From: an uncultured Nitrososphaeraceae archaeon
GTDB lineage: Archaea > Thermoproteota > Nitrososphaeria > Nitrososphaerales > Nitrososphaeraceae
Reading direction: 5' to 3'
Assembly (NCBI GenBank): GCA_963729045.1
Contig: CAVSMN010000014.1
Span: forward strand, 32,001-96,000
DNA length: 64,000 bases
The notes under the pieces: model-generated
Databases searched by the model: none
What the model was told of the DNA's origin: nothing
Seen by the model: the letters and a program-made list of their open reading frames with translations, nothing else
Shown here: in pieces, positions 1 through 64,000 of the stretch
How the letters are laid out: every line of letters begins with the position of its first letter
Position numbering within the stretch: the first letter of the stretch is position 1
Program-made: the position numbers and the translations under genes

Positions 1-110
1 GAAAAATTTGACGATTATTTTCCATCTAGAAAGAAAAACTGTATCAAAACATGTACAAACCTGGATGAATCGATTTACATATCAAAATAATTGGGGAAAT
101 ATCTCATTAA
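1..110 (+). mobile_element. 3' remnant of an IS6/IS240-like DDE transposase (partial, frameshifted)
   Basis: Reads EKFDDYFPSRKKNC, then after a shift KHVQTWMNRF. This matches my recollection of the FDDYFPCRKKxCxLxHVxxW C-terminus of Nitrososphaeraceae IS6-like transposases. No clear terminal inverted repeat. Confidence 0.5.
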
Positions 111-169
111 GATGTCTCACCGGCAGGTATGGAAAAGAATAAGTAATAGCTGTCTTTAGGTAACCTGTA

Positions 170-754
170 TTGTTGGCAAAAATCACTATACTTCCTTTAT
201 TCTTGCTTTTTTTTTCTTTTCTTTTCTTTTCTCCGGTAGTCTTGGGACAAACAAATGTGACAAAAACCACCTTTCAAGATCCGCGTACAGGAATTACTCT
301 TCAGTATCCATCGGATTGGAAGGTAACTGATAAAGAATACGCTGATGCGATCTTTGGAGATATGGATGGTATGGATAATGGGTTGAATCAAGATCCTAAA
401 CTTGTTGAACCTATAGTTTTGTTACTCCCAGAATCTCTGGATGGATCTTCATTTTTAATTTTGTCTGAGTTACTTCCTTTCCCCGTGTCCATTGAAAAAT
501 ATACCGAATTAACTAGGAATTCATTACTGTCTGATCCTACAATCAAATTGTCAAATAACCTTCCAATTTCACTCAGTAATATGAGTGGGTTAAAATATAA
601 TGTTACTTCTAAAAGCGATCCGTACTTACAAACACAAATTTTATTTGTTAATGATTCGAATGCGTTTGTAGTAGGCTATACAGTTGGGGAAACTGAAAAA
701 TCGCAAAATATCATGGATATTAACTCTATGGTTGATTCCATAAGAATTGACTAA
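170..754 (+). CDS. Exported PsbP-like protein
   Basis: Signal peptide followed by FQDPRTGITLQYPSDW, a typical PsbP/DcrB-like N-terminal motif. Confidence 0.65.
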   Translation: MLAKITILPLFLLFFSFLFFSPVVLGQTNVTKTTFQDPRTGITLQYPSDWKVTDKEYADAIFGDMDGMDNGLNQDPKLVEPIVLLLPESLDGSSFLILSELLPFPVSIEKYTELTRNSLLSDPTIKLSNNLPISLSNMSGLKYNVTSKSDPYLQTQILFVNDSNAFVVGYTVGETEKSQNIMDINSMVDSIRID

Positions 755-942
755 CAATGTCTTTTCCACTTATTTTTTATCTTAGCAAATTATTTATGGA
801 GAATTGATTCATATTGCATAATTGCCTTCCAAGCTTAAAATCAAACATCATTGCGTTTCAGTATTTCAAAGATATTCGGACAAGGATTCTCTTGCATCAA
901 TCTATGATTTATTCTATCGTTGACAATTTCTGAAATATAAAC

Positions 943-1188
943 ATGCAAAAAATTTTGATATTAGCCGATGATCCGATAAGGACTAAATTAGAAGAAAAAT
1001 TAAGACGGCGGTTTGATGTGGAATCTGTTCCACCTCCTTTAAATGGCATATGTGAAATCAAAATGCGCCTCCGTGGAAACTGGATCACATTATGTAGATT
1101 TTCACCAAATGAAAACTTCCGCGATATAATAACGATGTTTAACGTAAATTATGATTTAAAATCTCGAACAACAAAATCAATGTCATAG
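943..1188 (+). CDS. Small hypothetical protein
   Basis: 81-aa ATG ORF with protein-like composition, preceded by an AT-rich promoter-like stretch. Confidence 0.65.
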   Translation: MQKILILADDPIRTKLEEKLRRRFDVESVPPPLNGICEIKMRLRGNWITLCRFSPNENFRDIITMFNVNYDLKSRTTKSMS

Positions 1189-1403
1189 AAACACAGACGC
1201 CTCTTCTTCTTATTCCTTATTTTCTCTATTATATTTGACCTTTTTGTCTTATCCTTTTATTTACATATACAACATAGTCGTAGCATTTTGTCGATAATCA
1301 AAATAAAAAGGGAATTGAAAAAACTATGAATTACTAAATTCAGGACTCTATGTGATACGCTTGAAATAAATAAAGTACAAAAATATGTTTGCACCTCTAC
1401 TAG

Positions 1404-1637
1404 TTATATGTCCCCATCATCGATTCTAATGATCTTACAATATTTACAATAATATTCGTTCTTTTTTATCAAATCCATTTTTCTATTGCAGCGGTTACAT
1501 CTTGACATTTGTTCTTTTATAATACGATGCTGAATCCTCTTCAAAACAAAGGGGATGATAAAACCTATCATTATGTATCCTACGACGCGTGATAATACGC
1601 CCCTTCTCTGCCTCCCAGAGTTTCCGTATTTTGCCAT
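1404..1637 (-). CDS. Small membrane protein with C-terminal zinc ribbon
   Basis: One TM helix, then CNRC...CKYC. Confidence 0.6.
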   Translation of the reverse strand: MAKYGNSGRQRRGVLSRVVGYIMIGFIIPFVLKRIQHRIIKEQMSRCNRCNRKMDLIKKNEYYCKYCKIIRIDDGDI

Positions 1638-2414
1638 AGTTCGATTTCATGTATATATTAGTAATCGGTATTGAATAATCTTTTGTTTGAGATGAGATTA
1701 AAAATCAGATTGAATATCATGTGAACTTGTTTAATATTGCCTCCGAATCAAACCATAATGCAATTTTATTAATGACACTTGTATTTACAGCCAAAATTAT
1801 AGAATATCCATTCTGAATTATTTAATTATGACATGGAGAACTAGATAGTACTTTATAAAGAAATATGGTAACAAACTTTCTCAAAGCAGGTTAGCGTATG
1901 ATCATGACAATTGTAGTCTGCTCCTTGGTGCAGATTTAGTATGATTATCTAAACCTGTTTCCAATATCATAGTATCCTATTGCTTGTAATAATATAATTA
2001 ATACCAAGAAAATTGAATTTGTCTGGTTATGAAAGAAACTAGATATGGTGGGGTCTAAAATGACAAATTCTGGAATAAAGGTCGCACATTAAGGATTTAT
2101 TAGGTCTAAAATAATTACTTCACTTTCATTCTAAAAAAATTCTAACTCAATCCCTTAATTTCTCTAACTCGGCCTTTCTATTAGGTTAGTATCTTTGGTC
2201 AATAATGGTAAATGGCTCTTTATCAAAAGGATTAGATAAATTATTAATACCATGTTATAAGAAAGCACACACCATGGTCGATATTTGTTTGCTATCTTCA
2301 TGAGTACAACTATACCGAAACTATCTCAATGTCAATTTCTATGTACAATCCTTATCAAACCTATTGATAATAGCGGCTCGGCCTGTATAAGCAATCAAGT
2401 ATGTATATATTAAA

Positions 2415-3092
2415 TTGAAAAGATATATTACTTTGAAAAACTGGTTGGATGATGCTAATTATTACGAAGTCTTGGAGATATCACGATACGCCAATCAGAG
2501 AGATATAAAAAGTGCGTTTAGACGACTTGCAAGGAGATACCATCCCGACAGGAATTCAACAGTTTCTGATGATATAATGAAGAATATTAATATCGCGTTT
2601 GAAATTCTATCCGATCCAGGAAAAAGGCAACAATACGATGAATCTCTTGCTGGTGAGCGTCCAAGAAAATTAGACCGTTCTGATCAAAATCATGAAGATA
2701 ATTCAACTTCTAATCGATATAATTGGAAAGTAGATACTATCTCAGACGACTTGGACCGTCAGACTGGAAGTTACGATAATGAAGTCAACGTAAATTTTGA
2801 AAGTAGATTAAATGCTGAACATGAGGCTGCGTCGTTAGGTAAGGATACTTCTTTATTAGAAAGTCGATATCGTATAATTATAGAGCCGTCACTCTGCTTA
2901 GCATTCGGAAGTTGTGAAACGCTTGCTCCGAAGGTTTTTGTAGTTGAGAAGAATAGACGTATAAATCCAAAAGCGATAGTTATATCAGAAACAGCCGAAG
3001 ATTTTGAAACTATACTTGATGCAGCCAAAACTTGTCCCACTAAGGCAATTTTCATCATTGACAGATATACAGGCGAACGCATTTTTCCATAG
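2415..3092 (+). CDS. J-domain-ferredoxin fusion protein (DnaJ-Fer)
   Basis: N-terminal J domain (NYYEVLE...YHPD...LSDP); C-terminal ferredoxin with CLAFGSC...TCPTKAI. The true start may be ~2445. Confidence 0.9.
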   Translation: MKRYITLKNWLDDANYYEVLEISRYANQRDIKSAFRRLARRYHPDRNSTVSDDIMKNINIAFEILSDPGKRQQYDESLAGERPRKLDRSDQNHEDNSTSNRYNWKVDTISDDLDRQTGSYDNEVNVNFESRLNAEHEAASLGKDTSLLESRYRIIIEPSLCLAFGSCETLAPKVFVVEKNRRINPKAIVISETAEDFETILDAAKTCPTKAIFIIDRYTGERIFP

Positions 3093-3469
3093 TTTCCACA
3101 TAATGAACATCTAGTTCCGCTAAATGATCTTTCTTTTGTCAGTGGTTCTGTGAGTAGAAATAACAATCTGTTTCAGCAAAATCTAATTTATACAAGATAT
3201 TTGATTTCAGGACAAAGTGCCACTACCGTTGGTGATTCCATATGGTTGTTGTGATACATGTTATAACTTATCTCCATGACCACCAGTGAACTTTGCTTTT
3301 CTTGTAGATTTCCTTTAATTTACCTCTGATTGAACTCCAAGTTAATTAACATTATTATTATTTTGCTCATCATAACAGTGAGACTAAATTAGTTCTATCT
3401 CATACTGCAAATAAATTTCATAAAATTATTTATCCTATAAAGTATTAAGGTTGTTGAGGGAGAAGTTCT

Positions 3470-4943
3470 TTGAATGATGCTACTATGACCGGGAGAATTA
3501 CTGCTGAATCTGTCGATCGAGACTTTATGCAAATAAGGTATACTGATCTTATAGGCAAGTTTCTCGCAAAATATATTCAAATCGATAAAGAGTTAATTCA
3601 GGATGTTTTTAGAAAGGGGATAGGGTTGGATGGTTCTTCAGTAATTGGTTTTTCAACTATAGATGAGTCTGATATGATGCTGTTTCCTGATAGAAAAACA
3701 TTAAGAAAAATACCTTTGTCAAGCTATGAAATAATGACTGTTATTGCTGATGTTTACAATGGATTTGATCAAGGTAGATCTCGAAAAGATCCACGGAGCG
3801 TTTCGCAAACTCTTGAGGATCACCTTGCCGTGAGTCAGATTGCGTGTCAAGTAGGTGCTGAGGTTGAATGCTTTGTATTTGATCAAATAATCTTTGATAT
3901 GGAAAAGAATGACCCCGCAAGTAATAATGTAAATGGTCGGAATCGTGCAAAAGATGTTTCAATCCTATCTTCAGAACAATATGGAATTGGGAAATATCCT
4001 ATTCGTAAAAAATCTGGGTATGATGTTCCTACTTTTCAAGACTCTCTGATTGAATTTCGGTTTGAGGTAGCTAATATATTGAAACAATATTATGATATCA
4101 ATGTCACAAATATGAATCACGAAGTGGCTAGTAGTGGCCAAATTGAAATCAATTTTATGCATGATTACTTGACTCAATCCGCCGACAACGTTCAGATTTA
4201 TAAAGATGTAGTCAGAAATGTGGCAAAAAAATACAACAAGATTGCAAATTTCATGCCAAAACCAATTTTTGATCCTCTGAACAATGAAAATAGTGATAAT
4301 GGATCAGGTATGCACGTAAGCATAAGCTTATGGACAAAATCAGCAAATAAGAATGCCAATTTATTTTATGATGAGTCTGATGATTACGCCGAATTGAGCC
4401 AAACTGGGCGATACTTCATAGGCGGTATTTTAGATCATGCTAGATCATTATCTGCAATAGTAACTCCAACCGTAAATTCGTATAAAAGGATTATACCAGG
4501 ATTTGAGGCACCCGTCTATATTGCTTGGGCTAGGGGAAATAGATCTGCTGTAGTTAGACTCCCAGTCAACGAAAAAAAGAGTTCGAACTCAAAAAGAATT
4601 GAGTGACCGGGCACCCGATCCTTCCGCAAATCCCTATCTTGCTTTCTCTGCCATAGTTGCAGCAGGATTGGACGGAATAAATAGAAAAATTGAACCAGGG
4701 AACCCTGTTAGTGAGGACATTTACAAAATGTCTGACTCAAGGAGGAAGGATCTTGGAATAGGTGTTCTACCTGGTAGTTTGGAGGAAGCGTTATCTTCGT
4801 TGAAAAGTGATTCAAATTATCTAAACCTTTGTTTTCACCATGATTTAATCAGTACGTATTCGGATCTTAAAAATAAGGAAATAGTGGAAATAGGTAACGA
4901 TGAATCAGTCATAAATCAATTCATGTTTTACTATGATGTCTAA
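3470..4943 (+). CDS. glnA: Glutamine synthetase type I (frameshift at ~4605)
   Basis: DGSS, HEVASSGQIE, FMPKP, NGSGMH and WARGNRSA motifs. Removing G4605 restores RIEYRAPDPSANPY. Confidence 0.93.
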
Positions 4944-5003
4944 GAATATTATTTCTTTCGTATCTTATATTTCTTTTATCTTATTCTTTTATATCCAATG
5001 CGC

Positions 5004-5222
5004 TCATCTTTTCTGTTCTTTTCTCAATAGGACTAAATCCTCAATATTATTGGGGTTCATATATACTTCTCCCCGTGTAGCCTCTTTGATACCGACAATA
5101 GGTTCATCACATTCTGGACATATTTGAAAATAAACAAAAATACTGGCACTTCTCTTATTTTTTCCAACAAGCGTATTACGCATGTTAGAATGAAATTGGC
5201 TCTGACATGTGGGACATTCCAT
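5004..5222 (-). CDS. Small zinc-ribbon protein
   Basis: CPTC...CPEC in a 72-aa ORF. Confidence 0.7.
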   Translation of the reverse strand: MECPTCQSQFHSNMRNTLVGKNKRSASIFVYFQICPECDEPIVGIKEATRGEVYMNPNNIEDLVLLRKEQKR

Positions 5223-5683
5223 ATTAATATTTTAATTTGAATTGTATATGTACTTTAACATACCCGAGAAATAATTTAGTAGTTGATTGATTAGTGCTAT
5301 TATTAAAAATATGTTGTACTAGATTCTTGACTTTTTTCCCTAACACATCTAACCATCTGAACCTCGTCTTGGCGACCTATTATAGTATCAGAATTGTATG
5401 AAATATTACTGCATAAAATGGATTATGAGGAATATCCACATAATTGGTTGTTTGCTTTCATTCTGTACCTAAAAAACATGTTTATAACATGACTGGGCAA
5501 ATGATGGTGATCAAAGGTTTGACACTAAAAATACTAAACCTGACGAATACATTATACTTAATTTTAGAATATGTGATATGATTGATAAGATAATTTCACT
5601 GTGCGTCTCTCAAAACCGTTCTAGTTACCAAATTTTGTCTTACTTCCGAATCTCGGTTTGAAACTTTATGGTTTTTTGATCGA

Positions 5684-7016
5684 TTGTTTATCCGAACAGT
5701 AATAATACGTCAATCCATGGTTTACTTGTGTATGTCTTCATTCAAGCAAGTATTTTCTCTTCCTGTTACCTCCATAATACTTGCTAGGATCATATATGCA
5801 GTAAATTGGTTTAATATTTCTTCTATTTTTTATCTCATCTTAAATGAATTTAAACAGGATGTTTCGATGTTGGGATTGGTAACTTCTGGATTTCTAATAG
5901 GGATTGGCCTTTTTCAGATTCCAGCTGGAATACTGTCGGCAAGATACGATGCAAAATTTATGATATTTTTTGGAACAATGTTGTTGTCTATATCTTCTCT
6001 TCTTTCAGGGTTGAGTTCAGAGTTATATCAAATGGTAATTCTAAGATTCCTAGTAGGAGTTGGGATGGCGTTTTTCTTTGGTCCTAGCGTTATTCTCATT
6101 TCAAAATATTTGGGTAAAGGATCAGATGGGCTAGGTGTTGGAATTTTAAATTCCGCCCATTCATTGGGTGGAATTATTGGAATATTTGGCTGGATCATCA
6201 TTGCGGAGGCTATTGGTTGGAGGACAAGTCTAGTAATCAGTGGAATCTTGGGAATACTCAGTGGATTGTTCTTGCTATACGCTCTACAGATAAAAAATTA
6301 TGATAGCTCCAATAATCTATCTAATTATTCTTTTCAGGAAAAAGTTTCCATTTTTTTTAAATTCTTTGACCTGAACAAAGAAACCCGCGATCAAAAGTCT
6401 AAATTCACAATTAATTTTGATGCCCTCAAATCTATCATGTTGAATAAACATATGATTTATGTGGGATTATCATTGCTTGGATTTCAAATAGCTTGGAATT
6501 TAGTCTCTACTTTTATCATTCTATTTCTTAGAGTCGAACTTGATATTACCTCTTCAATTGCGGGTCTAATTGGGGGATTAACCTTGATAGTGAATGTTAT
6601 ATTTGCTCCTTTTATTGGTAGAATTTATGATAAATTAACTCGAAAAAATAATTTCAATAATGATATAATATTGTTGCTAATATGTGGAATAGTTATTTCA
6701 GTAAATATCATTTGTTTTTCATATGCTTAATATTTATTTCTTGATCCCTTCAATAATGATAATTGGAATTTTTGCATCAGGAGGATTTGTAATTCCATAT
6801 GCATTGGCAAGGAGATTAGCCTTGGAGAAACTCGGATTGCCTAAATATGAAATTCTTGCTGTTAGTTTTGTTAACGGATTATCTTTACTTGGAGCTTTTT
6901 GGGTTCCATTTGTATTCTCTATCATGGTAAAATCATTTGGTTATTCTTTGGCATGGTTGTTTGGTGGATTATTGGTTTTAGTTTTCATAATTCCAATCAT
7001 AAAACTCCGCAGCTAA
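5684..7016 (+). CDS. MFS transporter (frameshift at ~6722)
   Basis: About 12 TM segments across two overlapping ORFs; motif-A-like GILSARYD and LRFLVGVG. Confidence 0.85.
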
Positions 7017-7164
7017 AGTCATAATCATTCTAGTTTCGAGTTACTTCTCTCAAACAGAATCCTTTTGTGATAATAGGCGGGTTTTTATTGACTATTGTCA
7101 ATTATTTATCAGGAAACATTCTATCCTTTAATCCCACTTTAAACAATTTTGGATCTTCCACTTC

Positions 7165-7557
7165 TCAAGTAATATCTGTGATGAATTTTCCAGGACTCGA
7201 TGAATCATCTAATTCTGTTGGAATATTTTTGTTTAGAAATATTCTATATCCTAACTTGTTGATCATAGAATTCATGTTAGAAGCATCTCGAAGCGTTTTC
7301 CTTTCTATATATGCAAAGTCCTTCTCACAGTTAATATTTAGATCGCTATTTTCTTTAAAATATTTATTCTTGACAAAATTCAATACATCATTCCATGTAT
7401 ATGCCTTTATTCTATCGATTGGTTCCCTAGACTCAGGAACGGTTGTCTCGTCGTTGTATTCAAAAACTTCAAAGTAGTCAATCGACTTGTTACACTCTCC
7501 ACAGTAAGTCTTCTTACTAATTTGTCTACATTTTTCACATTGTAATATTATGGCCAT
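7165..7557 (-). CDS. Hypothetical protein with N-terminal zinc ribbon
   Basis: CEKC...CGEC near the N-terminus; 130 aa. Confidence 0.6.
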   Translation of the reverse strand: MAIILQCEKCRQISKKTYCGECNKSIDYFEVFEYNDETTVPESREPIDRIKAYTWNDVLNFVKNKYFKENSDLNINCEKDFAYIERKTLRDASNMNSMINKLGYRIFLNKNIPTELDDSSSPGKFITDIT

Positions 7558-7955
7558 ATTAGAATATTATCAGATCATGAGCATATTTATTAAATACTTA
7601 CAAATGTGCTATCAGCAGCCACAATATAAGACAAGTATTATTTTACATTGCAAACTATAATTTCTCATCACTATTATCCGTATTTCTAATTGTAAATCAA
7701 AGCCGAAAGGACTGGCAATATCATCTAAAATAAAGCCGAGCTCAAACTCGGGGAATGCCAAGGGTAGTAAAGCATATCCATGCATGTCCCTTGATGATTC
7801 TTTCTTGAACTAACAAATAATATTAATCTCAATGGATCTGGATCTCCCAAAAATTTACTCCTCTCGCTCTGTTGGGATTTCCCAATATTTTTGATTTGTA
7901 GGCAACCAAATTCAAAAATTATTTGTCTTCTATTTCTAATAATGTCATATTCCTG

Positions 7956-9167
7956 TTAGGATGTACCGAAATAATCGGATATTCTGCTATGACTCTTTCT
8001 TGTTTTAATTATACTGCTATTTCCAATCCATTCATTTTTTGATATGGTTAAGTTATTACACGCGAAGGATAGTGCCATGTCCAGTGTATCAAATTTGTTG
8101 CAGTTCATTCTCAAAGCCTCTCTTATTCCCTCTCTTATTTGCCAGACTCCGACAGGGAGAATGTATTCTGGATGTATTTCTCTAAGGACTATTACTGATG
8201 CACTTCTTTTTTGGTAATGCAGAAATTCTATGACAGCTAGCCTAGCAGCAAAATAAGATCCCCCTATTTTTGGATAGTTCTTCAGACCACTTGAATCCTC
8301 GGAATCTGTTTCTATCTTTGCATCTCCTTTTTTGTCTATCCATGCTTCATGCATCTCAAAACTCCATAATTCATCTGGGATTAAGACAATGGAATAATAA
8401 TTCCCCAGGTGAACGTATTTGTAGATCCTAGTCCGATCGAGTGGTTGAAAGGTATTAGTTTTTTTTATCAAGTCAGATGAAATTATTTGATCAATTGCAG
8501 AGATGCTCCATTTGGTCGGTACGAGTCTTCTATTTTTTTTAATTCCAATCATTCCTAAACTTAGGATTTTACTAATTTTACTTATCTCAATTCCTTCTTC
8601 GTATAAATAGTTGATTGCTTCTATGGCTCTAAAATCAAGATCATAAAATGCTTTTTCAATTTTCTTGTTACTAGAAATATTTGAAGGCAGTTTCAAACTC
8701 TCTAATTCTGATGCCATCCCGAATTGGATCGTGTCAGAATCCGATGTCGTCCTTGATGAGATTTCTTCCAAATTCAATTTGGGTTTTCTCTCAAATGTAA
8801 CTTCTATTTCAGTAGATCTAGTTGCCATAGTTAATTCCTGAAGGGATTGAATATAGCGATCAGCATTCAAATTTGTTTTTACATGAGTTGAATGTGTGCC
8901 TCTGATTAGAGATAGTTTGTATCTTATTATATCTTCAATGGACTTTCCTGCCCATTTTTCGGGGTGATCCAGTATTGTCGAATCGGTTTGCAATGGTGAA
9001 AATAGGGGTCCTACTTTTACTTTTGGATATGTGTAACTGCTAACGAACACGGAGGGAGGAGATCCACCTGATATTTTTTCTGAAAGATTATTAAAGTTCG
9101 ATCTTAAGATCTGTTCCCAACCTTCTGTTATGCGTTTTTTTATCTCCTCGGTGTTCTTGCCATGCAT
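7956..9167 (-). CDS. nreA: Nre-family DNA repair protein
   Basis: GGSPPSVFV, YPKVKVGPL, RRLVPTKWSISAID, GGSYFAARLAV and PVGVWQIRE motifs; C-terminal PIP-like SRISDYF. Confidence 0.88.
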   Translation of the reverse strand: MHGKNTEEIKKRITEGWEQILRSNFNNLSEKISGGSPPSVFVSSYTYPKVKVGPLFSPLQTDSTILDHPEKWAGKSIEDIIRYKLSLIRGTHSTHVKTNLNADRYIQSLQELTMATRSTEIEVTFERKPKLNLEEISSRTTSDSDTIQFGMASELESLKLPSNISSNKKIEKAFYDLDFRAIEAINYLYEEGIEISKISKILSLGMIGIKKNRRLVPTKWSISAIDQIISSDLIKKTNTFQPLDRTRIYKYVHLGNYYSIVLIPDELWSFEMHEAWIDKKGDAKIETDSEDSSGLKNYPKIGGSYFAARLAVIEFLHYQKRSASVIVLREIHPEYILPVGVWQIREGIREALRMNCNKFDTLDMALSFACNNLTISKNEWIGNSSIIKTRKSHSRISDYFGTS

Positions 9168-9301
9168 TGCAAATTGAATCTGTTTGTTAATGATCTTATT
9201 TGAATTTACATCCTACAATGATGGAACCAGAGATTGATAGATCAGGAAATTTGGTTAGAATTATGAGGAGACCATTTTGATGTAATTTGAGAGTAATTTT
9301 A

Positions 9302-11180
9302 TTATTTCAATTTTTTGAGTAATTCTGGTACAGGTAATGTATTTAGAATATCATTTCTTCCTGCCCACCCTCTTCTTGCTTGTCCTATACCAAATTCCAA
9401 AAATGCATAATGCAGGGGGTGATGAGCATCTGAATCAACAACTAATTTAACTTCATTCTGTATAGCTGTTCTTATGTATTCATCACGTAAATCTAACCTG
9501 TTATAGTGAGAATCAATTTCCAGAATTGTGTTAGTTTCGTTTGCAATTGTCATTAATTTCGGAATATCCACAGGATAGCCATCTCTTTTATTAATGATTC
9601 TGCCAGTTGGATGAAAGATAATATCTACACTCGGATTTTGGGCTGCTTTAATTAACCTATTTGTTTGTACCTCTATTGGTTGAGAAAAATTAGAATGAAT
9701 TGCAGCACCTACTATGTCTAATTTATCCAAAATGTTGTTTGGAATGTCTAATGAACCGTCGCTAAGGATGTTTACTTCTGCTGAAGAAAGTATTCTAAAG
9801 TCACTCAAATTCCTTTCGCTTTTTTTTCTCTTCTTTTCGTAGTTGCTTGTTTTCCTTTCTAACTGTTTTTCTTCATTATGTTTATTTAGATCCACAAAGA
9901 AAGTACCGCTTTTTATTGAATCATTAAATTCTTGAATCTTATGTGCTTGGTCTAGTAGCTGTTGTTCGTCTAATCCCCTAGCGATTCTTAGGCTTTTTGT
10001 GTGATCTGTGATGGCGATATAATCAAGATTAAAATTCGTCATTGCAAAATATGCCATCTCTTTTATTGACATTTTCCCGTCCGTATTGTTTGAATGTACT
10101 TGTAGATCTCCTTTTATATCACCATACTTTATCAATCCTTTCATTTTTTCCTGCCACTCCTTTGACCCTTTCTTTGCTATCTCGATTTCTCCACTGTTTT
10201 CTCTCAATTCTGGAGGGATCCATTCCAACCCTAATTCATTGTACAACTGTTCTTCTGATTCGCCTGATATTTTTTGATCGGATTTAATATCAAATAATCC
10301 CCATTCATTTAAGCGAAGTGCCTTGGATTGTGCTAATCTTCGCAATGCTATTCCGTGTTCCTTACTTCCGGTAAAATATTGTAATGCTGCTCCATAACTT
10401 TCTTTAGGAACGACCAATAAATCGGAATCTAATCCATTATTAAATTTAATAAATGCTTTAGTACCACCTTTGCTTAGAATTTCTTTAACTTCGGGCATAT
10501 TTACGAATGAATTAATTACTTTATCTGGATTGTCTGAAACTACTAGAAAATCGATATCACCTATGGTTTCCTTCATTCTTCTAAAGGATCCTACTGCTGT
10601 TACAGTAGAAACGTTTTCCAAATTTGTTAAATATTTTTCTATTTGCTTTACCAATGGATAAATATCTCCAAGTAGATGCCTTTTTTTGCCTATGTTGTGT
10701 AATTCAATTCTCCTTAGTATTTTTTCTTCTTTTTTTTTAGAAATTCCTGAAATCCCGTTCAACTTCCCTTCTCTAGCAGCCCTTTCTAAATCACTGAGAT
10801 TTCTTATGGGTAACTTGTCAATTATTACTCTCAAAGTTTTCGGACCTATTCCTTCTAAGCCTACGAAATCATCTATCTTTATGGGGTATTTCGATTTTAG
10901 TATTTCATAATATTCAATCTTGCCTGTTTCAATATATTCTTCTATTTTTGAGGAGATTGCTTTACCAATAGAAGGAATTTGTATTAATCCATTAATCCCT
11001 CTTTCCTCATAAAGAGATGTAATACTTAGCGGAAGGTTATCAATTTGATCAGCTGCTCTAATATATGCTCTATTTTTGAAATTTAAATTAGTCTTGTTAT
11101 CATCATTATCATTATCCAACTCCAGTAGAAATGAAATCTTACGAAGGATATCAGAAATCTCTAGCGTTTGTAAGTTTCAC
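9302..11180 (-). CDS. polX: DNA polymerase X with PHP domain (frameshift near N-terminus, ~11165)
   Basis: HhH repeats, GSFRR..ETIGDIDFL, YFTGSKEH, and PHP motifs HS..TDG, TDH, DSDAH. Upstream GTG at 11180 joins via NLEISDILRKISFLLE after a 1-nt shift. Confidence 0.92.
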
Positions 11181-11485
11181 ACTATAACTCATTCTCGGGT
11201 ATTCATTAATTTTCTCATTGATTTGTTTTGGTGATTGGGTTGATGTTTGAAAGGGGGTGAAACAGTGGACACCAGTAATCAATATTTTTCATTTATTTAT
11301 ATGGCAGTCTTGAATTTTTATATCATATAATTTGATCAAAAAATTATATCATTAAACGATAATATTTATAATATTTATAGATGATACTAAAAGATATGTA
11401 GATCATGTACCAATAAGGTAAGAAATATTGAAAGTTTATTACAAAATATATATATTTAGCTGGACTTATTACAAAAGAATTAGCG

Positions 11486-11644
11486 ATGTTAGTCGAATCC
11501 TTAACCATTGGGATAATCATAGGGGTATGTGGACTTGTGACTTGGTTAGTAAAGAATAAGTTTCAACCAGAAATTGAACGTGATATACAAGAACGTGAGC
11601 AAAAGACTTTGAAATATGCTCGAGAAATACGAAAAAACCCGTAG
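11486..11644 (+). CDS. Small single-pass membrane protein (52 aa, below ORF-track cutoff)
   Basis: MLVESLTIGIIIGVCGLVTWLVKNKFQPEIERDIQERE...; TATATATTTA lies about 30 nt upstream. Confidence 0.55.
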   Translation: MLVESLTIGIIIGVCGLVTWLVKNKFQPEIERDIQEREQKTLKYAREIRKNP

Positions 11645-11692
11645 AAATATTACTACTTTATTACACTAGACATATTCTGGGATTATTGAATA

Positions 11693-12220
11693 TCAATCCA
11701 TGGTTAAAATTTTTTTGGCCTGATTTAGTTTTTCAAATAATTCTTTGATGAACAAATCGGCAAACTTGTCAAAATCAATTGTTCCAAATTGCTTCTTATA
11801 TTCTTCTTTGCGTTTATTATATTCGTCTTCAAGCCATAGAAAATCTGCTTCTTTCAATCTTACAATGAATCTATTAGTTTTAGCTTTGGATTCAAATACA
11901 TTTATCATAAAAATTCCTGCAAATTGTGTAAAATTTTTTAATTTATATTTTCTCATATATTCCTCTTTATGAATTTCATAGTTTTCTTTTAACCATGTTT
12001 TTACATCCATCCTAATTGTCAACGAGGTGTACACTCCGGAAAAGTCTAATTTCAGATTATGCATTTCAACAGAATAATGACCACGTTTGATTTCATTCAT
12101 CATAATTATTAGGGCACTTGGAAGAAACATTCCTGGGTAATATTCATCTGTAGAGTTCTGTAGTTTGTTTAGTATAGATGGTTTTAGCCCGATAGTTGCA
12201 TATCCCTTCGTAGGCATCAT
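11693..12220 (-). CDS. Putative DNA-binding protein with three tandem RHH-like units
   Basis: Internal repeat: YTSLTIRMDVKTWLKENYEIHKEEY..F..FA..F...FE vs FIVRLKEADFLWLEDEYNKRKEEY..F..FA..F...FE. A third, more divergent unit begins KGYATIGLKPSILNKL. Confidence 0.6.
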   Translation of the reverse strand: MMPTKGYATIGLKPSILNKLQNSTDEYYPGMFLPSALIIMMNEIKRGHYSVEMHNLKLDFSGVYTSLTIRMDVKTWLKENYEIHKEEYMRKYKLKNFTQFAGIFMINVFESKAKTNRFIVRLKEADFLWLEDEYNKRKEEYKKQFGTIDFDKFADLFIKELFEKLNQAKKILTMD

Positions 12221-12289
12221 TTTTATTCACTTTAGTATGCTTATTAACTTATTTTGGATGAGGCTAAAAAATAAAATGGTGAATTATTT

Positions 12290-13811
12290 TTAGTGAGATG
12301 GGGGTACATAATTCTTCAGGTCTTCACCATTGACAACATCTTCCTCAGGTGGTACATAGTCCACAACTCCATGTCGCTTGAATCCTGGATCCTTCTTCTG
12401 AGTAAGCAATGCTACGATTATGAAAAGAACAAACGATACTATGGGTGGTATAAAAGTATCTAATCCTGCATACTCTGGTGGGGTAGTATAATACAATACC
12501 AATCTTAGGGTGGACCCTACCACAATTGATGCGATTGCAGCCGGCCAGTTTGCCTTCTTCCAAAACAGACCTAATGTAAGTGGAGCCCATAACCCTGCAA
12601 ATACTATATCAAATGCAAGTATTAAATAAATTCCTGGACGAGGGATTGCTGCTCCGAGGAGAAGACCTGATAGCATTACTGGTATCGTTACACATCGAGT
12701 TAATATAAGCAACTTTTTATCCTCTATTCCGGCTTTTTTGAATAATGATCTAAGGATGTCTCTTTGAATCAAGTTTCTCGCTATAACACTTGAGATCGCA
12801 AGAAGACCACCGTTAGCAGTTGACATAGACGCGCCTAAAACTCCCATTAGTAAAGCAGCTCCTATTGGAAACGGAAGTAGGTTGATAGCAAGTAGAGGAT
12901 ACACTGTGTACGGATCTTCTATGTCTGGTAACATGTATAACGCAATTATTCCCATCATACTCGTAGGTACAATAATTGAAATTGTTAAAATTCCAGCCAT
13001 GAATGCACCTCTTCGAGCTGTCTTGCCATCTCTTGCTGAAAATACTCTTTCCATAAAATCAAGTGCTACTACATCACCAAGACCCAATGCTATAATTCCT
13101 GCCCAGTTTACCAAAGCCCCGTTTTTAGGATCGGTTAGACCGGACAAATCCAAATAGCTCTCTGGCGTGGCAGACAAGAATAGTTCCTAAATCCACTCCT
13201 CCAAATCCAAAGGCAAAATACAGAAATGCTGCCCAGAATGCTCCGATAGTTAAGTAAACCTGGAAAATATCTGTATACGCAGAAGAAAATAACCCTCCCG
13301 CAAACGTATATACCAATACCGCCAATGAAACAATTAGCATACCCCAGAAAAGTGGAATGTGCAAGACAGTTGACAGTATAAATCCCCCTGCTGCAAAATT
13401 CCCTGCAACTAATATTATGAAACTTAAAGACAAAAGTATGGATGACATTCCCTCTGCGCCAACACCATATCTTCTATAATAAAAATCTGGAAGGGTGAGC
13501 ATGGACATTTTGTTTACCCTTTTCGCATAGAAAATTCCTGTTATTATTAAACAAGATGCCAATCCAATTGGTATCGCAGCTCCAGCCCAAAAACCAAATT
13601 GATAAACAAGTGCCACGTTACCTAAGGAAGAGTTACCATCGATTGATTGAGCTGAAAGCATTGTTCCTACAAATATTAACGGTAGGCTCTTTCCTGCAAC
13701 CATGTATCTTTTGCTACTTTTTTTTACCATCATGGAAGTTAATACTCCCACAGACAGGACCAGCCCCATGAACGAGAGAACTGCTATACCATAAGCATCT
13801 ATGAAAACCAA
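12290..13811 (-). CDS. Sodium:solute symporter (SSS/SLC5) family transporter (frameshift at ~13178)
   Basis: YMVAGKSL, TLPDFYYRRYG, YTFAGGLFSSAYTDIFQ and ASMSTANGGLLAISS motifs; about 13 TM segments. Confidence 0.9.
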
Positions 13812-14026
13812 TGTTATTGGTATTTAGTTAGTAAATATATAAATATTATTAATTTAATGAATACTATTTTTTTTGATTCCTTTTTCATAAATAATTTCGG
13901 AAACTTTGCTTCAAAAAATGAAATTTCCCGATCTGTATATCTGACGCTATGTTATTTGACTGGTTATTCCTTATGTATGGTGGTTATACCACTAAGATCA
14001 ATACATAATATGTTATGGCAAGAAAA

Positions 14027-14111
14027 GACGTAAACTACGTCAAATGTAATAATTGTGAATATTAAGCATAATATATTCGGTTGTCGAACTTTTTTTTAAA
14101 CGTAGTTTACT
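14027..14111. promoter_or_regulatory. Pair of palindromic operator-like boxes upstream of the ureohydrolase
   Basis: GACGTA-AAC-TACGTC at 14027-14041, and ACGTAGTTTAC at 14100-14110 (exact reverse complement of 14030-14040), just upstream of a TTTATTAA TATA-like box. Confidence 0.55.
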
Positions 14112-14157
14112 TAACAATATTTATTAATTATTCATAGACATAATAATTAGATATTAT

Positions 14158-15276
14158 ATGGGAATGGAATTTTACGGAGATTCTTACAAGGGAAATGACG
14201 AACCTATTTTTGTTGGCATACCTACTTTTCTAAAACTACCTTATGTCAAAAAAAATGAAGAATTGCAAAAGATAAAGCCTGACATCGCAATAGTAGGAGA
14301 GCCTTTCGATTTTGGAACTACGATAAGACCTGGTTCTCGTTACGGCCCAAGAGCAATTAGAGCTGCATCTACTGTTCCTTCTCCACCTTATGAACATTTC
14401 AACATTGAAACTGGGGTCGACCCGTTTGGAGTCTTTAAAGCTGTTGACTACGGTGATGTCAATATCTCTCCTGGGGATGTCATTGAGTCTCATAGACGGA
14501 TGACTAATAAAGTTAAAGAAGTTCTCGATATAGATGCAATCCCAATAATTTTGGGCGGAGATCATTCAGTGACCTTTGCAAACGTTCGTGCACTTTCTAA
14601 AAAATATAAGAACATAGGAATGATCCATATTGATTGTCATGCTGATTGCGCACCACAAGGACTTTGTGGATTCAAATATGATCATGGAGCTCACATTAGA
14701 CGAATCATGGAATTGGGATGTCTTAAGGGAAAAAATTATACGCTTATAGGTCCTAGAGGTTATTGGCCAGGACCAGATCTGTACAAATGGATGGCCGACC
14801 AGGATTTTCAGTGGTTTACGATGCTTGATGTGGAGGAATTAGGTATTGATCAGATTGCCAAAGAGGCTGCGGATAGGGCAAACGACGATGTTGATGCTGT
14901 TTATGTTAGTTGGGATATCGACACTTTTGATCCTGCGTACGCACCAGGAACCGGTGAACCAGAGCCCAATGGTCTAACTTCAAGGGAAGGGATGAAGCTA
15001 ATGAGATTATTATCAACTTCATTTGATCCAGATAGATTTGCATTCGATCTTGTTGAGGTTTCCCCAACATATGATGTAAGTGACGTTAATTCTTATAACG
15101 GAGGTATTACATCTGGGCTCGCAAATCGTTTGATAGTTGAATTAATGGCAGGGTTATCCTTGACCAAAAAGGGCGAATCTGAAGGAAAGCCTGTACGACC
15201 CAAATTTTATCGTGGTAAGGGAAATACATACGATTTTGGAAACGGTCCTAAAGCAAAGATACCAAAAAGAAAGTAA
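14158..15276 (+). CDS. Ureohydrolase (agmatinase/arginase superfamily), substrate uncertain
   Basis: RPGSRYGPRAIR, GGDHS, DCHAD, SWDIDTFDP, APGTGEPEPNG and EVSP motifs. Confidence 0.93.
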   Translation: MGMEFYGDSYKGNDEPIFVGIPTFLKLPYVKKNEELQKIKPDIAIVGEPFDFGTTIRPGSRYGPRAIRAASTVPSPPYEHFNIETGVDPFGVFKAVDYGDVNISPGDVIESHRRMTNKVKEVLDIDAIPIILGGDHSVTFANVRALSKKYKNIGMIHIDCHADCAPQGLCGFKYDHGAHIRRIMELGCLKGKNYTLIGPRGYWPGPDLYKWMADQDFQWFTMLDVEELGIDQIAKEAADRANDDVDAVYVSWDIDTFDPAYAPGTGEPEPNGLTSREGMKLMRLLSTSFDPDRFAFDLVEVSPTYDVSDVNSYNGGITSGLANRLIVELMAGLSLTKKGESEGKPVRPKFYRGKGNTYDFGNGPKAKIPKRK

Positions 15277-15658
15277 TGCATCTAATCAGAGTACATTGCT
15301 TTTCTTCACATCAAACTATCCATCACAATATTTTTTTGAGAGATGAAATCGATGAAACTATATTTTTTAATACATTCAAGATTATTGAAACAAAAATCAA
15401 AAGGCAATTAAGAATCAATTTAAATGAATCGATGTGGTTTTATTGCGGATGTGTCTTAAATCAATTACACTTGGGTACTGCATATAGATGAAATCAGGAC
15501 AAATTTATCTAAGATACTAAGTGAAGAAATGGTTATGATAGGAGTAGTGGAGTTAATGAAAAAAATTGAAATTGAAATAAAAATTGTTACAGGATCACAT
15601 TATTTCCCATAATATAAGATTAAGATTAGTAAAGCCAATACGGATGAGTAAAAATTAA
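15276..15658 (+). CDS. Stand-alone urease gamma-subunit-like protein (frameshifts at ~15480 and ~15607)
   Basis: RQLRINLNESMWF, then after a shift DEIRTNLSKILSEEMVMIGVVELMKKIEIE, then LVKPI. This parallels UreA RGLKLNYPEA..TVLTREDVMEGVPEMI..HNPI. Start overlaps the upstream stop (TAATG). Confidence 0.6.
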
Positions 15659-15799
15659 ACAGCAAATGCATCAAATCGTGTTTTATTTTTTGAAAATTGA
15701 TAACCAGTGCTGAAAAAAATTGTTGATATTTACTGTTGATATTTGAGTTTAAAACTTGAATTTGTTCCACCATTTTGTATCTATCTGATCAATAGAAAA

Positions 15800-17506
15800 T
15801 TAATAATAATGGTGATGGGGTCTTTGTTGTTTGCCCAACCTATCAAAGTAATGATCATGTTTTTTGTCTCCACCAGCATGCGAATGCTCTGTCCCATCCT
15901 CATGGGTATGAGTGTTCATTAGTGGTTTTTTGATAATAATGTCGTCTATATTTATCAAAAGACGGCTTACTTCTACGGCTGTATTGAGCACTTGCTCCTT
16001 TACAATTGTAGGTTCGATCACATCCCAATCCAGTTGAGATATTTTTCTTTCGTCTGAATTTAGTCCAAACCATTTAACCTTTTTACTATCAAAATTCTGA
16101 GATAGATTTAGTCTAAGTTGAATAAAAGCATCCATCAAATTCAACCCTGAATTTTTTGCAAGAATTAATGGAATTTCTTCTAATGCTTCGGAGAATTTAA
16201 GTAAAACTATTTGCTCCGTTCCTTCAATCATGTTTGCTCTTTTTCTTACTTGTTGTGCCATTAATGCTTCACAAGACCCACCTCCAATGACAATGGATGG
16301 ATGTTGGACGAATCTACTTATACTGGTAATAGTACTTTGAATTGCACGATGATATTCATCTAGCATCATTTTTGAATTTGCTCTGATTAAAATTGAAACT
16401 GTTTTAGGATTTATACATCCTTCTACAAATATCATCTTATCGCTCCCTATTTTCTTCTCATATACATTTTTGGCATATCCTACATTACTTTGTATGTTTC
16501 TAACATCTAAATCCTTTATCAGTTTTCCGCCTGTAGCTTTCTCTAGCCAATGAAGATCATTCTCTTTTACTCTTTTGACTGACATTATTCCAAACTTGGC
16601 CAAAAGATCCTGTGCCACCAAGTCTATTCCTTTACGGTTTATTACTACATTTACACCACTATCGATTATTTTTTGTATTTTGTTTCTCGTGATGTGGTTT
16701 TCTTCAATCCTAAATAGATACATCTGTTCTGGACTGCTGATTGATAATTGAGATTCTGTTTTTGTCGACCTTGCCTGAAGGTCTTCGTCTAGTAAAAGGA
16801 TTCGTGCATTTTTGACAAATTTAGGCATGAGATCACTATCTATTGTTTTATCAATCAGTACTCCATCAATCAGAATACTCTCTGATAAATTACCAATTTT
16901 TTCCTCAATTTTTATGTCATCCGCCTCTAAAAGGTAGTTATTATTAGAATATACAGTATTAATCGCATTAACGGTAATTTCTAAAATATTATTTAATTCG
17001 GATTGTGGGTCAGAGGAAAGCCTGACTTTTGTTCCTAAACACGTCCGTGCGAGTTTCTCAATGATTGTCCTATCCTTGCTACTTACTTTTCTTGAGATAT
17101 TGTGCAAGGTCTCTAGGGAATATTTGAGCCCTTTATCATATCCGTTAACAATAGTAGCTGGATATATGTTCATCGCCAACATCTCTTGTGCCTTTTCCAA
17201 AAGAGTAGCCGCAATTATGGCAGTTGTTAGTGTTCCATCCCCTACTTCGTTATCCACTGTATTAGTGGCATCGATTATCACTTTAGCTGCGGGATGTTGA
17301 ACATCAATCTTACGGAGGAATGTGGCACCATCTTTTGTGCATGTCGATTCACCAATTATGTCAATATAGATCTTTTCATTTCCTAAAGGACCATAGCAGC
17401 TCTCAATTAGAGATTTTATCAGCCGAGCGGCATGAATGTTATAACTCCTTACTTCTTTGCCACTTGTTCGCTGTGTATCATCAGGGATTAGTTTAGCATA
17501 GGACAT
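15800..17506 (-). CDS. Divergent group II chaperonin (thermosome-like) with His-rich C-terminal tail
   Basis: YGPLG, KDGATFL, EVGDGTLT, LEKATGG, TVSILIRA and GGGSCE motifs; ends NTHTHEDGTEHSHAGGDKKHDHYFDRLGKQQRPHHHYY. Confidence 0.9.
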   Translation of the reverse strand: MSYAKLIPDDTQRTSGKEVRSYNIHAARLIKSLIESCYGPLGNEKIYIDIIGESTCTKDGATFLRKIDVQHPAAKVIIDATNTVDNEVGDGTLTTAIIAATLLEKAQEMLAMNIYPATIVNGYDKGLKYSLETLHNISRKVSSKDRTIIEKLARTCLGTKVRLSSDPQSELNNILEITVNAINTVYSNNNYLLEADDIKIEEKIGNLSESILIDGVLIDKTIDSDLMPKFVKNARILLLDEDLQARSTKTESQLSISSPEQMYLFRIEENHITRNKIQKIIDSGVNVVINRKGIDLVAQDLLAKFGIMSVKRVKENDLHWLEKATGGKLIKDLDVRNIQSNVGYAKNVYEKKIGSDKMIFVEGCINPKTVSILIRANSKMMLDEYHRAIQSTITSISRFVQHPSIVIGGGSCEALMAQQVRKRANMIEGTEQIVLLKFSEALEEIPLILAKNSGLNLMDAFIQLRLNLSQNFDSKKVKWFGLNSDERKISQLDWDVIEPTIVKEQVLNTAVEVSRLLINIDDIIIKKPLMNTHTHEDGTEHSHAGGDKKHDHYFDRLGKQQRPHHHYY

Positions 17507-17680
17507 ATCTTGTTATAATTCTTGGAGTTTATATATGGTAACATCAAAAATGTATTTTACAAAAATTTGTAATTCGTTCTGAAAATATAAAAGTAGATTA
17601 CGTATTCGTTTTTTGGAACAAATGTGTAAATTCCTCTTTTTTGCAATACTTTTTTATAGTTATTAATTATTAATTCCTTA

Positions 17681-17974
17681 ATGCCAACTGTAACATCTAA
17701 AGTTGAAATTGAAAATGCTTCAAAGAATGCAATAAACGCCCTCTTTGGACCAAATGTTGAAAATTTTAGAATACGTGAAGTATTTCCATATTCTGAGGAT
17801 CAAATTGTAGCCCATAGCGAACAAATGGACGAGACGTCTCAACCAAAAGATGGATGGGATATTCAGGTTACATTCTTGTTAAACGGTCTTCAATATACAG
17901 TGGATCTCATCATTCATGAAAAAGATGGACAGGTAAGTTATTCTAGGGTCATTGACAAAATGGTTCCTCTCTGA
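17681..17974 (+). CDS. Hypothetical protein
   Basis: 97-aa ORF directly upstream of the USP gene. Confidence 0.65.
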   Translation: MPTVTSKVEIENASKNAINALFGPNVENFRIREVFPYSEDQIVAHSEQMDETSQPKDGWDIQVTFLLNGLQYTVDLIIHEKDGQVSYSRVIDKMVPL

Positions 17975-17981
17975 TTTTTAG

Positions 17982-18441
17982 ATGCTATTTAAGAATATTT
18001 TACTAGCTTTCGATGGCTCAACATGCTTCGTCAAAAGCAGCAGAATATGCAATTTACTTGTGTAAATTAGAAGGGGCACCTCTTACATTCTTACACATCC
18101 TTGATAATATTAAGCAAGGCGGGGTCATAGGTCTAAGAGCACGATATGGTGATACTAATTTGATTGATGGATACAAAAGGGCAAGAAGGCAGGACGCAGA
18201 AAAATGGATAAAACCAATTCAAGAGAGAGCCACAACAGAGGGTATCAAGAGTACCATTGCTATTTTAGATGATGAAAAAAATTCTAAAGTAGAAACAATC
18301 GTTCAATTTATAGAAAAAAATAATATTGATCTAGTTATTATGGGTTCGAGAGGATTATCTAAATTTAAACAAATGTTAGTTGGAAGTATTGCATCAGGGA
18401 TAATTAGTCATTCCAAATGCCCTGTGTTGGTAATCCGATAA
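17982..18441 (+). CDS. uspA: Universal stress protein (frameshift at ~18020)
   Basis: MLFKNILLAFDGS in the upstream frame; DLVIMGSRG..GS..CPVLVIR at the C-terminus. Confidence 0.9.
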
Positions 18442-18445
18442 CCAT

Positions 18446-19198
18446 CTACTTTTTTTTTAGATAGTTTAGGATTATTTCTTTTACAAAATCATTTACCTCA
18501 TGACCATTCTCTTTTGCCTTTTGCTCTAAAGAATTCCACAGGATTCTATCCTTTTCTTTGGAAGGATTAAAAACTAATCTTACTGTAAGTAGTCCTTTGG
18601 GAGCGCCTCTTTTTATCCCTAATCGGATGAGTTCTTCTTTCAATGCAGCAGGCTCGATATCTGCCAACTTTATCTGAACTTCAGATGGCTGTCTTGCTAT
18701 TTTTATGCCTTCATAAAGCGTAATTTCACCATTTTCTATTTTTTCCTGAATCTGATTTGGAAGGGTAAGAATGCTTAGCCATTCACTAATTGTGCTTTTC
18801 GGTAACCCGTATAAACGAGATACTCCTGTAATTCCAGACTTCGTCGATTCTACCAATTTTTTTACCATTCTTGCCTTTTCTAAAGGGGAGAGATCTTTTC
18901 TTATTAAATTTTCAAACAGAGAGGCTGCCTCTGCTTCTGCACCCTTTAATTTTGTAATAACTGCTGGAATTTCTTTCTCTCCTTTATTGTGGAGGGCTAA
19001 AAATCTTCTCCTTCCGATAAGTAACTTATATCTTTTAGTAAAATTATCAAATCGGACCACAACCGGTTGAAGTAATTCAAATTTTGCCAAATGTTCTTTC
19101 ATTAAGTTATCACTTGAATCTTTTCCAAATGAAAAATTCTTACGGACATTTTCATCTGCTACATCGATTAAATCAACCGGAATATTCTTGATTTTCAA
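18446..19198 (-). CDS. ParB/Srx-domain protein with central HTH and C-terminal RHH-like domain
   Basis: LLQPVVVR, YKLLIGRRRFLA and ENLIRKDLSPLEKA motifs; HTH GLPKSTISEWL; tail TVRLVF..LEQKAKENGHEVNDFVKEIILNYL. Confidence 0.85.
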   Translation of the reverse strand: MKIKNIPVDLIDVADENVRKNFSFGKDSSDNLMKEHLAKFELLQPVVVRFDNFTKRYKLLIGRRRFLALHNKGEKEIPAVITKLKGAEAEAASLFENLIRKDLSPLEKARMVKKLVESTKSGITGVSRLYGLPKSTISEWLSILTLPNQIQEKIENGEITLYEGIKIARQPSEVQIKLADIEPAALKEELIRLGIKRGAPKGLLTVRLVFNPSKEKDRILWNSLEQKAKENGHEVNDFVKEIILNYLKKK

Positions 19199-19359
19199 TC
19201 CTTATTACTTATTCATCTTTTATATTATTATTCATTTTGGTTTGAAGCCATTAGTTTGCCACTTTCTTTATTAATCGTATTATACGCATCAATCTTACGC
19301 CTATATTCGTAATTTACGGGATTCTAAACAATCCTTATATTAATTAAATTTGATAGTAA

Positions 19360-19629
19360 GTGATGCAAAGTTATCTCAAATCAAATGAAAAACTTGATCA
19401 TTATGATGAATTGAGTAAAGCGACTTTTTTATCTTACTTTATTTCTTTATATATTTCTACTATTGAACATAAGAATAGGAATGATAGTGTTTCAGTTAGT
19501 GAAATTTATGATTTTATACAAGATTTACAAGACGAATTGGATTTTAAAGTTCCTCATGTTGACAAAAGAGATATCAGTTTGTGCTTTTATATTTTAGACA
19601 AGTTGGGTGTATGTAGTTGTTTAAAATAA
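19360..19629 (+). CDS. Hypothetical protein, possibly winged-helix-like
   Basis: 89-aa ORF divergent from the ParB-like gene. Confidence 0.5.
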   Translation: MMQSYLKSNEKLDHYDELSKATFLSYFISLYISTIEHKNRNDSVSVSEIYDFIQDLQDELDFKVPHVDKRDISLCFYILDKLGVCSCLK

Positions 19630-19661
19630 ACACAAACTATTTTAAGAATAAATACAAAAAT

Positions 19662-20131
19662 TTGGTAACGAAAGTTCGATTACAGATGAAACCATCAATC
19701 TTGAAGAACTGGTAAAGTGTGGTGAAAAAGAGGCCAGTCGGAATAATTTTGAAAAGGCTCTAGATATTTTTGATAAGGCAATAAGGATAAATCCCGCATT
19801 TGACTCTGCTTACGGTGATAAGGCCCTAGTATTTGACAAGATGGGAAAATTGGATGAATCTTTAAAAATGTATTCTAAGGCATTGGAAATTAATCCAAAA
19901 AATTCGATAACGTGGCATAATAAGGGTTTAACCCTAATCAAAAAGAAAAGAATGGATGAAGCCATTAATTGTTTTGATAAAGCTATTTCTATTGATAAAA
20001 ATTATTCCAAGGCTTGGTATAACAAAGGAAGATGCCTTGAGATGCAGGGTAATTTGGAAAATGCACAGATTTGTCTAACTAAGGCTAGAAAATTAGATCC
20101 ATTCCTGTTTTCTAAAATTAAACTAAGATAA
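19662..20131 (+). CDS. TPR-repeat protein
   Basis: Repeated TPR units (WHNKG..A..CFDKAI, WYNKG). The frame is open upstream of 19841 with a further TPR (KALDIFDKAIRINP); the exact start is unclear. Confidence 0.85.
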
Positions 20132-20319
20132 AAGAGCAAATAATACCCCTTTTTAGTTCCTGTTTTGCTTTATTAAATTTCGACCAAATATTCTATTCAA
20201 TTTGTTACAGACTGTAAGTGCGACAAAAGATGATAAAAGCTGTATCTCTTAAAACATTATTATTAATGTATGTAAAAATAATTAGTAAAGTTTAATTTAG
20301 AGATTCTGTATTTATTTTC

Positions 20320-20679
20320 ATGAAAGAAATCAATGTTTATATTCGACCGAACGATCTTTCAAAAGTGACTGATATTTTACAAAAGCATAAGTTGGGTATT
20401 ACCTTTTTTGATATCCAGGGAACTGGTAGAACTCCACGATCTACCTCCGAAATTATTCATTCTTATCAAACCGGTAGAACCACAATACCTAAATTTATAG
20501 GCCGTGTCCTTGTGATTTCAATAGTTTCGGATTCGATTGTTAACCAAATCATTGAGGAGATGATGCGTAGTTTTGATATGCAAGAAGAACCATACGGCGT
20601 ACTCTTTGTAAAAGATGTGACTAATGCCTATGAATTAGGGACTGAGTTGAAAGGGGATGAAGTTCTAGTTTCAAAATGA
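20320..20679 (+). CDS. P-II family nitrogen regulatory protein (GlnB/GlnK-like)
   Basis: MKEINVYIRP, GITFFDIQGTGR and YGVLFVKDVTNAYELGT match the P-II pattern; the T-loop is divergent. Confidence 0.85.
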   Translation: MKEINVYIRPNDLSKVTDILQKHKLGITFFDIQGTGRTPRSTSEIIHSYQTGRTTIPKFIGRVLVISIVSDSIVNQIIEEMMRSFDMQEEPYGVLFVKDVTNAYELGTELKGDEVLVSK

Positions 20680-20960
20680 TCTAATTCTAATAAATGAACA
20701 ATCTTTTGAAAAAGGCTTTGCGTTTTCAAAATTATCTCGACGTCTTTTTCGGGTATCTTAATGTCTACTAACGGTTTTCTTTCATATCTTGGCTGCTCTA
20801 AGACATTAAGTCCGGTTTAATCAAATTACTATTTACAGTATTAGTTGAAGATAAGTAAATTAGGATCATGATAACAGCCATAGTCATTTTAATCTTTGTC
20901 ATGAGATCTAGTTTAACAAGATCTTAACCAATAATAGTCGGTCCTGATTATTGACAAGAA

Positions 20961-21240
20961 TTGACCAAAGAACTATCAGAAGAAGAAGCTTGGAATATTA
21001 TCAAACCTATCTGTAGAGAACTTGATGAATTGAGAAATGAAGGCCACTTGATAGTTTTTGTCTGGACTTCAAAATGAAAATGATGGAACCTATAAAATAA
21101 ACCTGCGGAGTAATCATTTGCATTTTGCGTCGCGAGGATTAAAGGATAGTATAGGTGATATATCATATGAGACTGGTAGAATCAGAATTGGTATGCGAGC
21201 TAATGGGATTCCGATAAACATATTCGTTGAACTATTTTGA
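20961..21240 (+). CDS. Hypothetical protein (frameshift in T-run at ~21055)
   Basis: LTKELSEEEAWNIIKPICRELDELRNEGHLIV joins LSGLQNENDGTYKINL when one T is removed. Confidence 0.55.
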
Positions 21241-21420
21241 TATGGGGGTTTTGTATTAGGTAAAATGGTCGGAATAATGAACCTAGTCATTAATTCTTGA
21301 TTTATGTAGAACATGTAGTACAGGATTTCTTTTACTAAAAATGGGGAATTTTGCCCTCAATTACGATTTTTCTTGCTAGATAGCCAGCTGCACTATGTGA
21401 GAGTGTGACAATTGGAGAAT

Positions 21421-22978
21421 TTATAGTTCATGCTCTTTTAGAGTAATTTGATTCGTTCTTCTTTTCAATAGTATCATACAGGGGAAGGATATCAAAGAAA
21501 TTATTGTTGCGGTGATAAAGATGAGATCATATGATAACTGAGAAGGAAATGATTGTCCCCCCATACTGATTACTGACTCTTGAAAAGCTTGCATATAAGT
21601 TGAGGCAATTACTGGACCTATGGAACTGCCCATTAATACTAATACTACTGATATCCCTATCGAGACTCCGCTATACTGATGGGGTGTATGTTGCAATGTG
21701 ATATTGAAAGCTCCTACTTGTGTCAATGACAATCCTGCGGAGATTATTATCAAATTTAGTGAAATTAAAAATTCACTTCCATGAAATGCGAATAAACTAG
21801 CAAAACCAATTGTAGTCAAAACACTTCCTACAACAATTGGCTTGAAATTGCCTATTTTTGATACTATAAATCCTGAGGATGGAGCAAATATTAAGAAAAC
21901 TATCATGAACGGCAATTGAACCATTGCACTATCCATTGCTTCCCCACCAAATCCAAACGGTATTGGGCTAGTTACCAAAATTGGTATAGTTTGATAAATC
22001 ATAAACATTGTTATTCCAAAAACTAAGAGGATAATATTTGATGGAAGCAAAATCCTGTCTGATATTAATCTGAGTGGTATTAACGGATCCTTTGCCTTTC
22101 TTTCAACGAGTACAAATGCTGTCATTGAGCAAATTGTCAGTGTAACAAGTGAACCTAGGACAATGCCATCAAACGACGTAAAATTATTGGATTCACTATT
22201 TGTGTTAGCAAAATATGTTAAAGTTAATAGGAAAGATGAAATTGATAAAGCTAACGATATTGCTCCTTTAATATCTATATGATGTCTGGTTTTTTTATCA
22301 CTAAGGTTACTTTGATCTAATCGTCCATTTTCCTTTTTGGGTTGGATTGAAATTTGAATTTTGTTCACCCTCGTTGTTGATATTTGATGTGTCATCATCC
22401 TTTATTCGCTTCTTTATTATGATCCAAAGTATGATTGCCACTGGTATTATGGTGAAAAAGGTAGCTTGCCATCCAAAATTTTGGACTATTGTCCCACCTA
22501 TAGCCATTCCAACTACTGATCCTGCAGCAAACATCGAACTGAAAACTCCTATACCAATTGCAATCTTAGACATAGGAAATTGGTCTCTTATGATTCCAAA
22601 TGCGATGGGGAACATTGAAATACCTATACCTTGAATGATTCTTGCCAAAACTAAAGTGTAAATATTAGTTGACAATCCTCCGATGGCGATCCCTATAATA
22701 TAAATAATAAAAATCACAAGCACCATTTTCTTTCTACCATATATGTCTGATAATTTTCCTGCTATAGGCGTCATGACTGCTCCTGAAATTAAGTAGGCCG
22801 TCAGAATCCATGACGAGGTACTATATGAAATATCAAAGTCTCTAATTATATCACTAATAGCTGGTAAAAGCATGGTTTCTCCGTACATCGTTATCAAAAT
22901 TGTCGATCCCAATATTGCCAGTGTTATCCACGTGGATTCGTGAATCTTTTCGCTGGCATTTGGTTTTATGTTTTTCAT
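21421..22978 (-). CDS. MFS drug/H+ antiporter-like transporter, 14-TM type (frameshift at ~22335)
   Basis: GKLSDIYGRKK (motif A), ARIIQGIG and DPLIPL motifs. Confidence 0.88.
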
Positions 22979-23023
22979 GAATGAATACCTAGTTTAGCAA
23001 AAAATGGTAGTAATGTTATCAGA

Positions 23024-24069
23024 TCATACGGCTGGAATTTTAACTTCCTTCTTTAATTTACTTCTATATTCTCTATAGTCCTCATCAATCTCCATGGCTG
23101 CTTGAAGTATTTTGCTTCTTATTGTGTTAGATGAATTGATAAACATCCTTGTATCTTTGGGAAGACAGTGACCTCCTATTCCATCCCTAGGTTCTAGAAC
23201 TTCTACATTCCATTTTGTATTGAGTGATTCACGTAATTCAGAAAAACTGATACTGTTAGACTTGCAATAGAGGTAAAGCTCTTCTGCAAATGCTATTTGA
23301 AGATATCTATGAGCATTTTCTACTATTTTTGTTAGTTCTGCTACTTCAACTGACGATACTGGATGCATTGGAATTGATAGAGTTTTTATCCCAGCTGATG
23401 ATGAAGCTTTGTTGTTTCTGTTGTCTGGGGTACTACTTCCCGTCCATCATAAAAGTTAAGACCGTGTTGCAAGCAGCAGTTGCTCACACCTCCTACAATA
23501 CGTAATTGATTAACACCGTGAACTTCTTCTTCTAATGCATACCATCTATGTGGTGCATGTACAACGTGTAGTCTATGGTCTACTTTTTCAAATACTTTTT
23601 TAGATGTACCTTTTGGTATAGTGCTTTCAATTGATATTAGTGCGCCTGTTTTAGCTTCTCTAGATATCTTTTCAACAACAGACATCAAACCATCTACTTG
23701 TGGTGTAAACATATCATCTGGTCTATGTGTAGATACACAGATAATTAGTACGTCAAAATCACCAAAGTTGGATGCTTGCTTTATTCCATAGTTGGCTTCA
23801 GCTGATTGCATGGTTTTTTGATTTATATCATATCCATAAGTATCAAAACCATGTTCTTTAACATATTTTGCAACTGGAAGACCAAGTTGGCCAAGTCCTA
23901 TGATAACTACTTTTTCATTTTTAAGGATGTTGGGCCTTTGGGCATTTAACTTGTTAGATGTAATTGGATTAGTAGTGCTAAGGACACTATCTGAATAACT
24001 AAACTGTTCCTGTGTCTCCAAACGCATGCCGTCTAAAGACTGGTCATTTTCCTTCCTTAATGGAATCAT
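23024..24069 (-). CDS. NDP-sugar dehydrogenase family protein (UDP-ManNAc/UDP-glucose DH-like; frameshift at ~23408)
   Basis: IIGLGQLGLP Rossmann motif, ESTIPKGT, AELTKIVENAHRY and GIGGHCLPKD. Confidence 0.88.
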
Positions 24070-24103
24070 GATTTATCTTACTAATACTCCTTAATAAATT
24101 AAA

Positions 24104-24115
24104 CTGACTGGTCAG
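24104..24115. promoter_or_regulatory. Candidate TetR-type operator palindrome
   Basis: CTGAC-TG-GTCAG between the dehydrogenase and TetR genes; partial second copy GACTGGTCA at 24038-24046. Confidence 0.45.
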
Positions 24116-24416
24116 ACATGTTTATTAGTATCCAGACCTAAATTAACTTGTTCGTGTCTAGACTTGATTTTAATTCCCAAGAACTTGCTTCAAAGTATTT
24201 TTTACGATTTAGAATGAGAATTGCCTCTTTACCTAACGATATAAAAAATGATACTAGAAAATTTCAAATTATTGGTAGTTACATTAAACCTATAATATTG
24301 TGTGCCATAAATTTTTTATTAAAAAAAAGTGGAAAATCAGATGTGTCCCGTATTGAAGTAGTAAACCTCAGAGGATACAAGTATTCTTACAGACATCTTG
24401 AAATGGGTGAACATTA

Positions 24417-25016
24417 ATGTGTCCAAAGGTAACATCTCAACATAAGCAAGAAGTACGAGGTAGGATTATCCAATCAGCAATTGAATGCTTTTCTAAAAAT
24501 GGATTCGATCGAACTCGAATGGATGAAATATCTCTTTTGGCCGATTTAAGTAAAGGAACATTATATAATTATTTTGATAATAAAGAAGATTTATTTCATG
24601 CAATTTGTGAGGACAGTCTCGACCTACTAAAAATTCAACTTGATCACTTATTTACTAAAAGTAGGGATGACCTAATATCCAATGCAGAATTATTTTACGA
24701 AAACTTTCAAAAAATACAAAAGGAAGGAAGTGCAAAGGTCTTTTTTGAGGCCTTATCAGAATCAACACGCAATCCAAAATTAAAAATAATCTTGTTCAAA
24801 CATAGACTCAAAATCTATAAAGTTGTTGAAAACTATTTGCAGATCCAAAGTGACAAGGGGTTTATTAAAGGTGATATTAACTTAACCTATGTTGCCTCAG
24901 GAATGGTGTCTTTGTTTGACGGTATTACCGCAGGAAGTCTCCTTGGGATCCCTGAAGATTATAATAAGAATATTTGGGCCGTAACGATAAAGGCGATATT
25001 GTCAAATTTAAACTAG
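24417..25016 (+). CDS. TetR/AcrR family transcriptional regulator
   Basis: IIQSAIECFSKNGFDRTRMDEI...SKGTLYNYFDNKEDLF helix-turn-helix. Confidence 0.93.
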   Translation: MCPKVTSQHKQEVRGRIIQSAIECFSKNGFDRTRMDEISLLADLSKGTLYNYFDNKEDLFHAICEDSLDLLKIQLDHLFTKSRDDLISNAELFYENFQKIQKEGSAKVFFEALSESTRNPKLKIILFKHRLKIYKVVENYLQIQSDKGFIKGDINLTYVASGMVSLFDGITAGSLLGIPEDYNKNIWAVTIKAILSNLN

Positions 25017-25124
25017 AACCAAACCAAAGCTAGAAAGTTGGCACATCAATTTCAAGTGGAGTGATCCCAATTCATATCGACTAGTCTGTAATAATTTATA
25101 ACCCATTACATCATTAAGACGAGT

Positions 25125-25638
25125 GTGTCATTATTGCCTTTTAAAAATAAAGTTCCAAAAATAAATTCCGATTGTTTTATTGCACCGAATTCTGTGATTA
25201 TCGGTGACGTAGAAATAGGCTCTCGTACATCGATTTGGTTTGGTACTGTTCTTAGAGGTGATGTCTTTCACATCAAGAGTTGGATATAATACCAATATAC
25301 AAGATAATAGTGTTGTGCATGTTACCGCTAATAAATATCCAACCATAATTGGTAACAATGTTACTATTGGTCATTCGGTGACACTTCATGGTTGTTCAAT
25401 AAAAGATAACTCGCTGGTTGGGATTGGATCTGTTGTCATGGATGAGTGCGAGCTTGGAGAATGGTCTATAATTGCTGCAGGATCCGTGGTTAAGCCAAAC
25501 ACTAAAATTCCCTCAGGTAAACTTTGGGGGGGATTGCCCGCAAAGGAAATCCGTGACATAAATGACAAGGAACGAGAATGGATAAAAGAGTTATCAAATA
25601 ATTACTTAGAATTATCAAAACAATATTTGAGTATATAA
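25125..25638 (+). CDS. Gamma-class carbonic anhydrase-like hexapeptide-repeat protein (frameshift at ~25275)
   Basis: GTG start, PKI..DCFIAPNSVIIGDVEIG..SIWFGTVLRGD, then NIQDNSVVH and TIGHSVTLHGC (three His ligands). Confidence 0.9.
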
Positions 25639-25890
25639 AGGGAAACAGGCATATATTTTTCAAATTTATATGCTGTGAATCAAATTTGTCCCTACTTACG
25701 AATATTCAAATCTAATCTCTAAAACCAGCCTGCATATGTTAGAATACTAGCAATGTGTTTTAGTAGAGTTCTATTATATAACTAAATAGGTTAATTTTGT
25801 TTCTTTTATTTTTATTGAACATGATGTTGTACTATTGATGAAGTAATCAGTTATCAAACTGCTTTATGGGATTAGCTAGGATCTTCAATA

Positions 25891-27272
25891 ATGCTAAAGA
25901 TTATACCATTTAATCTACTATTAATATTCTTAGTAGTGGTAGTAACAGGTACAAGTACACACGCAATCTTTAATCAAAACGTATTAGCACAAAACTCTGG
26001 TGAAGACAGTTCTCGTGGATTAAATTTTGATAGTCTATTCGGAAGTAGCAAAGAAGGTTTCAGTTTCGATGAATTGTTCCCCTTCGGTGATTCTAGCACT
26101 TCAGGTTCTCAAGATGAATCATCATCTAGCGATGATGACTCTGCTTCAGGTTCTCAAGATGAATCCGCAGCTACTGATCCAATGGGTGGAATCGATCTTG
26201 TATTTCCTTTCAATGATATTCAATCTCCAAAAGCACAATCTGATACACCATCTGAAGATGCAAGCTCCACAAGTCCAGACGACAATAGTAAATCTATAGC
26301 TCCTCAGAATGAATCAGCCTTCTGAAGACTGAAAAGGCAACAAGCCTCTAAAGACGACTGATAAAGCAACAAGCCTCTGAAGACGACTGATAAAGCAACA
26401 GCAGCTCTGAAGACGACATGACGCAAAGCAACAAGCTCTCTGAAGACGACAAGCAACAAGCTCTGAAGACTGACAAGCAACAAGCTCTGAAGACGACTGA
26501 TAAGGCAACAGCCTCTGAAGACGACAAGCAACCAGCCTCTGAAGACGACTGATAAGGCAACAAGCCTCTGAAGACGACTGATAAAGCAACAGCTCTGAAG
26601 ACGACGATGCAACAGCTTCTAAAGACGACAAGCATCTGAAGCACGCTTCTGAAGACGACAGCACTGAAGCACGCTTCTGAAGACGACAGCAGCTCTAATG
26701 ACGACAAGCAGCCTCTAAAGACGACAGACGACAGCAGCTCTAAAGACGACAGATAAGCAGCAGCTCTGAAGACGACGATGCAGCAGCTCTAAAGACGACA
26801 GCAGCAGCCTCTGAAGACGACAGCACTCTGATGAAGACGACGAAGCAGCCTCTGAAGACGACAGCACACAATCAAGCTTCTGAAGACGACAGATGACAGC
26901 AGCCTCTGAAGACGACAGCACCTCTTCTGAAGACGACAACGCAGCGCTCTAAAGACGACAGATCGACAGCAGCCTCTGAAGACGACAGCACTAAAGTCAA
27001 GCTCTGAAGACGACGATGCAGCAGCTCTAAAGACGACTGACGACAGCAGCTCTGAAGACGACTGACGCAGCAGCTCTAAAGACGACTGACGCAGCAGCTC
27101 TAAAGACGACAGCAGCCGCTTCTGAAGACGACAGCGACAAATCAAGCTCTGACAACTCTCGTATGATTGCTCCTCAAAGTGAAACTACAGCAACAGAAAC
27201 AGGTAAACCAGTAGCTCCTCAAAGTGAAACACAACAACAGAAACAGGTAAACCACTAGCTCCAATAGCATAA
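25891..27272 (+). CDS. Secreted acidic Ser/Asp/Glu-rich repeat protein (frame corrupted within the repeat)
   Basis: Signal peptide, S/D-rich body, then SEDD-type tandem repeats. The C-terminus IAPQSETTATETGKPVAPQSET..TGKPLAPIA* can be recovered after the repeat. Confidence 0.6.
26317..27150 (+). repeat. Degenerate tandem repeat, core GC(C)TCT(G/A)AAGACGAC
   Basis: Roughly 30 copies of the core separated by short AGC/AAC/ACA-rich linkers of variable length. Confidence 0.95.
27169..27263 (+). repeat. Direct repeat of about 45 bp (two copies)
   Basis: GCTCCTCAAAGTGAAAC..CAACAGAAACAGGTAAACCA occurs twice in tandem. Confidence 0.85.
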
Positions 27273-27290
27273 TAGGATTGACAATGATTA

Positions 27291-27332
27291 GGTGATGCAG
27301 GTGCGAATGGAAAAATTTCATACCTGCAACCC
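27291..27332 (+). terminator. Hairpin downstream of the repeat protein
   Basis: TGCAGGT...ACCTGCA inverted repeat followed by T-rich sequence. Confidence 0.4.
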
Positions 27333-27576
27333 TAAAACCAAAATTTTTATATTTTTGATTTATTCAGATTATTAGTTTATTTTTTGACGTATTATTTCGG
27401 GTCATTCGACATATAGAATAATTAATTTTACAAAAGAAAATTCCAGTGCAAGTTGTTAGTCTAGAAAAACTCATTATTTACAGCTATTCTTAATATTATT
27501 ATGAATTTATGAATCTTAATTTTACAATTCTTTCATTTGGCAGTACAACATGTAGTTTTTTCAATAGTAATTAGTT

Positions 27577-27804
27577 TCATGAAACGGATTCAAATATTTT
27601 CTTGAGATCTTCCTTAAGGGCTTTGTATTTGTCCAATCTTGTTCGTCCTTCCTCCGTGGATGGTATATTCTCTAATAATTTTCTTTGTTCTTTTTCTGTC
27701 ATACAGTCAACCGAGTTCAGGATGTCTTCTAGTTCAGACTTTGATAATTCAAGTGTGATTATTTCATTGGGATGATTCGTTTTAACAATTTTTGTCATGT
27801 TCAT
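27577..27804 (-). CDS. Small hypothetical protein
   Basis: 75-aa charged, helical-looking ORF. Confidence 0.6.
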   Translation of the reverse strand: MNMTKIVKTNHPNEIITLELSKSELEDILNSVDCMTEKEQRKLLENIPSTEEGRTRLDKYKALKEDLKKIFESVS

Positions 27805-28086
27805 ATTGATATGTTCAAATTAATATCTTTGTTCATAACCAAACACAGACTAGCCCGGTTGCAACGATTTTCGACATTAAAATTAATCGAAATGGTTAAG
27901 GTTAAACATTGATTGGTCCAAATAAGTTCATATCTTAAATAGTCTCAATTTATGCCTTCATAATGCAATTATTTAATTCTCTCTTAAATATTCAAATGTT
28001 ACTGCTGTTGTAATATGTTTCACAAATTCATATGTGTTCTAATTTCAAATAGGATGGAGTACATGATATGTCGTTAGTCTCAGGAA

Positions 28087-28761
28087 TTATTTTATTTTTA
28101 GACTCACTTCTTCCCCATGTCCGATTGGGACTGTTACTGATTGAACAGAATCTTTTTTCCTTATATGTTCTATATATTTGGACATACTTGGTCTATATTC
28201 CTCAGGATACAATACATTATCCGTAACGATCACTCCACCCTTCTTGACTATTGAGATAGCTAAATCAAAATATTCTGGTAAATTTTCTTTGTCAGCATCC
28301 AAAAAAATGAAGTCAAAATATTTGGATTGATCGCCTGAATTATCATTAACATAGTTTGACAATTGCTTTAGTACTTCTATGGCATTTCCTTCAATTATTT
28401 CTATTATGTCACTGACTCCAGCATTCTTAAAATTTGTTGTTGCTTTCTTAGTCTTTAGTGGATTATTGTCTATGGTAGTGATATTTCCTTTTGGCGGGTG
28501 AGAGTTTTCTTCATTCTGATAAAACGAATATGCTAACCACAGTGTCGAGTATCCAACAGAAGTACCTACTTCTAATATCTTTTTGGCATTCATTGATGAT
28601 AGTAAGATACTAAAAAATTTTCCAGTGTCACCGGTAATCGCAAGCATCGAATCCTCATGGGATACCTCTGCTAAGCCTGATCTTTCTAATGTTGATTGTT
28701 TTTCCAGCTCGGTTAAGACTTTAATGATTCTCGAACAAGTATTAAGATCCAAGTCTGACAT
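28087..28761 (-). CDS. SAM-dependent O-methyltransferase (COMT/CCoAOMT-like)
   Basis: ILEVGTSVGYSTLW, FDFIFLDADK and GGVIVTDNV motifs. Confidence 0.92.
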   Translation of the reverse strand: MSDLDLNTCSRIIKVLTELEKQSTLERSGLAEVSHEDSMLAITGDTGKFFSILLSSMNAKKILEVGTSVGYSTLWLAYSFYQNEENSHPPKGNITTIDNNPLKTKKATTNFKNAGVSDIIEIIEGNAIEVLKQLSNYVNDNSGDQSKYFDFIFLDADKENLPEYFDLAISIVKKGGVIVTDNVLYPEEYRPSMSKYIEHIRKKDSVQSVTVPIGHGEEVSLKIK

Positions 28762-29476
28762 TTTCTCGTACCGTGATTATTTGGTTATCCTAATATTAAA
28801 ACGATATTTCTCGCATTCTAAATTGATAGAATTAAAGATTATAGTTAATTTTTGCCTTTTCTCCGATATTATAATAGAAAAGACAAAAATCATGAATTTG
28901 GAGTCTGATCTTGATATTTTGACCTAATACATGAATGATACTAAAACCCCGATAAATGCCCGGAATAAACTTCAACACGCAGTCAATATGTTAACCGTCA
29001 ACCGAGGTGACCTGTTATAATTTAGCTGATCAGAATGATTTACTTTATGATAACAAGAGAATAGCAATCTAATGCTATCAAAGATAGGGTACAGAATCTA
29101 GGATTTAAAGAAAAAACTGAAGATAAACCTTCAGAAAATATACCAGTGTTCTAGTGAGAGAGATTGTAAAAGTACCTGTCTATTTCGAGAAATAGAAATT
29201 TCGGGTTTGATTAGTCTTTTTATTAGCTATGATTAACGTTACTCAATTTAGGGAATGAAAATAGCTTGCATTTAGTAAAATTTGATTAGTGTCATTCTAA
29301 AAAAATATTTATTTTCAATCTCTGATCAAAAAATTGATAATATTTCTACTTTTGGCATTTTGTTTCTAATGTTATCATAATTTTCCAGTATTCAATTATT
29401 ATTAATTGCTAAATCCAAAAAAGATAAAAAAATTGCAAATATTTTTAATAAAGTTCATCTTACAATAAGTTATAGA

Positions 29477-30151
29477 ATGAAAACCCTTCAAATTGCTACC
29501 TTTGGTGACGATGATCAAGATGGAATTGCACTAGGGATTCGAAATTTTCCAATTCATCAACTCATATTGATATGCTACTCAAGTGATGAATCCAAAGCTA
29601 TCGAATATTCAAAGAAGATTGAAACAATAATCGGTATCGGTTCAGAAATAATTCTTGTTGAGAAGGAAAACGTCGTAAAGGATACAATTGAAAGAGTTAA
29701 TGAAGTATTGTTAAAGAAAAGTATGGAATATCATCAGATACTTATGAATGTAAGTTCTGGGGATAAATTAATCAGTTGTGCTGCACTCTCATCAGCATTC
29801 ATTAATGGAATAAAGGCTTTTGCAATGGACCATGCTCACACTGTACCTCTGTTATTACCGGTACTAAAGTTCAGTTACAGCGAAATCATATCAGATACCA
29901 AAATAAAAATACTAAAAAGTATTGATAGCATAGGCGGCATGGTAAGCAGCTTGGAAGAACTAGAACAAATTTCGGGTTACGGAAAACCTCTTTTGAGCTA
30001 TCATGTTCAAGGCGGTAAGGAAAATAAAGGATTGGCAGATTTGGGGTTGGTAGAAGTAGACAAAGGTGACAGAGGTAAAACAGTAATTAACATTACTACT
30101 TTGGGCAAACTAATGGTTACATCCAACCTCGTAAATTCTTCTCAGCATTAA
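29477..30151 (+). CDS. CARF/DUF6293-like domain plus winged-helix transcriptional regulator (Csa3-like architecture)
   Basis: N-terminal Rossmann-like domain with ILMNVSSGDK; C-terminal wHTH (LEELEQISGYGKPLLSYH..LADLGLV..ITTLGK). Confidence 0.7.
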   Translation: MKTLQIATFGDDDQDGIALGIRNFPIHQLILICYSSDESKAIEYSKKIETIIGIGSEIILVEKENVVKDTIERVNEVLLKKSMEYHQILMNVSSGDKLISCAALSSAFINGIKAFAMDHAHTVPLLLPVLKFSYSEIISDTKIKILKSIDSIGGMVSSLEELEQISGYGKPLLSYHVQGGKENKGLADLGLVEVDKGDRGKTVINITTLGKLMVTSNLVNSSQH

Positions 30152-30196
30152 TATTATGTTAATCTTAAAAAATATAATAATCTGAGAGTGTCAGAT

Positions 30197-30294
30197 GGGC
30201 TCGTAGCGCAGACTTTGGATAATCAAAGGTGCATAATGGATAGCGCGGACGCCTCCTAAGCGTCAGGCCGAGGGTTCAAATCCCTCCGGGCCCG
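30197..30294 (+). tRNA. tRNA-Arg(CCU) with intron in the D-loop (~30212-30234)
   Basis: Acceptor stem GGGCTCG/CGGGCCC; D-stem GCGC/GCGC; anticodon arm GACGC-CTCCTAA-GCGTC; T-arm GAGGG-TTCAAAT-CCCTC. The insert forms a CTTTG/CAAAG helix with a BHB-like junction. Confidence 0.93.
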
Positions 30295-30550
30295 TTACGA
30301 TAAAGATTGTTTTAATTTACATGTCCTGTCCAAATCATTTGAACGAAATAGTCTCTAATCTCAGTAATATTGGGATTAGTAATCTTTAAAGCTTGATATG
30401 TTTATTGAAATAGAAATCCAATCATAAAGTGTTAGTAAAACGAATCCACGTTGAATATCGGATTTATCGATTATTTTTTTTAAGAAAAACCATAACATCC
30501 AAGACACTAACAAAGGAGGTTTCTTAATTGGTCCATCATAGCAAAATTAA

Positions 30551-30763
30551 TTATTCTAAAATTGTCCAGCCTATGAAGGTCATATGTAAATGCTCTTGAC
30601 AATAATAGGCCGAACACGGAACACACCTGGATATCGGCTTACCAGAACAATGATGTACAGAACAACAAATTGTATTTTCATGGGTTGTGGATGATTCGAT
30701 ATTTAAATGCTCAGATGAAATATTGTTTAATGAATCAAAATAATCTGTGGACATTTCAAACAA
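30551..30763 (-). CDS. Possible small Cys/His zinc-finger protein
   Basis: CSVHHC...CVPC..YYCQEHL, a B-box/AN1-like spacing. Weak start codon. Confidence 0.4.
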   Translation of the reverse strand: MFEMSTDYFDSLNNISSEHLNIESSTTHENTICCSVHHCSGKPISRCVPCSAYYCQEHLHMTFIGWTILE

Positions 30764-31177
30764 TACTATGAGGAAAAGAATCTAGATAAGCATTCGAGAC
30801 GATATAATCTATTTACTCTTATATCATGACAGATGGATTTACTTATTTCTGCGGTTAAATTACCTATTATTATTTGATATGTAGTAATCTACTAGAATCT
30901 ATTTAAAGAACTGATATCAGTCGTAAGCCCTTCGGGTCCTTTTTATTTATTCTAAATAATAGTATTTATAAAAAAAGTAAAAGGTAGAGTTCCAAATTTG
31001 GTAGAACGAGAATTAGAGATCCAACTGCCAACACTTAGTATTCTAGATAACTTGACCGTCTCACTTCTCAAATTAGTTTAAATAAATAATTGAAACTAAT
31101 TGGTTGATTTGGCCTCAAAGGAAGAAATCGCTTATTGCCACTTGCTATAAATATGAGAAAATATTTGTTTTTCAGAT

Positions 31178-31777
31178 TTATGCTGGGTACGAACTTTCGC
31201 TTTTCCCATTCTTATTGATGATCAAAATATCTATACCATCACCACTTGCAGAATCCCTTTGAATGGATGATCGAATGGATCTTAATGCTAGATTTGTTGC
31301 CTTCTCCTCATCTAGGTTTTCATTGAACTCTGCATCCATTACTCCCAATGCCATTTCAGCTCCAGTTCCTACTGCAGCATATCTATCTGGTAAAACCGAA
31401 CCTAGTGGATCGAGAGTATAAATTTCTGGTTTTCCAGTTGTAACACCTCCCACCACAACCTGAGTCAATAAGGGAAAGTATCTCCTTTCAAACATTATGA
31501 CGGACATCAATTTTGCAACCGAATTTGGTTCGACGTTACGTCGGGTTTCCAATTTCCTGATTTTTGATAGAGCGCTTACCTGGCGTACAAGAACCTGCAT
31601 GTCAGCAACCATACCTGCACAGGCGGCACCCACATGATCAGTAACATTAAATGTTTTTTTAGTATTTTTATTAACTACGAAATTGCCATATGAAACTCTC
31701 TTTTCAGCAGCCAAAAGTACTCCATCATTGTAAGTAATCCCAACTGCTGTTGCTCCGGGCATAAATTGAAAAGCCAT
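31178..31777 (-). CDS. psmB: Proteasome beta subunit
   Basis: GATAVGI, AAEKR, AGMVADMQ, DPLGS and RDSASGDG motifs. Confidence 0.95.
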   Translation of the reverse strand: MAFQFMPGATAVGITYNDGVLLAAEKRVSYGNFVVNKNTKKTFNVTDHVGAACAGMVADMQVLVRQVSALSKIRKLETRRNVEPNSVAKLMSVIMFERRYFPLLTQVVVGGVTTGKPEIYTLDPLGSVLPDRYAAVGTGAEMALGVMDAEFNENLDEEKATNLALRSIRSSIQRDSASGDGIDILIINKNGKSESSYPA

Positions 31778-31826
31778 TTAATAATTAAAAAAAAAGAGTT
31801 AGATTTAGTCGTTTCTATATTGATGC

Positions 31827-33606
31827 CTACTTTTTCAACATTGAGTAGTCATGAATCTTGATTGCTTCGGATATTAGCTTATTTTGAATTTCTAGAATGT
31901 CCTTTGCCTCTGGATACTTTGATCCAACCACCACCTCTGCAACAATATTTGTTATGTGTCTGAATAGGAATTCATCTCCTCTTTGAGCCTCTACCTTATA
32001 GGTGGAATGAGCCTTATTTACAAAGACAATATTTTCATTTGTAAAACTGTATCTCGGATCAGTTTCATCCTCGTAGGGGATCACCTTGTATCCTATTTTT
32101 TTTAGCGTGAAAGTTTTTTTGAGAATAGGCTTTCTAACCGTTTTTCTAATCATCCCGTTGTTGCCAGTAGCGAGGTTGTCGTTGTAATTATTATTTGAAA
32201 TCTGTGTTAAAGAAGCACTCTCTCTGTTGGTAGAATCGTTAAGAGCAAATTCATTTGCTGAATTTGAGATTTCAGAATTGTTTAAAATTTTGTCTCTATT
32301 GTCTGTATAATTGTCTGATGAAGAGGTTTTTGTAGCTTTCTTTGCATTCAAATCATCAAAATTTGAATCGGAATTTCGTTTGCTGTTTTCATCACCGATA
32401 TCTAAATCATTGTTCCCATCTACCTGTGTTAAGGTAAAAGATACATTATCGTTTTTATTATTTTCATAACCTTGAATTGAATTTGAATCGCCTGTCAGAC
32501 TATCTTTTGTGTGACTCGAGCCATCTGTTCCGTTCTCGCCAGCTGGGGATGAAACCTCGACCGATTCGAATCCTTGAATTTCTTCTACTGGTTCAAGGGT
32601 TTCCAAAACAGCTTGACCCATGACTTTATCTATTTCCTTATAAATTTTTGATTCTTCCCTTGTAATGAGAACGTCTTCATATTCTGTTAGGCTCGGAAGC
32701 ACTTGATCAATTATGAATGTTTTTACATTTTGATTGAAAGCGTTATAGGTATCATTCTCAATCAAAGCCGATTTATCTGCAAACCTGGATGTAAGTTCGT
32801 CGCATTTTACATATCCTGTAACTCGGCTCAGCTTGTTGTCAAATCCAAATGTGCTCCTCAAAACCACGTGATTACCTACCATTATTGCTATTCCTTTCTC
32901 ATCTTGCCCCAAAGGCCTTCTCGCAATGGTTATTTCACCGGTGGTTCTTGGATTATCTAAATTTACTTCTAACTTGTAACCTTGAATATCTGGCGAGTGT
33001 ATTACTTGGGAATTAGACATATCCCATTCTTTAATATTGTTAGCAGATTTGATATACACCTCAAAGAGTGGATATTTTAGAATAGAGAGTTTCTTAATCT
33101 CTTTGGAAAGTTTGTTTATGTCAATGCTAATTTTAGATCCTATCAACAATATTTCAGTACCATTTCTGCTGAGTTTCGGTTCTTTTATCTCACGTAATTT
33201 TGCTCTTCCAGTAATAAGCTCTTCTAATGTATTCCCATCAATAGCTAATGGTTTTGCTAAAATCGTCCAGCCGAGTTTTGATTTTCATTTGATTAAACGA
33301 AGTCAAAAAGGATAATCGTCCAGTACCATATCTTCCCGTTCTTAACCTTTTCAATTTTGGTGAAAGAGTTTCTTCAGCTTTATGGGGTGAGCCTAATATC
33401 AAAAACTTGTCCATTGAATTGGAGTTCATCCCTGCGTTATCTTCAATTACCACGTTGCCGTTTTCTAATACTGTTACGAGAACATTCGTTGCATCCTCGT
33501 CAAAGGCGTTTTCAATTAGTTCTCTCACTATTTCGTAGGGAGATATCCACGTTTTCGTGGCAAACTCTCTAAAAAATGATGGATGAACCTTTAATTCCAT
33601 AGTCAA
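31827..33606 (-). CDS. GHKL (MORC/HATPase_c-like) ATPase with low-complexity insert (frameshift at ~33247)
   Basis: RELIENAFDE, EDNAGM and GRYGTGRLS Bergerat-fold motifs; removing one A joins the two ORFs. Confidence 0.85.
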
Positions 33607-33701
33607 TATATTTTAGTTTTTAGGAGAAGATTATTTAAATAAATATTAAAAATTAGTTGACTAAATTCCTAATTTTTTTTCACAAGCTCAGGGCTGTGAT
33701 T

Positions 33702-33899
33702 CTATGTTGATACAGTGTGGGTAAAGCCAAGTATTATGGCCTTCGGAATTAAATCTACTAAACCTAACGTTATTTTAGGCGGATGAGTTTCGATGAATGG
33801 ATGTACCGTCGTATAATAAATTAACAAAACTGGAACTGCAGCGCATCCTGCTATAGTTAAAAGGATTAGCCAAGTAGCTGTCATCTTTCCCGTAAGCAT
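33702..33899 (-). CDS. Small membrane protein
   Basis: Hydrophobic 65-aa ORF with a TATA-like TTTATATA about 25 nt upstream. Confidence 0.45.
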   Translation of the reverse strand: MLTGKMTATWLILLTIAGCAAVPVLLIYYTTVHPFIETHPPKITLGLVDLIPKAIILGFTHTVST

Positions 33900-33961
33900 G
33901 TCATTTTAAAAATGGTTTGGATATATAAAGATAAAGCTCTCATACGTCATATTATTTAATC

Positions 33962-34453
33962 TCATAATCGAAAGGAAATTTCCTTAAAAGCATTCCAGAA
34001 TTTATCACCGACATAGTGCAGATTATTTATAATCTGTCCCTTTTGTAATTCTTTGGCGTTAATGCTGTCCTCAAGTGCTATACCGACAGATAAATATTTT
34101 CCATATTTTTCCTCCTTTGCTACAACTATGTCATTTTTCTTGAATTGACTAAACTCTACAATACCTGGACGCAATATCTTTGCTCCATTACATATGAACT
34201 TTATAGAACCCGAGTCCACAATTATCGAAGGGAATTTTTCCAGGACTTCGGTTCTGCCCAAAAAAGGCAGTATAATCTCCTCAGAAATGAAAACTGCAAC
34301 AAGGGAATCGATAACCAAGATACTCTTATTCTCTTCAATTTCAAAAACTTTAATATTCTTAGTTTTGGGAATCGATATCTTCTCCTCCCAGCCATTGACT
34401 ATTGTTTTGAGTATTTTCTCCGTATCTTTCTTGGAGATCACATACGTCTTCAA
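33962..34453 (-). CDS. PUA-domain RNA-binding protein (MCT-1/Tma20-like)
   Basis: VDSGSIKFICNGAKILRPGI and NLHYVGDKFW motifs. Confidence 0.9.
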   Translation of the reverse strand: MKTYVISKKDTEKILKTIVNGWEEKISIPKTKNIKVFEIEENKSILVIDSLVAVFISEEIILPFLGRTEVLEKFPSIIVDSGSIKFICNGAKILRPGIVEFSQFKKNDIVVAKEEKYGKYLSVGIALEDSINAKELQKGQIINNLHYVGDKFWNAFKEISFRL

Positions 34454-34683
34454 ACAGCTTATTCAATTCGTCATAGATAATAAAGATGTATAATTATTGA
34501 TCATCTAATAGTGATTATTGGTTATTGCTTATTATAGCTCATGCAGATATCGACATATTTAGCGAATCTAAAATCAAAAATCTTGTAGTCTATGTGTCTC
34601 TTTTTTTATACACTTTATCTTAATCCTCAAATTGGAAAAAAAATTTTTATAAATAATTAGACCATACATTAAATCTAATTGAG

Positions 34684-34974
34684 ATGAGTGAATCGCCCGA
34701 TACGAAATATGAGGTTCCAATAAAGCAAGTGGAAAAAACATTGAAAATAAGTGATAGAGCCAAAGCTGAGTTAAAAAGCTCAGGGATGATGGATGATAAA
34801 GGTAAACTAAAACTAAAGGGTGTCAGTCCAAAAATGTTAAAGAGAATGAAGTTAGAATCTATAGATTGTCCTGTGTTCAAACAGGAACTTGGCTTTGTAG
34901 AATGCTACGTTTGTAGCAATTTTCATAGTAGAATTAGTGGTGTGGTTTATTGCAAGGGTGACCCTTTAGAGTAG
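34684..34974 (+). CDS. Hypothetical protein with four Cys
   Basis: IDCP..ECYVC..YCKG in a 96-aa ORF. Confidence 0.7.
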   Translation: MSESPDTKYEVPIKQVEKTLKISDRAKAELKSSGMMDDKGKLKLKGVSPKMLKRMKLESIDCPVFKQELGFVECYVCSNFHSRISGVVYCKGDPLE

Positions 34975-35053
34975 TCTAGTTATTTCTTTTTATTGCGCCG
35001 GTAATAACAGCATAAGCTTCATAAATAGAAATCCATAGCTATCTTTTGATTAA

Positions 35054-36538
35054 TTGGACCAGAAAATCAGTAAGGAATTCGGTATTAGTGTGAAAAAAGA
35101 TGAAAACTTTAGCGAGTGGTATTCTCAAATAATTGAAAAAACAGGGTTGGCGGATTATATATCTGCAAAAGGTTTCATTGTCCTGCGGCCATATGGTTTT
35201 GCTATCTGGGACCTCATCAAGACCTATTTAGATCAGAAATTCAAAGAGACAGGACACCTAAACGGATTCTTACCTTGCTTGATACCTGAAAGTCTGTTGA
35301 ACAAGGAGGAAAAACATTTCAAGGGATTTAATCCAGAGGTCTTTTGGGTAACGTCGTCTGGTGATTCTTTGTTGAATGAAAAATTAGCGTTGAGGCCCAC
35401 CTCTGAGGCTCTACTTTATTCAATATTTCCGAAATGGATATCCAGTTATCGAGATCTTCCACTTAAAATGAATTTTTGGAACACCGCTTTGAGGGCTGAG
35501 ATAAAGTCAACAAAACCCTTCATACGAAATTCGGAATTCTTATGGCAAGAGGGTCATACAGCTCACGCCGACAAAAAAGAGGCAGAGGACGAAGTAATGA
35601 CAATTTTGCATCTCTACAAACACTTTATTGAAAAAGTCCTTTTAATTCCTACGATATCTGGCTATAAAAGCAACAAAGAGAAATTTGTTGGCGCAGATTA
35701 TACTACTGCATTGGAGGGGATGATGCCTGATGGAAAAGCACTACAACTTGGTACTTCCCATAACTTGGGTTTTAATTTTTCACAACCATTTGAAATTAAA
35801 TTTTTGAACAAAAACAATAATGAAGATTTTGTTTGCCAAACTTCTTGGGGGATATCTTGGAGATTGATTGGAGCGTTAATAATGGTTCATGGAGATGACA
35901 AAGGTTTGATATTACCTCCAATCGTTGCCCCAATCCAAATTATTATTATTCCAATTTACAAAAATGTAAATGAACATTTAGTTAAAGACCATGCTAATAG
36001 ACTAAAAGATAGTTTGGTAGCTTTAGGCTATAGGGTTTTTGTAGATGAAAGAGATGAGTTTACCGCTGGATGGAAATATAATGAATGGGAAATGAAAGGG
36101 GTCCCTGTCCGAATAAATATTGGACAGAGAGATATTGAAAGAAATAATGTAGAGGTAGTGAGAAGAGATAATAGACAAAAAAGTATTGTCCCTATGGAGA
36201 ATTTGAGTAAAGAAATCGAGAAAATTTTTCAAAGTTTGCAATCTGATTTGTACTGCAAAGCCGAAACATATCTTAAAGAGAAAACAAAAATCATAACAAA
36301 TTTTGACGATTTCAAGAGGAATTTGGATTGTTATTCAGGCTTTATGGTGACAGGTTGGTGTGGTAATGAAGACTGTGAAGTCAGAGTAAAGGAGGATACT
36401 GGAGCAGACATTAGGGTAATCCCGTTTGATTCAAAAGACCTCCCAACCGAACTCAATACGACATATGACGTAATTAAGGATTGTATTTATTGCGGAAAAA
36501 AGGCAAATAAGACAGTTATCTTTGCAAAAGCATATTGA
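35054..36538 (+). CDS. proS: Proline--tRNA ligase, archaeal/eukaryotic type
   Basis: LRPTSE, EFLWQEGHT, ALQLGTSH, TSWGISWRLIG and C-terminal FAKAY. Confidence 0.97.
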   Translation: MDQKISKEFGISVKKDENFSEWYSQIIEKTGLADYISAKGFIVLRPYGFAIWDLIKTYLDQKFKETGHLNGFLPCLIPESLLNKEEKHFKGFNPEVFWVTSSGDSLLNEKLALRPTSEALLYSIFPKWISSYRDLPLKMNFWNTALRAEIKSTKPFIRNSEFLWQEGHTAHADKKEAEDEVMTILHLYKHFIEKVLLIPTISGYKSNKEKFVGADYTTALEGMMPDGKALQLGTSHNLGFNFSQPFEIKFLNKNNNEDFVCQTSWGISWRLIGALIMVHGDDKGLILPPIVAPIQIIIIPIYKNVNEHLVKDHANRLKDSLVALGYRVFVDERDEFTAGWKYNEWEMKGVPVRINIGQRDIERNNVEVVRRDNRQKSIVPMENLSKEIEKIFQSLQSDLYCKAETYLKEKTKIITNFDDFKRNLDCYSGFMVTGWCGNEDCEVRVKEDTGADIRVIPFDSKDLPTELNTTYDVIKDCIYCGKKANKTVIFAKAY

Positions 36539-36644
36539 TAAAATACTTTTATTTTGAATTACTCAACGGGGATGAAATAAGAGATAATTAAAATTTAAAC
36601 AGAATGTTTATGTAAGGTTTAAAATCCAAATTATTTATTACAAG

Positions 36645-37265
36645 TTGTCAAAAAAGAACAAGGATAACAAGAGGAAAGATATAAAGATAATCATAATCAT
36701 TGTTGTAGTATTTGCTATAGCATTTATTTCTATTAGGACTCTATTGGCCGACTCTAATCCGTTTTATGTAGTGGCAAGTGGTAGCATGATCCCTGTACTC
36801 AACATAAATGATTTGATAATAGTTTGGGAAAAGGACAATAGCACTTTTGCTAATGCGAACATAGGTGATATCATCGTTTTTAAAGCCCCGGATCCAGCGG
36901 AAGAAAATAAGACCATTGTGCACCGGGTATCAGCCATCATTGAGAAAGGGAATAATTTGACAGGAAACGTGATCCTTTGTGCTCCTATTGCCATAAATGA
37001 AGTCATACAGGAAAAAACAATTTTGACAAAAGGAGATGCAAACGAATGTTCCATTCCTGGAATAGATTTTCCGATAACAAAGGAGAACTATGTAGGGAAA
37101 GTTATCTATACAATCCCACAGGTGGGTATCATACCTCAGGTTTTGAAACCCCCTGTAAACTATATTATAATGGCTATAATTGCTGGATTATTGATATATT
37201 CATTCATTCGTGGAGGTAAAAAGGATAAACAGGAAGAGGAGAAAGAAAAATTAAAAGATGAGTGA
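36645..37265 (+). CDS. Signal peptidase I, archaeal Sec11 type
   Basis: VVASGSMIP, GDIIVF, IVHRV and TKGDAN motifs. Confidence 0.93.
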   Translation: MSKKNKDNKRKDIKIIIIIVVVFAIAFISIRTLLADSNPFYVVASGSMIPVLNINDLIIVWEKDNSTFANANIGDIIVFKAPDPAEENKTIVHRVSAIIEKGNNLTGNVILCAPIAINEVIQEKTILTKGDANECSIPGIDFPITKENYVGKVIYTIPQVGIIPQVLKPPVNYIIMAIIAGLLIYSFIRGGKKDKQEEEKEKLKDE

Positions 37266-37788
37266 ATCCCGTGCGATACCTTTAGAATTGGCTGTACTAA
37301 TGTATAGGCAGGATGATCCAAACAAGTGTACAGCATCACGACTTGTTAAATTTAAGATGGTTAAGGAAGTAAGGAGGGTTCCTACCACATTTTTGGTACT
37401 CAACCCTTTCGCTGAAAAAATGGTTATCCCTAATGATATGAAAAAATTTAGAGGCATTTGCGCTATTGATTGCTCTTGGAAATTAGCACCTCAGGTAATT
37501 AATACGTCAAAAAAATTCTTTAATAATAGAAAGCTTCCTGCTTTATTGGCCGGAAATCCTACCAATTATGCCAAATTAGGAATGCTTTCAACAGTTGAAG
37601 CCATATCCGCAGCATTGTATATTTTGAATTACAAAGAAATGTCTAGAGAAATTTTAAATAAATTTAAGTGGGGGCATACATTTTTGGATTTAAACTCCGA
37701 AATCTTGGAGGATTATTCTCATGCACTAGGACAAGATGAGATCATAACGATAGAAAAGGATTACTTTCCACACATTTTCAACTCCTAA
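37258..37788 (+). CDS. tsr3: 16S rRNA aminocarboxypropyltransferase
   Basis: QDDPNKCT, IDCSW, RKLPALLAGNPTNY, LSTVEA and FKWGHTF motifs. Confidence 0.92.
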   Translation: MSESRAIPLELAVLMYRQDDPNKCTASRLVKFKMVKEVRRVPTTFLVLNPFAEKMVIPNDMKKFRGICAIDCSWKLAPQVINTSKKFFNNRKLPALLAGNPTNYAKLGMLSTVEAISAALYILNYKEMSREILNKFKWGHTFLDLNSEILEDYSHALGQDEIITIEKDYFPHIFNS

Positions 37789-38000
37789 CAACAAATTCTA
37801 CGAAAAGTACTGCATTAAAAATCAAATTACACTGGAAGGATAATTTCGTTAATACAAGTTAATTGATATATTCAAAAATATTTCAATATCAATCTTTTTG
37901 GACTTGGAAAAGAGTATTAATTATATCTTCAACTAGAAAGAATATTCAAAAAACGACTAGTAAATGAGAAAGTTAATAACTTTAGAGTTTCATTTTTACT

Positions 38001-38297
38001 TGTGAGCTAGCGAGCAAGTTACTTCTAGCAATATATAACGAAGAGGAAACTCCTCCCTCACTACGGGCACCTGAATTAGCGATAATTAGAAGGAGACTTC
38101 TGGCAACGAAATAGAAAAGGATCCAGTTGAGATCAAAGGCAATGATGATTAATAATCTGAGTGATTTCAACCTTGGAGTGAAACTGTCGACCTAGGTGGA
38201 GAAAGGCCAAACAGAGTTAGGAACCCGTACATACACTCAGGTAGGCTGCTTAGCTAAATCTTGCTTAAAACAAAAGGAGGGTTACTACTAGGACACA
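38001..38297 (+). ncRNA. rnpB: RNase P RNA
   Basis: P4 halves GAGGAAACTCC (38043-38053) and AACAAAAGGAGGGTTACTA (38269-38287); P2 GAGCAAG/CTTGCTT; about 290 nt. Ends are approximate. Confidence 0.9.
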
Positions 38298-38302
38298 CGA
38301 TG

Positions 38303-38341
38303 TGGGATTCATAAGGGAAACTTTTCCATTTTGAATCCCAT
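38303..38341 (+). terminator. Hairpin immediately 3' of rnpB
   Basis: Perfect TGGGATTCA/TGAATCCCA inverted repeat. Confidence 0.45.
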
Positions 38342-38413
38342 ACTATTTATCTTCGAATAAACTTCGAAAATCTATTAATTCTAATTGTCACTACTGATAA
38401 ATTGTAGTATAGA

Positions 38414-39550
38414 ATGGATGATAATTTAGACTGTCCAGTGCTCCTAACGGGTAACGATCATTCGAGGTTCCTATCAAAAAGATATGGATATAAAGAGTGG
38501 ATGATATCTAGATTTCTAAATTTTATTCCTTATCCTGAAAAGATGCTAGATTATATCCATAATAGTAAAAACTTGCATTATTATATAAGAGTAAATACGC
38601 TAAGAACTAATCCACAAGAACTAAAAAGGCGACTCAATGAGAAGGGCTATCACTTAAGCGAAACAATTCTAAAAGAAGTATTTGAGATAAAGAACCCTGG
38701 GTTCGGGGGTATTCAAATTAAGGACGCTGGGATTACAATTGATAATAAAAATAGTGATGATAACCATGACAATAAGGACGCTGTTACCATGCAAAAAGAT
38801 TATGATTTGCAGTCTAGCAAAGATAGTGACCTTAGGTCCAAACAGCCTAGTATAGGTTCAACGATTGAATATTTGAAAGGATACTATTACATTCAGGATT
38901 TGAGCTCGTGCATTGCAGTAGAGGAATTAGAAATTCATGCTGGATCCGATTTGGTTGTATTAGATATGGCTGCGGCACCTGGGGGCAAGACAACTCATAT
39001 CGCTCAAAAACTAAATAATAAGGGAGCAATTTTCGCATGCGAATTAAACTCTAACAGACTTGCACCTCTACTTTTTAACTTGTCACGTTGTTTTGTGCAA
39101 AATACAATAGTGCTTAATATTAATGCAGAAGAGATAAACGAACTTGAATTACATTTTGATAGGGTACTGCTTGATGCTCCTTGTACCTGTGAAGGGGTTA
39201 TTATGAAAGACAATTCTAGAAAGAAAAGTCGTAATTTAGTAGATTTGGAAACCTGCAGTAACAGGCAGAAAAAAATGATAGTATCTGGTTTTAATGTTTT
39301 GAAACCAAACGGACTTTTGATATATTGCACTTGTTCCTTTGCCCCAGAAGAAAATGAGATGATAATACAACATCTCCTAAACAATCACAAAAATGCAATA
39401 CTCGAGCCATTAAATTATGGAATGAATGGTTTGACAAACTTTTCAAAGTACCAATTCGACGAGAAAATGGTATTTACCAAAAGGTTCTATCCTCATATCC
39501 ATTCAACCAACGGATTTTTTATAGCAAAAATAAGGAAGAAACCGAACTAA
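38414..39550 (+). CDS. RsmB/NOP2 family RNA m5C methyltransferase
   Basis: YYIQDLSS, VLDMAAAPGGKT, LLDAPCT and YCTCSFAPEENE motifs. Confidence 0.95.
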   Translation: MDDNLDCPVLLTGNDHSRFLSKRYGYKEWMISRFLNFIPYPEKMLDYIHNSKNLHYYIRVNTLRTNPQELKRRLNEKGYHLSETILKEVFEIKNPGFGGIQIKDAGITIDNKNSDDNHDNKDAVTMQKDYDLQSSKDSDLRSKQPSIGSTIEYLKGYYYIQDLSSCIAVEELEIHAGSDLVVLDMAAAPGGKTTHIAQKLNNKGAIFACELNSNRLAPLLFNLSRCFVQNTIVLNINAEEINELELHFDRVLLDAPCTCEGVIMKDNSRKKSRNLVDLETCSNRQKKMIVSGFNVLKPNGLLIYCTCSFAPEENEMIIQHLLNNHKNAILEPLNYGMNGLTNFSKYQFDEKMVFTKRFYPHIHSTNGFFIAKIRKKPN

Positions 39551-39551
39551 A

Positions 39552-40328
39552 ATGACTTTTAGAAATTTGACTAATGTTGAAGAAACGATTTTAAAAAGAT
39601 CCTTTAATAATTGGGGAATTTTTGAAATTTTTGGAACACTAAGAATATTAATCCGAACCTTGACTTTAGATACCGCTATTAGTGATCAAAAGACAAACAT
39701 TTCAAAACATGATGCCATCCCAAACAAAATTCTGCGTAACCATTCAAGTGGTAATAGTAGTAATGCAGTTGGAAAATATAACGACAATAATCAGGGACGA
39801 ATTCATGCCTTAGCATTAGGGTACTCAAATGGTATTGAATTCGCTGAGTCGGAAATAAAAATAAAGAGAACCGAAGAAGTTTTCGTTCATTCCAACGTTA
39901 AATATAACGATATGCTGTTTAAAAAATTAATTCCTATTAGTATCGGTATGAAAATCGGTACTATTAAGAACAAGAAATTTTCTCCCGGATTAAATTTTGC
40001 CGAATTCGTAGTCAAACACAACAAAAATATGGATTATCCTCATGTTATCATCAATACTAAGGCTGAAAATCTAATAGTTTTTGGTAGGGACATAATGGGA
40101 AGTTCAATTCTTTCGTTTTTCAAAGATATAAAAGAAAATCAACAAGTTATAATATTAAACCATAATAAGGAGGTTATTGGATTCGGTAAATCTAGATATT
40201 CGGGGAGCTTGATTATTCAACCTAATATAATAACGATAGATACTACTCAGGATATTGGTACATACTATCTAAAAAGTGAAAATAGACTATCTAAATCTGT
40301 TGACAAAAATATAGACCATTTACTATAA
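39552..40328 (+). CDS. NIP7-like PUA-domain ribosome biogenesis protein
   Basis: AENLIVFGRDI...DIGTYYL; coupled to the NOP2-like gene. Confidence 0.7.
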   Translation: MTFRNLTNVEETILKRSFNNWGIFEIFGTLRILIRTLTLDTAISDQKTNISKHDAIPNKILRNHSSGNSSNAVGKYNDNNQGRIHALALGYSNGIEFAESEIKIKRTEEVFVHSNVKYNDMLFKKLIPISIGMKIGTIKNKKFSPGLNFAEFVVKHNKNMDYPHVIINTKAENLIVFGRDIMGSSILSFFKDIKENQQVIILNHNKEVIGFGKSRYSGSLIIQPNIITIDTTQDIGTYYLKSENRLSKSVDKNIDHLL

Positions 40329-40363
40329 ATACAAACAACAAAAAAATTATTAAATTCTATTGA

Positions 40364-41419
40364 TTATTTCCTTGCTTTTACTAGTACTAGGACTGCCACT
40401 CCTGCCATCATCGCTCCAAATATCAATATGACTTGTAAGGGAAAGCTACCCGAAGATGTAGCCACACCTTTGGGTGCTACGGATGATACAAGGAGATATT
40501 CTTTATCTCCTGATTGTTGAACTTGAGCGAATCCACCTATCTGCATTTGTCCACTTACAGGGGCTGTTAAACCATCAACTTCAACATTTACTCCATCAAT
40601 ATCGGCTGAAGCAGAAGTTTCCTTAACTGTGTGTGTTCCTTCTCTGAAACTGCTCTCACCCAAAGAATATATCGAAACTATCTTTGATCCTCCCTCAGTG
40701 ACAGAAAACCCAAAGTTCGCTGCACCTGCTTGAGCACCAGTTGCGTCAAACAAAAAGTGCCAGTTATTCATTGTCACCCCAAAATCTGCAAAATCTAAAA
40801 TAGGGGTTTCAAATGCAGGAGATAGAGTTGTATTTTGAATTTTAGTAGCTACCTCTGGAGCTAGTTTTTCCAAACCTCCTATAGGATGATTAATGTCAAT
40901 CTGACCATATTCTTCAGTATTTACTATCAATGGCTCTTCTAATGCAATACTTCTCCAATCTACATCCAAAATAGATGAAGTAGATCCGTTTGATCCAGTT
41001 ACAAGATTAGTAATAATTGGATGCAATTCCACCTGGTACGAAACAGTTGAAGTTGTGGGTCCTCCATTTAGGGTTGCTTTATAATCTAGTGTGGCGTTTT
41101 CAAATTTTACCAAACTTTGTTTTTGAGAAAGTAATTGATTGTTTATTTTATCCAAAATCTCAGATACACCATTACCACTATCTGAAGAATTCAATGAAAA
41201 TGAGATTGATGTTTTATTTCCATCTAAGATTTGTGACATAGTGCTATTAGCGGGATACTTTAAAGTAAGAATTCTATCACCTGTAAAGGAAGCGTCCGCC
41301 GTATTTAATGCAGGTGAGACTCCTGATTCCATTTGTATAGCAAAGCTTTGATTAATAATCCCGCTAAAAAAAACAACAGCCAATAATACTATTACATAAT
41401 CTAAAGACCTTAATTTCAA
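40364..41419 (-). CDS. Exported protein with C-terminal membrane anchor
   Basis: Signal peptide, S/T/N-rich body, and a C-terminal TM helix followed by KARK. Confidence 0.75.
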   Translation of the reverse strand: MKLRSLDYVIVLLAVVFFSGIINQSFAIQMESGVSPALNTADASFTGDRILTLKYPANSTMSQILDGNKTSISFSLNSSDSGNGVSEILDKINNQLLSQKQSLVKFENATLDYKATLNGGPTTSTVSYQVELHPIITNLVTGSNGSTSSILDVDWRSIALEEPLIVNTEEYGQIDINHPIGGLEKLAPEVATKIQNTTLSPAFETPILDFADFGVTMNNWHFLFDATGAQAGAANFGFSVTEGGSKIVSIYSLGESSFREGTHTVKETSASADIDGVNVEVDGLTAPVSGQMQIGGFAQVQQSGDKEYLLVSSVAPKGVATSSGSFPLQVILIFGAMMAGVAVLVLVKARK

Positions 41420-41606
41420 TATTTTTGAATTCCATTTTCCTTGTTTATAAGCTTATTGAAATATCTTTACTTGAGGTGAATTCAAATTGAATACTGCATA
41501 TTTAGAATTAAAAATTATATTTTATCTAGTCTAAAAGTAAAAAAATCATAACATAACAAACAGAAAAAAACAAAGAATAAAAAAAGAAAAAAATAGAACT
41601 GTAATA

Positions 41607-42533
41607 TTGATTACCATTTTAGCTGGGGGAACCGGTTCTGTTAAATTAGTTAGAGGAATGTATAAGGAATCAGAAAACATTACAATTATTTCAAATGTCG
41701 CAGATAACTTTTGGCATTATGGGCTCTACATTTGTCCCGATATCGATACGATCATCTATGGACTCAGTAATAATTTGGACAAAAAGAAGGGCTGGGGGGT
41801 AAAAAGAGATTCATTTAATTTCTTAAAATATATGAATACTCTTGGAACTGAAACATGGTTTAACCTCGGAGATAAAGATTTGACAACCCATGTTTTGAGA
41901 ACGCAGCTATTAAAAGAGGGGCGGAGTTTAACTGAAATCACCAAATTCTTTACTGACAAATATGGTCTATCACTACTAGTAGCTCCTGCCTCTGATACTC
42001 ATTATGAATCAAACATGGTGGTTGAAGGCAACAAACGAATTCATTTACAAGAATACTGGATAAAATACAAAGGTTCGGTGCCGGTGCATGACATTATTTA
42101 CAATAACATTGAAAAAGCCAGGGTTACTTTACAAGCTCAAAAAACACTTGAAGAATCAAGATTAATCTTATTTGCTCCCGGAAATCCGATCACCAGCATT
42201 GGGCCAATAATAAGCATACCTGGTATGAAAAACCTTTTGAAGAAGTTAAAAAATAAAATTGTTATGATTTCTCCCCTTATCTCTAATAGAGCAGTCAGTG
42301 GCCCATGTGAAATTTATATGAAGGCGAAGAATATCTCTCCTAATTTGAGGGGGTTAATTGACTTTTATTCAGAAATTGCTAATACAATGATCTTCGATAA
42401 ACTTGATGAATCTGAAATTGAAAATAAACTAAAAAACGATTATCCTGAAATAAACTTTTGTTATTCTGACATCCTTATGACGAATTTAAGAAAAGAAACA
42501 TCACTGGCGCGGTATATAATTTCTAATTTTTAA
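41607..42533 (+). CDS. cofD: 2-phospho-L-lactate transferase (F420 biosynthesis)
   Basis: LAGGTGSVKL, GLYICPDIDT, WFNLGDKD and PGNPITSIGPI motifs. Confidence 0.95.
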   Translation: MITILAGGTGSVKLVRGMYKESENITIISNVADNFWHYGLYICPDIDTIIYGLSNNLDKKKGWGVKRDSFNFLKYMNTLGTETWFNLGDKDLTTHVLRTQLLKEGRSLTEITKFFTDKYGLSLLVAPASDTHYESNMVVEGNKRIHLQEYWIKYKGSVPVHDIIYNNIEKARVTLQAQKTLEESRLILFAPGNPITSIGPIISIPGMKNLLKKLKNKIVMISPLISNRAVSGPCEIYMKAKNISPNLRGLIDFYSEIANTMIFDKLDESEIENKLKNDYPEINFCYSDILMTNLRKETSLARYIISNF

Positions 42534-42553
42534 GAATAGACTAGGGTTATTTT

Positions 42554-43279
42554 TTGAGCAACACAAGAACTGCAATAATTATTCCGATAAAAAGATTTGA
42601 AAAGAGTAAGACACGGTTGAGCGGATTTCTTAGCCAAGAACAAAGAGCCTGGCTTTGTAATCTTATGGTAAATGATTTGATTGAAAAAATGTCCGAGTTA
42701 GAAGAATGTAATATGATTTTGGTTACAAATGAAATTATTAAGATACCGGCGAAATCAAGAGAAAAAGCAGTAGTGTTATCTGAAGGTCGGAGCAACGGAG
42801 TAAATGATGCTGTTAAAATTGCAGATTATTATATAAAGAAAAACAAATTTGATAGCTCGATTGTGATCCCAATAGATATACCACTGCTAACGCTAAAAGA
42901 AATAAGAGAGATCATTTCTTTCGCACATGACTTTAAAGAAATTATTAGTATGGTTCCTTCAAATAGATTCGATGGAACCAACATATTGTTGAGAAAACCG
43001 CATTCGATAATAGATACGAGCTTTGATAATAACAGTTTTTTCAACCATTTTAGAAAAGCTCTAGATAATGGAGTCTCGCTGAAAATATTTTACCACGAGA
43101 ATTTGAAGCTGGATATAGATACTATCGATGATGTGATGCTGGCTTTGAAAAAATATCATCTAGCTAAATCTACTATCGAAATGAGAGCCTCAGAACAAAA
43201 AGAAGTGCACAAGGATGAAAATAAATCGATAGAATATCTATTGAAAGTATTTCAGAACAGGGATGAACTTGGTTATTAA
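42554..43279 (+). CDS. cofC: 2-phospho-L-lactate guanylyltransferase
   Basis: IPIKRFEKSKTRL, DIPLL, DGTNILL and DIDTIDD motifs; adjacent to cofD. Confidence 0.92.
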   Translation: MSNTRTAIIIPIKRFEKSKTRLSGFLSQEQRAWLCNLMVNDLIEKMSELEECNMILVTNEIIKIPAKSREKAVVLSEGRSNGVNDAVKIADYYIKKNKFDSSIVIPIDIPLLTLKEIREIISFAHDFKEIISMVPSNRFDGTNILLRKPHSIIDTSFDNNSFFNHFRKALDNGVSLKIFYHENLKLDIDTIDDVMLALKKYHLAKSTIEMRASEQKEVHKDENKSIEYLLKVFQNRDELGY

Positions 43280-43400
43280 GTACTATGGGTTTCAATTTAG
43301 CACTTTGTAATATTGTGCTTTAAGAAAAATGTAAGTAGTTAGACAGGAAAAATTCTTTCATTCAAGATATTTATTGGTAGTATAACAATAATTAACGTAC

Positions 43401-43781
43401 TTGCTACATAATATCATTGCTATCATAGCCATTTCATTCATAGTAGTTGGTGGTTTATGGGGCATTGGTAATTTATTAAATACTCCTCAGGAAAAAAATA
43501 TTCAAAAGTCAAATGATTCAATTCTATTAATAGCTCAAAATAATGCCTTTAACCAGACCAATCCAACTTTATATGTGAATGCAAGTCAACCTACTAGACT
43601 AATAATTCTTAATAAAGACTTTGTGAAACATGATTTCATTTCTGAGGAACTAGGCATCAATACCGCCTACTTGACAACTGAGCAAGATTTTATAACAGGA
43701 ATTGCAAGTAATAAAACAGGCAACTACACATATTATTGCTCTTTTCATCCCGAAATGAAGGGAGAAATTGTTGTAAGATGA
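43401..43781 (+). CDS. Membrane-anchored cupredoxin (type-1 copper protein)
   Basis: N-terminal TM helix; KHDF...YYCSFHPEM supplies the H/C/H/M ligands. Confidence 0.88.
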   Translation: MLHNIIAIIAISFIVVGGLWGIGNLLNTPQEKNIQKSNDSILLIAQNNAFNQTNPTLYVNASQPTRLIILNKDFVKHDFISEELGINTAYLTTEQDFITGIASNKTGNYTYYCSFHPEMKGEIVVR

Positions 43782-43907
43782 TCAAAAATATGATATAACA
43801 TAAAATCACAAATATATTCAAAGAACGATTTTCACTTAACCCTGTTTTAAACTCGATAAAGTGAATTTTCTGTTAAAATATTATTAAATAACTGTTTATC
43901 TTTTTAC

Positions 43908-44477
43908 TTGCTAAGCGATTACTACATGTACAGCCCTTCAGAGGATACTTATTTTATGGAGGATATTCTCTCAAATTATAGAGGTAAAATTGCCCTTGAG
44001 GTCGGTATCGGATCTGGATACTTAACCAGATTATTATGTACAAACTTTGAGTTTGTTGTAGGAACTGATATTGATGTTAATTCTATCTTGTATGCCAAAA
44101 ATAATACTCTGGCAAATATTGGGAACAAACTGTTGGTTTGCTCTGATTTGAGTCTACCATTAAAATGTAAATTTGATTTGATTATTAGCAATCCACCGTA
44201 TTTACCAACGGATTTCGGTAATCTTGATGATACTACCGTTTATGGAGGAAAAAAAGGTATCGAATTGACTATTCGATTATTGAGATCAGTTCAATTGCAA
44301 CTTAGCGAAAGGGGGAAAATTGTGATAATGAGATCAACCTTATCTGATCTCAAAAAAATGGATGATTTCATTAATAAATTGTTTTCAAACACCAAAATAA
44401 TCGCAAAAAAAACGTTCTTTTTTGAATCTTTAGAAATATTGGAACTCTCTGGCGTAAGATATAGTTCTGTGATTTGA
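43908..44477 (+). CDS. HemK2/PrmC-like N5-glutamine methyltransferase
   Basis: YSPSEDT, LEVGIGSG and SNPPYLP motifs. Confidence 0.9.
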   Translation: MLSDYYMYSPSEDTYFMEDILSNYRGKIALEVGIGSGYLTRLLCTNFEFVVGTDIDVNSILYAKNNTLANIGNKLLVCSDLSLPLKCKFDLIISNPPYLPTDFGNLDDTTVYGGKKGIELTIRLLRSVQLQLSERGKIVIMRSTLSDLKKMDDFINKLFSNTKIIAKKTFFFESLEILELSGVRYSSVI

Positions 44478-44580
44478 TTATCTCAAGTAAAAAGAAAAGA
44501 TATATGATCAAAACTAGGACAATAAAAGGAAAAACGCAAACACAAAAGGGATCAGTTGATTTTAGTAATAGATTTTGTGA

Positions 44581-45606
44581 TTACTTTTTGATTAATGCTG
44601 CTGACCTTTGAGCAATTGCCTCTGCCATTTTTGATAATGACGATGATCCACCCAGATCGTATGTCAAAAACTTTCCCTCATCAATCGTTTGTTCAGTGGC
44701 TTTGAAAATTGCTTCTGAAATATGCTTCTCTCCCAAGTATTCGACCATCCAAGCACCTGACAATATGGTTGCCACTGGATTTACCTTGTCTTGCCTAGCA
44801 TGCTTTGGAGCGCTCCCATGAGCAGGTTCAAACATTGCATATGTATCACCATAATTTCCAGAATAAACATTGCCAATGGACCCTACATGTCCTGATGCAC
44901 ATTCAGAGATTATATCCATAAATAAATTTGTACTAAGTAGTAAACTATTGTTGAATCTTTCTGGATTCTTGACTAGTTGTTGAGTCATGTTATCGATATA
45001 ATATTCTTCGACTTCGATGTCTGGATATGTTTTGTTTGTTTCCACTACTGCATTCCAAAAAATCCCGTCGGTTTCCTTCAAAATATTTCGTTTAGTTATT
45101 GCAAATATTTTTTTAAATCCTTTTTCTTTAGCTAGTTCAAAGCCCTTTTTGACTACCCTCCTGCAACCCTTTCCAGTGGTTTTTCTAATTGCTATGGCCG
45201 AATCATCACTTGTCTTAAACTCAATACCTGCATACAGCCCTTCTGTTGATTCTCTTACACAAATAAAATTTAGCTGTAATTTCGAAATCTTGTATGTTTT
45301 GATCGGGCGGATGTTTGCGTAAAGTTGAAATTTTTGTCTTATGCTTACGGCAACACTTCTAGGTGCATCGGGATTTGGGACTGTAGTGGTAGGACCTTTA
45401 AAACAAGCATCAGATGATTTTAGAGTGTCCCATACCTCATTTGAGATATAAGAATTACCCCCATTTTTTTCCCACCATTCAGAGCCAGCGTCACATGGTA
45501 TTAATTCAACGTCAGTATTACATGATTTTAAAACTTTAATCATCGCATTAACTAATTCAGGACCAGTACCGTCACCATTTATTACAGCAGCTTTTTTATT
45601 GCTCAA
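44581..45606 (-). CDS. Isocitrate/isopropylmalate dehydrogenase family protein
   Basis: GDGTGPE, KGPTTT, LYANIRP, RESTEGLY and FEPAHGSAP motifs. Confidence 0.93.
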   Translation of the reverse strand: MSNKKAAVINGDGTGPELVNAMIKVLKSCNTDVELIPCDAGSEWWEKNGGNSYISNEVWDTLKSSDACFKGPTTTVPNPDAPRSVAVSIRQKFQLYANIRPIKTYKISKLQLNFICVRESTEGLYAGIEFKTSDDSAIAIRKTTGKGCRRVVKKGFELAKEKGFKKIFAITKRNILKETDGIFWNAVVETNKTYPDIEVEEYYIDNMTQQLVKNPERFNNSLLLSTNLFMDIISECASGHVGSIGNVYSGNYGDTYAMFEPAHGSAPKHARQDKVNPVATILSGAWMVEYLGEKHISEAIFKATEQTIDEGKFLTYDLGGSSSLSKMAEAIAQRSAALIKK

Positions 45607-45651
45607 ATGAACTCAAAAAATGTTTGACTATATTCATATTTATTTTTTCAG

Positions 45652-46227
45652 TTACTTTGGGATAAAATCAATCCTCCCAAAAAAAGCATTGGAAAATGGT
45701 GGGAACTCGGTATTATTTACAATTTTAGTAAACTCTCCTTTGTCTGAATAATACGAATATTGGATGTCATAATCGGCAAGTTCTAGAGTGCTATTTACAT
45801 ATTTGCCAGTTGAATTATCTACCAAATTTACAGTTTTATTATCATATGAATAGATTTTCATCAAGTCGGGTAAGGACAAATGAACCGGTCTGATATATTG
45901 AACATGAAGAGTATCACCTATCGAATCAGTATGAATTGGTTTTAAACATTCCTTCCCTTCTACGAGTTGCCTGCCTACGTTATCAGGAAACAAATATTGT
46001 TTATTGTCTACAAACAATTGGACCCTTGGATAAACATTGTAACTATCCAATGAATGTGCTTTGAGGCAGACGCTCAATATTTCTGGAGGGGGAACAATCT
46101 GTGTAAATACAAGTCCAAATAATACAGCTACCCCTATGATTATCGGAGGCAAAAGTAAATCCTTTTTACCCATTTTTTGGAAAAAATTCTTTCGTGGGGT
46201 CCCCTCTTTTAACTTTCTCTTGGGCAC
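45652..46227 (-). CDS. Membrane-anchored hypothetical protein
   Basis: Single TM helix, then C...CLKPIHTD. Confidence 0.7.
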   Translation of the reverse strand: MPKRKLKEGTPRKNFFQKMGKKDLLLPPIIIGVAVLFGLVFTQIVPPPEILSVCLKAHSLDSYNVYPRVQLFVDNKQYLFPDNVGRQLVEGKECLKPIHTDSIGDTLHVQYIRPVHLSLPDLMKIYSYDNKTVNLVDNSTGKYVNSTLELADYDIQYSYYSDKGEFTKIVNNTEFPPFSNAFFGRIDFIPK

Positions 46228-46347
46228 AAATTCAGTATTCTTCTAACAATATAAATTCTTTAGAAATGATGACATAATATAATACCTTTTATCTTTATGA
46301 TAAAAAATAAAAAAAATAAATGTAAACTAGTTTTTTAATAATAGTAG

Positions 46348-46761
46348 TTGTTGGACGTACATATTGATGGTGCAAGTAGAGGAAACCCTGGATTATCTGC
46401 AATAGGCATCATGATAAAAAATGACGACAAAATAATAAAAGAACACTGTGAATTTATAGGTATCCGGACCAATAATCAAGCAGAATATGAAGCATTACGG
46501 CGAGCACTTGAAATCTGTACAGACATGGATGGTGAAGTAAATATTCTATCAGATAGTGAATTATTAATAAATCAGAGAAACTTAAAGTACAGAATACGAA
46601 GTCAGGAACTAAAAATAATTTCCAGAGAAATTTCAAATCTAGAAAAAAACTATGATAAGATTACTTACAAGCATATTCCTAGAACTAAAAATAGTCGTGC
46701 GGATTATCTTGCAAACAAAGCTCTTGATAAATACGTTGGTGCAAACTCAAAGAAGGCATGA
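46348..46761 (+). CDS. rnhA: Ribonuclease HI
   Basis: DGASRGNPG, TNNQAEYEAL, SDSEL and HIPRTKNSRAD motifs. Confidence 0.95.
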   Translation: MLDVHIDGASRGNPGLSAIGIMIKNDDKIIKEHCEFIGIRTNNQAEYEALRRALEICTDMDGEVNILSDSELLINQRNLKYRIRSQELKIISREISNLEKNYDKITYKHIPRTKNSRADYLANKALDKYVGANSKKA

Positions 46762-46896
46762 CCATTATTAATCAAAAATTTGTCGCAGGTTATGAAACCA
46801 GTATTTGTAAATACTTTAACGTATGAACGTAACTAATGCATAGTACACTTTAGAATCGAAAAATCAAATAATCGGTAGATAATATACAGATGCGTA

Positions 46897-46962
46897 GGCG
46901 GCTATGAGGAATCAGAGTTATCACGTATACAATATGAAGAGAAGGCATTTGACTGAGCCGCC
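46897..46962 (+). ncRNA. Box C/D sRNA, dual guide, predicted target 23S rRNA
   Basis: Terminal stem GGCGGC/GCCGCC; box C ATGAGGA (46904-46910); C' ATGAAGA (46934-46940); box D CTGA (46953-46956); guides TCAGAGTTA and AAGGCATTTG. Confidence 0.82.
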
Positions 46963-46976
46963 AAAACATTTGGTAT

Positions 46977-48098
46977 TTAAAGAGCATTTATTTTCTTTAC
47001 GATTGTAAGGACATCTTCATCAATAATTTTGTGTTCTAAGCCTACCTTTTGACCTCCAAATTTTACGCTTTTGCCCCATACCTGAGCGAACTTAAAGTCT
47101 CTGACCATGTTTCTGTGAATCTTGTTACAAATATTCTGGACAGTACTATTCCGAGGCATAATTAGAGGCTCTTCCAAATCGGCATCTTGTCCCTTGGGTT
47201 TCATATATATTCGAACAAAGTCTAATTTATTGTAGATTTCCCGTTTAAGAAGTTCTATGTTCTTGTTTGTGTCTGCCGACACAGCTGTATATGGAATTTT
47301 AAGTTTAGAAGTTGCCATCTTGAGATATTCTGTATCAACCAAATCTATTTTATTTATAACTGCTAACGAAGGGATGTAAACCCGATTCCCGGATAAAACA
47401 TCTATTAACTGGTCAATCGTAAGACCTCTTTCTCGTATGGTGATACGACCGTTGTGGATCCCGTTTATTCGCATCACATTTCTGATAAAATTTTCATCAG
47501 CTTGTATTGGAACCTGAATATTTACCGAAATACCTCCAGTAGCAGTCTTTTCTACAATAATATCAGGAGGCTTTTCATCAACCTTGACTCCTATTTCCGA
47601 TAGTTCCTTTTTTAAGACCTCAAGATGATTGATCTGGAATACATCTAGGACAATCAAAACTAAATCTGCATTTCTGGCAACAGATAATACTCTTTTTCCC
47701 AAACCTTTGCCCGCAGCAGCACCTTCAATTATACCTGGTAAATCCAAAATCTGGATCCGTGCACCATTGTAGTCTAACATACCTGGCACAGCAGTTAATG
47801 TAGTAAATGAGTATGCTGCTGTTTTAGATTTTGCGTTTGTTAATGCATTTAATAAAGTCGATTTCCCTACACTGGGAAATCCTATCAAGACGACAGTGCC
47901 ATCGCCGGCTTTTCTAACGTCAAAGCCCGCACTGCCTCCTCCAGTAGCGACGGTCTTTCCATGGGTATTTTCCTCTTGTTCTTTCTTTAACTTTGCTATC
48001 TTGGCCTTTAGAATGCCTACGTGGAACTCAGTCGCTTTGTTTATCTGAGTTTTGTGTATCTCATCTTGAATGGCCTGGATTTTCTCTGGTATTCCCAT
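46977..48098 (-). CDS. drg: DRG-family OBG-type GTPase
   Basis: TQINKATEFH, GFPSVGKST, DLPG, NKID and C-terminal TGS domain. Confidence 0.95.
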   Translation of the reverse strand: MGIPEKIQAIQDEIHKTQINKATEFHVGILKAKIAKLKKEQEENTHGKTVATGGGSAGFDVRKAGDGTVVLIGFPSVGKSTLLNALTNAKSKTAAYSFTTLTAVPGMLDYNGARIQILDLPGIIEGAAAGKGLGKRVLSVARNADLVLIVLDVFQINHLEVLKKELSEIGVKVDEKPPDIIVEKTATGGISVNIQVPIQADENFIRNVMRINGIHNGRITIRERGLTIDQLIDVLSGNRVYIPSLAVINKIDLVDTEYLKMATSKLKIPYTAVSADTNKNIELLKREIYNKLDFVRIYMKPKGQDADLEEPLIMPRNSTVQNICNKIHRNMVRDFKFAQVWGKSVKFGGQKVGLEHKIIDEDVLTIVKKINAL

Positions 48099-48168
48099 TG
48101 GTTTTAATATTAGTCTATAAAAATAACAATAAAAATTTTGTTAATAGTGTCTTAGTTGTCCCCCTTAG

Positions 48169-48624
48169 TTATTTCAATACCATAAAAAATTTCAGACCGT
48201 ATACTACTGCAACGGTGGTAATGAATCCTAGCATTCCTAACCATGGCAATGCCGGAATTTTGGGGGTTTTTATTTTTATTTGATGATCTTCTACAATATT
48301 TGTGATGTAATCCTTGACAATTGAATGCCATAATTGATATTCGATACGGTGTTTTTTTAAGATGGTCTCAATTTCATATACCACAGGAACTCTTACTGAT
48401 TTTATATGCTGTAAATAATTTCTAGAGATTTCGACCTCCGCATGGATTCCAATCAAACCTTGATTAAAATCTAGGAGTCTTACATGCATTTCCCATGGTT
48501 TTTTTAGTTTTTTTGAGAACCCACTACCAATTTGAGTAGGCTTTTTATGTTCAAATTTTACCATTTTAAACCCTTCAGAAACTAATGTATTGACAATTTC
48601 ATCTTTTCTTATTTTAACCATCAA
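48169..48624 (-). CDS. Hypothetical protein with C-terminal TM helix
   Basis: PWEMHVRL..HAEVEISRNYLQH; hydrophobic tail. Confidence 0.7.
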   Translation of the reverse strand: MMVKIRKDEIVNTLVSEGFKMVKFEHKKPTQIGSGFSKKLKKPWEMHVRLLDFNQGLIGIHAEVEISRNYLQHIKSVRVPVVYEIETILKKHRIEYQLWHSIVKDYITNIVEDHQIKIKTPKIPALPWLGMLGFITTVAVVYGLKFFMVLK

Positions 48625-48794
48625 AAATAAATAATCTCAGCTCGACCTCTTCTCTTTTAATAAGGTTCTGAATCCCTTGTAGAAGATTCATTCTTCTAGG
48701 ATATAATGTAGAAAATTCAGCCATGAACAGTTTTCTCCAATTACAATTGATATAATATTGTTTGACTATTTATAATTTAAAAAATTAAAACTTT

Positions 48795-49646
48795 TCAAAT
48801 ATATGATGGAGCTGTTCTCTTTGAAAGTCCTCGTACATAAATGTCAAATTTGCTATCCATGTTCAAGGTATCACTCGAGACAGGATTGTCAGTCATCTTA
48901 ATATTTAATCCCCTTATTATTATGACTGGAGTCGACGCGTCAGATTCTCCCATTATCATCGTCCCGAGGGAAGCCAGACAATCGGCAAGATTTTGAGATG
49001 TATATTTTAGAACATTTCCAAAAAGATCAAAAGTCCCTTTCAGGTCTATTACTGGTTCAAACCCGCAGCAAGCTAATGCAACGCCTACTGTACCTTTTCT
49101 CATAGGTAAGATTCTACTATCCGACAATACTATCCCGACCCTTTTCAAGGAATTTACCAAAAATTTCTGTTTGAGGATCTCTATGGAGTGGTACGGATAT
49201 TTTGGATACAAAACAACACTACCTTTGGGCACGTTTGACTTATCAATGCCTGCATTAGGCGCCAACACTTTATGAATAGATGTTAGAACAAAGCCATATA
49301 GTCCACCAAAAATTTCATCAGACTCCCTGAGAATTAGTTCCATCATTTTTGGATCTATGTGATAAAGTTTAGATGCTTGAATAGCCTGACTACTTGGTTT
49401 TATCCTAGTTAATTTCTTGATCCTACCTTCACTTATCGAAAGATATTTGCTTGATATAACAAGCACATCGTTATCTTCGATGTTTATTTTTCCTATGTTC
49501 TTGCTAATTTTATCATACAAATCAAATTCTGATGATTCTCTATCTAGGTGGATGGGAATAACTTCCAAATTATGGTATTTCTCAAAGCAATCTATATAAT
49601 TAATTTTATTCTGATTGACTTTAAATTCTTCAAAAGCTAAATTCAA
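48795..49646 (-). CDS. cofE: Coenzyme F420-0:L-glutamate ligase
   Basis: DVLVISSK..SISEG, PNAGIDKSN, SDSRILPMRKG and MGESDASTP motifs. Confidence 0.9.
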   Translation of the reverse strand: MNLAFEEFKVNQNKINYIDCFEKYHNLEVIPIHLDRESSEFDLYDKISKNIGKINIEDNDVLVISSKYLSISEGRIKKLTRIKPSSQAIQASKLYHIDPKMMELILRESDEIFGGLYGFVLTSIHKVLAPNAGIDKSNVPKGSVVLYPKYPYHSIEILKQKFLVNSLKRVGIVLSDSRILPMRKGTVGVALACCGFEPVIDLKGTFDLFGNVLKYTSQNLADCLASLGTMIMGESDASTPVIIIRGLNIKMTDNPVSSDTLNMDSKFDIYVRGLSKRTAPSYI

Positions 49647-49686
49647 AAAGTATTAATCATTAGCAGTCATATTTAATAATATTACT

Positions 49687-50964
49687 ATGGGAATGACATT
49701 AACCGAAAAAATCCTAGCTCATTCCTCAAATTCTAAAGCGGTTACTCCTGGAGACATCATCTTTTCCAACGTTGATAAAGCGATGATTCATGATGTATCA
49801 GGTCCTGGAGTTATCAAGGTGTTTAAGGAATTGGAAAAAAAGGGCTATAAATTGGAAAAATTATGGGACCCTGATAAAGTATGGATTTCTGAAGATCACT
49901 TTGTTCCAGCCTCCGATAGAATTTCTGCTGACAATGTGATACAATTAACAAAATGGGCTCAAAAATATGGTATTAAGAAACACTTCAAGTATGGAATGGG
50001 ACAATATGGCATTTGTCATACGATTTCTCATGAAGAGGGGTTAGTGTTACCTGGAGAAGTTTATGTTGGTGGAGATTCACATACTAATACTACAGGTGCA
50101 ATTGGTGCTTTTAGTGCAGGGCTTGGTCATACAGATATTGCCTATGTCTTAAAACATGGCAAAATTTGGTTTAAGGTACCAGAAACTATGATGTTTAAGG
50201 TAACAGGAAAAAAACCAGATTATATTATGGCCAAAGATATTATCTTGAATATTATTTCTGATATAGGGACTGATGGGGCAAATTACAAGGCGATGCAATT
50301 TAGTGGTAGTGTTATAGATGGTATGGAAATGGAGGAAAGATTTACTTTAACTAATATGACAACTGAGGCAGGTGCAAAAAACGGAATAATTGAACCAGAT
50401 AGCACTACTGTAGATTATTTAAGGACAAGACTCGGGGCATTAGACTTTAACCTAATTAAAGGAGATCCAAATGCCGAATTTAGTGAAATATTTGATTATG
50501 ATTGCGAAAAAATGGAACCTTCTGTGGCAAAACCATACTCGCCGGAGAATGTTGTCCCCGTAAGAGAGGTTCAAGGCACAGAAATAGACAAAGCCTATAT
50601 AGGATCTTGTACTGGTGCAAAGCTTTCTGACCTCAGATCTGCAGCCAAGATCTTGGAAGGAAAAAAAGTTAAAGTACGAACCGAGGTGCTCCCTGCTGCT
50701 CAATCAATCTATATGAAGGCTATTAAAGAGGGCTTGGTTACCATTTTTATGGAGTCTGGGGCAGTTATTGGTCCACCTACATGTGGAGCTTGTTGCGGTG
50801 CTCATATGGGTGTTTTAGGAAAGGATGAAATTTGTGCAAGCACGACTAACAGAAATTTTCCAGGTAGAATGGGAGATGTAACGTCGCAAACATATCTTGC
50901 CTCCCCGATGGTTGTAGCTGCGTCAGCGATTACCGGAAAATTAACGGACCCGAGGGATTTATGA
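49687..50964 (+). CDS. leuC: 3-isopropylmalate/homoaconitate dehydratase large subunit
   Basis: GMTLTEKIL, DSHT, IGSCT, CGACCG and STTNRNFPGRMG motifs. Confidence 0.93.
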   Translation: MGMTLTEKILAHSSNSKAVTPGDIIFSNVDKAMIHDVSGPGVIKVFKELEKKGYKLEKLWDPDKVWISEDHFVPASDRISADNVIQLTKWAQKYGIKKHFKYGMGQYGICHTISHEEGLVLPGEVYVGGDSHTNTTGAIGAFSAGLGHTDIAYVLKHGKIWFKVPETMMFKVTGKKPDYIMAKDIILNIISDIGTDGANYKAMQFSGSVIDGMEMEERFTLTNMTTEAGAKNGIIEPDSTTVDYLRTRLGALDFNLIKGDPNAEFSEIFDYDCEKMEPSVAKPYSPENVVPVREVQGTEIDKAYIGSCTGAKLSDLRSAAKILEGKKVKVRTEVLPAAQSIYMKAIKEGLVTIFMESGAVIGPPTCGACCGAHMGVLGKDEICASTTNRNFPGRMGDVTSQTYLASPMVVAASAITGKLTDPRDL

Positions 50965-51455
50965 TGGTTTTAAAAGGTACTGTGCATAAATACAATAGGC
51001 CGAATATAGACACGGATGTTATAATTCCAGGTCCGTATCTAAAAATTCATGATCATGACGAACTTGCAAAACATGCCATGGAAGGATTAGATGCTAATTT
51101 TATAAACAAAGTTTCAAAAGGTGATTTTCTCTTGGTGGGTCATAATTTTGGGTGTGGATCTAGTAGGGAACATGCTCCAATTGCTCTATCAAAAACGGGT
51201 ATTAAAGCTATTTTGTCTCCATCTTTTGCAAGAATCTTCTACAGAAATTCTATAGATGGTGGTTATTTACTACCAATTGAAATTGAAGAAAATATTTTGG
51301 AAAAAATAGATGATAAGGATGAAATAGAAATTAATTTAGACACGAATACCGTTTTCAACGTTACTAAAAAAGAATCTTATCCAATCAAACCATTTAGTAA
51401 AATAATTTCTGATATCATAGAAGCCGGTGGGCTTTTTAACTATCAAATCCCTTGA
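50961..51455 (+). CDS. leuD: 3-isopropylmalate/homoaconitate dehydratase small subunit
   Basis: NIDTDVIIP, NFGCGSSREHA and SFARIFYRN motifs. Confidence 0.93.
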   Translation: MMVLKGTVHKYNRPNIDTDVIIPGPYLKIHDHDELAKHAMEGLDANFINKVSKGDFLLVGHNFGCGSSREHAPIALSKTGIKAILSPSFARIFYRNSIDGGYLLPIEIEENILEKIDDKDEIEINLDTNTVFNVTKKESYPIKPFSKIISDIIEAGGLFNYQIP

Positions 51456-51516
51456 AAAATATCAAAGCATTCAATTAAAAATGAATACTTTTTAATTTTC
51501 ACAAAATTCAAAGAAG

Positions 51517-51990
51517 CTAGTCGGGATGTACTTTACTAATGTAGGAATTTGATGATTGCAATATGCTTGCAGGATTTAGGTACTCAAAATCTAATTTATT
51601 TTGAGAATGATAAAACATAATCTGTTTCTTTCTTTCCTCGTCTATAACATCTGAGTTAGAGTAGTATACTACGAGCTCAAATAAATCCAACTCTTCGAAT
51701 CGTTTTACATGGGCCATCTGTATATCCCCGTGTTTAAAACACATTGAATGTGCCAAGGCACATGCAAATTCAAAATTCTTTCCCCTGAAATTTTCGATTA
51801 CAAGATTCGAGGATATCGTTTCAAGCAATTCGATTCTATTTGATTGATGGCTGATATCGTAATTATTTTGCATGGTTTCGCCTACTATTTTGTTCTCAAA
51901 TAATATTTTTATTTCGCATTTATTAAAAAACGATTCCATCAGATATTGCCGGCTCCGTCTCATTAAAGAATGATGCAGTCTCCAACTCAT
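51517..51990 (-). CDS. Hypothetical protein
   Basis: 157-aa ORF with no motif I recognise. Confidence 0.55.
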   Translation of the reverse strand: MSWRLHHSLMRRSRQYLMESFFNKCEIKILFENKIVGETMQNNYDISHQSNRIELLETISSNLVIENFRGKNFEFACALAHSMCFKHGDIQMAHVKRFEELDLFELVVYYSNSDVIDEERKKQIMFYHSQNKLDFEYLNPASILQSSNSYISKVHPD

Positions 51991-52144
51991 TTATCTTGTG
52001 GAATTATTTACTAGTCTTCTTGAATAGTCTTTTAACACTTAATATGAAATAGCTTTAATGCAAGAAAAAAATATTTTAGGTTGAATAATCTCGCAAAAAA
52101 CCGGTTCTAATCGAATCCGATTGAAATTTCTCATACTTTATTTG

Positions 52145-52756
52145 TCACGAGTAGGTTCCAGTCAAGTCTCTATATACCTCAAGTGCACTTTCTATATTAT
52201 TATTTATAATAGAATGAAATACTTTTCCACTAAAAGAATAACTAACCAAAAAAGGTTCATTTGTTATAATACGCAATCCATTCCCAGAGAACTGGACACT
52301 ACCGGTGTTTTTGGGCTCGTCAAGCAGATTAGTTGGAATTACCGCAGTATCGTTAATAGGAAATGTATATAGTGTTCCAAATTGGACAGGCAGTTTCAAG
52401 CTATTATTTATAGTCAATATATTCAACGATTGTATTTGTACGGGTTTACTCGAAGTAAAAGTCAATACTCCTGAATAAGTAGTGCTTTCATTTTTGACTG
52501 GGAAAATAAAAAATGATTGTTCAAGCCCTGAATTGTGAAAGACATCAGGATTTGAGGATACTGTTCCACTAAAAGAAACGTCCTGAGATCCTTGACTGGT
52601 ATTATTCATGCTAACTGTGGCGAAAACAGAAAGTGAAAAACCTGGTGTTACATAAATAAAAAAAATTACTAATAGTACAATTAGAGTGAGCCTTGGCATC
52701 CTAAAAAATGAACTGCATTGGCACTTGTTGCTGTTATAGATTGATACTTTGATCAT
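52145..52756 (-). CDS. Exported hypothetical protein
   Basis: Signal peptide (likely start MPRLTL) and a beta-rich body (YSGVLTFTSSKPV). Confidence 0.65.
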   Translation of the reverse strand: MIKVSIYNSNKCQCSSFFRMPRLTLIVLLVIFFIYVTPGFSLSVFATVSMNNTSQGSQDVSFSGTVSSNPDVFHNSGLEQSFFIFPVKNESTTYSGVLTFTSSKPVQIQSLNILTINNSLKLPVQFGTLYTFPINDTAVIPTNLLDEPKNTGSVQFSGNGLRIITNEPFLVSYSFSGKVFHSIINNNIESALEVYRDLTGTYS

Positions 52757-52807
52757 TGGACTAATTAAATATTTGATTCTATGGTTGATAATTAAAACTA
52801 TTAGAAT

Positions 52808-52996
52808 TTATTGAGTTAAATCAACAATGCTCTTCTGAATTACTTGCTTGGCTTCATTTGAAATATTATAACAATCAAGTATTTTTTTTGGGCTCCTAAT
52901 CAGTCGTTTCCTGAATTCGGGTTCACTGGCTGCCTTAAGTAAAATCTCGCTTATAACTTCAGCTTCTATATTGATAGAACTCAAGTAGTTCCTCAA
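52808..52996 (-). CDS. NHLP-clan (Os1348-like) small protein
   Basis: EILLKAASEPEFRKRLIRSPKKILDCYNISNEAKQVI matches the NHLP leader pattern (I.KA..DPEFR.RL..DP..AL..Y.L..E); divergent from ycaO. Confidence 0.72.
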   Translation of the reverse strand: MRNYLSSINIEAEVISEILLKAASEPEFRKRLIRSPKKILDCYNISNEAKQVIQKSIVDLTQ

Positions 52997-53143
52997 GAGG
53001 AATTATATTATATATACTTTTACTATTCCCCTCTGCTTTTTATGAACCATTAATCCATCTATGCCCTTTGATTTAGCATTAACATCATAGTCAATCCAAT
53101 AATTAAAATAATATCTTATAGAAATGATGAATGTAAATTCTTA

Positions 53144-54488
53144 TTGAAAACTACATCTCAATTATTATTGAAATCTCAAAAAAAATGGAATGCGATGGGT
53201 ACATCTAGAATCCAGCCAGTAGAACAAACTTTGGAAAAAGTAAATTCCTTGATTCAGGAGATTGGGATTACAAGAATTGCAGATATTACAAATATGGATA
53301 GGCTTAAAATACCTAATTTTTCAGCCGTATTACCAGGAACTGAAGACTACATCTGGGTATATAGTGGAAAGGGTCCGACGAAAAACCATGCAAGGGCTAG
53401 TGTTATCATGGAAAGCATTGAAAGGTTTTCATCATTACCTGCAAATTTCGACGGAAAAATTCAAAGGGGCACTTTTAAAGAATTATCTCAAAGTTATACT
53501 GTTCTAAAATATGATGAAGTAGTGGAACCAGTTTCATTCCACTTGAATGAAGAAATGATAATGGATTATTGTATCGGTTATGATTTATTAAATAACACAG
53601 AAGTATTGGTGCCTGCGCCATTAACAATTTTCAGATATACTCCGTCGCCACCATCCATAAATCCTTACTCCTTCTTCCATACAAATGGATTGGCTTCTGG
53701 GAATGTAATCGAAGAAGCAATTTGTCATGCCCTATGCGAAGTTGTAGAAAGGGATGCAGTGAGTTTGGCGGAATTCACTTCTAGTGCATTTCAGTATCAT
53801 ATCTTGAAAACTGTTGAAAATTCGCTTGTAAAGAAGGGGTTTTCAATTAAAGTCATTTGACTCAAAGAACTTTATGGATGATGATTCTATTTATCCCGAA
53901 ATTGATCTGAACAGTATCGAACACGTTCCTATTAAGAGAGTCGTTAATAGGTTTAGGAGTTCTCAAATATCCTTGACAGTAAAGGATATTACATCCGACC
54001 TCGGAATTCCAACTTTCATAGCAAGTAGTGCCGAGTGGGTTAATCATGAATATGGATATTTGGTAGAAGGTCATGGAACTCATCCAGATGCACGAATTGC
54101 ACTTATGAGGGCAATAACAGAAGTATCCCAATCAAGAGCAGCTAATATTCAAGGTTCGAGGGATGATCTAAGAAAGATGAAATATGATCCTGAAAATAGT
54201 GATGAAAACAGATCATGGCAATTCATAAAGTCAAAAGAAAAAAAATCATTTTCAGATGTTCACACATTTACCTATGATGATATACTAGATGACATAAAAC
54301 TTATACTGAGTAGTTTAAAAGCAAAAGGTCTAAAGAAAGCTATCGTGGTAAACTTGACTAATTCAAAATTAAATATACCAGTTATTAGAGTCATTGTCCC
54401 TGGATTGGAAACATTCAAAATAAATAAAGCAGTTATCGGTCAAAGAGCCAAGGAAAGTGTTAAAAAATGGTTAGGTCCAAACCTGTAA
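53144..54488 (+). CDS. ycaO: YcaO-family protein, TfuA-associated thioamide synthase type (frameshift at ~53850)
   Basis: GITRIADIT..DRL, YSGKG, MESIER, TNGLASGN..EEAICHALCEVVERDA, RAITEVSQSR, GSRDD and PGLE motifs; no C-terminal PxP motif. Confidence 0.93.
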
Positions 54489-55128
54489 TATTTTTAGGAC
54501 CGTCTCTATCAAGGGAGAAAGCAAGAAAAATTCTAGACGCAGATTACCGACTACCTGCTAAAAAAGGGGACCTGCTTCAGTTGATACTAAAAGAAGTTGA
54601 TATTGTTGGATTGGTTGACGGATATTTTCTTCAGGATTATCCCCCTACCCCAATTGAGGTATATAATTTAGTCCGAAAAAGGAATGTAAAGGTTTTTGGA
54701 TCATCGAGTTTGGGTGCACTTCGGGCAGTCGAACTTGGTAAATACGGGATGATAGGAATAGGAAAAATTTTTAGACTTTTTAGGGATGGAATCTTGGAGT
54801 CTGATGATGAAGTAGCTGTGACGTTTACGGATTATACAAATTACAAATCAGAAGCATTGATTGATATTAGATACAATTTGTTTTTGGCTCAAGAAATACA
54901 AGATCATAGACAATAGAGACCGGAAGATCGATCCTTAAAGTATCAAAACAGACCTATTTTCCTTATAGGACTTACGAAGATATTTTGGACAAATGTAAAT
55001 TAAAGTATCCTGAAATCAATTCTCAGGTTGAAAGTTTTAGAGGTTATATCTTGAATAATAAAAAGAGTTTGAAGGAAAGAGATGCTGTGCGATTATTAAA
55101 GCACATCAAGAGTATCAATGAACCATGA
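54467..55128 (+). CDS. tfuA: TfuA-like protein (frameshifts at ~54893 and ~54914)
   Basis: VIFLGPSL, PAKKGDL, LVDGYF, GSSSLGALRAVEL, DDEVAV and SEALIDIR motifs; continues YFPYRTY..SLKERDA to TGA at 55128. Overlaps the ycaO stop. Confidence 0.93.
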
Positions 55129-55180
55129 CATCAATAAAGTTAATTTTATATTCGCTACAATTTAACTAACAGTACTGCTC

Positions 55181-55761
55181 ATGAATAATATGTTGACCAA
55201 TTTTTTTCATAGTATTGATTCACGTTTTATTTACATAGTATTTTTCTATTTTTCAGCATTTATGATGCTGTATATAACAATGTTTGGAATGTATTGGAGT
55301 TGGGTGGAATATGATAAAACCGGTGCATTAAATATAGGCGAAACAATCGTAAAGAACGATTTAATCTTTGATGGATCTGGCAAATTGGTTACTTATCTTG
55401 CAATTTTCTCAGTTATCACATGGTTTTGTGTTACCAAAATCGGTTATAGCAGAGTACAAGAATACACCTAAAATAGTTCGATCAGTATTATCTGTATTAT
55501 GCAATTATCTTGATAGTCGTTGCAGCTTATGAATTTACTTACAATTTTACGGTGTGGGGAGCGTTGATTACTGTACATACAATCAATAACTCTTTGAATT
55601 TTGATGAAATCAATATAAGTTATCCTAACCCTGAAACACCATGGAATTTAGTTTTCGCAACTAAAATGACTCTTGCGGCTCTTATAATTTCTTGCCATGC
55701 TTTTTACATCATTCAAAGATCAGACAAGAAATCATCTATTTACGTGAAAGAACAGTCCTGA
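55181..55761 (+). CDS. Multi-pass membrane protein (frameshifted at ~55460-55505)
   Basis: Two consecutive hydrophobic ORFs; C-terminal PWNLVFATK motif. Confidence 0.6.
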
Positions 55762-55770
55762 AGTACTGCG

Positions 55771-55841
55771 CTCATCTCAATCTCCATCCTCAATCTATCC
55801 TCATCTCATCCTCAATCTCCATCCTCCAATCTCCACCTCCA
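55771..55841 (+). repeat. Degenerate CT-rich microsatellite-like tract
   Basis: Units such as CTCAATCTCCATC and CTCATCTCATC; no G for about 70 nt. Confidence 0.7.
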
Positions 55842-56090
55842 AAACTCCTCTGTTGGGGCACATGTAGATAAAACCTGGATTCTATTGAAAAAATAAATCA
55901 AAATTTATGAACTTGAGAAATCAAAAGTATTTGGAAATTGCTATCCACAGAACACTAGAACTGCTTAACGTGTACTACATTTCAATATTTTGATACTTGG
56001 TATTTTTAAGTTGTTTCTTGAATGTTTTCTTTCCTGGTGTCACTTAAGAAAATCACAAGATTTTTTATGATGATTAGAAAACTATTGATA

Positions 56091-56645
56091 GTGAAAATCG
56101 GCGTAATCTCAGATACCCACGATGATATTGAAAATACTGAAAAAGCAATAAATATTTTTAACTTGATGAAGGTAAATCATGTTTTTCATGCAGGTGATTA
56201 CGTTTATCCCGGGATGATTAGTTTATTCAAGAAATTAGACAAAGAAACAAAATTTTATGGGGTTCGGGGGAACAATGATGGGGAATTAATGGGTATCACA
56301 AGACAGTTCGATGAAATTGAAAATGCTCTATTTCTAAACGAATTTGGAAAACTCTTGATTTCATCAAAAAAAATAGGCATATATCATGGAACAAACTCTG
56401 ACTTGTCAGAATCCTTAGTGGAAAGTCAATTATTCGACATTTTAATACTCGGTCATACCCATATCAAAAGAATTGAAAAAATGGGAAAAACCCTTGTGTT
56501 AAACCCCGGAGCTTTGAACAGGAATTTCTTTTCTAAAAAAACTACTGACGATCCTTGTGTAATCGTCTATGATGAAAAACGGAAATTGGCCGAATTTATA
56601 AACATTAATAGTACCAAGAACACAGAGTATGACTTTGGAAAATGA
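56091..56645 (+). CDS. Metallophosphoesterase (YfcE/MJ0936 family)
   Basis: ISDTHD, HAGD, GNND, YHG, GHTH and NPG motifs; GTG at 56091 is the likely start. Confidence 0.92.
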   Translation: MKIGVISDTHDDIENTEKAINIFNLMKVNHVFHAGDYVYPGMISLFKKLDKETKFYGVRGNNDGELMGITRQFDEIENALFLNEFGKLLISSKKIGIYHGTNSDLSESLVESQLFDILILGHTHIKRIEKMGKTLVLNPGALNRNFFSKKTTDDPCVIVYDEKRKLAEFININSTKNTEYDFGK

Positions 56646-56818
56646 TTTGAACTTTGCACTTTGATTCCTTATATATCAGCTCAAATGAGTTTTCCATAGT
56701 AGATTCATAGTGCAAAACGCAAGAACAACAACAACGAAAAAAATATTAGTTGATACTAGTTACTTCTACGATTAAATCACTCAAGGTAAATAATATATAA
56801 AATCATTGATATGGTACT

Positions 56819-57172
56819 TTGTTATCACATGAACCGAGGGAAAAAGTGGAATTGAACGAAACAAGTTCTGATAAAAACAGTAACATCGATAATACTATAA
56901 AAGTAAATGATGATCAAACTACTCAAGTTAAAAATCAAACTAGTCATGATATTAAAGCCAATGAGGAAATTTCGGATGAGACACTTGCTGCCAAAGGTCC
57001 AACGAATCTTGATAAGGAAAATCTCACCAGTGCTGATCTGAAGACAAAGTTAACTTCAAACTATTTTTGCTTCGATTGCGGAGCGGTGTTGACTACCTTA
57101 GAAGACAAAAAACAACACGAATTATTCGAAATTGAAAGAAAGGATCGAAATGATTTAGAGAATGGTGATTAA
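56819..57172 (+). CDS. Hypothetical protein with C2H2-like zinc finger
   Basis: Disordered N-terminus, then YFCFDCGAVL...KQH. Confidence 0.6.
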   Translation: MLSHEPREKVELNETSSDKNSNIDNTIKVNDDQTTQVKNQTSHDIKANEEISDETLAAKGPTNLDKENLTSADLKTKLTSNYFCFDCGAVLTTLEDKKQHELFEIERKDRNDLENGD

Positions 57173-57275
57173 CTAAGAAAAAGGAATGAAGCAAATACTG
57201 TAATACATTATTGTTTTTGTTCACTGTAATATTTAGGGACCAGGCCCTTCTTTTTTGATTGTTATGATATATTAG

Positions 57276-57608
57276 TTAGGTATCATTATGTTCATATCTT
57301 TGAATATCTATAACTACTTTATCCCCAACCTTGATCTTTAGATCGTCATATTCTTTCATGGTTACTTTGAAAGTAGGGGCATCGCTTACTGCGCCTCCAC
57401 CAAACATATTAGAGATATTTGACATGGCTTTAGGCAGATTCTTCATAAGGTCTTCAGGAGAAGTAAAAGCCATTACATTGGAACCAAAAGGATTCATTTG
57501 CTTATCACCAGATTTTAAATATTCATTTGGATCCTTGAATGATACGTATATATAAGGAGAACCATCAGTGGATGCTTCAATTTTGGCAACTATGAATTCT
57601 TTTTTCAT
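57276..57608 (-). CDS. Hypothetical protein, possible arcadin-1-like fold
   Basis: FIVAKIE..DGSPYIYVSF / MAFTSPEDLM / FGGG..PTFKVTMKEYDDLKIKVGDKVVIDI. Confidence 0.6.
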   Translation of the reverse strand: MKKEFIVAKIEASTDGSPYIYVSFKDPNEYLKSGDKQMNPFGSNVMAFTSPEDLMKNLPKAMSNISNMFGGGAVSDAPTFKVTMKEYDDLKIKVGDKVVIDIQRYEHNDT

Positions 57609-57657
57609 TTATACTTATTAGTGATAATCGATATAATAAATATTTAATTCTAAAAAA

Positions 57658-58896
57658 TTAAGAGATTTTATATATACTTCCACTTTCTAAGGAAACGATA
57701 TATATATCTCCATCTGGACCTGTTTGAATGTCAGTAATGCTGCCAAACCCTGTTCCTAAAATGTAACTATTTAATTCTTCCTCTGAATCAATAATAGCGT
57801 CCTGTATTTCCAATCCGTCTCTTTGGTCATTTAATTTAAAAAAATACAGGTTACCATTATTATTATCTCCTACTAAAATATTGTTGGTGTAGTCAGGTCC
57901 TAGGTTGGTACTATTGATGAATTCTATGTCTGTGATCGCAGTGGGTTCAAGCCAACTTATCTCTGGATCTGAATAGTTAGAATTGGGTGAAAGGAAGACA
58001 AGATCTTTTATTTCGTCAGCTGATGCAGCTGGACCCATTATTGATCTCCAACCGCTATTAAATCCAGGCTCGACCAGATTTATTTCATCAGAAAAGGATG
58101 GACCATTCTCTGTGTCCCAGACATCTCCGGTAATCGGATCTACAGTAAGACCAAAGGAATTTCTAATACCGTATGCAAAAGTTTTATCAATATTAGGAAC
58201 ATCGCTCCCTACAAAGGGATTATCGACAGGTGCAGAACCTGTATGTGGATCAATCCTGTAAATAGAACCAGTATAGTCTGGATCTCCTCCATTCTCAAAA
58301 TTCTGTAATTTAGTTCTGTGGTTTAAATCCCCTATTATGGCGTAAAGATTGTTGTCTTTGCCTAGAGTTATCTTACCACCATTGTGATTTGGTCCAGGTA
58401 TGGCGGGCAAATCTAAGATCAACTTTTGATTAGTAAGATCAGTACCATCCCATTCAAAACTATACACTCTATTACGCAAGTTCTCATTGGGGTCTGTCAC
58501 GGTTTGATCAGCGTCGTTTTCGGTAACATAAAAGAAAACTAGTGTGGTGTTATTTTCCTTCATTACTTCCACTCCTAATAAACCGCGTTCACTTTCAAAA
58601 TTGACGTCAAATTGCTTCAACGGAGTATCCTGTAATATGCCATCTGAAATTAATTTTACGTTACCTTTTTTTTCAATTACTATGATATCCTTTCCAGAAT
58701 CGTCAAGAAATGCCATTCCTGTAGGCGACGTAAAACCCCTGTAGACTGGTTGCAAACTGAGGTTCGGATCTTTTATAGTCTGAGCACTAATCAATCCAAT
58801 ATCAAGTGACTTGGACTGGGTGATCAATAAAATCAACAAGCAGGTCCACACGGTCAATAGGCCAGTACAGCATAAAGACCTAAGTTTTAAAGCCAT
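57658..58896 (-). CDS. PQQ-dependent sugar dehydrogenase (GSDH beta-propeller)
   Basis: SPTGMAF, ERGLLG, NHNGG, YGIRNSFG and ENGP..DEIN..GFNSGW motifs. Confidence 0.92.
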   Translation of the reverse strand: MALKLRSLCCTGLLTVWTCLLILLITQSKSLDIGLISAQTIKDPNLSLQPVYRGFTSPTGMAFLDDSGKDIIVIEKKGNVKLISDGILQDTPLKQFDVNFESERGLLGVEVMKENNTTLVFFYVTENDADQTVTDPNENLRNRVYSFEWDGTDLTNQKLILDLPAIPGPNHNGGKITLGKDNNLYAIIGDLNHRTKLQNFENGGDPDYTGSIYRIDPHTGSAPVDNPFVGSDVPNIDKTFAYGIRNSFGLTVDPITGDVWDTENGPSFSDEINLVEPGFNSGWRSIMGPAASADEIKDLVFLSPNSNYSDPEISWLEPTAITDIEFINSTNLGPDYTNNILVGDNNNGNLYFFKLNDQRDGLEIQDAIIDSEEELNSYILGTGFGSITDIQTGPDGDIYIVSLESGSIYKIS

Positions 58897-59008
58897 TGGG
58901 ATAATATTTAGAACATTTGATATAAATTAGTATTATTTTTCATTCAAAATCGTAGAATGAGTCCGGTTATTTATGAATCCTTTAGTGATTTTCGACCAAA
59001 TAAATCAT

Positions 59009-60280
59009 CTAGGTTTTTGGTCTTAACGCTTCTATAGGGCTTACCTTCGATGCTTTCCAAGCTGGCAACAATCCTGCTATTACACTTAGGACAACAGAGA
59101 TTATCCATACAGTAATCATGTCGCTCATAAAAAAAAGGGGAATGAGTGGAGGATCACCTTCATTTCTGGGGGTAGCTTGAGACAGTGCATAACCACCCCC
59201 TACACCTCCAATTAAGCCCAGAGTTGCACCCAGCATACCTATTATCAAAGCTTCAAAAACGAACATTGTTAAAATGTTAGAGCTTTGTGCACCTATTGCT
59301 TTTAACGTACCTATTTCTCTGATTCTTTCAATCACGGAAGTATATAATGTGGTAATTATACCTACTGCACCAACTATTAATGAGATAATGGCTATGCTCA
59401 ACAAGAAGGATGTAATCCCCCCTGTAAATTGCTCAATGGTCTTGAGTATGGCTTTTACTGTTGTTACCCCTATATCATTTCCATACAATTTCTTAATTTC
59501 GCTTTCAACAACATCAACTAACTCATTGGATGATGCTACTACAAATAAAGAATCATACTTGCCTGATTTTTGAAATAGGGAATCGCCAGCATCCAGGTTA
59601 ATGACTGCTGCATTGTCTATTGTTGGATTGCCTGTTGATTCCATTATTGCGGTAACCAAAAAATTCTTAGTTATTGTGTCTTGTTTGCCAGTTGTGTCAT
59701 CAATAAATGAATATTCTAATTCTATTGTCTCACCCAATGTTACAAATGGGTTGTCTTCTCCAGGAGGTTTGGCAATATTTTCTGCTATTACAATTGCGGA
59801 TGGATCATTTTGTTTTATTTGAGAACCCTCTTGTAAATCAAGGGTCGGTGCAATCACAAATAATTTATTTGGATCTATAGATAGTGCTGCATTTGTTTTT
59901 TCTTCACCCTTAGATTTGATCAATACCTGAGACTGATAAGATGGTATAACTTCCTCGATAAAGGGCAATGAATTAATTCTGTTTATGACTGCCGCATTTA
60001 GTGTTATCTTGGAACCCGCAGAGCCTCCTCCGCCTCCTCCACCTCCACCGCCGGAGCCAACAGTACCTGAGCCCTGTTCTTGACCACTTGTAACAAACAA
60101 AATGTTAGGAGCTAAATTACTAAACTGTTTATTAAAGAATTCAGTAAACCCTGCTCCTACACCATTTACTGCTACTAGTAGACTGGTTCCCGCCATAACC
60201 ATTAGAATGGTCAGAAGAGACCTGATTTTTCTCTCTTTTAGTGCCTGAAATGATAGGACAAATATTTCCTTAATGTCCAT
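59009..60280 (-). CDS. ABC transporter permease, MacB/FtsX family
   Basis: RSLLTILMV, ERIREIGTLKAIGA and PAWKASKVSPIEALR motifs. Confidence 0.95.
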   Translation of the reverse strand: MDIKEIFVLSFQALKERKIRSLLTILMVMAGTSLLVAVNGVGAGFTEFFNKQFSNLAPNILFVTSGQEQGSGTVGSGGGGGGGGGGSAGSKITLNAAVINRINSLPFIEEVIPSYQSQVLIKSKGEEKTNAALSIDPNKLFVIAPTLDLQEGSQIKQNDPSAIVIAENIAKPPGEDNPFVTLGETIELEYSFIDDTTGKQDTITKNFLVTAIMESTGNPTIDNAAVINLDAGDSLFQKSGKYDSLFVVASSNELVDVVESEIKKLYGNDIGVTTVKAILKTIEQFTGGITSFLLSIAIISLIVGAVGIITTLYTSVIERIREIGTLKAIGAQSSNILTMFVFEALIIGMLGATLGLIGGVGGGYALSQATPRNEGDPPLIPLFFMSDMITVWIISVVLSVIAGLLPAWKASKVSPIEALRPKT

Positions 60281-60641
60281 TGACTCTATCCCTACTTACT
60301 ACTCGTTCATAACTAGATCCAAACCTTAATTGTGGTGGTGAACTACCAGGACCGCATCTCAAAACTTTAAAGTATAACATCATGAAAAAATTGGTATTTA
60401 GGATTAAACCGAAATTGAACTTACACAATAGAAGGATTCTATCTGTAATTAATGTGGATTTATAAATTTGATGATTCTTTCTTGTCTTTATATTTTGTGT
60501 CACCAGAGCTTTTATCCGTGTTATCGTAATCATCACAATAATTGCTATTATATACAACAAAATAGACTTAAAGTTATCTAAGATATGATGAAAAAATGTA
60601 GATTTGCTTAGCTACATGACTGAATTCACAAGAAAAATATT

Positions 60642-61355
60642 TCAGGTAACTATGTTTTCTTCCCGTTCTATTTCCCCATCCTTGAGATATATTATACGAT
60701 CGGTTTTAATTGCCAACTCCGGATTATGCGTGACCATTATTATGGTCCTATCGTACTTATTAGACAACATCTTGAGCAAATTAAATACTTCATTACCCGT
60801 TTTAGTATCTAAGTTACCGGTAGGTTCATCAGCCAAAATTATGGAGGGATTATTCATTAGTGCTCTAGCGATTGCAACTCGTTGTTGTTGACCACCACTT
60901 AAATTGAATGGTTTGAAACTACCTTTGTCCTCAATTCCGAGCAATCCCATGATTTTTGAAGCCCTTTCTAACCGCTCCTTTTTATTTAATCCTGATATTA
61001 TACATGGGATTTCAATGTTCTTTAAAACAGAAGCCCTGTTAATTAAATTATAAGACTGAAAAATAAATCCAATCGCATTGTTTCTCAAATAAGCCAGATC
61101 ATGATCATTTAAAGAAAATACATCTACACCATTGATATAAATATCTCCAGATGTCGGTCGATCTAAAGTCCCTAGTATGTTTAGAAGTGTAGATTTACCG
61201 CTACCGGAGGGACCTACAATAGCCACAAATTCTCCCTTTTTAACATCAAAATCGATATTTTTTAATATCGGTGTTTCTCCGGCTGTCGAAGCATAACTTT
61301 TGTAAATTCGATCAACTTTAAGGATTGGATCAGAAGAAGGAGATGAAGACGCCAT
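60642..61355 (-). CDS. ABC transporter ATP-binding protein, LolD/MacB type
   Basis: GPSGSGKST, LSGGQQQRVAIARAL, ILADEPTGNLD and VTHN motifs. Confidence 0.96.
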   Translation of the reverse strand: MASSSPSSDPILKVDRIYKSYASTAGETPILKNIDFDVKKGEFVAIVGPSGSGKSTLLNILGTLDRPTSGDIYINGVDVFSLNDHDLAYLRNNAIGFIFQSYNLINRASVLKNIEIPCIISGLNKKERLERASKIMGLLGIEDKGSFKPFNLSGGQQQRVAIARALMNNPSIILADEPTGNLDTKTGNEVFNLLKMLSNKYDRTIIMVTHNPELAIKTDRIIYLKDGEIEREENIVT

Positions 61356-61833
61356 TTAAGATTTCAATTCTATATTATTACTCATATAGCTATATAAAAA
61401 TTGAAAACAGTTAGATTTATCAAAGGATCTTTCTACTGAATTATTCACATTACAAAAATTGTGGTTTTCATATGTGAAACGAAATGTATTACTTTTTTCC
61501 TCTGAGTGAGGGACAAATCATCAAAATCCCATTAATTGAACAAATAAAACGATTCATTTCTATCGACTCGACCTGACCTTAGGTTTTATACATAAGATAA
61601 CGGATAACAGGATGAATTGATGGATCGATGGATAATAATTGTACGGATCCTACAATAAACCAAATTAGTCTTGTTTACTCGTGGTAGATTAGGAATCTAA
61701 AGTGTCTGCATCTTTTCTTTTCTTGAATCAAAACAAGATTAGTTTTTGTGGAGATATGCCCAGATTTGACAGTTGCTTCAAAGCAATAGTCAAAATTTAA
61801 ATATTGTATAGTAAAATATAATATAATATTCTT

Positions 61834-62040
61834 ATGAAAAAAATTAATTTAATAATATTATCTACTTTTATCTTAGGAGGAATATTATTAAATTTCGAAA
61901 GAGACATTATGTCTTATGCCCAAGAGAATGTTGATAGAAACATAATACCGTTGCTTATTCCTCCATATCAGATGATTAAGGATCTTGGGTCATCAGATTT
62001 AAATAGGATTAATGTAACCTATGTCAATAATATTCCATAA
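61834..62040 (+). CDS. Small exported hypothetical protein
   Basis: Signal peptide ending SYAQ; TATA-like sequence upstream. Confidence 0.45.
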   Translation: MKKINLIILSTFILGGILLNFERDIMSYAQENVDRNIIPLLIPPYQMIKDLGSSDLNRINVTYVNNIP

Positions 62041-62141
62041 CAAATAGATAGTTTATGGTACCGCATAAATTTCTAAATTAATAATATAGAAATATTTATC
62101 AAAATCCATTAATATGTAAATCTAATAATTCAATTAGACAT

Positions 62142-62574
62142 ATGAATCGTGGATTGAATTTTTATGCTATTATACTTGTGACGATAGCTACTCTAGTTTT
62201 TTCTGTTAATGAATTTGGAGTGGTTCATGCAACTACTGGTATTGATCTAGGTAATAATCCCTCTCAATCTAATCAAGTACCTGATTTAAAATCTGATCCA
62301 AATGACAACGACGACAACAATAACGACAAGAGCAGCAATAACAACAATAACAATAATGACGACAACAATAACGACAAGAGCAGCAATAACGACAATAACA
62401 ATAATGACAATAACAATAATGACGACAACAATAACGACAAGAGCAGCAGCAGTCACCACCACCACTACTACTACCAGCAAGGACGATGTGCCTATGGCTT
62501 TACCATTTAATTCAAATATGGCCGATGAATCTGATGATGAGAAGGATTATTCAAGTGTAATCCCTTTCCCATGA
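62142..62574 (+). CDS. Secreted Asn/Asp-rich low-complexity protein (frameshift at ~62454)
   Basis: Signal peptide and three NDDNNNDKSS repeats; removing one C gives TTTTTTTSKDDVPMALPFNS..SVIPFP*. Confidence 0.65.
62300..62476 (+). repeat. AAC/GAC trinucleotide-rich coding repeat
   Basis: GACGACAACAATAACGACAAGAGCAGC occurs three times among AAC/AAT runs. Confidence 0.9.
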
Positions 62575-62616
62575 TTTTAAAAATATCCGTTTTAATGTGT
62601 TAGCCGATTCTATGTC

Positions 62617-64000
62617 TTATTCATTCATTACGTGATTATTCGATCCTATAAATTTCCCATGTCCTAAATTTTCAGGAAGTACCATTCCATTTTCCATAAT
62701 TATTTTTCCCCTTGATATGGTTGTGATGGGCCAGCCTTGCAATTTAATCCCGTCATATATTGTGTAGTCTGAGGAAGATTGCAAGAGGTCTGGGGTTACT
62801 TTTTGTACCAAATTCACATCTATAATGACTAGATCTGCATCTGAGCCCTTTTGTATTGTGCCTTTTTTAGGAAACATTCCAAATATCTTTGAAGTATTGT
62901 AACTGGTTAATTCTACCAAGCGCTGTATTGGCAGTTGTCTTAGATTTACTCCATAATGTAGTAAGACGGGTAACATAGTGGCCACTCCAGGAAACCCTGC
63001 TAGTGCGGTCCAGATGTCATTATTTTCCCCGGACTTTAAACTCAAGGTATTCGCAACGTGATCGGTTCCTATAGTATCAATTACTCCGTTTTTTATAGCA
63101 CTCCATAAACTAGCTATATCATTCTTGGAGCGTAAAGGTGGTACAACCTTGCCCCTTAAATCACCAAAATCTACTGAGTGAGTCAAATAATGCGGACAGG
63201 TTTCAATGTAGGCATTACAGCCTCCAATTTGCCTCTCAGTTAGTATAGCATCCAATGCACCATTTGATCCTATATGAACAAAGTAAATATTGGATCCAAA
63301 TTGTCTAGCCATGTTCATTATCTTTTTTATGGCTATTACTTCGCTCTCGGGAGGTCTACATTTAGACCATATGTCAAGTGGATTATCCTTGCTAGGGTTT
63401 GTTGGATTATTTTTTATATTTTCTGCACCTGCATCTAAAGAACTGCTATCTGTTCTTGACTTTTCTAATTTCTTCTCCTCAATGAGATTCGCACACGTAT
63501 TATGGTCTTCTGCGTGTACGAGAACAACCGAATTCTTAAATGTTGAAGACTTGCCGACGACGCTATTACAGAGTTCATCTGAAATGAACACATTTTTCGG
63601 TAGACGTAAATTTCTATGAGGGTACATATCCATCAATATCCTATTATCTGTCGAACCTAGATTCATGTAGAGTTTGAATGAATGTATCCCACTTTGATAC
63701 AAATAAGAAATATCATTAATTTGATCAGAATTTAGTATCGATGCATGTATGCCATAGTCTATGAAATGGTTCCTTGCACTAGCTTCTAGATGCTTGGATA
63801 TTTCATCTTTATATGATTCGTATACTCTAAGCATCCGCATAATGGTGGTCACCCCACCAACCGCAGCAGATTTGGATTCGGTTGCTGCAGCCTTTTCAAT
63901 AGGTGAAAATACCCCATAATGTACGTGGGGATCGATTAATCCCGGTAATACATACTTATCATTTGCATTTATTGATTTTGAATAATTTACACTAGCTGAT
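62617..64000 (-). CDS. Cyclic amidohydrolase (dihydroorotase/hydantoinase/allantoinase-like), 5' end outside the window
   Basis: PGLIDPHVHYG, SAAVGGVTT, SFKLY, HAED, ETCPHYL, PPLR and GTDH motifs; frame is open to the window edge. Confidence 0.92.
   Translation of the reverse strand, partial: SASVNYSKSINANDKYVLPGLIDPHVHYGVFSPIEKAAATESKSAAVGGVTTIMRMLRVYESYKDEISKHLEASARNHFIDYGIHASILNSDQINDISYLYQSGIHSFKLYMNLGSTDNRILMDMYPHRNLRLPKNVFISDELCNSVVGKSSTFKNSVVLVHAEDHNTCANLIEEKKLEKSRTDSSSLDAGAENIKNNPTNPSKDNPLDIWSKCRPPESEVIAIKKIMNMARQFGSNIYFVHIGSNGALDAILTERQIGGCNAYIETCPHYLTHSVDFGDLRGKVVPPLRSKNDIASLWSAIKNGVIDTIGTDHVANTLSLKSGENNDIWTALAGFPGVATMLPVLLHYGVNLRQLPIQRLVELTSYNTSKIFGMFPKKGTIQKGSDADLVIIDVNLVQKVTPDLLQSSSDYTIYDGIKLQGWPITTISRGKIIMENGMVLPENLGHGKFIGSNNHVMNE

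Follow-up and report, generated by a model that had tools for sequence, protein, structure and literature searches.

A set of genes centred on a ureohydrolase gene (UH) recurs in 80 loci, with 401 genomes surveyed, an arrangement far beyond chance. We give an even chance to the reading that this island, found in terrestrial ammonia-oxidising archaea (AOA) and in a reduced form in haloarchaea, is inherited as a unit and serves the catabolism of an organic nitrogen compound. The gene set would probably allow soil AOA to convert an unrecognised organic nitrogen compound to urea and then to ammonia. In the proposed mechanism, an SSS-family symporter would import the substrate, presumably a guanidino-type compound, and the binuclear-metal UH would cleave it and release urea, as the chemistry of its family suggests. 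The urease of the cell, to judge from co-occurrence, would make ammonia from this urea and thereby supply energy and nitrogen. UH would be co-produced, via overlapping stop and start codons, with a small urease-gamma-fold protein, most likely a structural or docking partner, and a dedicated thermosome paralogue with a putatively cavity-facing His-rich tail would fold UH and/or hold its metal, most likely Ni. An earlier note, made from the DNA letters, had read the cluster as an importer of a guanidino substrate that releases urea. Linkage, a non-SpeB enzyme and the urease association support this in part, whereas the absence from UH of the Trp that specifies guanidine, and the position of glnA outside the co-inherited block, do not.

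The window is the whole stretch of DNA analysed, 64,000 nucleotides long and from a Ca. Nitrosocosmicus genome; the cluster of the earlier note lies at 11.7-17.5 kb. The features are, in window coordinates:

3470-4943: glnA, outside the co-inherited block
11693-12220, minus strand: orf175, a conserved 175-aa protein, usually adjoining SSS
12290-13811, minus strand: SSS-family sodium:solute symporter (SSS), PF00474 on both pieces, about 508 aa when intact
13812-14157, no strand: divergent intergenic (promoter) region of 346 bp between SSS and UH
14158-15276, plus strand: UH, ureohydrolase of 372 aa, PF00491, 265.8 bits
15276-15658, plus strand: urease-gamma-like small protein gene, about 126 codons, PF00547 in orthologues and by predicted fold
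15800-17506, minus strand: thermosome (group II chaperonin) paralogue, NCBIfam thermosome alpha, 474.8 bits
15803-15922, minus strand: region encoding the conserved His-rich C-terminal tail of the thermosome
17681-17974, plus strand: orf97, a conserved small protein that co-occurs with UH, no Pfam match
18013-18441, plus strand: universal stress protein (USP), PF00582, 84.2 bits, within the indel block
18446-19198, minus strand: ParB_N + HTH_ParB protein, within the indel block
19360-20131, plus strand: orf89 and a TPR protein, within the indel block
20320-20679, plus strand: P-II-like nitrogen regulatory protein, PF00543, 38.8 bits, last gene of the indel block

SSS is divergent from UH, and the thermosome is convergent with the gamma-like gene, whose start at 15276 has one base in common with the UH stop (TAATG). 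All four genes described in the earlier note were found in the orientations given there, although position 11693, taken as the edge of SSS, belongs to the separate orf175. The P-II and glnA genes reported nearby are both present, but only P-II lies within the co-inherited block. There were no Rfam matches across 11000-18500, and no guanidine riboswitch was found there, a difference from the GdmH-type enzymes. DNA contigs extend over the intergenic region 13812-14157; in two RNA runs it had no coverage. A hint of transcription comes from RNA contigs, but these belong to relatives and derive from metatranscriptomes, in which DNA may be present.

Linkage was scored in 80 loci with a UH at least 88% identical, and distribution in 401 genomes of the order, counts that include the unpublished genome G275 and in which related genomes are non-independent samples. 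The gamma-like gene was present in 75 of the 80 loci, SSS in 64, the thermosome in 60 and orf97, within 10 kb of UH, in 58; where at least 6 kb was available on both sides (33 loci), the numbers were 31, 33, 30 and 30, respectively. UH orthologues, 75-99% identical, occurred in 106/401 genomes from three AOA families. The earlier note had offered a lack of linkage in other genomes as grounds for refutation; with the genes linked in all three families, that refutation failed decisively. In the genus Nitrosocosmicus (25 genomes), UH, the His tail and SSS were found together in 12 genomes and none of the three in the other 13. SSS, orf175 and orf97 there follow UH and not urease, which is kept in 12 of the 13 UH-less genomes. 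The empty site in G020 and G012 shows a single indel of about 10 kb and is without the USP, ParB and P-II genes as well; adjacent genes gained or lost as one block co-vary even without a functional tie.

In Nitrosocosmicus the block behaves as a single indel, which fits a housekeeping explanation. UH would then be a Mn-dependent SpeB-type agmatinase making putrescine, with urease recycling the urea formed alongside it and SSS transporting urea; the thermosome would be a chaperonin for general stress and the gamma-like protein a spare urease subunit, the genes being together only through one island. Published and database names point the same way, since the enzyme is called agmatinase and SSS a urea transporter in database clusters and in one article (ISME J 2024, PMC11131427). 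We nevertheless regard this explanation as unlikely. UH is patchy in its distribution, unlike a housekeeping gene, and the linkage persists although the gene order varies between families. SSS is missing from the 12 urease-bearing, UH-less Nitrosocosmicus genomes. Moreover, the urease loci already encode UT or SSS-Usp transporters: the urease on contig C9 of this genome adjoins a separate UT urea transporter, and ureABC1 of G170 has both a UT and an SSS-Usp fusion beside it. The UH-linked SSS, the sole SSS-family gene in its genome, is therefore not the urease-locus transporter.

The enzyme itself also argues against housekeeping. The best NCBIfam matches of UH, in agreement with its database annotation, are agmatinase models, but it falls below both of their curated cut-offs (157.4 against 174.3 bits and 200.5 against 302). 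In the PDB ranking its best matches were GbuA of P. aeruginosa (3NIO, 181.9 bits, residues 11-313), GdmH (170.7) and the N. inopinata guanidinase (168.2). GbuA, GdmH, PAH and GpuA (158-182 bits) all stand well above SpeB (112-117), and a separate SpeB-like paralogue of 287 aa in the same genome has E. coli SpeB as its best PDB match. UH is thus closer in sequence to guanidinobutyrase and guanidine hydrolase than to SpeB, which upholds the earlier description of an atypical enzyme; being about equally distant from several characterised enzymes, it nests within none of them. No variation was seen across 59 sequences in the metal ligands H136, D159, H161, D163, D253 and D255 or in E267, which replaces the Trp specifying guanidine in GdmH. 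The mean column identity of UH is 84%; among members of the genus its identity is 96-99%, against 55-90% for neighbouring genes. On these alignments UH is a distinct Glu-type ureohydrolase subfamily with a conserved C-terminal extension of about 40 aa. The haloarchaeal UH, from an independent lineage, is 53-54% identical and has both the Glu and a 7-residue insertion in common with it. In Haloarcula it adjoins an SSS gene 37% identical to that of AOA, and a cpn60 with a His-containing tail lies within 8 kb.

GdmH uses HypA/HypB-type proteins. GdmH, a Ni-dependent guanidine hydrolase (Synechocystis Sll1077, PDB 7ESR/7OI1), and 9FEK, the guanidinase of N. inopinata, belong to the same superfamily as UH and have the same six metal ligands; the equivalent of Thr97 of GdmH is kept, and these enzymes need, or are suspected to need, a Ni-loading aid. 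UH differs from GdmH in the Glu at the position of Trp305, in the 7-residue insertion and the C-terminal extension, in a linked transporter of SSS and not APC or ABC type, and in accessory genes that encode the gamma-like protein and the thermosome and not HypA/HypB-type proteins. The guanidinobutyrase GbuA and the guanidinopropionase GpuA (3NIP) are likewise urea-releasing hydrolases, of guanidino acids, but GbuA has Thr in place of the Glu and both are without dedicated partner genes. The metformin hydrolase MfmAB/MetCaCb (PDB 8SNF, 8X3G), against subunit A of which UH scores 123-129 bits, is a Ni-dependent ureohydrolase that requires a second polypeptide. That partner is a second ureohydrolase-fold subunit, whereas the partner of UH would be a urease-gamma-fold protein. 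In a nitrifier, according to Palatinszky 2024, the urea produced by guanidinase is handed to urease.

A similar hand-over is suggested by the distribution of urease. The ureC gene was present in 97/106 UH-containing genomes and in 57/295 UH-less ones; the nine UH-containing genomes in which it was not found are all multi-contig MAGs. Many AOA have a urease operon adjoining UH, as does the haloarchaeon Natronorubrum. The proposal that urea serves as an ammonia source thus has comparative support.

The product of the gene downstream of UH had been described as a UreA-like ORF of 71 codons. The gene is real, but those codons are only the N-terminal part of about 126, and the window fragment alone scored 13.7 bits (E 0.17) against Urease_gamma. 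Intact orthologues in relatives scored 18.3-47.7 bits against PF00547, three of six above the 23.9-bit cut-off. In an AF2 model (pLDDT 92.4) the predicted fold had urease gamma subunits or domains as its top 17 PDB matches, all at probability 1.0, with a target-normalised TM of 0.78-0.84 for stand-alone gamma chains. It differs from UreA in its score (36 bits against the 123-bit NCBIfam equivalog cut-off), in an extra N-terminal beta-hairpin of about 25 residues and in the position of its gene after UH and not inside a ureABC operon; a true ureA is present elsewhere in the genome. JGI and NCBI label the protein 'urease gamma subunit', a name that fits the spare subunit of the housekeeping explanation. 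In 48 of the 75 loci the start of the gene either overlaps the stop of UH or directly adjoins it. The five loci without the gene are all from Nitrosocosmicus, where the protein is fast-evolving (its identity to that of Nitrososphaera is 26-35%), so at least one lineage can do without it.

The last 39 residues of the thermosome contain 9 His. The genome encodes two further thermosomes, one with a Gly/Met tail, and this paralogue is 39-40% identical to them. The His-rich tail was found in 59/59 adjacent thermosomes and, among 36 distant orthologues, is more conserved than the body (77% against 48% identity), which, like its tie to UH and not to urease, is contrary to a general stress chaperonin. 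It occurred in 100/401 genomes, namely 99/106 with UH and 1/295 without. Four of the seven genomes with UH but no such thermosome belong to family f4, in which the UH frame is 429-447 aa long and, in G027, ends in a His-rich tail of its own. The GroES of H. pylori, HspA, has a His-rich C-terminal tail; our protein, unlike it and unlike urease-locus Hsp60, is a group II chaperonin whose own cage subunit carries the tail.

The accessory genes could instead assemble or Ni-load urease, for example the second ureABC of Nitrososphaera, UH merely supplying urea. In some Nitrososphaeraceae loci, G170 and G182 among them, the thermosome has the UH pair on one side and a second ureABC set on the other, so that it might serve the second urease; in these two and in several MAG loci that set and orf97 follow it directly. 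The predicted urease gamma fold of the small protein is also compatible with this. An Hsp60 homologue is known in AOA urease loci (Abby 2018, PMC5797428), and the present genome has one on C9; as with the thermosome, a member of the chaperonin family is there linked genetically to a metal-dependent nitrogen hydrolase. However, the thermosome is another paralogue (25% identical to the C9 protein), and the single urease of Nitrosocosmicus lies on another contig with its own Hsp60-like gene. The 12 urease-keeping genomes without UH have no His-tailed thermosome, the gamma-like gene overlaps the stop codon of UH and not of a urease gene, and in family f4, where the tailed thermosome was not found, the His-rich tail is on UH. 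A role confined to urease is accordingly improbable.

We return to metal handling for UH. In the genome no HypA exceeded the cut-off and UreG was the only G3E GTPase found, comparative support for the metal-loading route outside HypA/B that the earlier note proposed. A NicO-like permease gene (PF03824, 28.4 bits) follows the gamma-like gene in 12/80 loci and in G036; in all, it was seen in only 13/80 loci, and it was not found in the present genome (87% complete). No gamma-like gene was found in G027, and the permease gene there is directly 3' of UH in the contiguous order UH(His tail)-NicO-like-ureABCEFGD. The permease has a His loop similar to the tail of the thermosome. Besides Ni, a His-rich tail can bind Zn, Co or Cu. 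Together, the His tails and the NicO-like permeases of relatives suggest Ni/Co-type metal handling.

The SSS gene reported earlier is present but not intact in the assembly, being split by one extra base near 13176 that is unique to the window; it reads as a single frame in relatives. The gamma-like gene has extra bases at about 15482 and 15591. Real frameshifts would mean that the module is decaying in this genome, with only UH and the thermosome intact. In line with this, all three single-base insertions hit SSS or the gamma-like gene, UH and the thermosome being free of them, and one Nitrosocosmicus subclade has lost the gamma-like gene. But when the nearest relative is used for comparison, glnA, two MFS genes and a UDP-glucose dehydrogenase gene of the window are split alike, and at least three of the breaks (4605, 6723, 22346) are single-base insertions too. 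Elsewhere in the genome, a thermosome and an arginase paralogue are likewise split or truncated. At 13175-13179 all covering contigs (four runs) were one base shorter than the window, as were those of X5 and X15 at 15590; at 15483 the contigs of X5, X15 and X16, though not that of X1, were without the extra base. Some of the contigs without extra bases are about 99% identical to the window. Because other genes are split alike and the extra bases are missing in relatives and metagenome contigs, the three frameshifts are most likely assembly errors and, on this reasoning, the module is probably functional in the organism. Decay is the least probable of the alternatives considered.

SSS was present in 14/14 genomes with UH and 0/27 without. 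The corresponding numbers for orf97 were 13/14 and 0/27; it had no Pfam match, and its Atlas clusters are confined to Nitrososphaerota. The orf175 product (mean column identity 70% in 30 orthologues) was found in 13/14 genomes with UH, the 27 without UH having one 32-residue fragment only. No Pfam family exceeded the cut-off, and its AF2 model (pLDDT 65), with two beta-alpha-alpha units, gave no match in a fold search; an Atlas lead to RHH_3, at 0.87 only, suggests that it is possibly a DNA-binding regulator. The ParB_N + HTH_ParB protein, a candidate regulator or partition-like protein, is encoded near UH in 33/80 loci, and a P-II-like gene in 19/80.

All four genes on which the earlier note had built a candidate organic-nitrogen system were found in the window, with the ureohydrolase gene (UH) divergent from a sodium:solute symporter gene (SSS) and a thermosome gene with a His-rich tail convergent to it. 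The window belongs to a Ca. Nitrosocosmicus genome of 2.85 Mb in 22 contigs at 87% completeness. The features of the region are as follows.

3470-4943: glnA
11693-12220, minus strand: orf175, a small conserved ORF
12290-13177 and 13125-13811, minus strand: SSS, in two overlapping frames
between SSS and UH: divergent spacer of 346 bp
14158-15276, plus strand: UH
from 15276: small urease-gamma-like ORF, having one base in common with the UH stop codon
15800-17506, minus strand: thermosome, convergent, with a His-rich C-terminal tail
downstream, in this order: orf97, a universal stress protein (Usp) gene, a ParB_N/HTH protein gene, orf89, a TPR protein gene and a P-II-like gene
20320-20679: the P-II-like gene, a member of PF00543 (38.8 bits against a cut-off of 25 bits)

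Attempts to assign the two small ORFs orf175 and orf97 gave little. No Foldseek match at E <= 0.001 was obtained for orf175, the AlphaFold2 model of which was poor (pLDDT 65), and a Pfam search over 30 members returned sub-threshold noise only; an Atlas lead to RHH_3 scored 0.87, under the 0.9 line, and was not adopted. The Atlas matches of orf97 were Nitrososphaerota hypothetical clusters alone, and a lead to PepSY was dropped at a score of just 0.76. A search of 11000-18500 against Rfam (E <= 1) gave no riboswitch and no other RNA match.

Both SSS and the small ORF are disrupted in the window, which could be due either to pseudogene decay or to errors of assembly. The region was aligned with five close relatives at 91-96% nucleotide identity. 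An extra base at 13176 occurs in the window alone (three of the five relatives span the site), and so do extra bases at 15482 and 15591, where all five relatives were compared; these are the window's sole unique insertions within genes in this alignment. With the extra base removed SSS reads as a single 508-aa protein, the same as in the nearest relative, G004, and the small ORF becomes a gene of ~126 codons ending at 15658. Isolated single-base insertions relative to G004 also split glnA (at 4605) and two MFS genes (at 6723 and 22346); in all, glnA, the MFS genes at 5684-7016 and 21421-22978 and the UDP-glucose dehydrogenase gene at 23024-24069 are each divided into two ORFs. Elsewhere in the genome one arginase paralogue and one thermosome are split or truncated. 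The window was also compared with metagenome contigs from four studies (two DNA runs and two RNA runs). At 13175-13179 all covering contigs, whichever of the four runs they come from, are one base short. The base at 15483 is absent from the covering contigs of runs X5, X15 and X16, the X1 contig not showing the lack at that place, and the base at 15590 is absent from the X5 and X15 contigs; some of these contigs have just 2 mismatches per 158-415 bases against the window. Pseudogene decay is largely rejected, since other genes are split alike and the covering contigs, that of X1 at 15483 excepted, do not have the extra bases. Errors of assembly are, to judge from these comparisons, the likeliest cause of the frameshifts. 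Because the relatives, the other split genes and the metagenome contigs speak for insertion errors, the module is treated here as intact, and very probably it is so in the organism. The assembly as a whole seems prone to insertion errors, and its split genes should therefore not be taken for pseudogenes unless reads support this.

UH is a full arginase-fold protein belonging to PF00491 (265.8 bits against a cut-off of 22 bits). In 59 sequences with a mean column identity of 84%, residues H136, D159, H161, D163, D253 and D255 are invariant; these make up one His, a D-x-H-x-D and a D-x-D, the motifs that in arginases supply six ligands to the binuclear metal centre. The protein lies under both NCBIfam agmatinase cut-offs (157.4 against 174.3 bits for TIGR01230 and 200.5 against 302 bits for NF002564). 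Closeness to characterised enzymes was judged by PDB bit scores, which were 181.9 for guanidinobutyrase, 170.7 for the Synechocystis guanidine hydrolase, 168.2 for the N. inopinata guanidinase, 165.4 for proclavaminate amidinohydrolase, 157.8 for guanidinopropionase, 129 for metformin hydrolase subunit A and 112-117 for SpeB agmatinases. E. coli SpeB is the best structural relative of a 287-aa paralogue in the same genome; since this SpeB-like paralogue exists, the housekeeping agmatinase role is plausibly already covered.

According to an excerpt of Palatinszky 2024 (PMC11410670), the guanidine specificity of GdmH is set by Thr97 and Trp305 (Synechocystis numbering). The Thr is kept in UH (in GTT), whereas the position of the Trp is taken by Glu (E267), which stands in the motif PGTGEPEPNG and is invariant in the 59 sequences; UH has one of the two guanidine-determining residues of GdmH. 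A free guanidinium group could pair with this Glu, which is beside the metal site, and on this ground guanidine and methylguanidine stay candidates beside guanidino acids and agmatine. Among 1.84 billion representatives, one close outside cluster was found, consisting of haloarchaeal 'agmatinase family proteins' at 54% identity. All other near-full-length representatives are at most 47% identical to UH, the rows of higher identity being short fragments. Among the sequences aligned, the Glu and a 7-residue insertion after a YDVSD motif are common to the UH of ammonia-oxidising archaea (AOA) and haloarchaea only; of the ten others, nine reach the region, where they have Thr and lack the insertion, and P0124 stops short of it.

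The surroundings of the haloarchaeal genes provide an independent comparison. In Natronorubrum bangense the UH orthologue is plasmid-borne, is preceded by a PhoU-like gene and adjoins a complete urease operon. On plasmid pNG700 of Haloarcula marismortui the UH orthologue and a PhoU-like gene are divergent from an SSS gene, the product of which is 37% identical to the AOA symporter, and a Usp gene and a cpn60 gene beside a formamidase lie within 8 kb of the UH orthologue. At 2899-5821 of this pNG700 locus (L138) the formamidase is followed by the TCP-1/cpn60 gene, which has the His cluster D-G-E-H-D-H-A-H in its tail. Encoded at ~6 kb from the UH orthologue, this protein is the second case of a group II chaperonin with a His tail at the side of a nitrogen hydrolase.

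The claim that a UreA-like ORF is coupled to UH was borne out as regards the overlap and the gamma fold, whereas the NCBIfam cut-offs for UreA were not reached and the ORF in the window proved to be just a fragment of the ~126-codon gene. The fragment scored 13.7 bits against PF00547, where the gathering cut-off is 23.9; six intact orthologues scored 47.7, 30.0, 26.3, 22.8, 21.1 and 18.3 bits, three of them above it. On the NCBIfam UreA equivalogs the scores were 36 against 123 bits and 34.5 against 82.3 bits. An AlphaFold2 model built from 57 sequences (pLDDT 92.4) has an extra N-terminal beta-hairpin followed by a gamma-fold domain, and its best 17 PDB matches by Foldseek are urease gamma chains or domains at probability 1.0, so the predicted fold is that of urease gamma. 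In databases the proteins are named 'urease gamma subunit', and 895 homologues were found. Unlike a true UreA, the gamma-like protein is encoded outside a ureABC operon and after UH, the true ureA of this genome being in the ureABC set on contig C9. Of 80 loci, 75 have the gene directly 3' of UH, 48 of them with a start that overlaps or adjoins the UH stop. The five without it (L057-L061) are all from Nitrosocosmicus, the genus in which the protein is far more diverged than elsewhere. In L046 of genome G005, a Nitrosocosmicus locus without the gene, ~1 kb of extra DNA at ~4870-5870 that includes a long transposase-like ORF separates UH from the thermosome.

The thermosome protein is a member of PF00118 (427.8 bits) and of the NCBIfam thermosome alpha family (474.8 against 450 bits), and does not reach the cut-off of TIGR02339 (468 against 671 bits). 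The genome has three thermosomes, and the two others are 39-40% identical to this one. Housekeeping thermosomes, like the paralogue on contig C15 of the same genome, have a Gly/Met-rich tail, whereas the UH-linked one has a His-rich tail instead. Such a tail is present in all 59 UH-linked thermosomes with a readable C-terminus, with 8-10 His per last 40 residues, and in 36 distant orthologues it is more similar to that of the window (77% identity) than is the body (48%). The nucleotide-binding and ATPase motifs are GDGTT[ST], LDE and GGG. Among 48 orthologues, 39 have GDGTT[ST] and seven, including that of the window, have GDGTL[TS] with a Thr-to-Leu change (GDGTLT in six of the seven); the two remaining rows read GDGTIS and SDGTTS. 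LDE and GGG are retained. A fourth chaperonin of the genome, Hsp60-like and 25% identical to the thermosome, is encoded within the C9 urease cluster and is the Hsp60 homologue known at the AOA urease locus from an excerpt of Abby 2018 (PMC5797428).

A scan of one genome per species gave 302 loci with a UH relative, and the best 80 of these, all at least 88% identical, were used; they come from Nitrosocosmicus, Nitrososphaera, other Nitrososphaeraceae, Nitrosotalea and Nitrosopumilaceae records. Neighbours were counted up to 10 kb from UH in the 80 loci and in a subset of 33 with at least 6 kb on either side. The gamma-like gene was found near UH in 75/80 and 31/33 loci, respectively, SSS in 64/80 and 33/33, the thermosome in 60/80 and 30/33, orf97 in 58/80 and 30/33, orf175 in 33/80 and 19/33, ureC in 22/80 and 15/33, and a NicO-like gene in 13/80 and 6/33. 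To follow co-occurrence, 401 genomes were drawn evenly from the order, among them that of the window and an unpublished one (G275) positive for all three features; as related genomes are non-independent samples, the figures describe a pattern and are not a test. UH is present in 106 of the 401 genomes, among them 68 of the 111 other genomes of the window's family. The tail is present in 100, and 99 of these also have UH; the exception is a single MAG of 85% completeness. Seven genomes have UH without the tail: three are fragmented MAGs, and the other four make up the whole UH-bearing part of family f4, whose UH frame measures 429-447 aa and, in genome G027, ends in a His-rich tail of its own. 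The ureC gene occurs in 154 genomes (97 of 106 with UH and 57 of 295 without), the nine misses among the former being multi-contig MAGs. The linkage of the genes recurs in the 80 loci, and the 401 genomes show it as co-occurrence.

Among 25 Nitrosocosmicus genomes, 12 have UH, tail and SSS and 13 have none of the three; orf175 and orf97 are divided between the genomes in the same way as UH, and ureC is kept in 12 of the 13. In two genomes without UH (G020 and G012) an empty site was found, with glnA-MFS-Nre-PolX directly adjoining MFS-UDPGDH-TetR. Since the flanks are directly joined there, the 11 genes from orf175 through P-II, at ~11.2-21.4 kb, are a single indel unit. P-II and glnA had both been placed near the cluster, and both are there; P-II lies inside the indel unit and glnA beyond it. 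No tRNA was found at the island borders. The island carries the ParB_N/HTH gene, and in haloarchaea its counterparts lie on megaplasmids. That some Nitrosocosmicus species have this clean 10-kb island and others do not provides a natural experiment.

Within the genus UH is 96-99% identical, against 75-98% for SSS, 62-97% for the thermosome and 65-94% for PolX. A recent wholesale transfer of the island could explain the high identity of UH; it does not agree with the far more diverged neighbours at the same loci, as UH is 88-99% identical across loci, SSS 50-77% (mostly 54-66%), and full-length thermosome matches outside the genus 44-54%. Since its neighbours diverge more within the genus, UH is under unusually strong constraint.

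The canonical urease cluster of the window's genome is at C9:119256-128878 and consists of ureABC, the Hsp60-like gene and then ureEFGD. A UT-type urea transporter gene adjoins ureA and was matched in three pieces, which suggests frameshift errors again. SSS beside UH, a different gene from the urea transporter of the urease locus, is the sole SSS-family gene of this genome and is absent from urease-bearing Nitrosocosmicus genomes without UH. Because the urease locus has its own UT and SSS is missing where urease is present without UH, these patterns favour, but do not prove, a substrate other than urea for the symporter. Other genomes place UH near urease or NicO-like genes. G027 has SSS ... 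UH (His tail)-NicO-like-ureA-B-C-E-F-G-D, without interruption from UH onward, whereas the arrangement of G036 is thermosome-SSS-...-orf175-orf97-UH-gamma-like-NicO-like. G170 and G182, both single-contig genomes, have a region of ~28 kb that runs ureDGFE-Hsp60-like-ureCBA, then UT and SSS-Usp transporters (identities checked by Pfam in G170), and continues Usp-orf175-SSS-ParB-UH-gamma-like, then His-tail thermosome, second ureABC and orf97. The 773-aa SSS-Usp fusion beside the first ureABC is 24% identical to SSS and is not its orthologue. In these genomes (L134-L137) the second ureABC copy is flanked by orf97 and the His-tail thermosome and comes without its own accessory genes. Second ureABC sets are mentioned for two named Nitrososphaera species in an excerpt of Abby 2018 (PMC5797428) and in one of the N. 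evergladensis genome paper (PMC4084955).

One of two NicO-like proteins tested exceeded the PF03824 cut-off (28.4 against 27.7 bits), and NCBIfam gave no name for them. All 15 NicO-like sequences aligned have a His-rich loop and the motif H-x4-D-H, presumably the Ni/Co transporter signature. In some members the loop core H-x-H-E-D-G-T-x-H-T-H resembles the thermosome tail T-H-T-H-E-D-G-T-E-H-S-H, and this common core may be a metal-binding or hand-over motif. A cytoplasmic loop with a core of the H-x-H-E-D-G-T-x-H-x-H type is seen at L043 (7157-7909), L044 (9562-10320) and 13 more loci. In the window's genome, at its 87% completeness, no NicO and no HypA over the cut-off were found, and UreG is the only clear G3E GTPase.

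The gene identities, the intact ligands, the gamma fold and the linkage are firm. Reading from these genes and their order, the best-supported model is a pathway in which a substrate would be taken up, urea released and passed to urease, the enzyme having a two-part aid to its maturation or assembly. That urease receives the urea released by UH is somewhat more likely than not. A role of nickel, and of the tail in metal handling, is suggested tentatively by the NicO-like neighbours and the His tails, with rather less than even confidence. Still more speculative, and on present evidence doubtful, is the full proposal that terrestrial AOA and some haloarchaea possess a hitherto unrecognised Ni-dependent hydrolase of guanidine or a small guanidino compound with an active-site Glu for the guanidine-specifying Trp, the metal of which would be loaded by a new route, through a dedicated His-lined thermosome 'metallochaperonin' with tails that have a motif in common with the loop of the NicO-like importer, with the gamma-like protein docking the enzyme to the chaperonin or to urease UreDFG.

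AOA dominate nitrification in many soils, and ammonia, urea and cyanate are the substrates accepted for them; the module would extend this list and alter the modelling of organic-N-driven nitrification. If the proposal were true, AOA would gain an organic substrate for energy and nitrogen that, according to genome screens, they lack. Excerpts of two papers state that no AOA carries guanidine-degradation genes (Palatinszky 2024, PMC11410670) and that floodplain nitrifier MAGs, AOA included, have none (mSystems 2025, PMC12625717). The module also bears on Ni delivery to ureohydrolases where HypA/B-type chaperones are absent, a question left open for the N. inopinata enzyme in the excerpted text of Palatinszky 2024 (PMC11410670). 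The thermosome would be the first group II chaperonin specialised for one metalloenzyme via a metal-binding tail, and the gamma-like protein the first example of a urease subunit fold put to use by a different enzyme family. The portions of papers returned by full-text literature searches contained no account of a His-tailed thermosome, a gamma-like partner of the ureohydrolase, a Glu-type subfamily or their co-inheritance.

An 'agmatinase' clustered with SSS is described as conserved and expressed in soil MAGs in an excerpt of an ISME J 2024 paper (PMC11131427). Two soil metatranscriptome runs contain contigs of close relatives that extend over SSS, UH, the gamma-like gene and the thermosome. 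Contigs of both DNA runs span the divergent spacer at 13811-14011 and those of neither RNA run do, which is a weak hint of transcription. Further along the window, at 26000-28000, the G+C content rises up to 0.40 from ~0.33 elsewhere, short ORFs are stacked on the minus strand and indels are dense relative to G004; this stretch may be an RNA gene or a variable region.

Follow-up and report, generated by a model that had tools for sequence, protein, structure and literature searches.

A predicted three-gene YcaO-TfuA module with a small NHLP/Os1348-clan protein in a soil ammonia-oxidising archaeon

The window analysed here, a stretch of 64,000 nucleotides, carries what we read as a predicted working three-gene module of soil ammonia-oxidising archaea, made up of ycaO, tfuA and a divergently transcribed gene for a small protein. 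It is likely that these genes form a thioamidation module that is intact and in which YcaO is bound by the small protein, a statement common to the two leading readings of that protein, as a subunit or as the substrate. Gene content, conservation, linkage, clan homology, the insertion contrast and the genome-wide frameshifts are observed; the binding, taken from a structural model, and the chemistry, the target and the role of the module are inferred.

As predicted from the protein families, YcaO would activate a backbone amide using ATP, TfuA would pass on sulfide equivalents taken from a thiocarboxylate of ThiS type whose gene lies elsewhere, and the two together would produce a thioamide. 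The protein of 58-62 amino acids would be a core-less relative of the NHLP/Os1348 leader helical bundle and would be dedicated to this YcaO as a partner: its third helix and the conserved KAAxEPEFR face would pack on an insertion of about 35 residues in the enzyme. Once docked, this leader-like subunit would recruit the substrate or activate the enzyme in trans, and the thioamide would go onto another protein.

Gene layout and the YcaO and TfuA families

The ycaO gene (53144..54488, + strand), encoding a TfuA-associated YcaO predicted to carry out ATP-dependent amide activation, and tfuA (54467..55128, + strand), encoding its putative sulfide-delivery partner, overlap by 22 nt on the same strand, as judged from the ORF listing and the sequence. 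The small gene (52808..52996, - strand), a 62-codon open reading frame encoding a helical protein of the NHLP/Os1348 clan, stands head-to-head with ycaO across a gap of 147 bp; an overlapping pair with a head-to-head 62-aa gene about 150 bp away is what the preliminary description of this DNA had reported. In the deposited sequence YcaO is read in two pieces (53144-53860 and 53874-54488) and TfuA likewise in pieces (54467-54916 and 54985-55128); intact orthologues are 444-450 and 218-236 amino acids long, respectively.

Both halves of YcaO exceed the gathering score of the YcaO superfamily model PF02624 (25.7), the first with 110.7 bits (E 1.2e-31, profile positions 1-147 of 325) and the second with 123.6 bits (E 1.4e-35, positions 153-325 of 325). 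The stretches S-x3-E-x2-E-R and E-x2-E-R-D, which we take to be the acidic ATP/Mg-binding motifs of YcaO, are intact in the first piece, as had been claimed earlier, and residues S86, E90, E93, R94, E199, E202, R203 and D204 are invariant in 17 YcaO orthologues. The closest solved structure is that of M. jannaschii MJ1094 (E 5.2e-37), and no second YcaO locus was found in the genome. The two halves score 158.2 and 138.8 bits against TIGR03266, the equivalog model for the McrA-glycine YcaO (cut-off 365), and an intact orthologue, at 295.2 bits in two stretches, also falls below that cut-off; NF040716, a relative of E. coli YcaO, gives a weak match (38.3 bits; cut-off 700). The first TfuA piece scores 95.1 bits on PF07812 (E 3.2e-27; cut-off 30) and 151.2 bits on NF033432 (cut-off 235.2), for which an intact orthologue reaches 206.9 bits. 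Since the Pfam cut-off is passed and that of NF033432 is missed, the protein is assigned to TfuA and not to the McrA-type equivalog.

A family scan of ten neighbouring ORFs returned a metallophosphoesterase and sub-threshold matches, and nothing else. In particular there was no match to ThiS/ThiF, RRE or protease families, in agreement with the preliminary description, and none of the tailoring enzymes, transporters or exporters by which a thioamitide cluster would be recognised; ThiS-family genes are encoded elsewhere in the genome. Outside the genus, no gene neighbour other than the small gene is kept with YcaO-TfuA. The upstream ORFs of 203 and 157 aa and a downstream membrane protein were considered as partners and rejected, being syntenic within the genus only.

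The host assembly consists of 22 contigs with a completeness of 87% and contains amoA. A search for MCR (PF02249) gave no match in this 87% complete genome, and control methanogens were matched; MCR was likewise not found in 5/5 related module-bearing genomes.

The small protein and its predicted docking on YcaO

The small protein is 62 aa long when read from the first TTG and 58 aa when read from the second, at 52984, which is invariant and is the more likely start. Codons 6-62 give a pN/pS of 0.158, and codons 2-5 show a pS of 0.19 compared with 0.67 for the rest. The gene occurs in 24/24 same-genus genomes at 74-97% identity, with no second copy found in this genome, and is annotated publicly as hypothetical and nothing more. 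By these sequence comparisons, it is a real gene under purifying selection. The divergent intergenic region (52997..53143, 147 bp) holds a conserved TATA-like, A/T-rich element (53003..53021) that lies upstream of the small gene and reads AAAAG-TATATATAATATAA on the minus strand; AAGTAT[A/T]TATAT is conserved among 25 sequences of the genus, between about -22 and -10 relative to the first TTG. The TATA-like element is presumably an archaeal promoter, which would imply a leaderless start. Six RNA runs had small word shares with the stretch (0.09-0.19).

The preliminary description had seen in this protein the NHLP leader signature. As a single sequence it scores below the curated cut-offs, with 19.8 bits on TIGR03793 (NHLP leader, cut-off 50.9; E 5.2e-4, residues 12-41, profile positions 3-32 of 77), 18.1 bits on NF038399 (Os1348, cut-off 40; E 0.002) and 20.9 bits on PF14407 (cut-off 48). 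Moreover, no family member, the closest representatives included, reaches the curated NHLP or Os1348 cut-offs. At the profile level, in contrast, the relationship is clear: a profile of 26 family members matched nitrile hydratase alpha chains in the PDB (4ob1_A, E 5.9e-9; 1v29_A, E 3.6e-7) as well as the NHLP leader chain 9cjx_A (E 0.0037), the family profile reaches proteins that lie above the TIGR03793 or NF038399 cut-offs, and hhalign aligned the family with Os1348 members at 99.2% probability (E 1.5e-19, residues 6-55). Profile comparison thus places the small protein in the NHLP/Os1348 clan, with homology to nitrile hydratase alpha; the reported signature survives as clan homology between profiles and is weak in the single sequence. 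A single-protein scan for bacterial Os1348 context found a single locus (33% identity), which falls within or across a membrane-protein ORF and has no RiPP context.

An AlphaFold2 model of the small protein (pLDDT 81.8) has helices at residues 2-24, 26-34, 36-41 and 47-61. A Foldseek search of the PDB with this model gave nothing significant (best E 2.5; 8TB1 at E 4.7 over 32 columns with an rmsd of 1.4), and a wide VIA-align comparison gave a best Z of 5.9 among generic helical matches, likewise not significant, with SonA 9cgw_B at Z 4.9 and an rmsd of 1.4 over 43 residues. These fold matches were rejected because small helical bundles give such scores by chance. The window protein is devoid of glycine and its C-terminus lies inside the last predicted helix; neither a core peptide nor a cleavage motif, Gly-Gly or other, of the kind expected in a RiPP precursor was found in it, and the C-termini across the family differ and have no motif in common. 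Within the segment 35-47, L40 and Y43 are invariant and P36, K38, I39, I45 and S46 nearly so.

Co-folding of the small protein with YcaO gave a score of 0.84, compared with 0.00 for the best of three controls; that mark is reached by 116/157 solved complexes and by 2/215 mismatched pairs. The result is one model, given as contacts with no coordinates; it was obtained with our own alignments, and the broken window gene was replaced by the YcaO of a relative that is 96-97% identical (G022). Between runs, at least 95% of contacts agree, and the partner pLDDT is at least 84. The modelled interface joins YcaO residues 216-248, 439 and 443-444 to residues 8-34 and 48-61 of the peptide; it has 80-82 contacts, 74-77 of them confident. 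No contacts were modelled at the YcaO active-site stretches 86-94 or 199-204, and the small-protein segment 35-47 lies outside the confident contacts. The co-folding therefore predicts that the peptide binds YcaO.

The predicted docking site is the YcaO insertion of about 35 aa (~53783..53888, + strand; orthologue residues ~214-248), a stretch that contains one extra base in the window. In the alignment with M. jannaschii MJ1094 this region stays unmatched, 48 residues of the query standing opposite 14. Three aligned YcaOs of family f12, an MCR lineage, lack the insertion, and five YcaOs from small-protein-bearing genomes have it. The one f12 YcaO that was scored passes TIGR03266 with 491.9 bits in one stretch, compared with the 295.2 bits of the orthologue of the present gene. 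The f12 genomes have MCR alpha in 4/5 and amoA in 0/5, whereas the insertion-bearing genomes have amoA in 5/5 and MCR in 0/5. The MCR-bearing relatives in the order thus appear to have a methanogen-type YcaO and neither the small protein nor the insertion, which provides a natural contrast inside one order.

Two readings of the small protein share this predicted binding, and we lean towards a subunit over a substrate. That the small protein is a docked subunit, with the thioamide placed on another protein, is a reading to which we give slightly less than an even chance. It is supported by the point at which the protein ends, about 7 residues past the Os1348-aligned region, since Os1348 members run on for 20-35 residues; by the variable C-termini of the family, which have no common motif; and by the mostly confident modelled contacts, all of them away from the active-site stretches. 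A more specific proposal, held somewhat more tentatively, is that a leader domain was domesticated: having lost its core, it would serve as a trans subunit of YcaO-TfuA on a purpose-built insertion, directing the thioamidation of a housekeeping protein.

The other reading, possible although rather doubtful, is that the small protein is the substrate: YcaO-TfuA would thioamidate a residue of this folded chain of 58-62 aa, perhaps one in the loop 35-47, and in a model without coordinates a substrate pose is conceivable. The outcome would be either a small thioamidated protein that acts inside the cell or, as the preliminary description proposed, a minimal RiPP. A small gene beside modifying enzymes is the classic precursor arrangement, the clan is one of RiPP precursors, and outside the genus nothing else is conserved with the pair; on the other hand, the small protein has no core, cleavage motif or conserved tail, and there is no protease or exporter in the ten neighbouring ORFs. 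The segment 35-47 is strongly conserved and lies outside the confident contacts, as a modification site might, but its conservation also fits the general NHLP/NHase fold signature and the modelled contacts do not include the active-site stretches. Lineages that lost MCR carry in its stead the small protein together with the docking insertion, and recognition of a folded protein via a large surface is reported for E. coli YcaO and uL16 (PMC13063428), both of which would suit a substrate. A secreted RiPP is the less likely product because there is no core, cleavage motif, protease or exporter and because conservation is vertical and single-copy, which is unlike secreted RiPPs. The earlier proposal of a minimal thioamide RiPP or protein-modification system is therefore supported overall, with the secreted product as its weaker half.

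Frameshifts and linkage across the order

Against 5/5 nearest relatives, the window has one surplus base each at ~53833, ~54893 and ~54917. The first splits ycaO over two frames, and the other two split tfuA over three. The two YcaO pieces share one frame in 18/19 relatives' loci, and both TfuA pieces do so in 18/18 relatives where both were found. Were the frameshifts real, ycaO and tfuA would be pseudogenes in this strain and the small gene would be orphaned, a reading that we regard as very improbable. In its favour are the three frame-breaking bases in the deposited window and the fact that no public run covers the stretch fully (best word share 0.74). However, in metagenome contigs of about 99% identity from four independent studies, all 12 indels listed (of 30) run in one direction, omitting window bases and never adding any; these contigs represent near-identical populations from samples other than that of the assembly. 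The base near 53833 is missing from contigs of public runs X3 and X6, and in tfuA the base at 54890 is omitted in contigs of runs X1, X3 and X6; the extra base at 54917 is outside the 12 indels listed, and for it the numbers of gaps in records 6 and 15 are no more than compatible with an omission.

The same bias extends beyond this locus. Single-base insertions outnumber deletions in the window by 23:5, 18:8 and 27:8 against three relatives, 25 of 123 sampled orthologues of a complete relative (20%) are split over frames in this assembly, and 23/30 of the frame transitions are +1. The completeness is just 87% although the assembly has 22 contigs. Moreover, the broken halves still show 91-97% protein identity to five of the nearest intact orthologues (L032-L036). 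On these comparisons the three frameshifts almost certainly reflect bases wrongly inserted in an assembly rich in errors, and not pseudogenisation; strain-specific loss of ycaO/tfuA is unlikely. The frameshifts had been treated as repairable errors from the outset, and contigs of public runs without the extra bases, together with an assembly frameshifted genome-wide, uphold that treatment.

In 200 further genomes of the order, the small protein and TfuA occur together in 57, the small protein alone in one and TfuA alone in five, and 137 lack both; these are related genomes, with few independent events behind the counts. The small gene adjoins YcaO-TfuA in 40 of the 57 genomes with both. Together with its presence in 24/24 genomes of the genus, this confirms the conserved linkage of the trio for which a synteny check had been proposed. 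In the remaining 17/57 the genes are unlinked yet both are kept; these cases comprise one genus (14 genomes), two genomes of a family-f9 genus and one further genome. In the unlinked genus the neighbours of the small gene differ between genomes and give no lead; named by eye, they include a membrane protein, a secreted-looking protein and a DNA-glycosylase-like ORF. The module is widespread among soil and thermophilic ammonia oxidisers. In family f13, TfuA was found in 0/40 sampled genomes, and amoA is present in the one f13 genome tested.

That the small protein has nothing to do with the pair beside it, being for instance a small regulator, and takes no physical part in thioamidation is in our view the least probable explanation and a highly improbable one: divergent transcription and the separation from YcaO-TfuA in the unlinked genomes would fit it, but the presence or absence of the gene follows TfuA (57/1/5/137), the co-fold stands well above its controls, the docking insertion is confined to small-protein-bearing lineages among the YcaOs compared, and DNA-binding families in Pfam and NCBIfam gave no match.

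Comparison with known systems

The occurrence of YcaO-TfuA in ammonia oxidisers is already published. In Nayak et al. 2017 (PMC5589413) the YcaO clade with the McrA thioglycine enzymes includes ammonia-oxidising archaeal homologues, and a thioamitide survey counts eight TfuA clusters in Thaumarchaeota (PMC8120280). In the open-access main texts searched, we found no account of the small partner, and no target of the ammonia oxidisers' YcaO-TfuA was named. The small partner, the lineage-specific docking insertion and the contrast with the MCR-bearing lineages make the question of the target testable, and give a concrete lead on what these archaea thioamidate. According to PMC13063428, protein backbone thioamides are known in two proteins only, MCR and ribosomal uL16; if the proposal of a domesticated leader is true, the target would be the third. 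As an adaptor, the small protein would be a natural example of a leader working in trans; as the substrate, it would count among modified proteins as unusually minimal.

Thioamitide clusters of the thioviridamide type resemble the present locus in having a YcaO-TfuA pair beside a small gene. They differ in that here a variable core is lacking, the ten neighbours scanned include no further tailoring enzyme, transporter or protease, and conservation is vertical and single-copy. The E. coli YcaO, which thioamidates ribosomal protein uL16 and recognises the folded protein via an extensive surface (Rice et al. 2026, PMC13063428), offers a likeness in primary metabolism rather than natural-product synthesis, but works without TfuA and without a small partner.

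The Os1348 family (NF038399) shares profile-profile likeness with residues 6-55 of the small protein. Its members continue for 20-35 residues beyond, and 9 of the 20 aligned end in a conserved DIRI/DIRY tail, whereas the archaeal protein stops after about 7. With NHLP leaders the small protein has in common the homology to the N-terminus of nitrile hydratase alpha, the all-helical prediction and a bundle of about the size of the whole small protein, the first ~60 residues of the proteusin/NHLP leader forming a rigid tri-helical bundle in the 8TB1 solution structure (PMC10858898). In contrast to those leaders, it has no disordered leader part, LxxxxL, Gly-Gly or core, and is paired with a TfuA-type YcaO.

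The closest parallel among the enzymes is the McrA thioglycine YcaO-TfuA of methanogens and ANME, which belongs to the same two families in the same overlapping gene order and supplies the best NCBIfam matches (TIGR03266 and NF033432). The present system differs from it in that the intact orthologues miss both equivalog thresholds, with 295.2 bits where 365 are required and 206.9 where 235.2 are, no MCR was found in the host genome, and the YcaO bears the insertion of about 35 aa and has a small NHLP-clan partner.

Locus layout and the frameshifts in ycaO and tfuA

The host genome (G000; 2.85 Mb in 22 contigs, rated 87% complete, G+C 33.8%) carries an archaeal amoA, and a search of this 87%-complete assembly for MCR alpha gave no match. 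The organism is thus an ammonia-oxidising archaeon, in keeping with the preliminary description, which had placed the module in an archaeon without MCR. The small gene is a minus-strand ORF of 62 codons (52808-52996), separated by a 147 bp divergent spacer from ycaO, which lies in two pieces (53144-53860 and 53874-54488). The tfuA gene overlaps ycaO by 22 nt and is also broken (54467-54916 and 54985-55128). Both enzymes were confirmed by Pfam and NCBIfam: the two YcaO halves cover positions 1-147 and 153-325 of PF02624, with TIGR03266 (methanogen McrA-thioamidation YcaO) as the best NCBIfam model, and TfuA matches PF07812 and NF033432. The layout first described, overlapping ycaO and tfuA with a small gene head-to-head about 150 bp away, is therefore borne out. 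A genome search found one YcaO locus only and one copy only of the small gene. Beside the latter lies a 203-aa ORF (52145-52756, minus strand) with a hydrophobic N-terminal segment, 30-95% conserved within the genus only, for which a family search gave no match.

The preliminary description had noted intact ATP/Mg motifs once the indels were repaired. The YcaO pieces share one frame in 18 of 19 relatives' loci and the TfuA pieces in all 18 where both were found; intact orthologues measure 444-450 aa (YcaO) and 218-236 aa (TfuA). DNA alignment placed single extra bases, missing from the five nearest relatives, at about 53833, 54893 and 54917 of the window. No public run covers the stretch completely (best word share 0.74). 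Contigs from four runs (soil, sediment and rhizosphere; four studies), ∼ 99% identical to the window, were compared over 48000-58000, and no confirmation of the frameshifts was found in them. All 12 listed indels are bases absent from the contigs and none is an added base (18 more are unlisted); the bases left out include 53836 (runs X3 and X6) and 54890 (X1, X3 and X6), and contig records 15 and 6, both of which span 54917, contain three and two gaps, consistent with the third extra base. Against three relatives, one-base insertions and deletions in the window stand at 23:5, 18:8 and 27:8 (9.7-17 kb). The genome-wide rate was estimated from 169 ORFs of at least 200 aa, drawn from a 400 kb portion of a complete genome in the genus. 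G000 has an orthologue for 123 of them; 97 of the 123 were recovered whole in one match, and 25 are split over frames. With one repeat protein dropped, 23 of 30 frame transitions are +1, and the extra base usually lies outside homopolymers. A fifth of genes are broken, and a single extra base is nearly always the cause; this pattern argues for an insertion-prone consensus and not for biology. Judged from these sequence comparisons, the frameshifts in ycaO and tfuA are almost certainly assembly errors, and real pseudogenisation is very improbable.

Because the frameshifts run genome-wide, any apparent pseudogene in G000 should be distrusted; further frame-split examples lie at C14:85195-87125, C7:81298-85091 and C12:207959-209463. 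This error rate probably also explains why completeness is rated at 87% with just 22 contigs. Downstream of tfuA, a gene at 55181-55761 (plus strand) is read as two ORFs, of 96 and 83 aa. Its counterparts in relatives have both parts on the same strand with 327 nt between them, and the public-run contigs are one base shorter near 55460 and again near 55499. This gene, with synteny limited to the genus and no family match, is probably one hydrophobic protein of ∼ 190 aa broken by a similar error. A frame change also occurs near the ycaO 3' end in L044, a same-genus locus (G018:C14, about 10052-10053).

The small protein and its NHLP/Os1348 relationship

As a single sequence, the small protein scored below the cut-offs for NHLP (19.8 bits; cut-off 50.9), Os1348 (18.1; 40) and PF14407 (20.9; 48). 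A profile of 26 family members (alignment A1), however, matched bona fide Os1348 members over residues 6-55 with 99.2% probability (E 1.5e-19). Its PDB matches were to nitrile hydratase alpha chains, at E 5.9e-9 or weaker, and to 9cjx_A, an NHLP leader chain, at E 0.0037. Among 1.84 billion proteins the profile found 105 representatives at E ≤ 1e-3, including 23 at ≤ 1e-10; its more distant matches passed the curated cut-offs for NHLP or Os1348, which the close ones missed. With strong profile-level matches and single-sequence scores under the cut-offs, the small protein belongs to the NHLP/Os1348 clan but to neither family, so the relationship originally proposed stands at clan level.

An Os1348 subgroup of ∼ 70 aa (database proteins P0025, P0044, P0063, P0069, P0072, P0082, P0084, P0086 and P0097) shares a C-terminal [S/N]-D-I-R-[I/Y], which has the look of a fixed site for modification or recognition. 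P0030 (2738 aa) appears to carry repeated NHLP-like motifs, nine separate stretches matching A1 (E 4.8e-9). Further, weak matches to A1 occur in a second, 92-aa ORF of a complete Nitrososphaera-like genome (G182:C1:387713-387874, E 0.0018) and within ∼ 460-aa ORFs from f12, an MCR-bearing family of this order (G088:C18:4453-4608 and G096:C109:17842-17997; E 3.6e-4 and 0.0013).

All 24 same-genus genomes carry the small protein at full length (identity 74-97%), and its pN/pS is 0.158 over codons 6-62. A conserved AAGTAT[A/T]TATAT element lies upstream, from about -22 to -10 as counted from the first TTG, and codons 2-5 show low synonymous change (pS 0.19 vs 0.67 for the rest), which makes the second, invariant TTG at 52984 (58 aa) the likelier start; the transcript is perhaps leaderless. 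The predicted structure is all-helical (pLDDT 81.8; helices 2-24, 26-34, 36-41 and 47-61). The sequence contains zero glycines and ends ∼ 7 residues past the region aligned to Os1348, whereas Os1348 members continue for 20-35 residues, and comparison of the archaeal C-termini revealed no shared motif. In a published NMR study (PMC10858898), the rigid helical bundle of the leader is distinct from the disordered, enzyme-binding part and the core. The archaeal protein, all-helical and ending where it does, would thus correspond to the rigid helical bundle only of a proteusin-type leader. In seven clusters whose public names were looked up, every named member is a hypothetical protein (Nitrososphaera, Nitrosocaldus and Thermoproteota records).

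Co-occurrence across the order

Among 200 other genomes of the order (small protein counted at E ≤ 1e-8), both the small protein and TfuA were found in 57, the small protein without TfuA in one, TfuA without the small protein in five and neither in 137. Completeness is 67% for the one genome with the small protein alone. Of the five with TfuA alone, three are f12 genomes, and in the other two TfuA sits at the end of a contig. By family, small protein and TfuA occur in 40/40 and 40/40 genomes of f1, 8/9 and 9/9 of f4, 10/11 and 10/11 of f9, 0/40 and 0/40 of f10, and 1/40 (one weak, short match) and 0/40 of f13. Synteny of the trio was also recovered, the small gene being adjacent and divergent to the pair in 40 of the 57 genomes with both; since related genomes are not independent, this co-occurrence represents only a few evolutionary events. 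In the remaining 17, of which 14 make up one genus, two come from an f9 genus and one is a further genome, both genes are kept yet unlinked, lying far apart or on different contigs. No other neighbour of the pair is conserved outside the genus.

Predicted docking and comparison with known pairs

The preliminary description had suggested a co-fold with YcaO-TfuA; here the small protein (A1) was co-folded with YcaO, whose intact sequence came from the nearest relative (alignment A2, 17 rows). With the best of three controls at 0.00, the runs scored 0.84, 0.85 and 0.84, a mark that solved complexes reached in 116 of 157 cases and mismatched pairs in 2 of 215; the runs share at least 95% of contacts with a partner pLDDT of at least 84. 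As a model, this supports binding of the small protein to YcaO, and to our knowledge no YcaO-NHLP complex has been solved that the model might be reproducing. The modelled interface joins YcaO 216-248, 439 and 443-444 to small-protein residues 8-34 and 48-61, including the invariant A22, A23, P26, E27 and R29, and leaves the YcaO active-site stretches 86-94 and 199-204 outside the predicted contacts. An alignment revealed a ∼ 35-residue insertion, the predicted docking site, in five YcaOs from small-protein genomes (g1, two of g21, f4 and f9).

By analogy with their families, YcaO would activate a backbone amide with ATP and TfuA would act on a ThiS-type thiocarboxylate to release sulfide equivalents (PMC13063428); three ThiS-family matches lie elsewhere in G000. 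The small protein probably docks as a folded unit on the insertion. We tentatively favour, at somewhat under even odds, a docking subunit that resembles a leader and acts in trans, the thioamide being placed on another protein, because the small protein lacks both a core and a conserved tail, its fold and interface account for its conservation, and the modelled pose leaves the active site untouched. That the small protein is itself the substrate is somewhat less likely but also finds support: this is the more economical explanation, PMC13063428 offers a precedent in folded uL16 recognised by E. coli YcaO, and the model gives contacts only, loop 35-47 not being placed with respect to the ATP site. 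Secretion as a RiPP antibiotic seems unlikely, with no protease or exporter among the ten neighbouring ORFs scanned, no variable core, and single-copy vertical inheritance. Of the two options first envisaged, a thioamide RiPP and a protein-modification system, a secreted RiPP product is the less likely.

The YcaO-TfuA pair of ammonia oxidisers is already published (PMC5589413), and PMC8120280 gives eight clusters in Thaumarchaeota; in the open-access article texts searched, no description of the small partner or the insertion was found. In M. jannaschii MJ1094, the closest solved structure, only 14 residues lie opposite YcaO residues 213-260, and the insertion is absent from three aligned f12 YcaOs. 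The one f12 YcaO scored exceeds the McrA-type equivalog cut-off of 365 (491.9, one stretch), whereas insertion YcaOs score 295.2 and 284.7 in two stretches. MCR alpha was found in 4/5 f12 genomes, including all three with TfuA, and in 0/5 insertion genomes; amoA in 0/5 and 5/5, respectively. By gene content, the f12 genomes (G070:C53, G088:C29/C38, G112:C5/C28 and G096:C44) are MCR-bearing relatives of ammonia oxidisers. This contrast within one order indicates that the MCR lineage keeps a plain methanogen-type pair, whereas MCR-less ammonia oxidisers have the insertion and the small protein, a module through which what MCR-less archaea thioamidate is directly testable.
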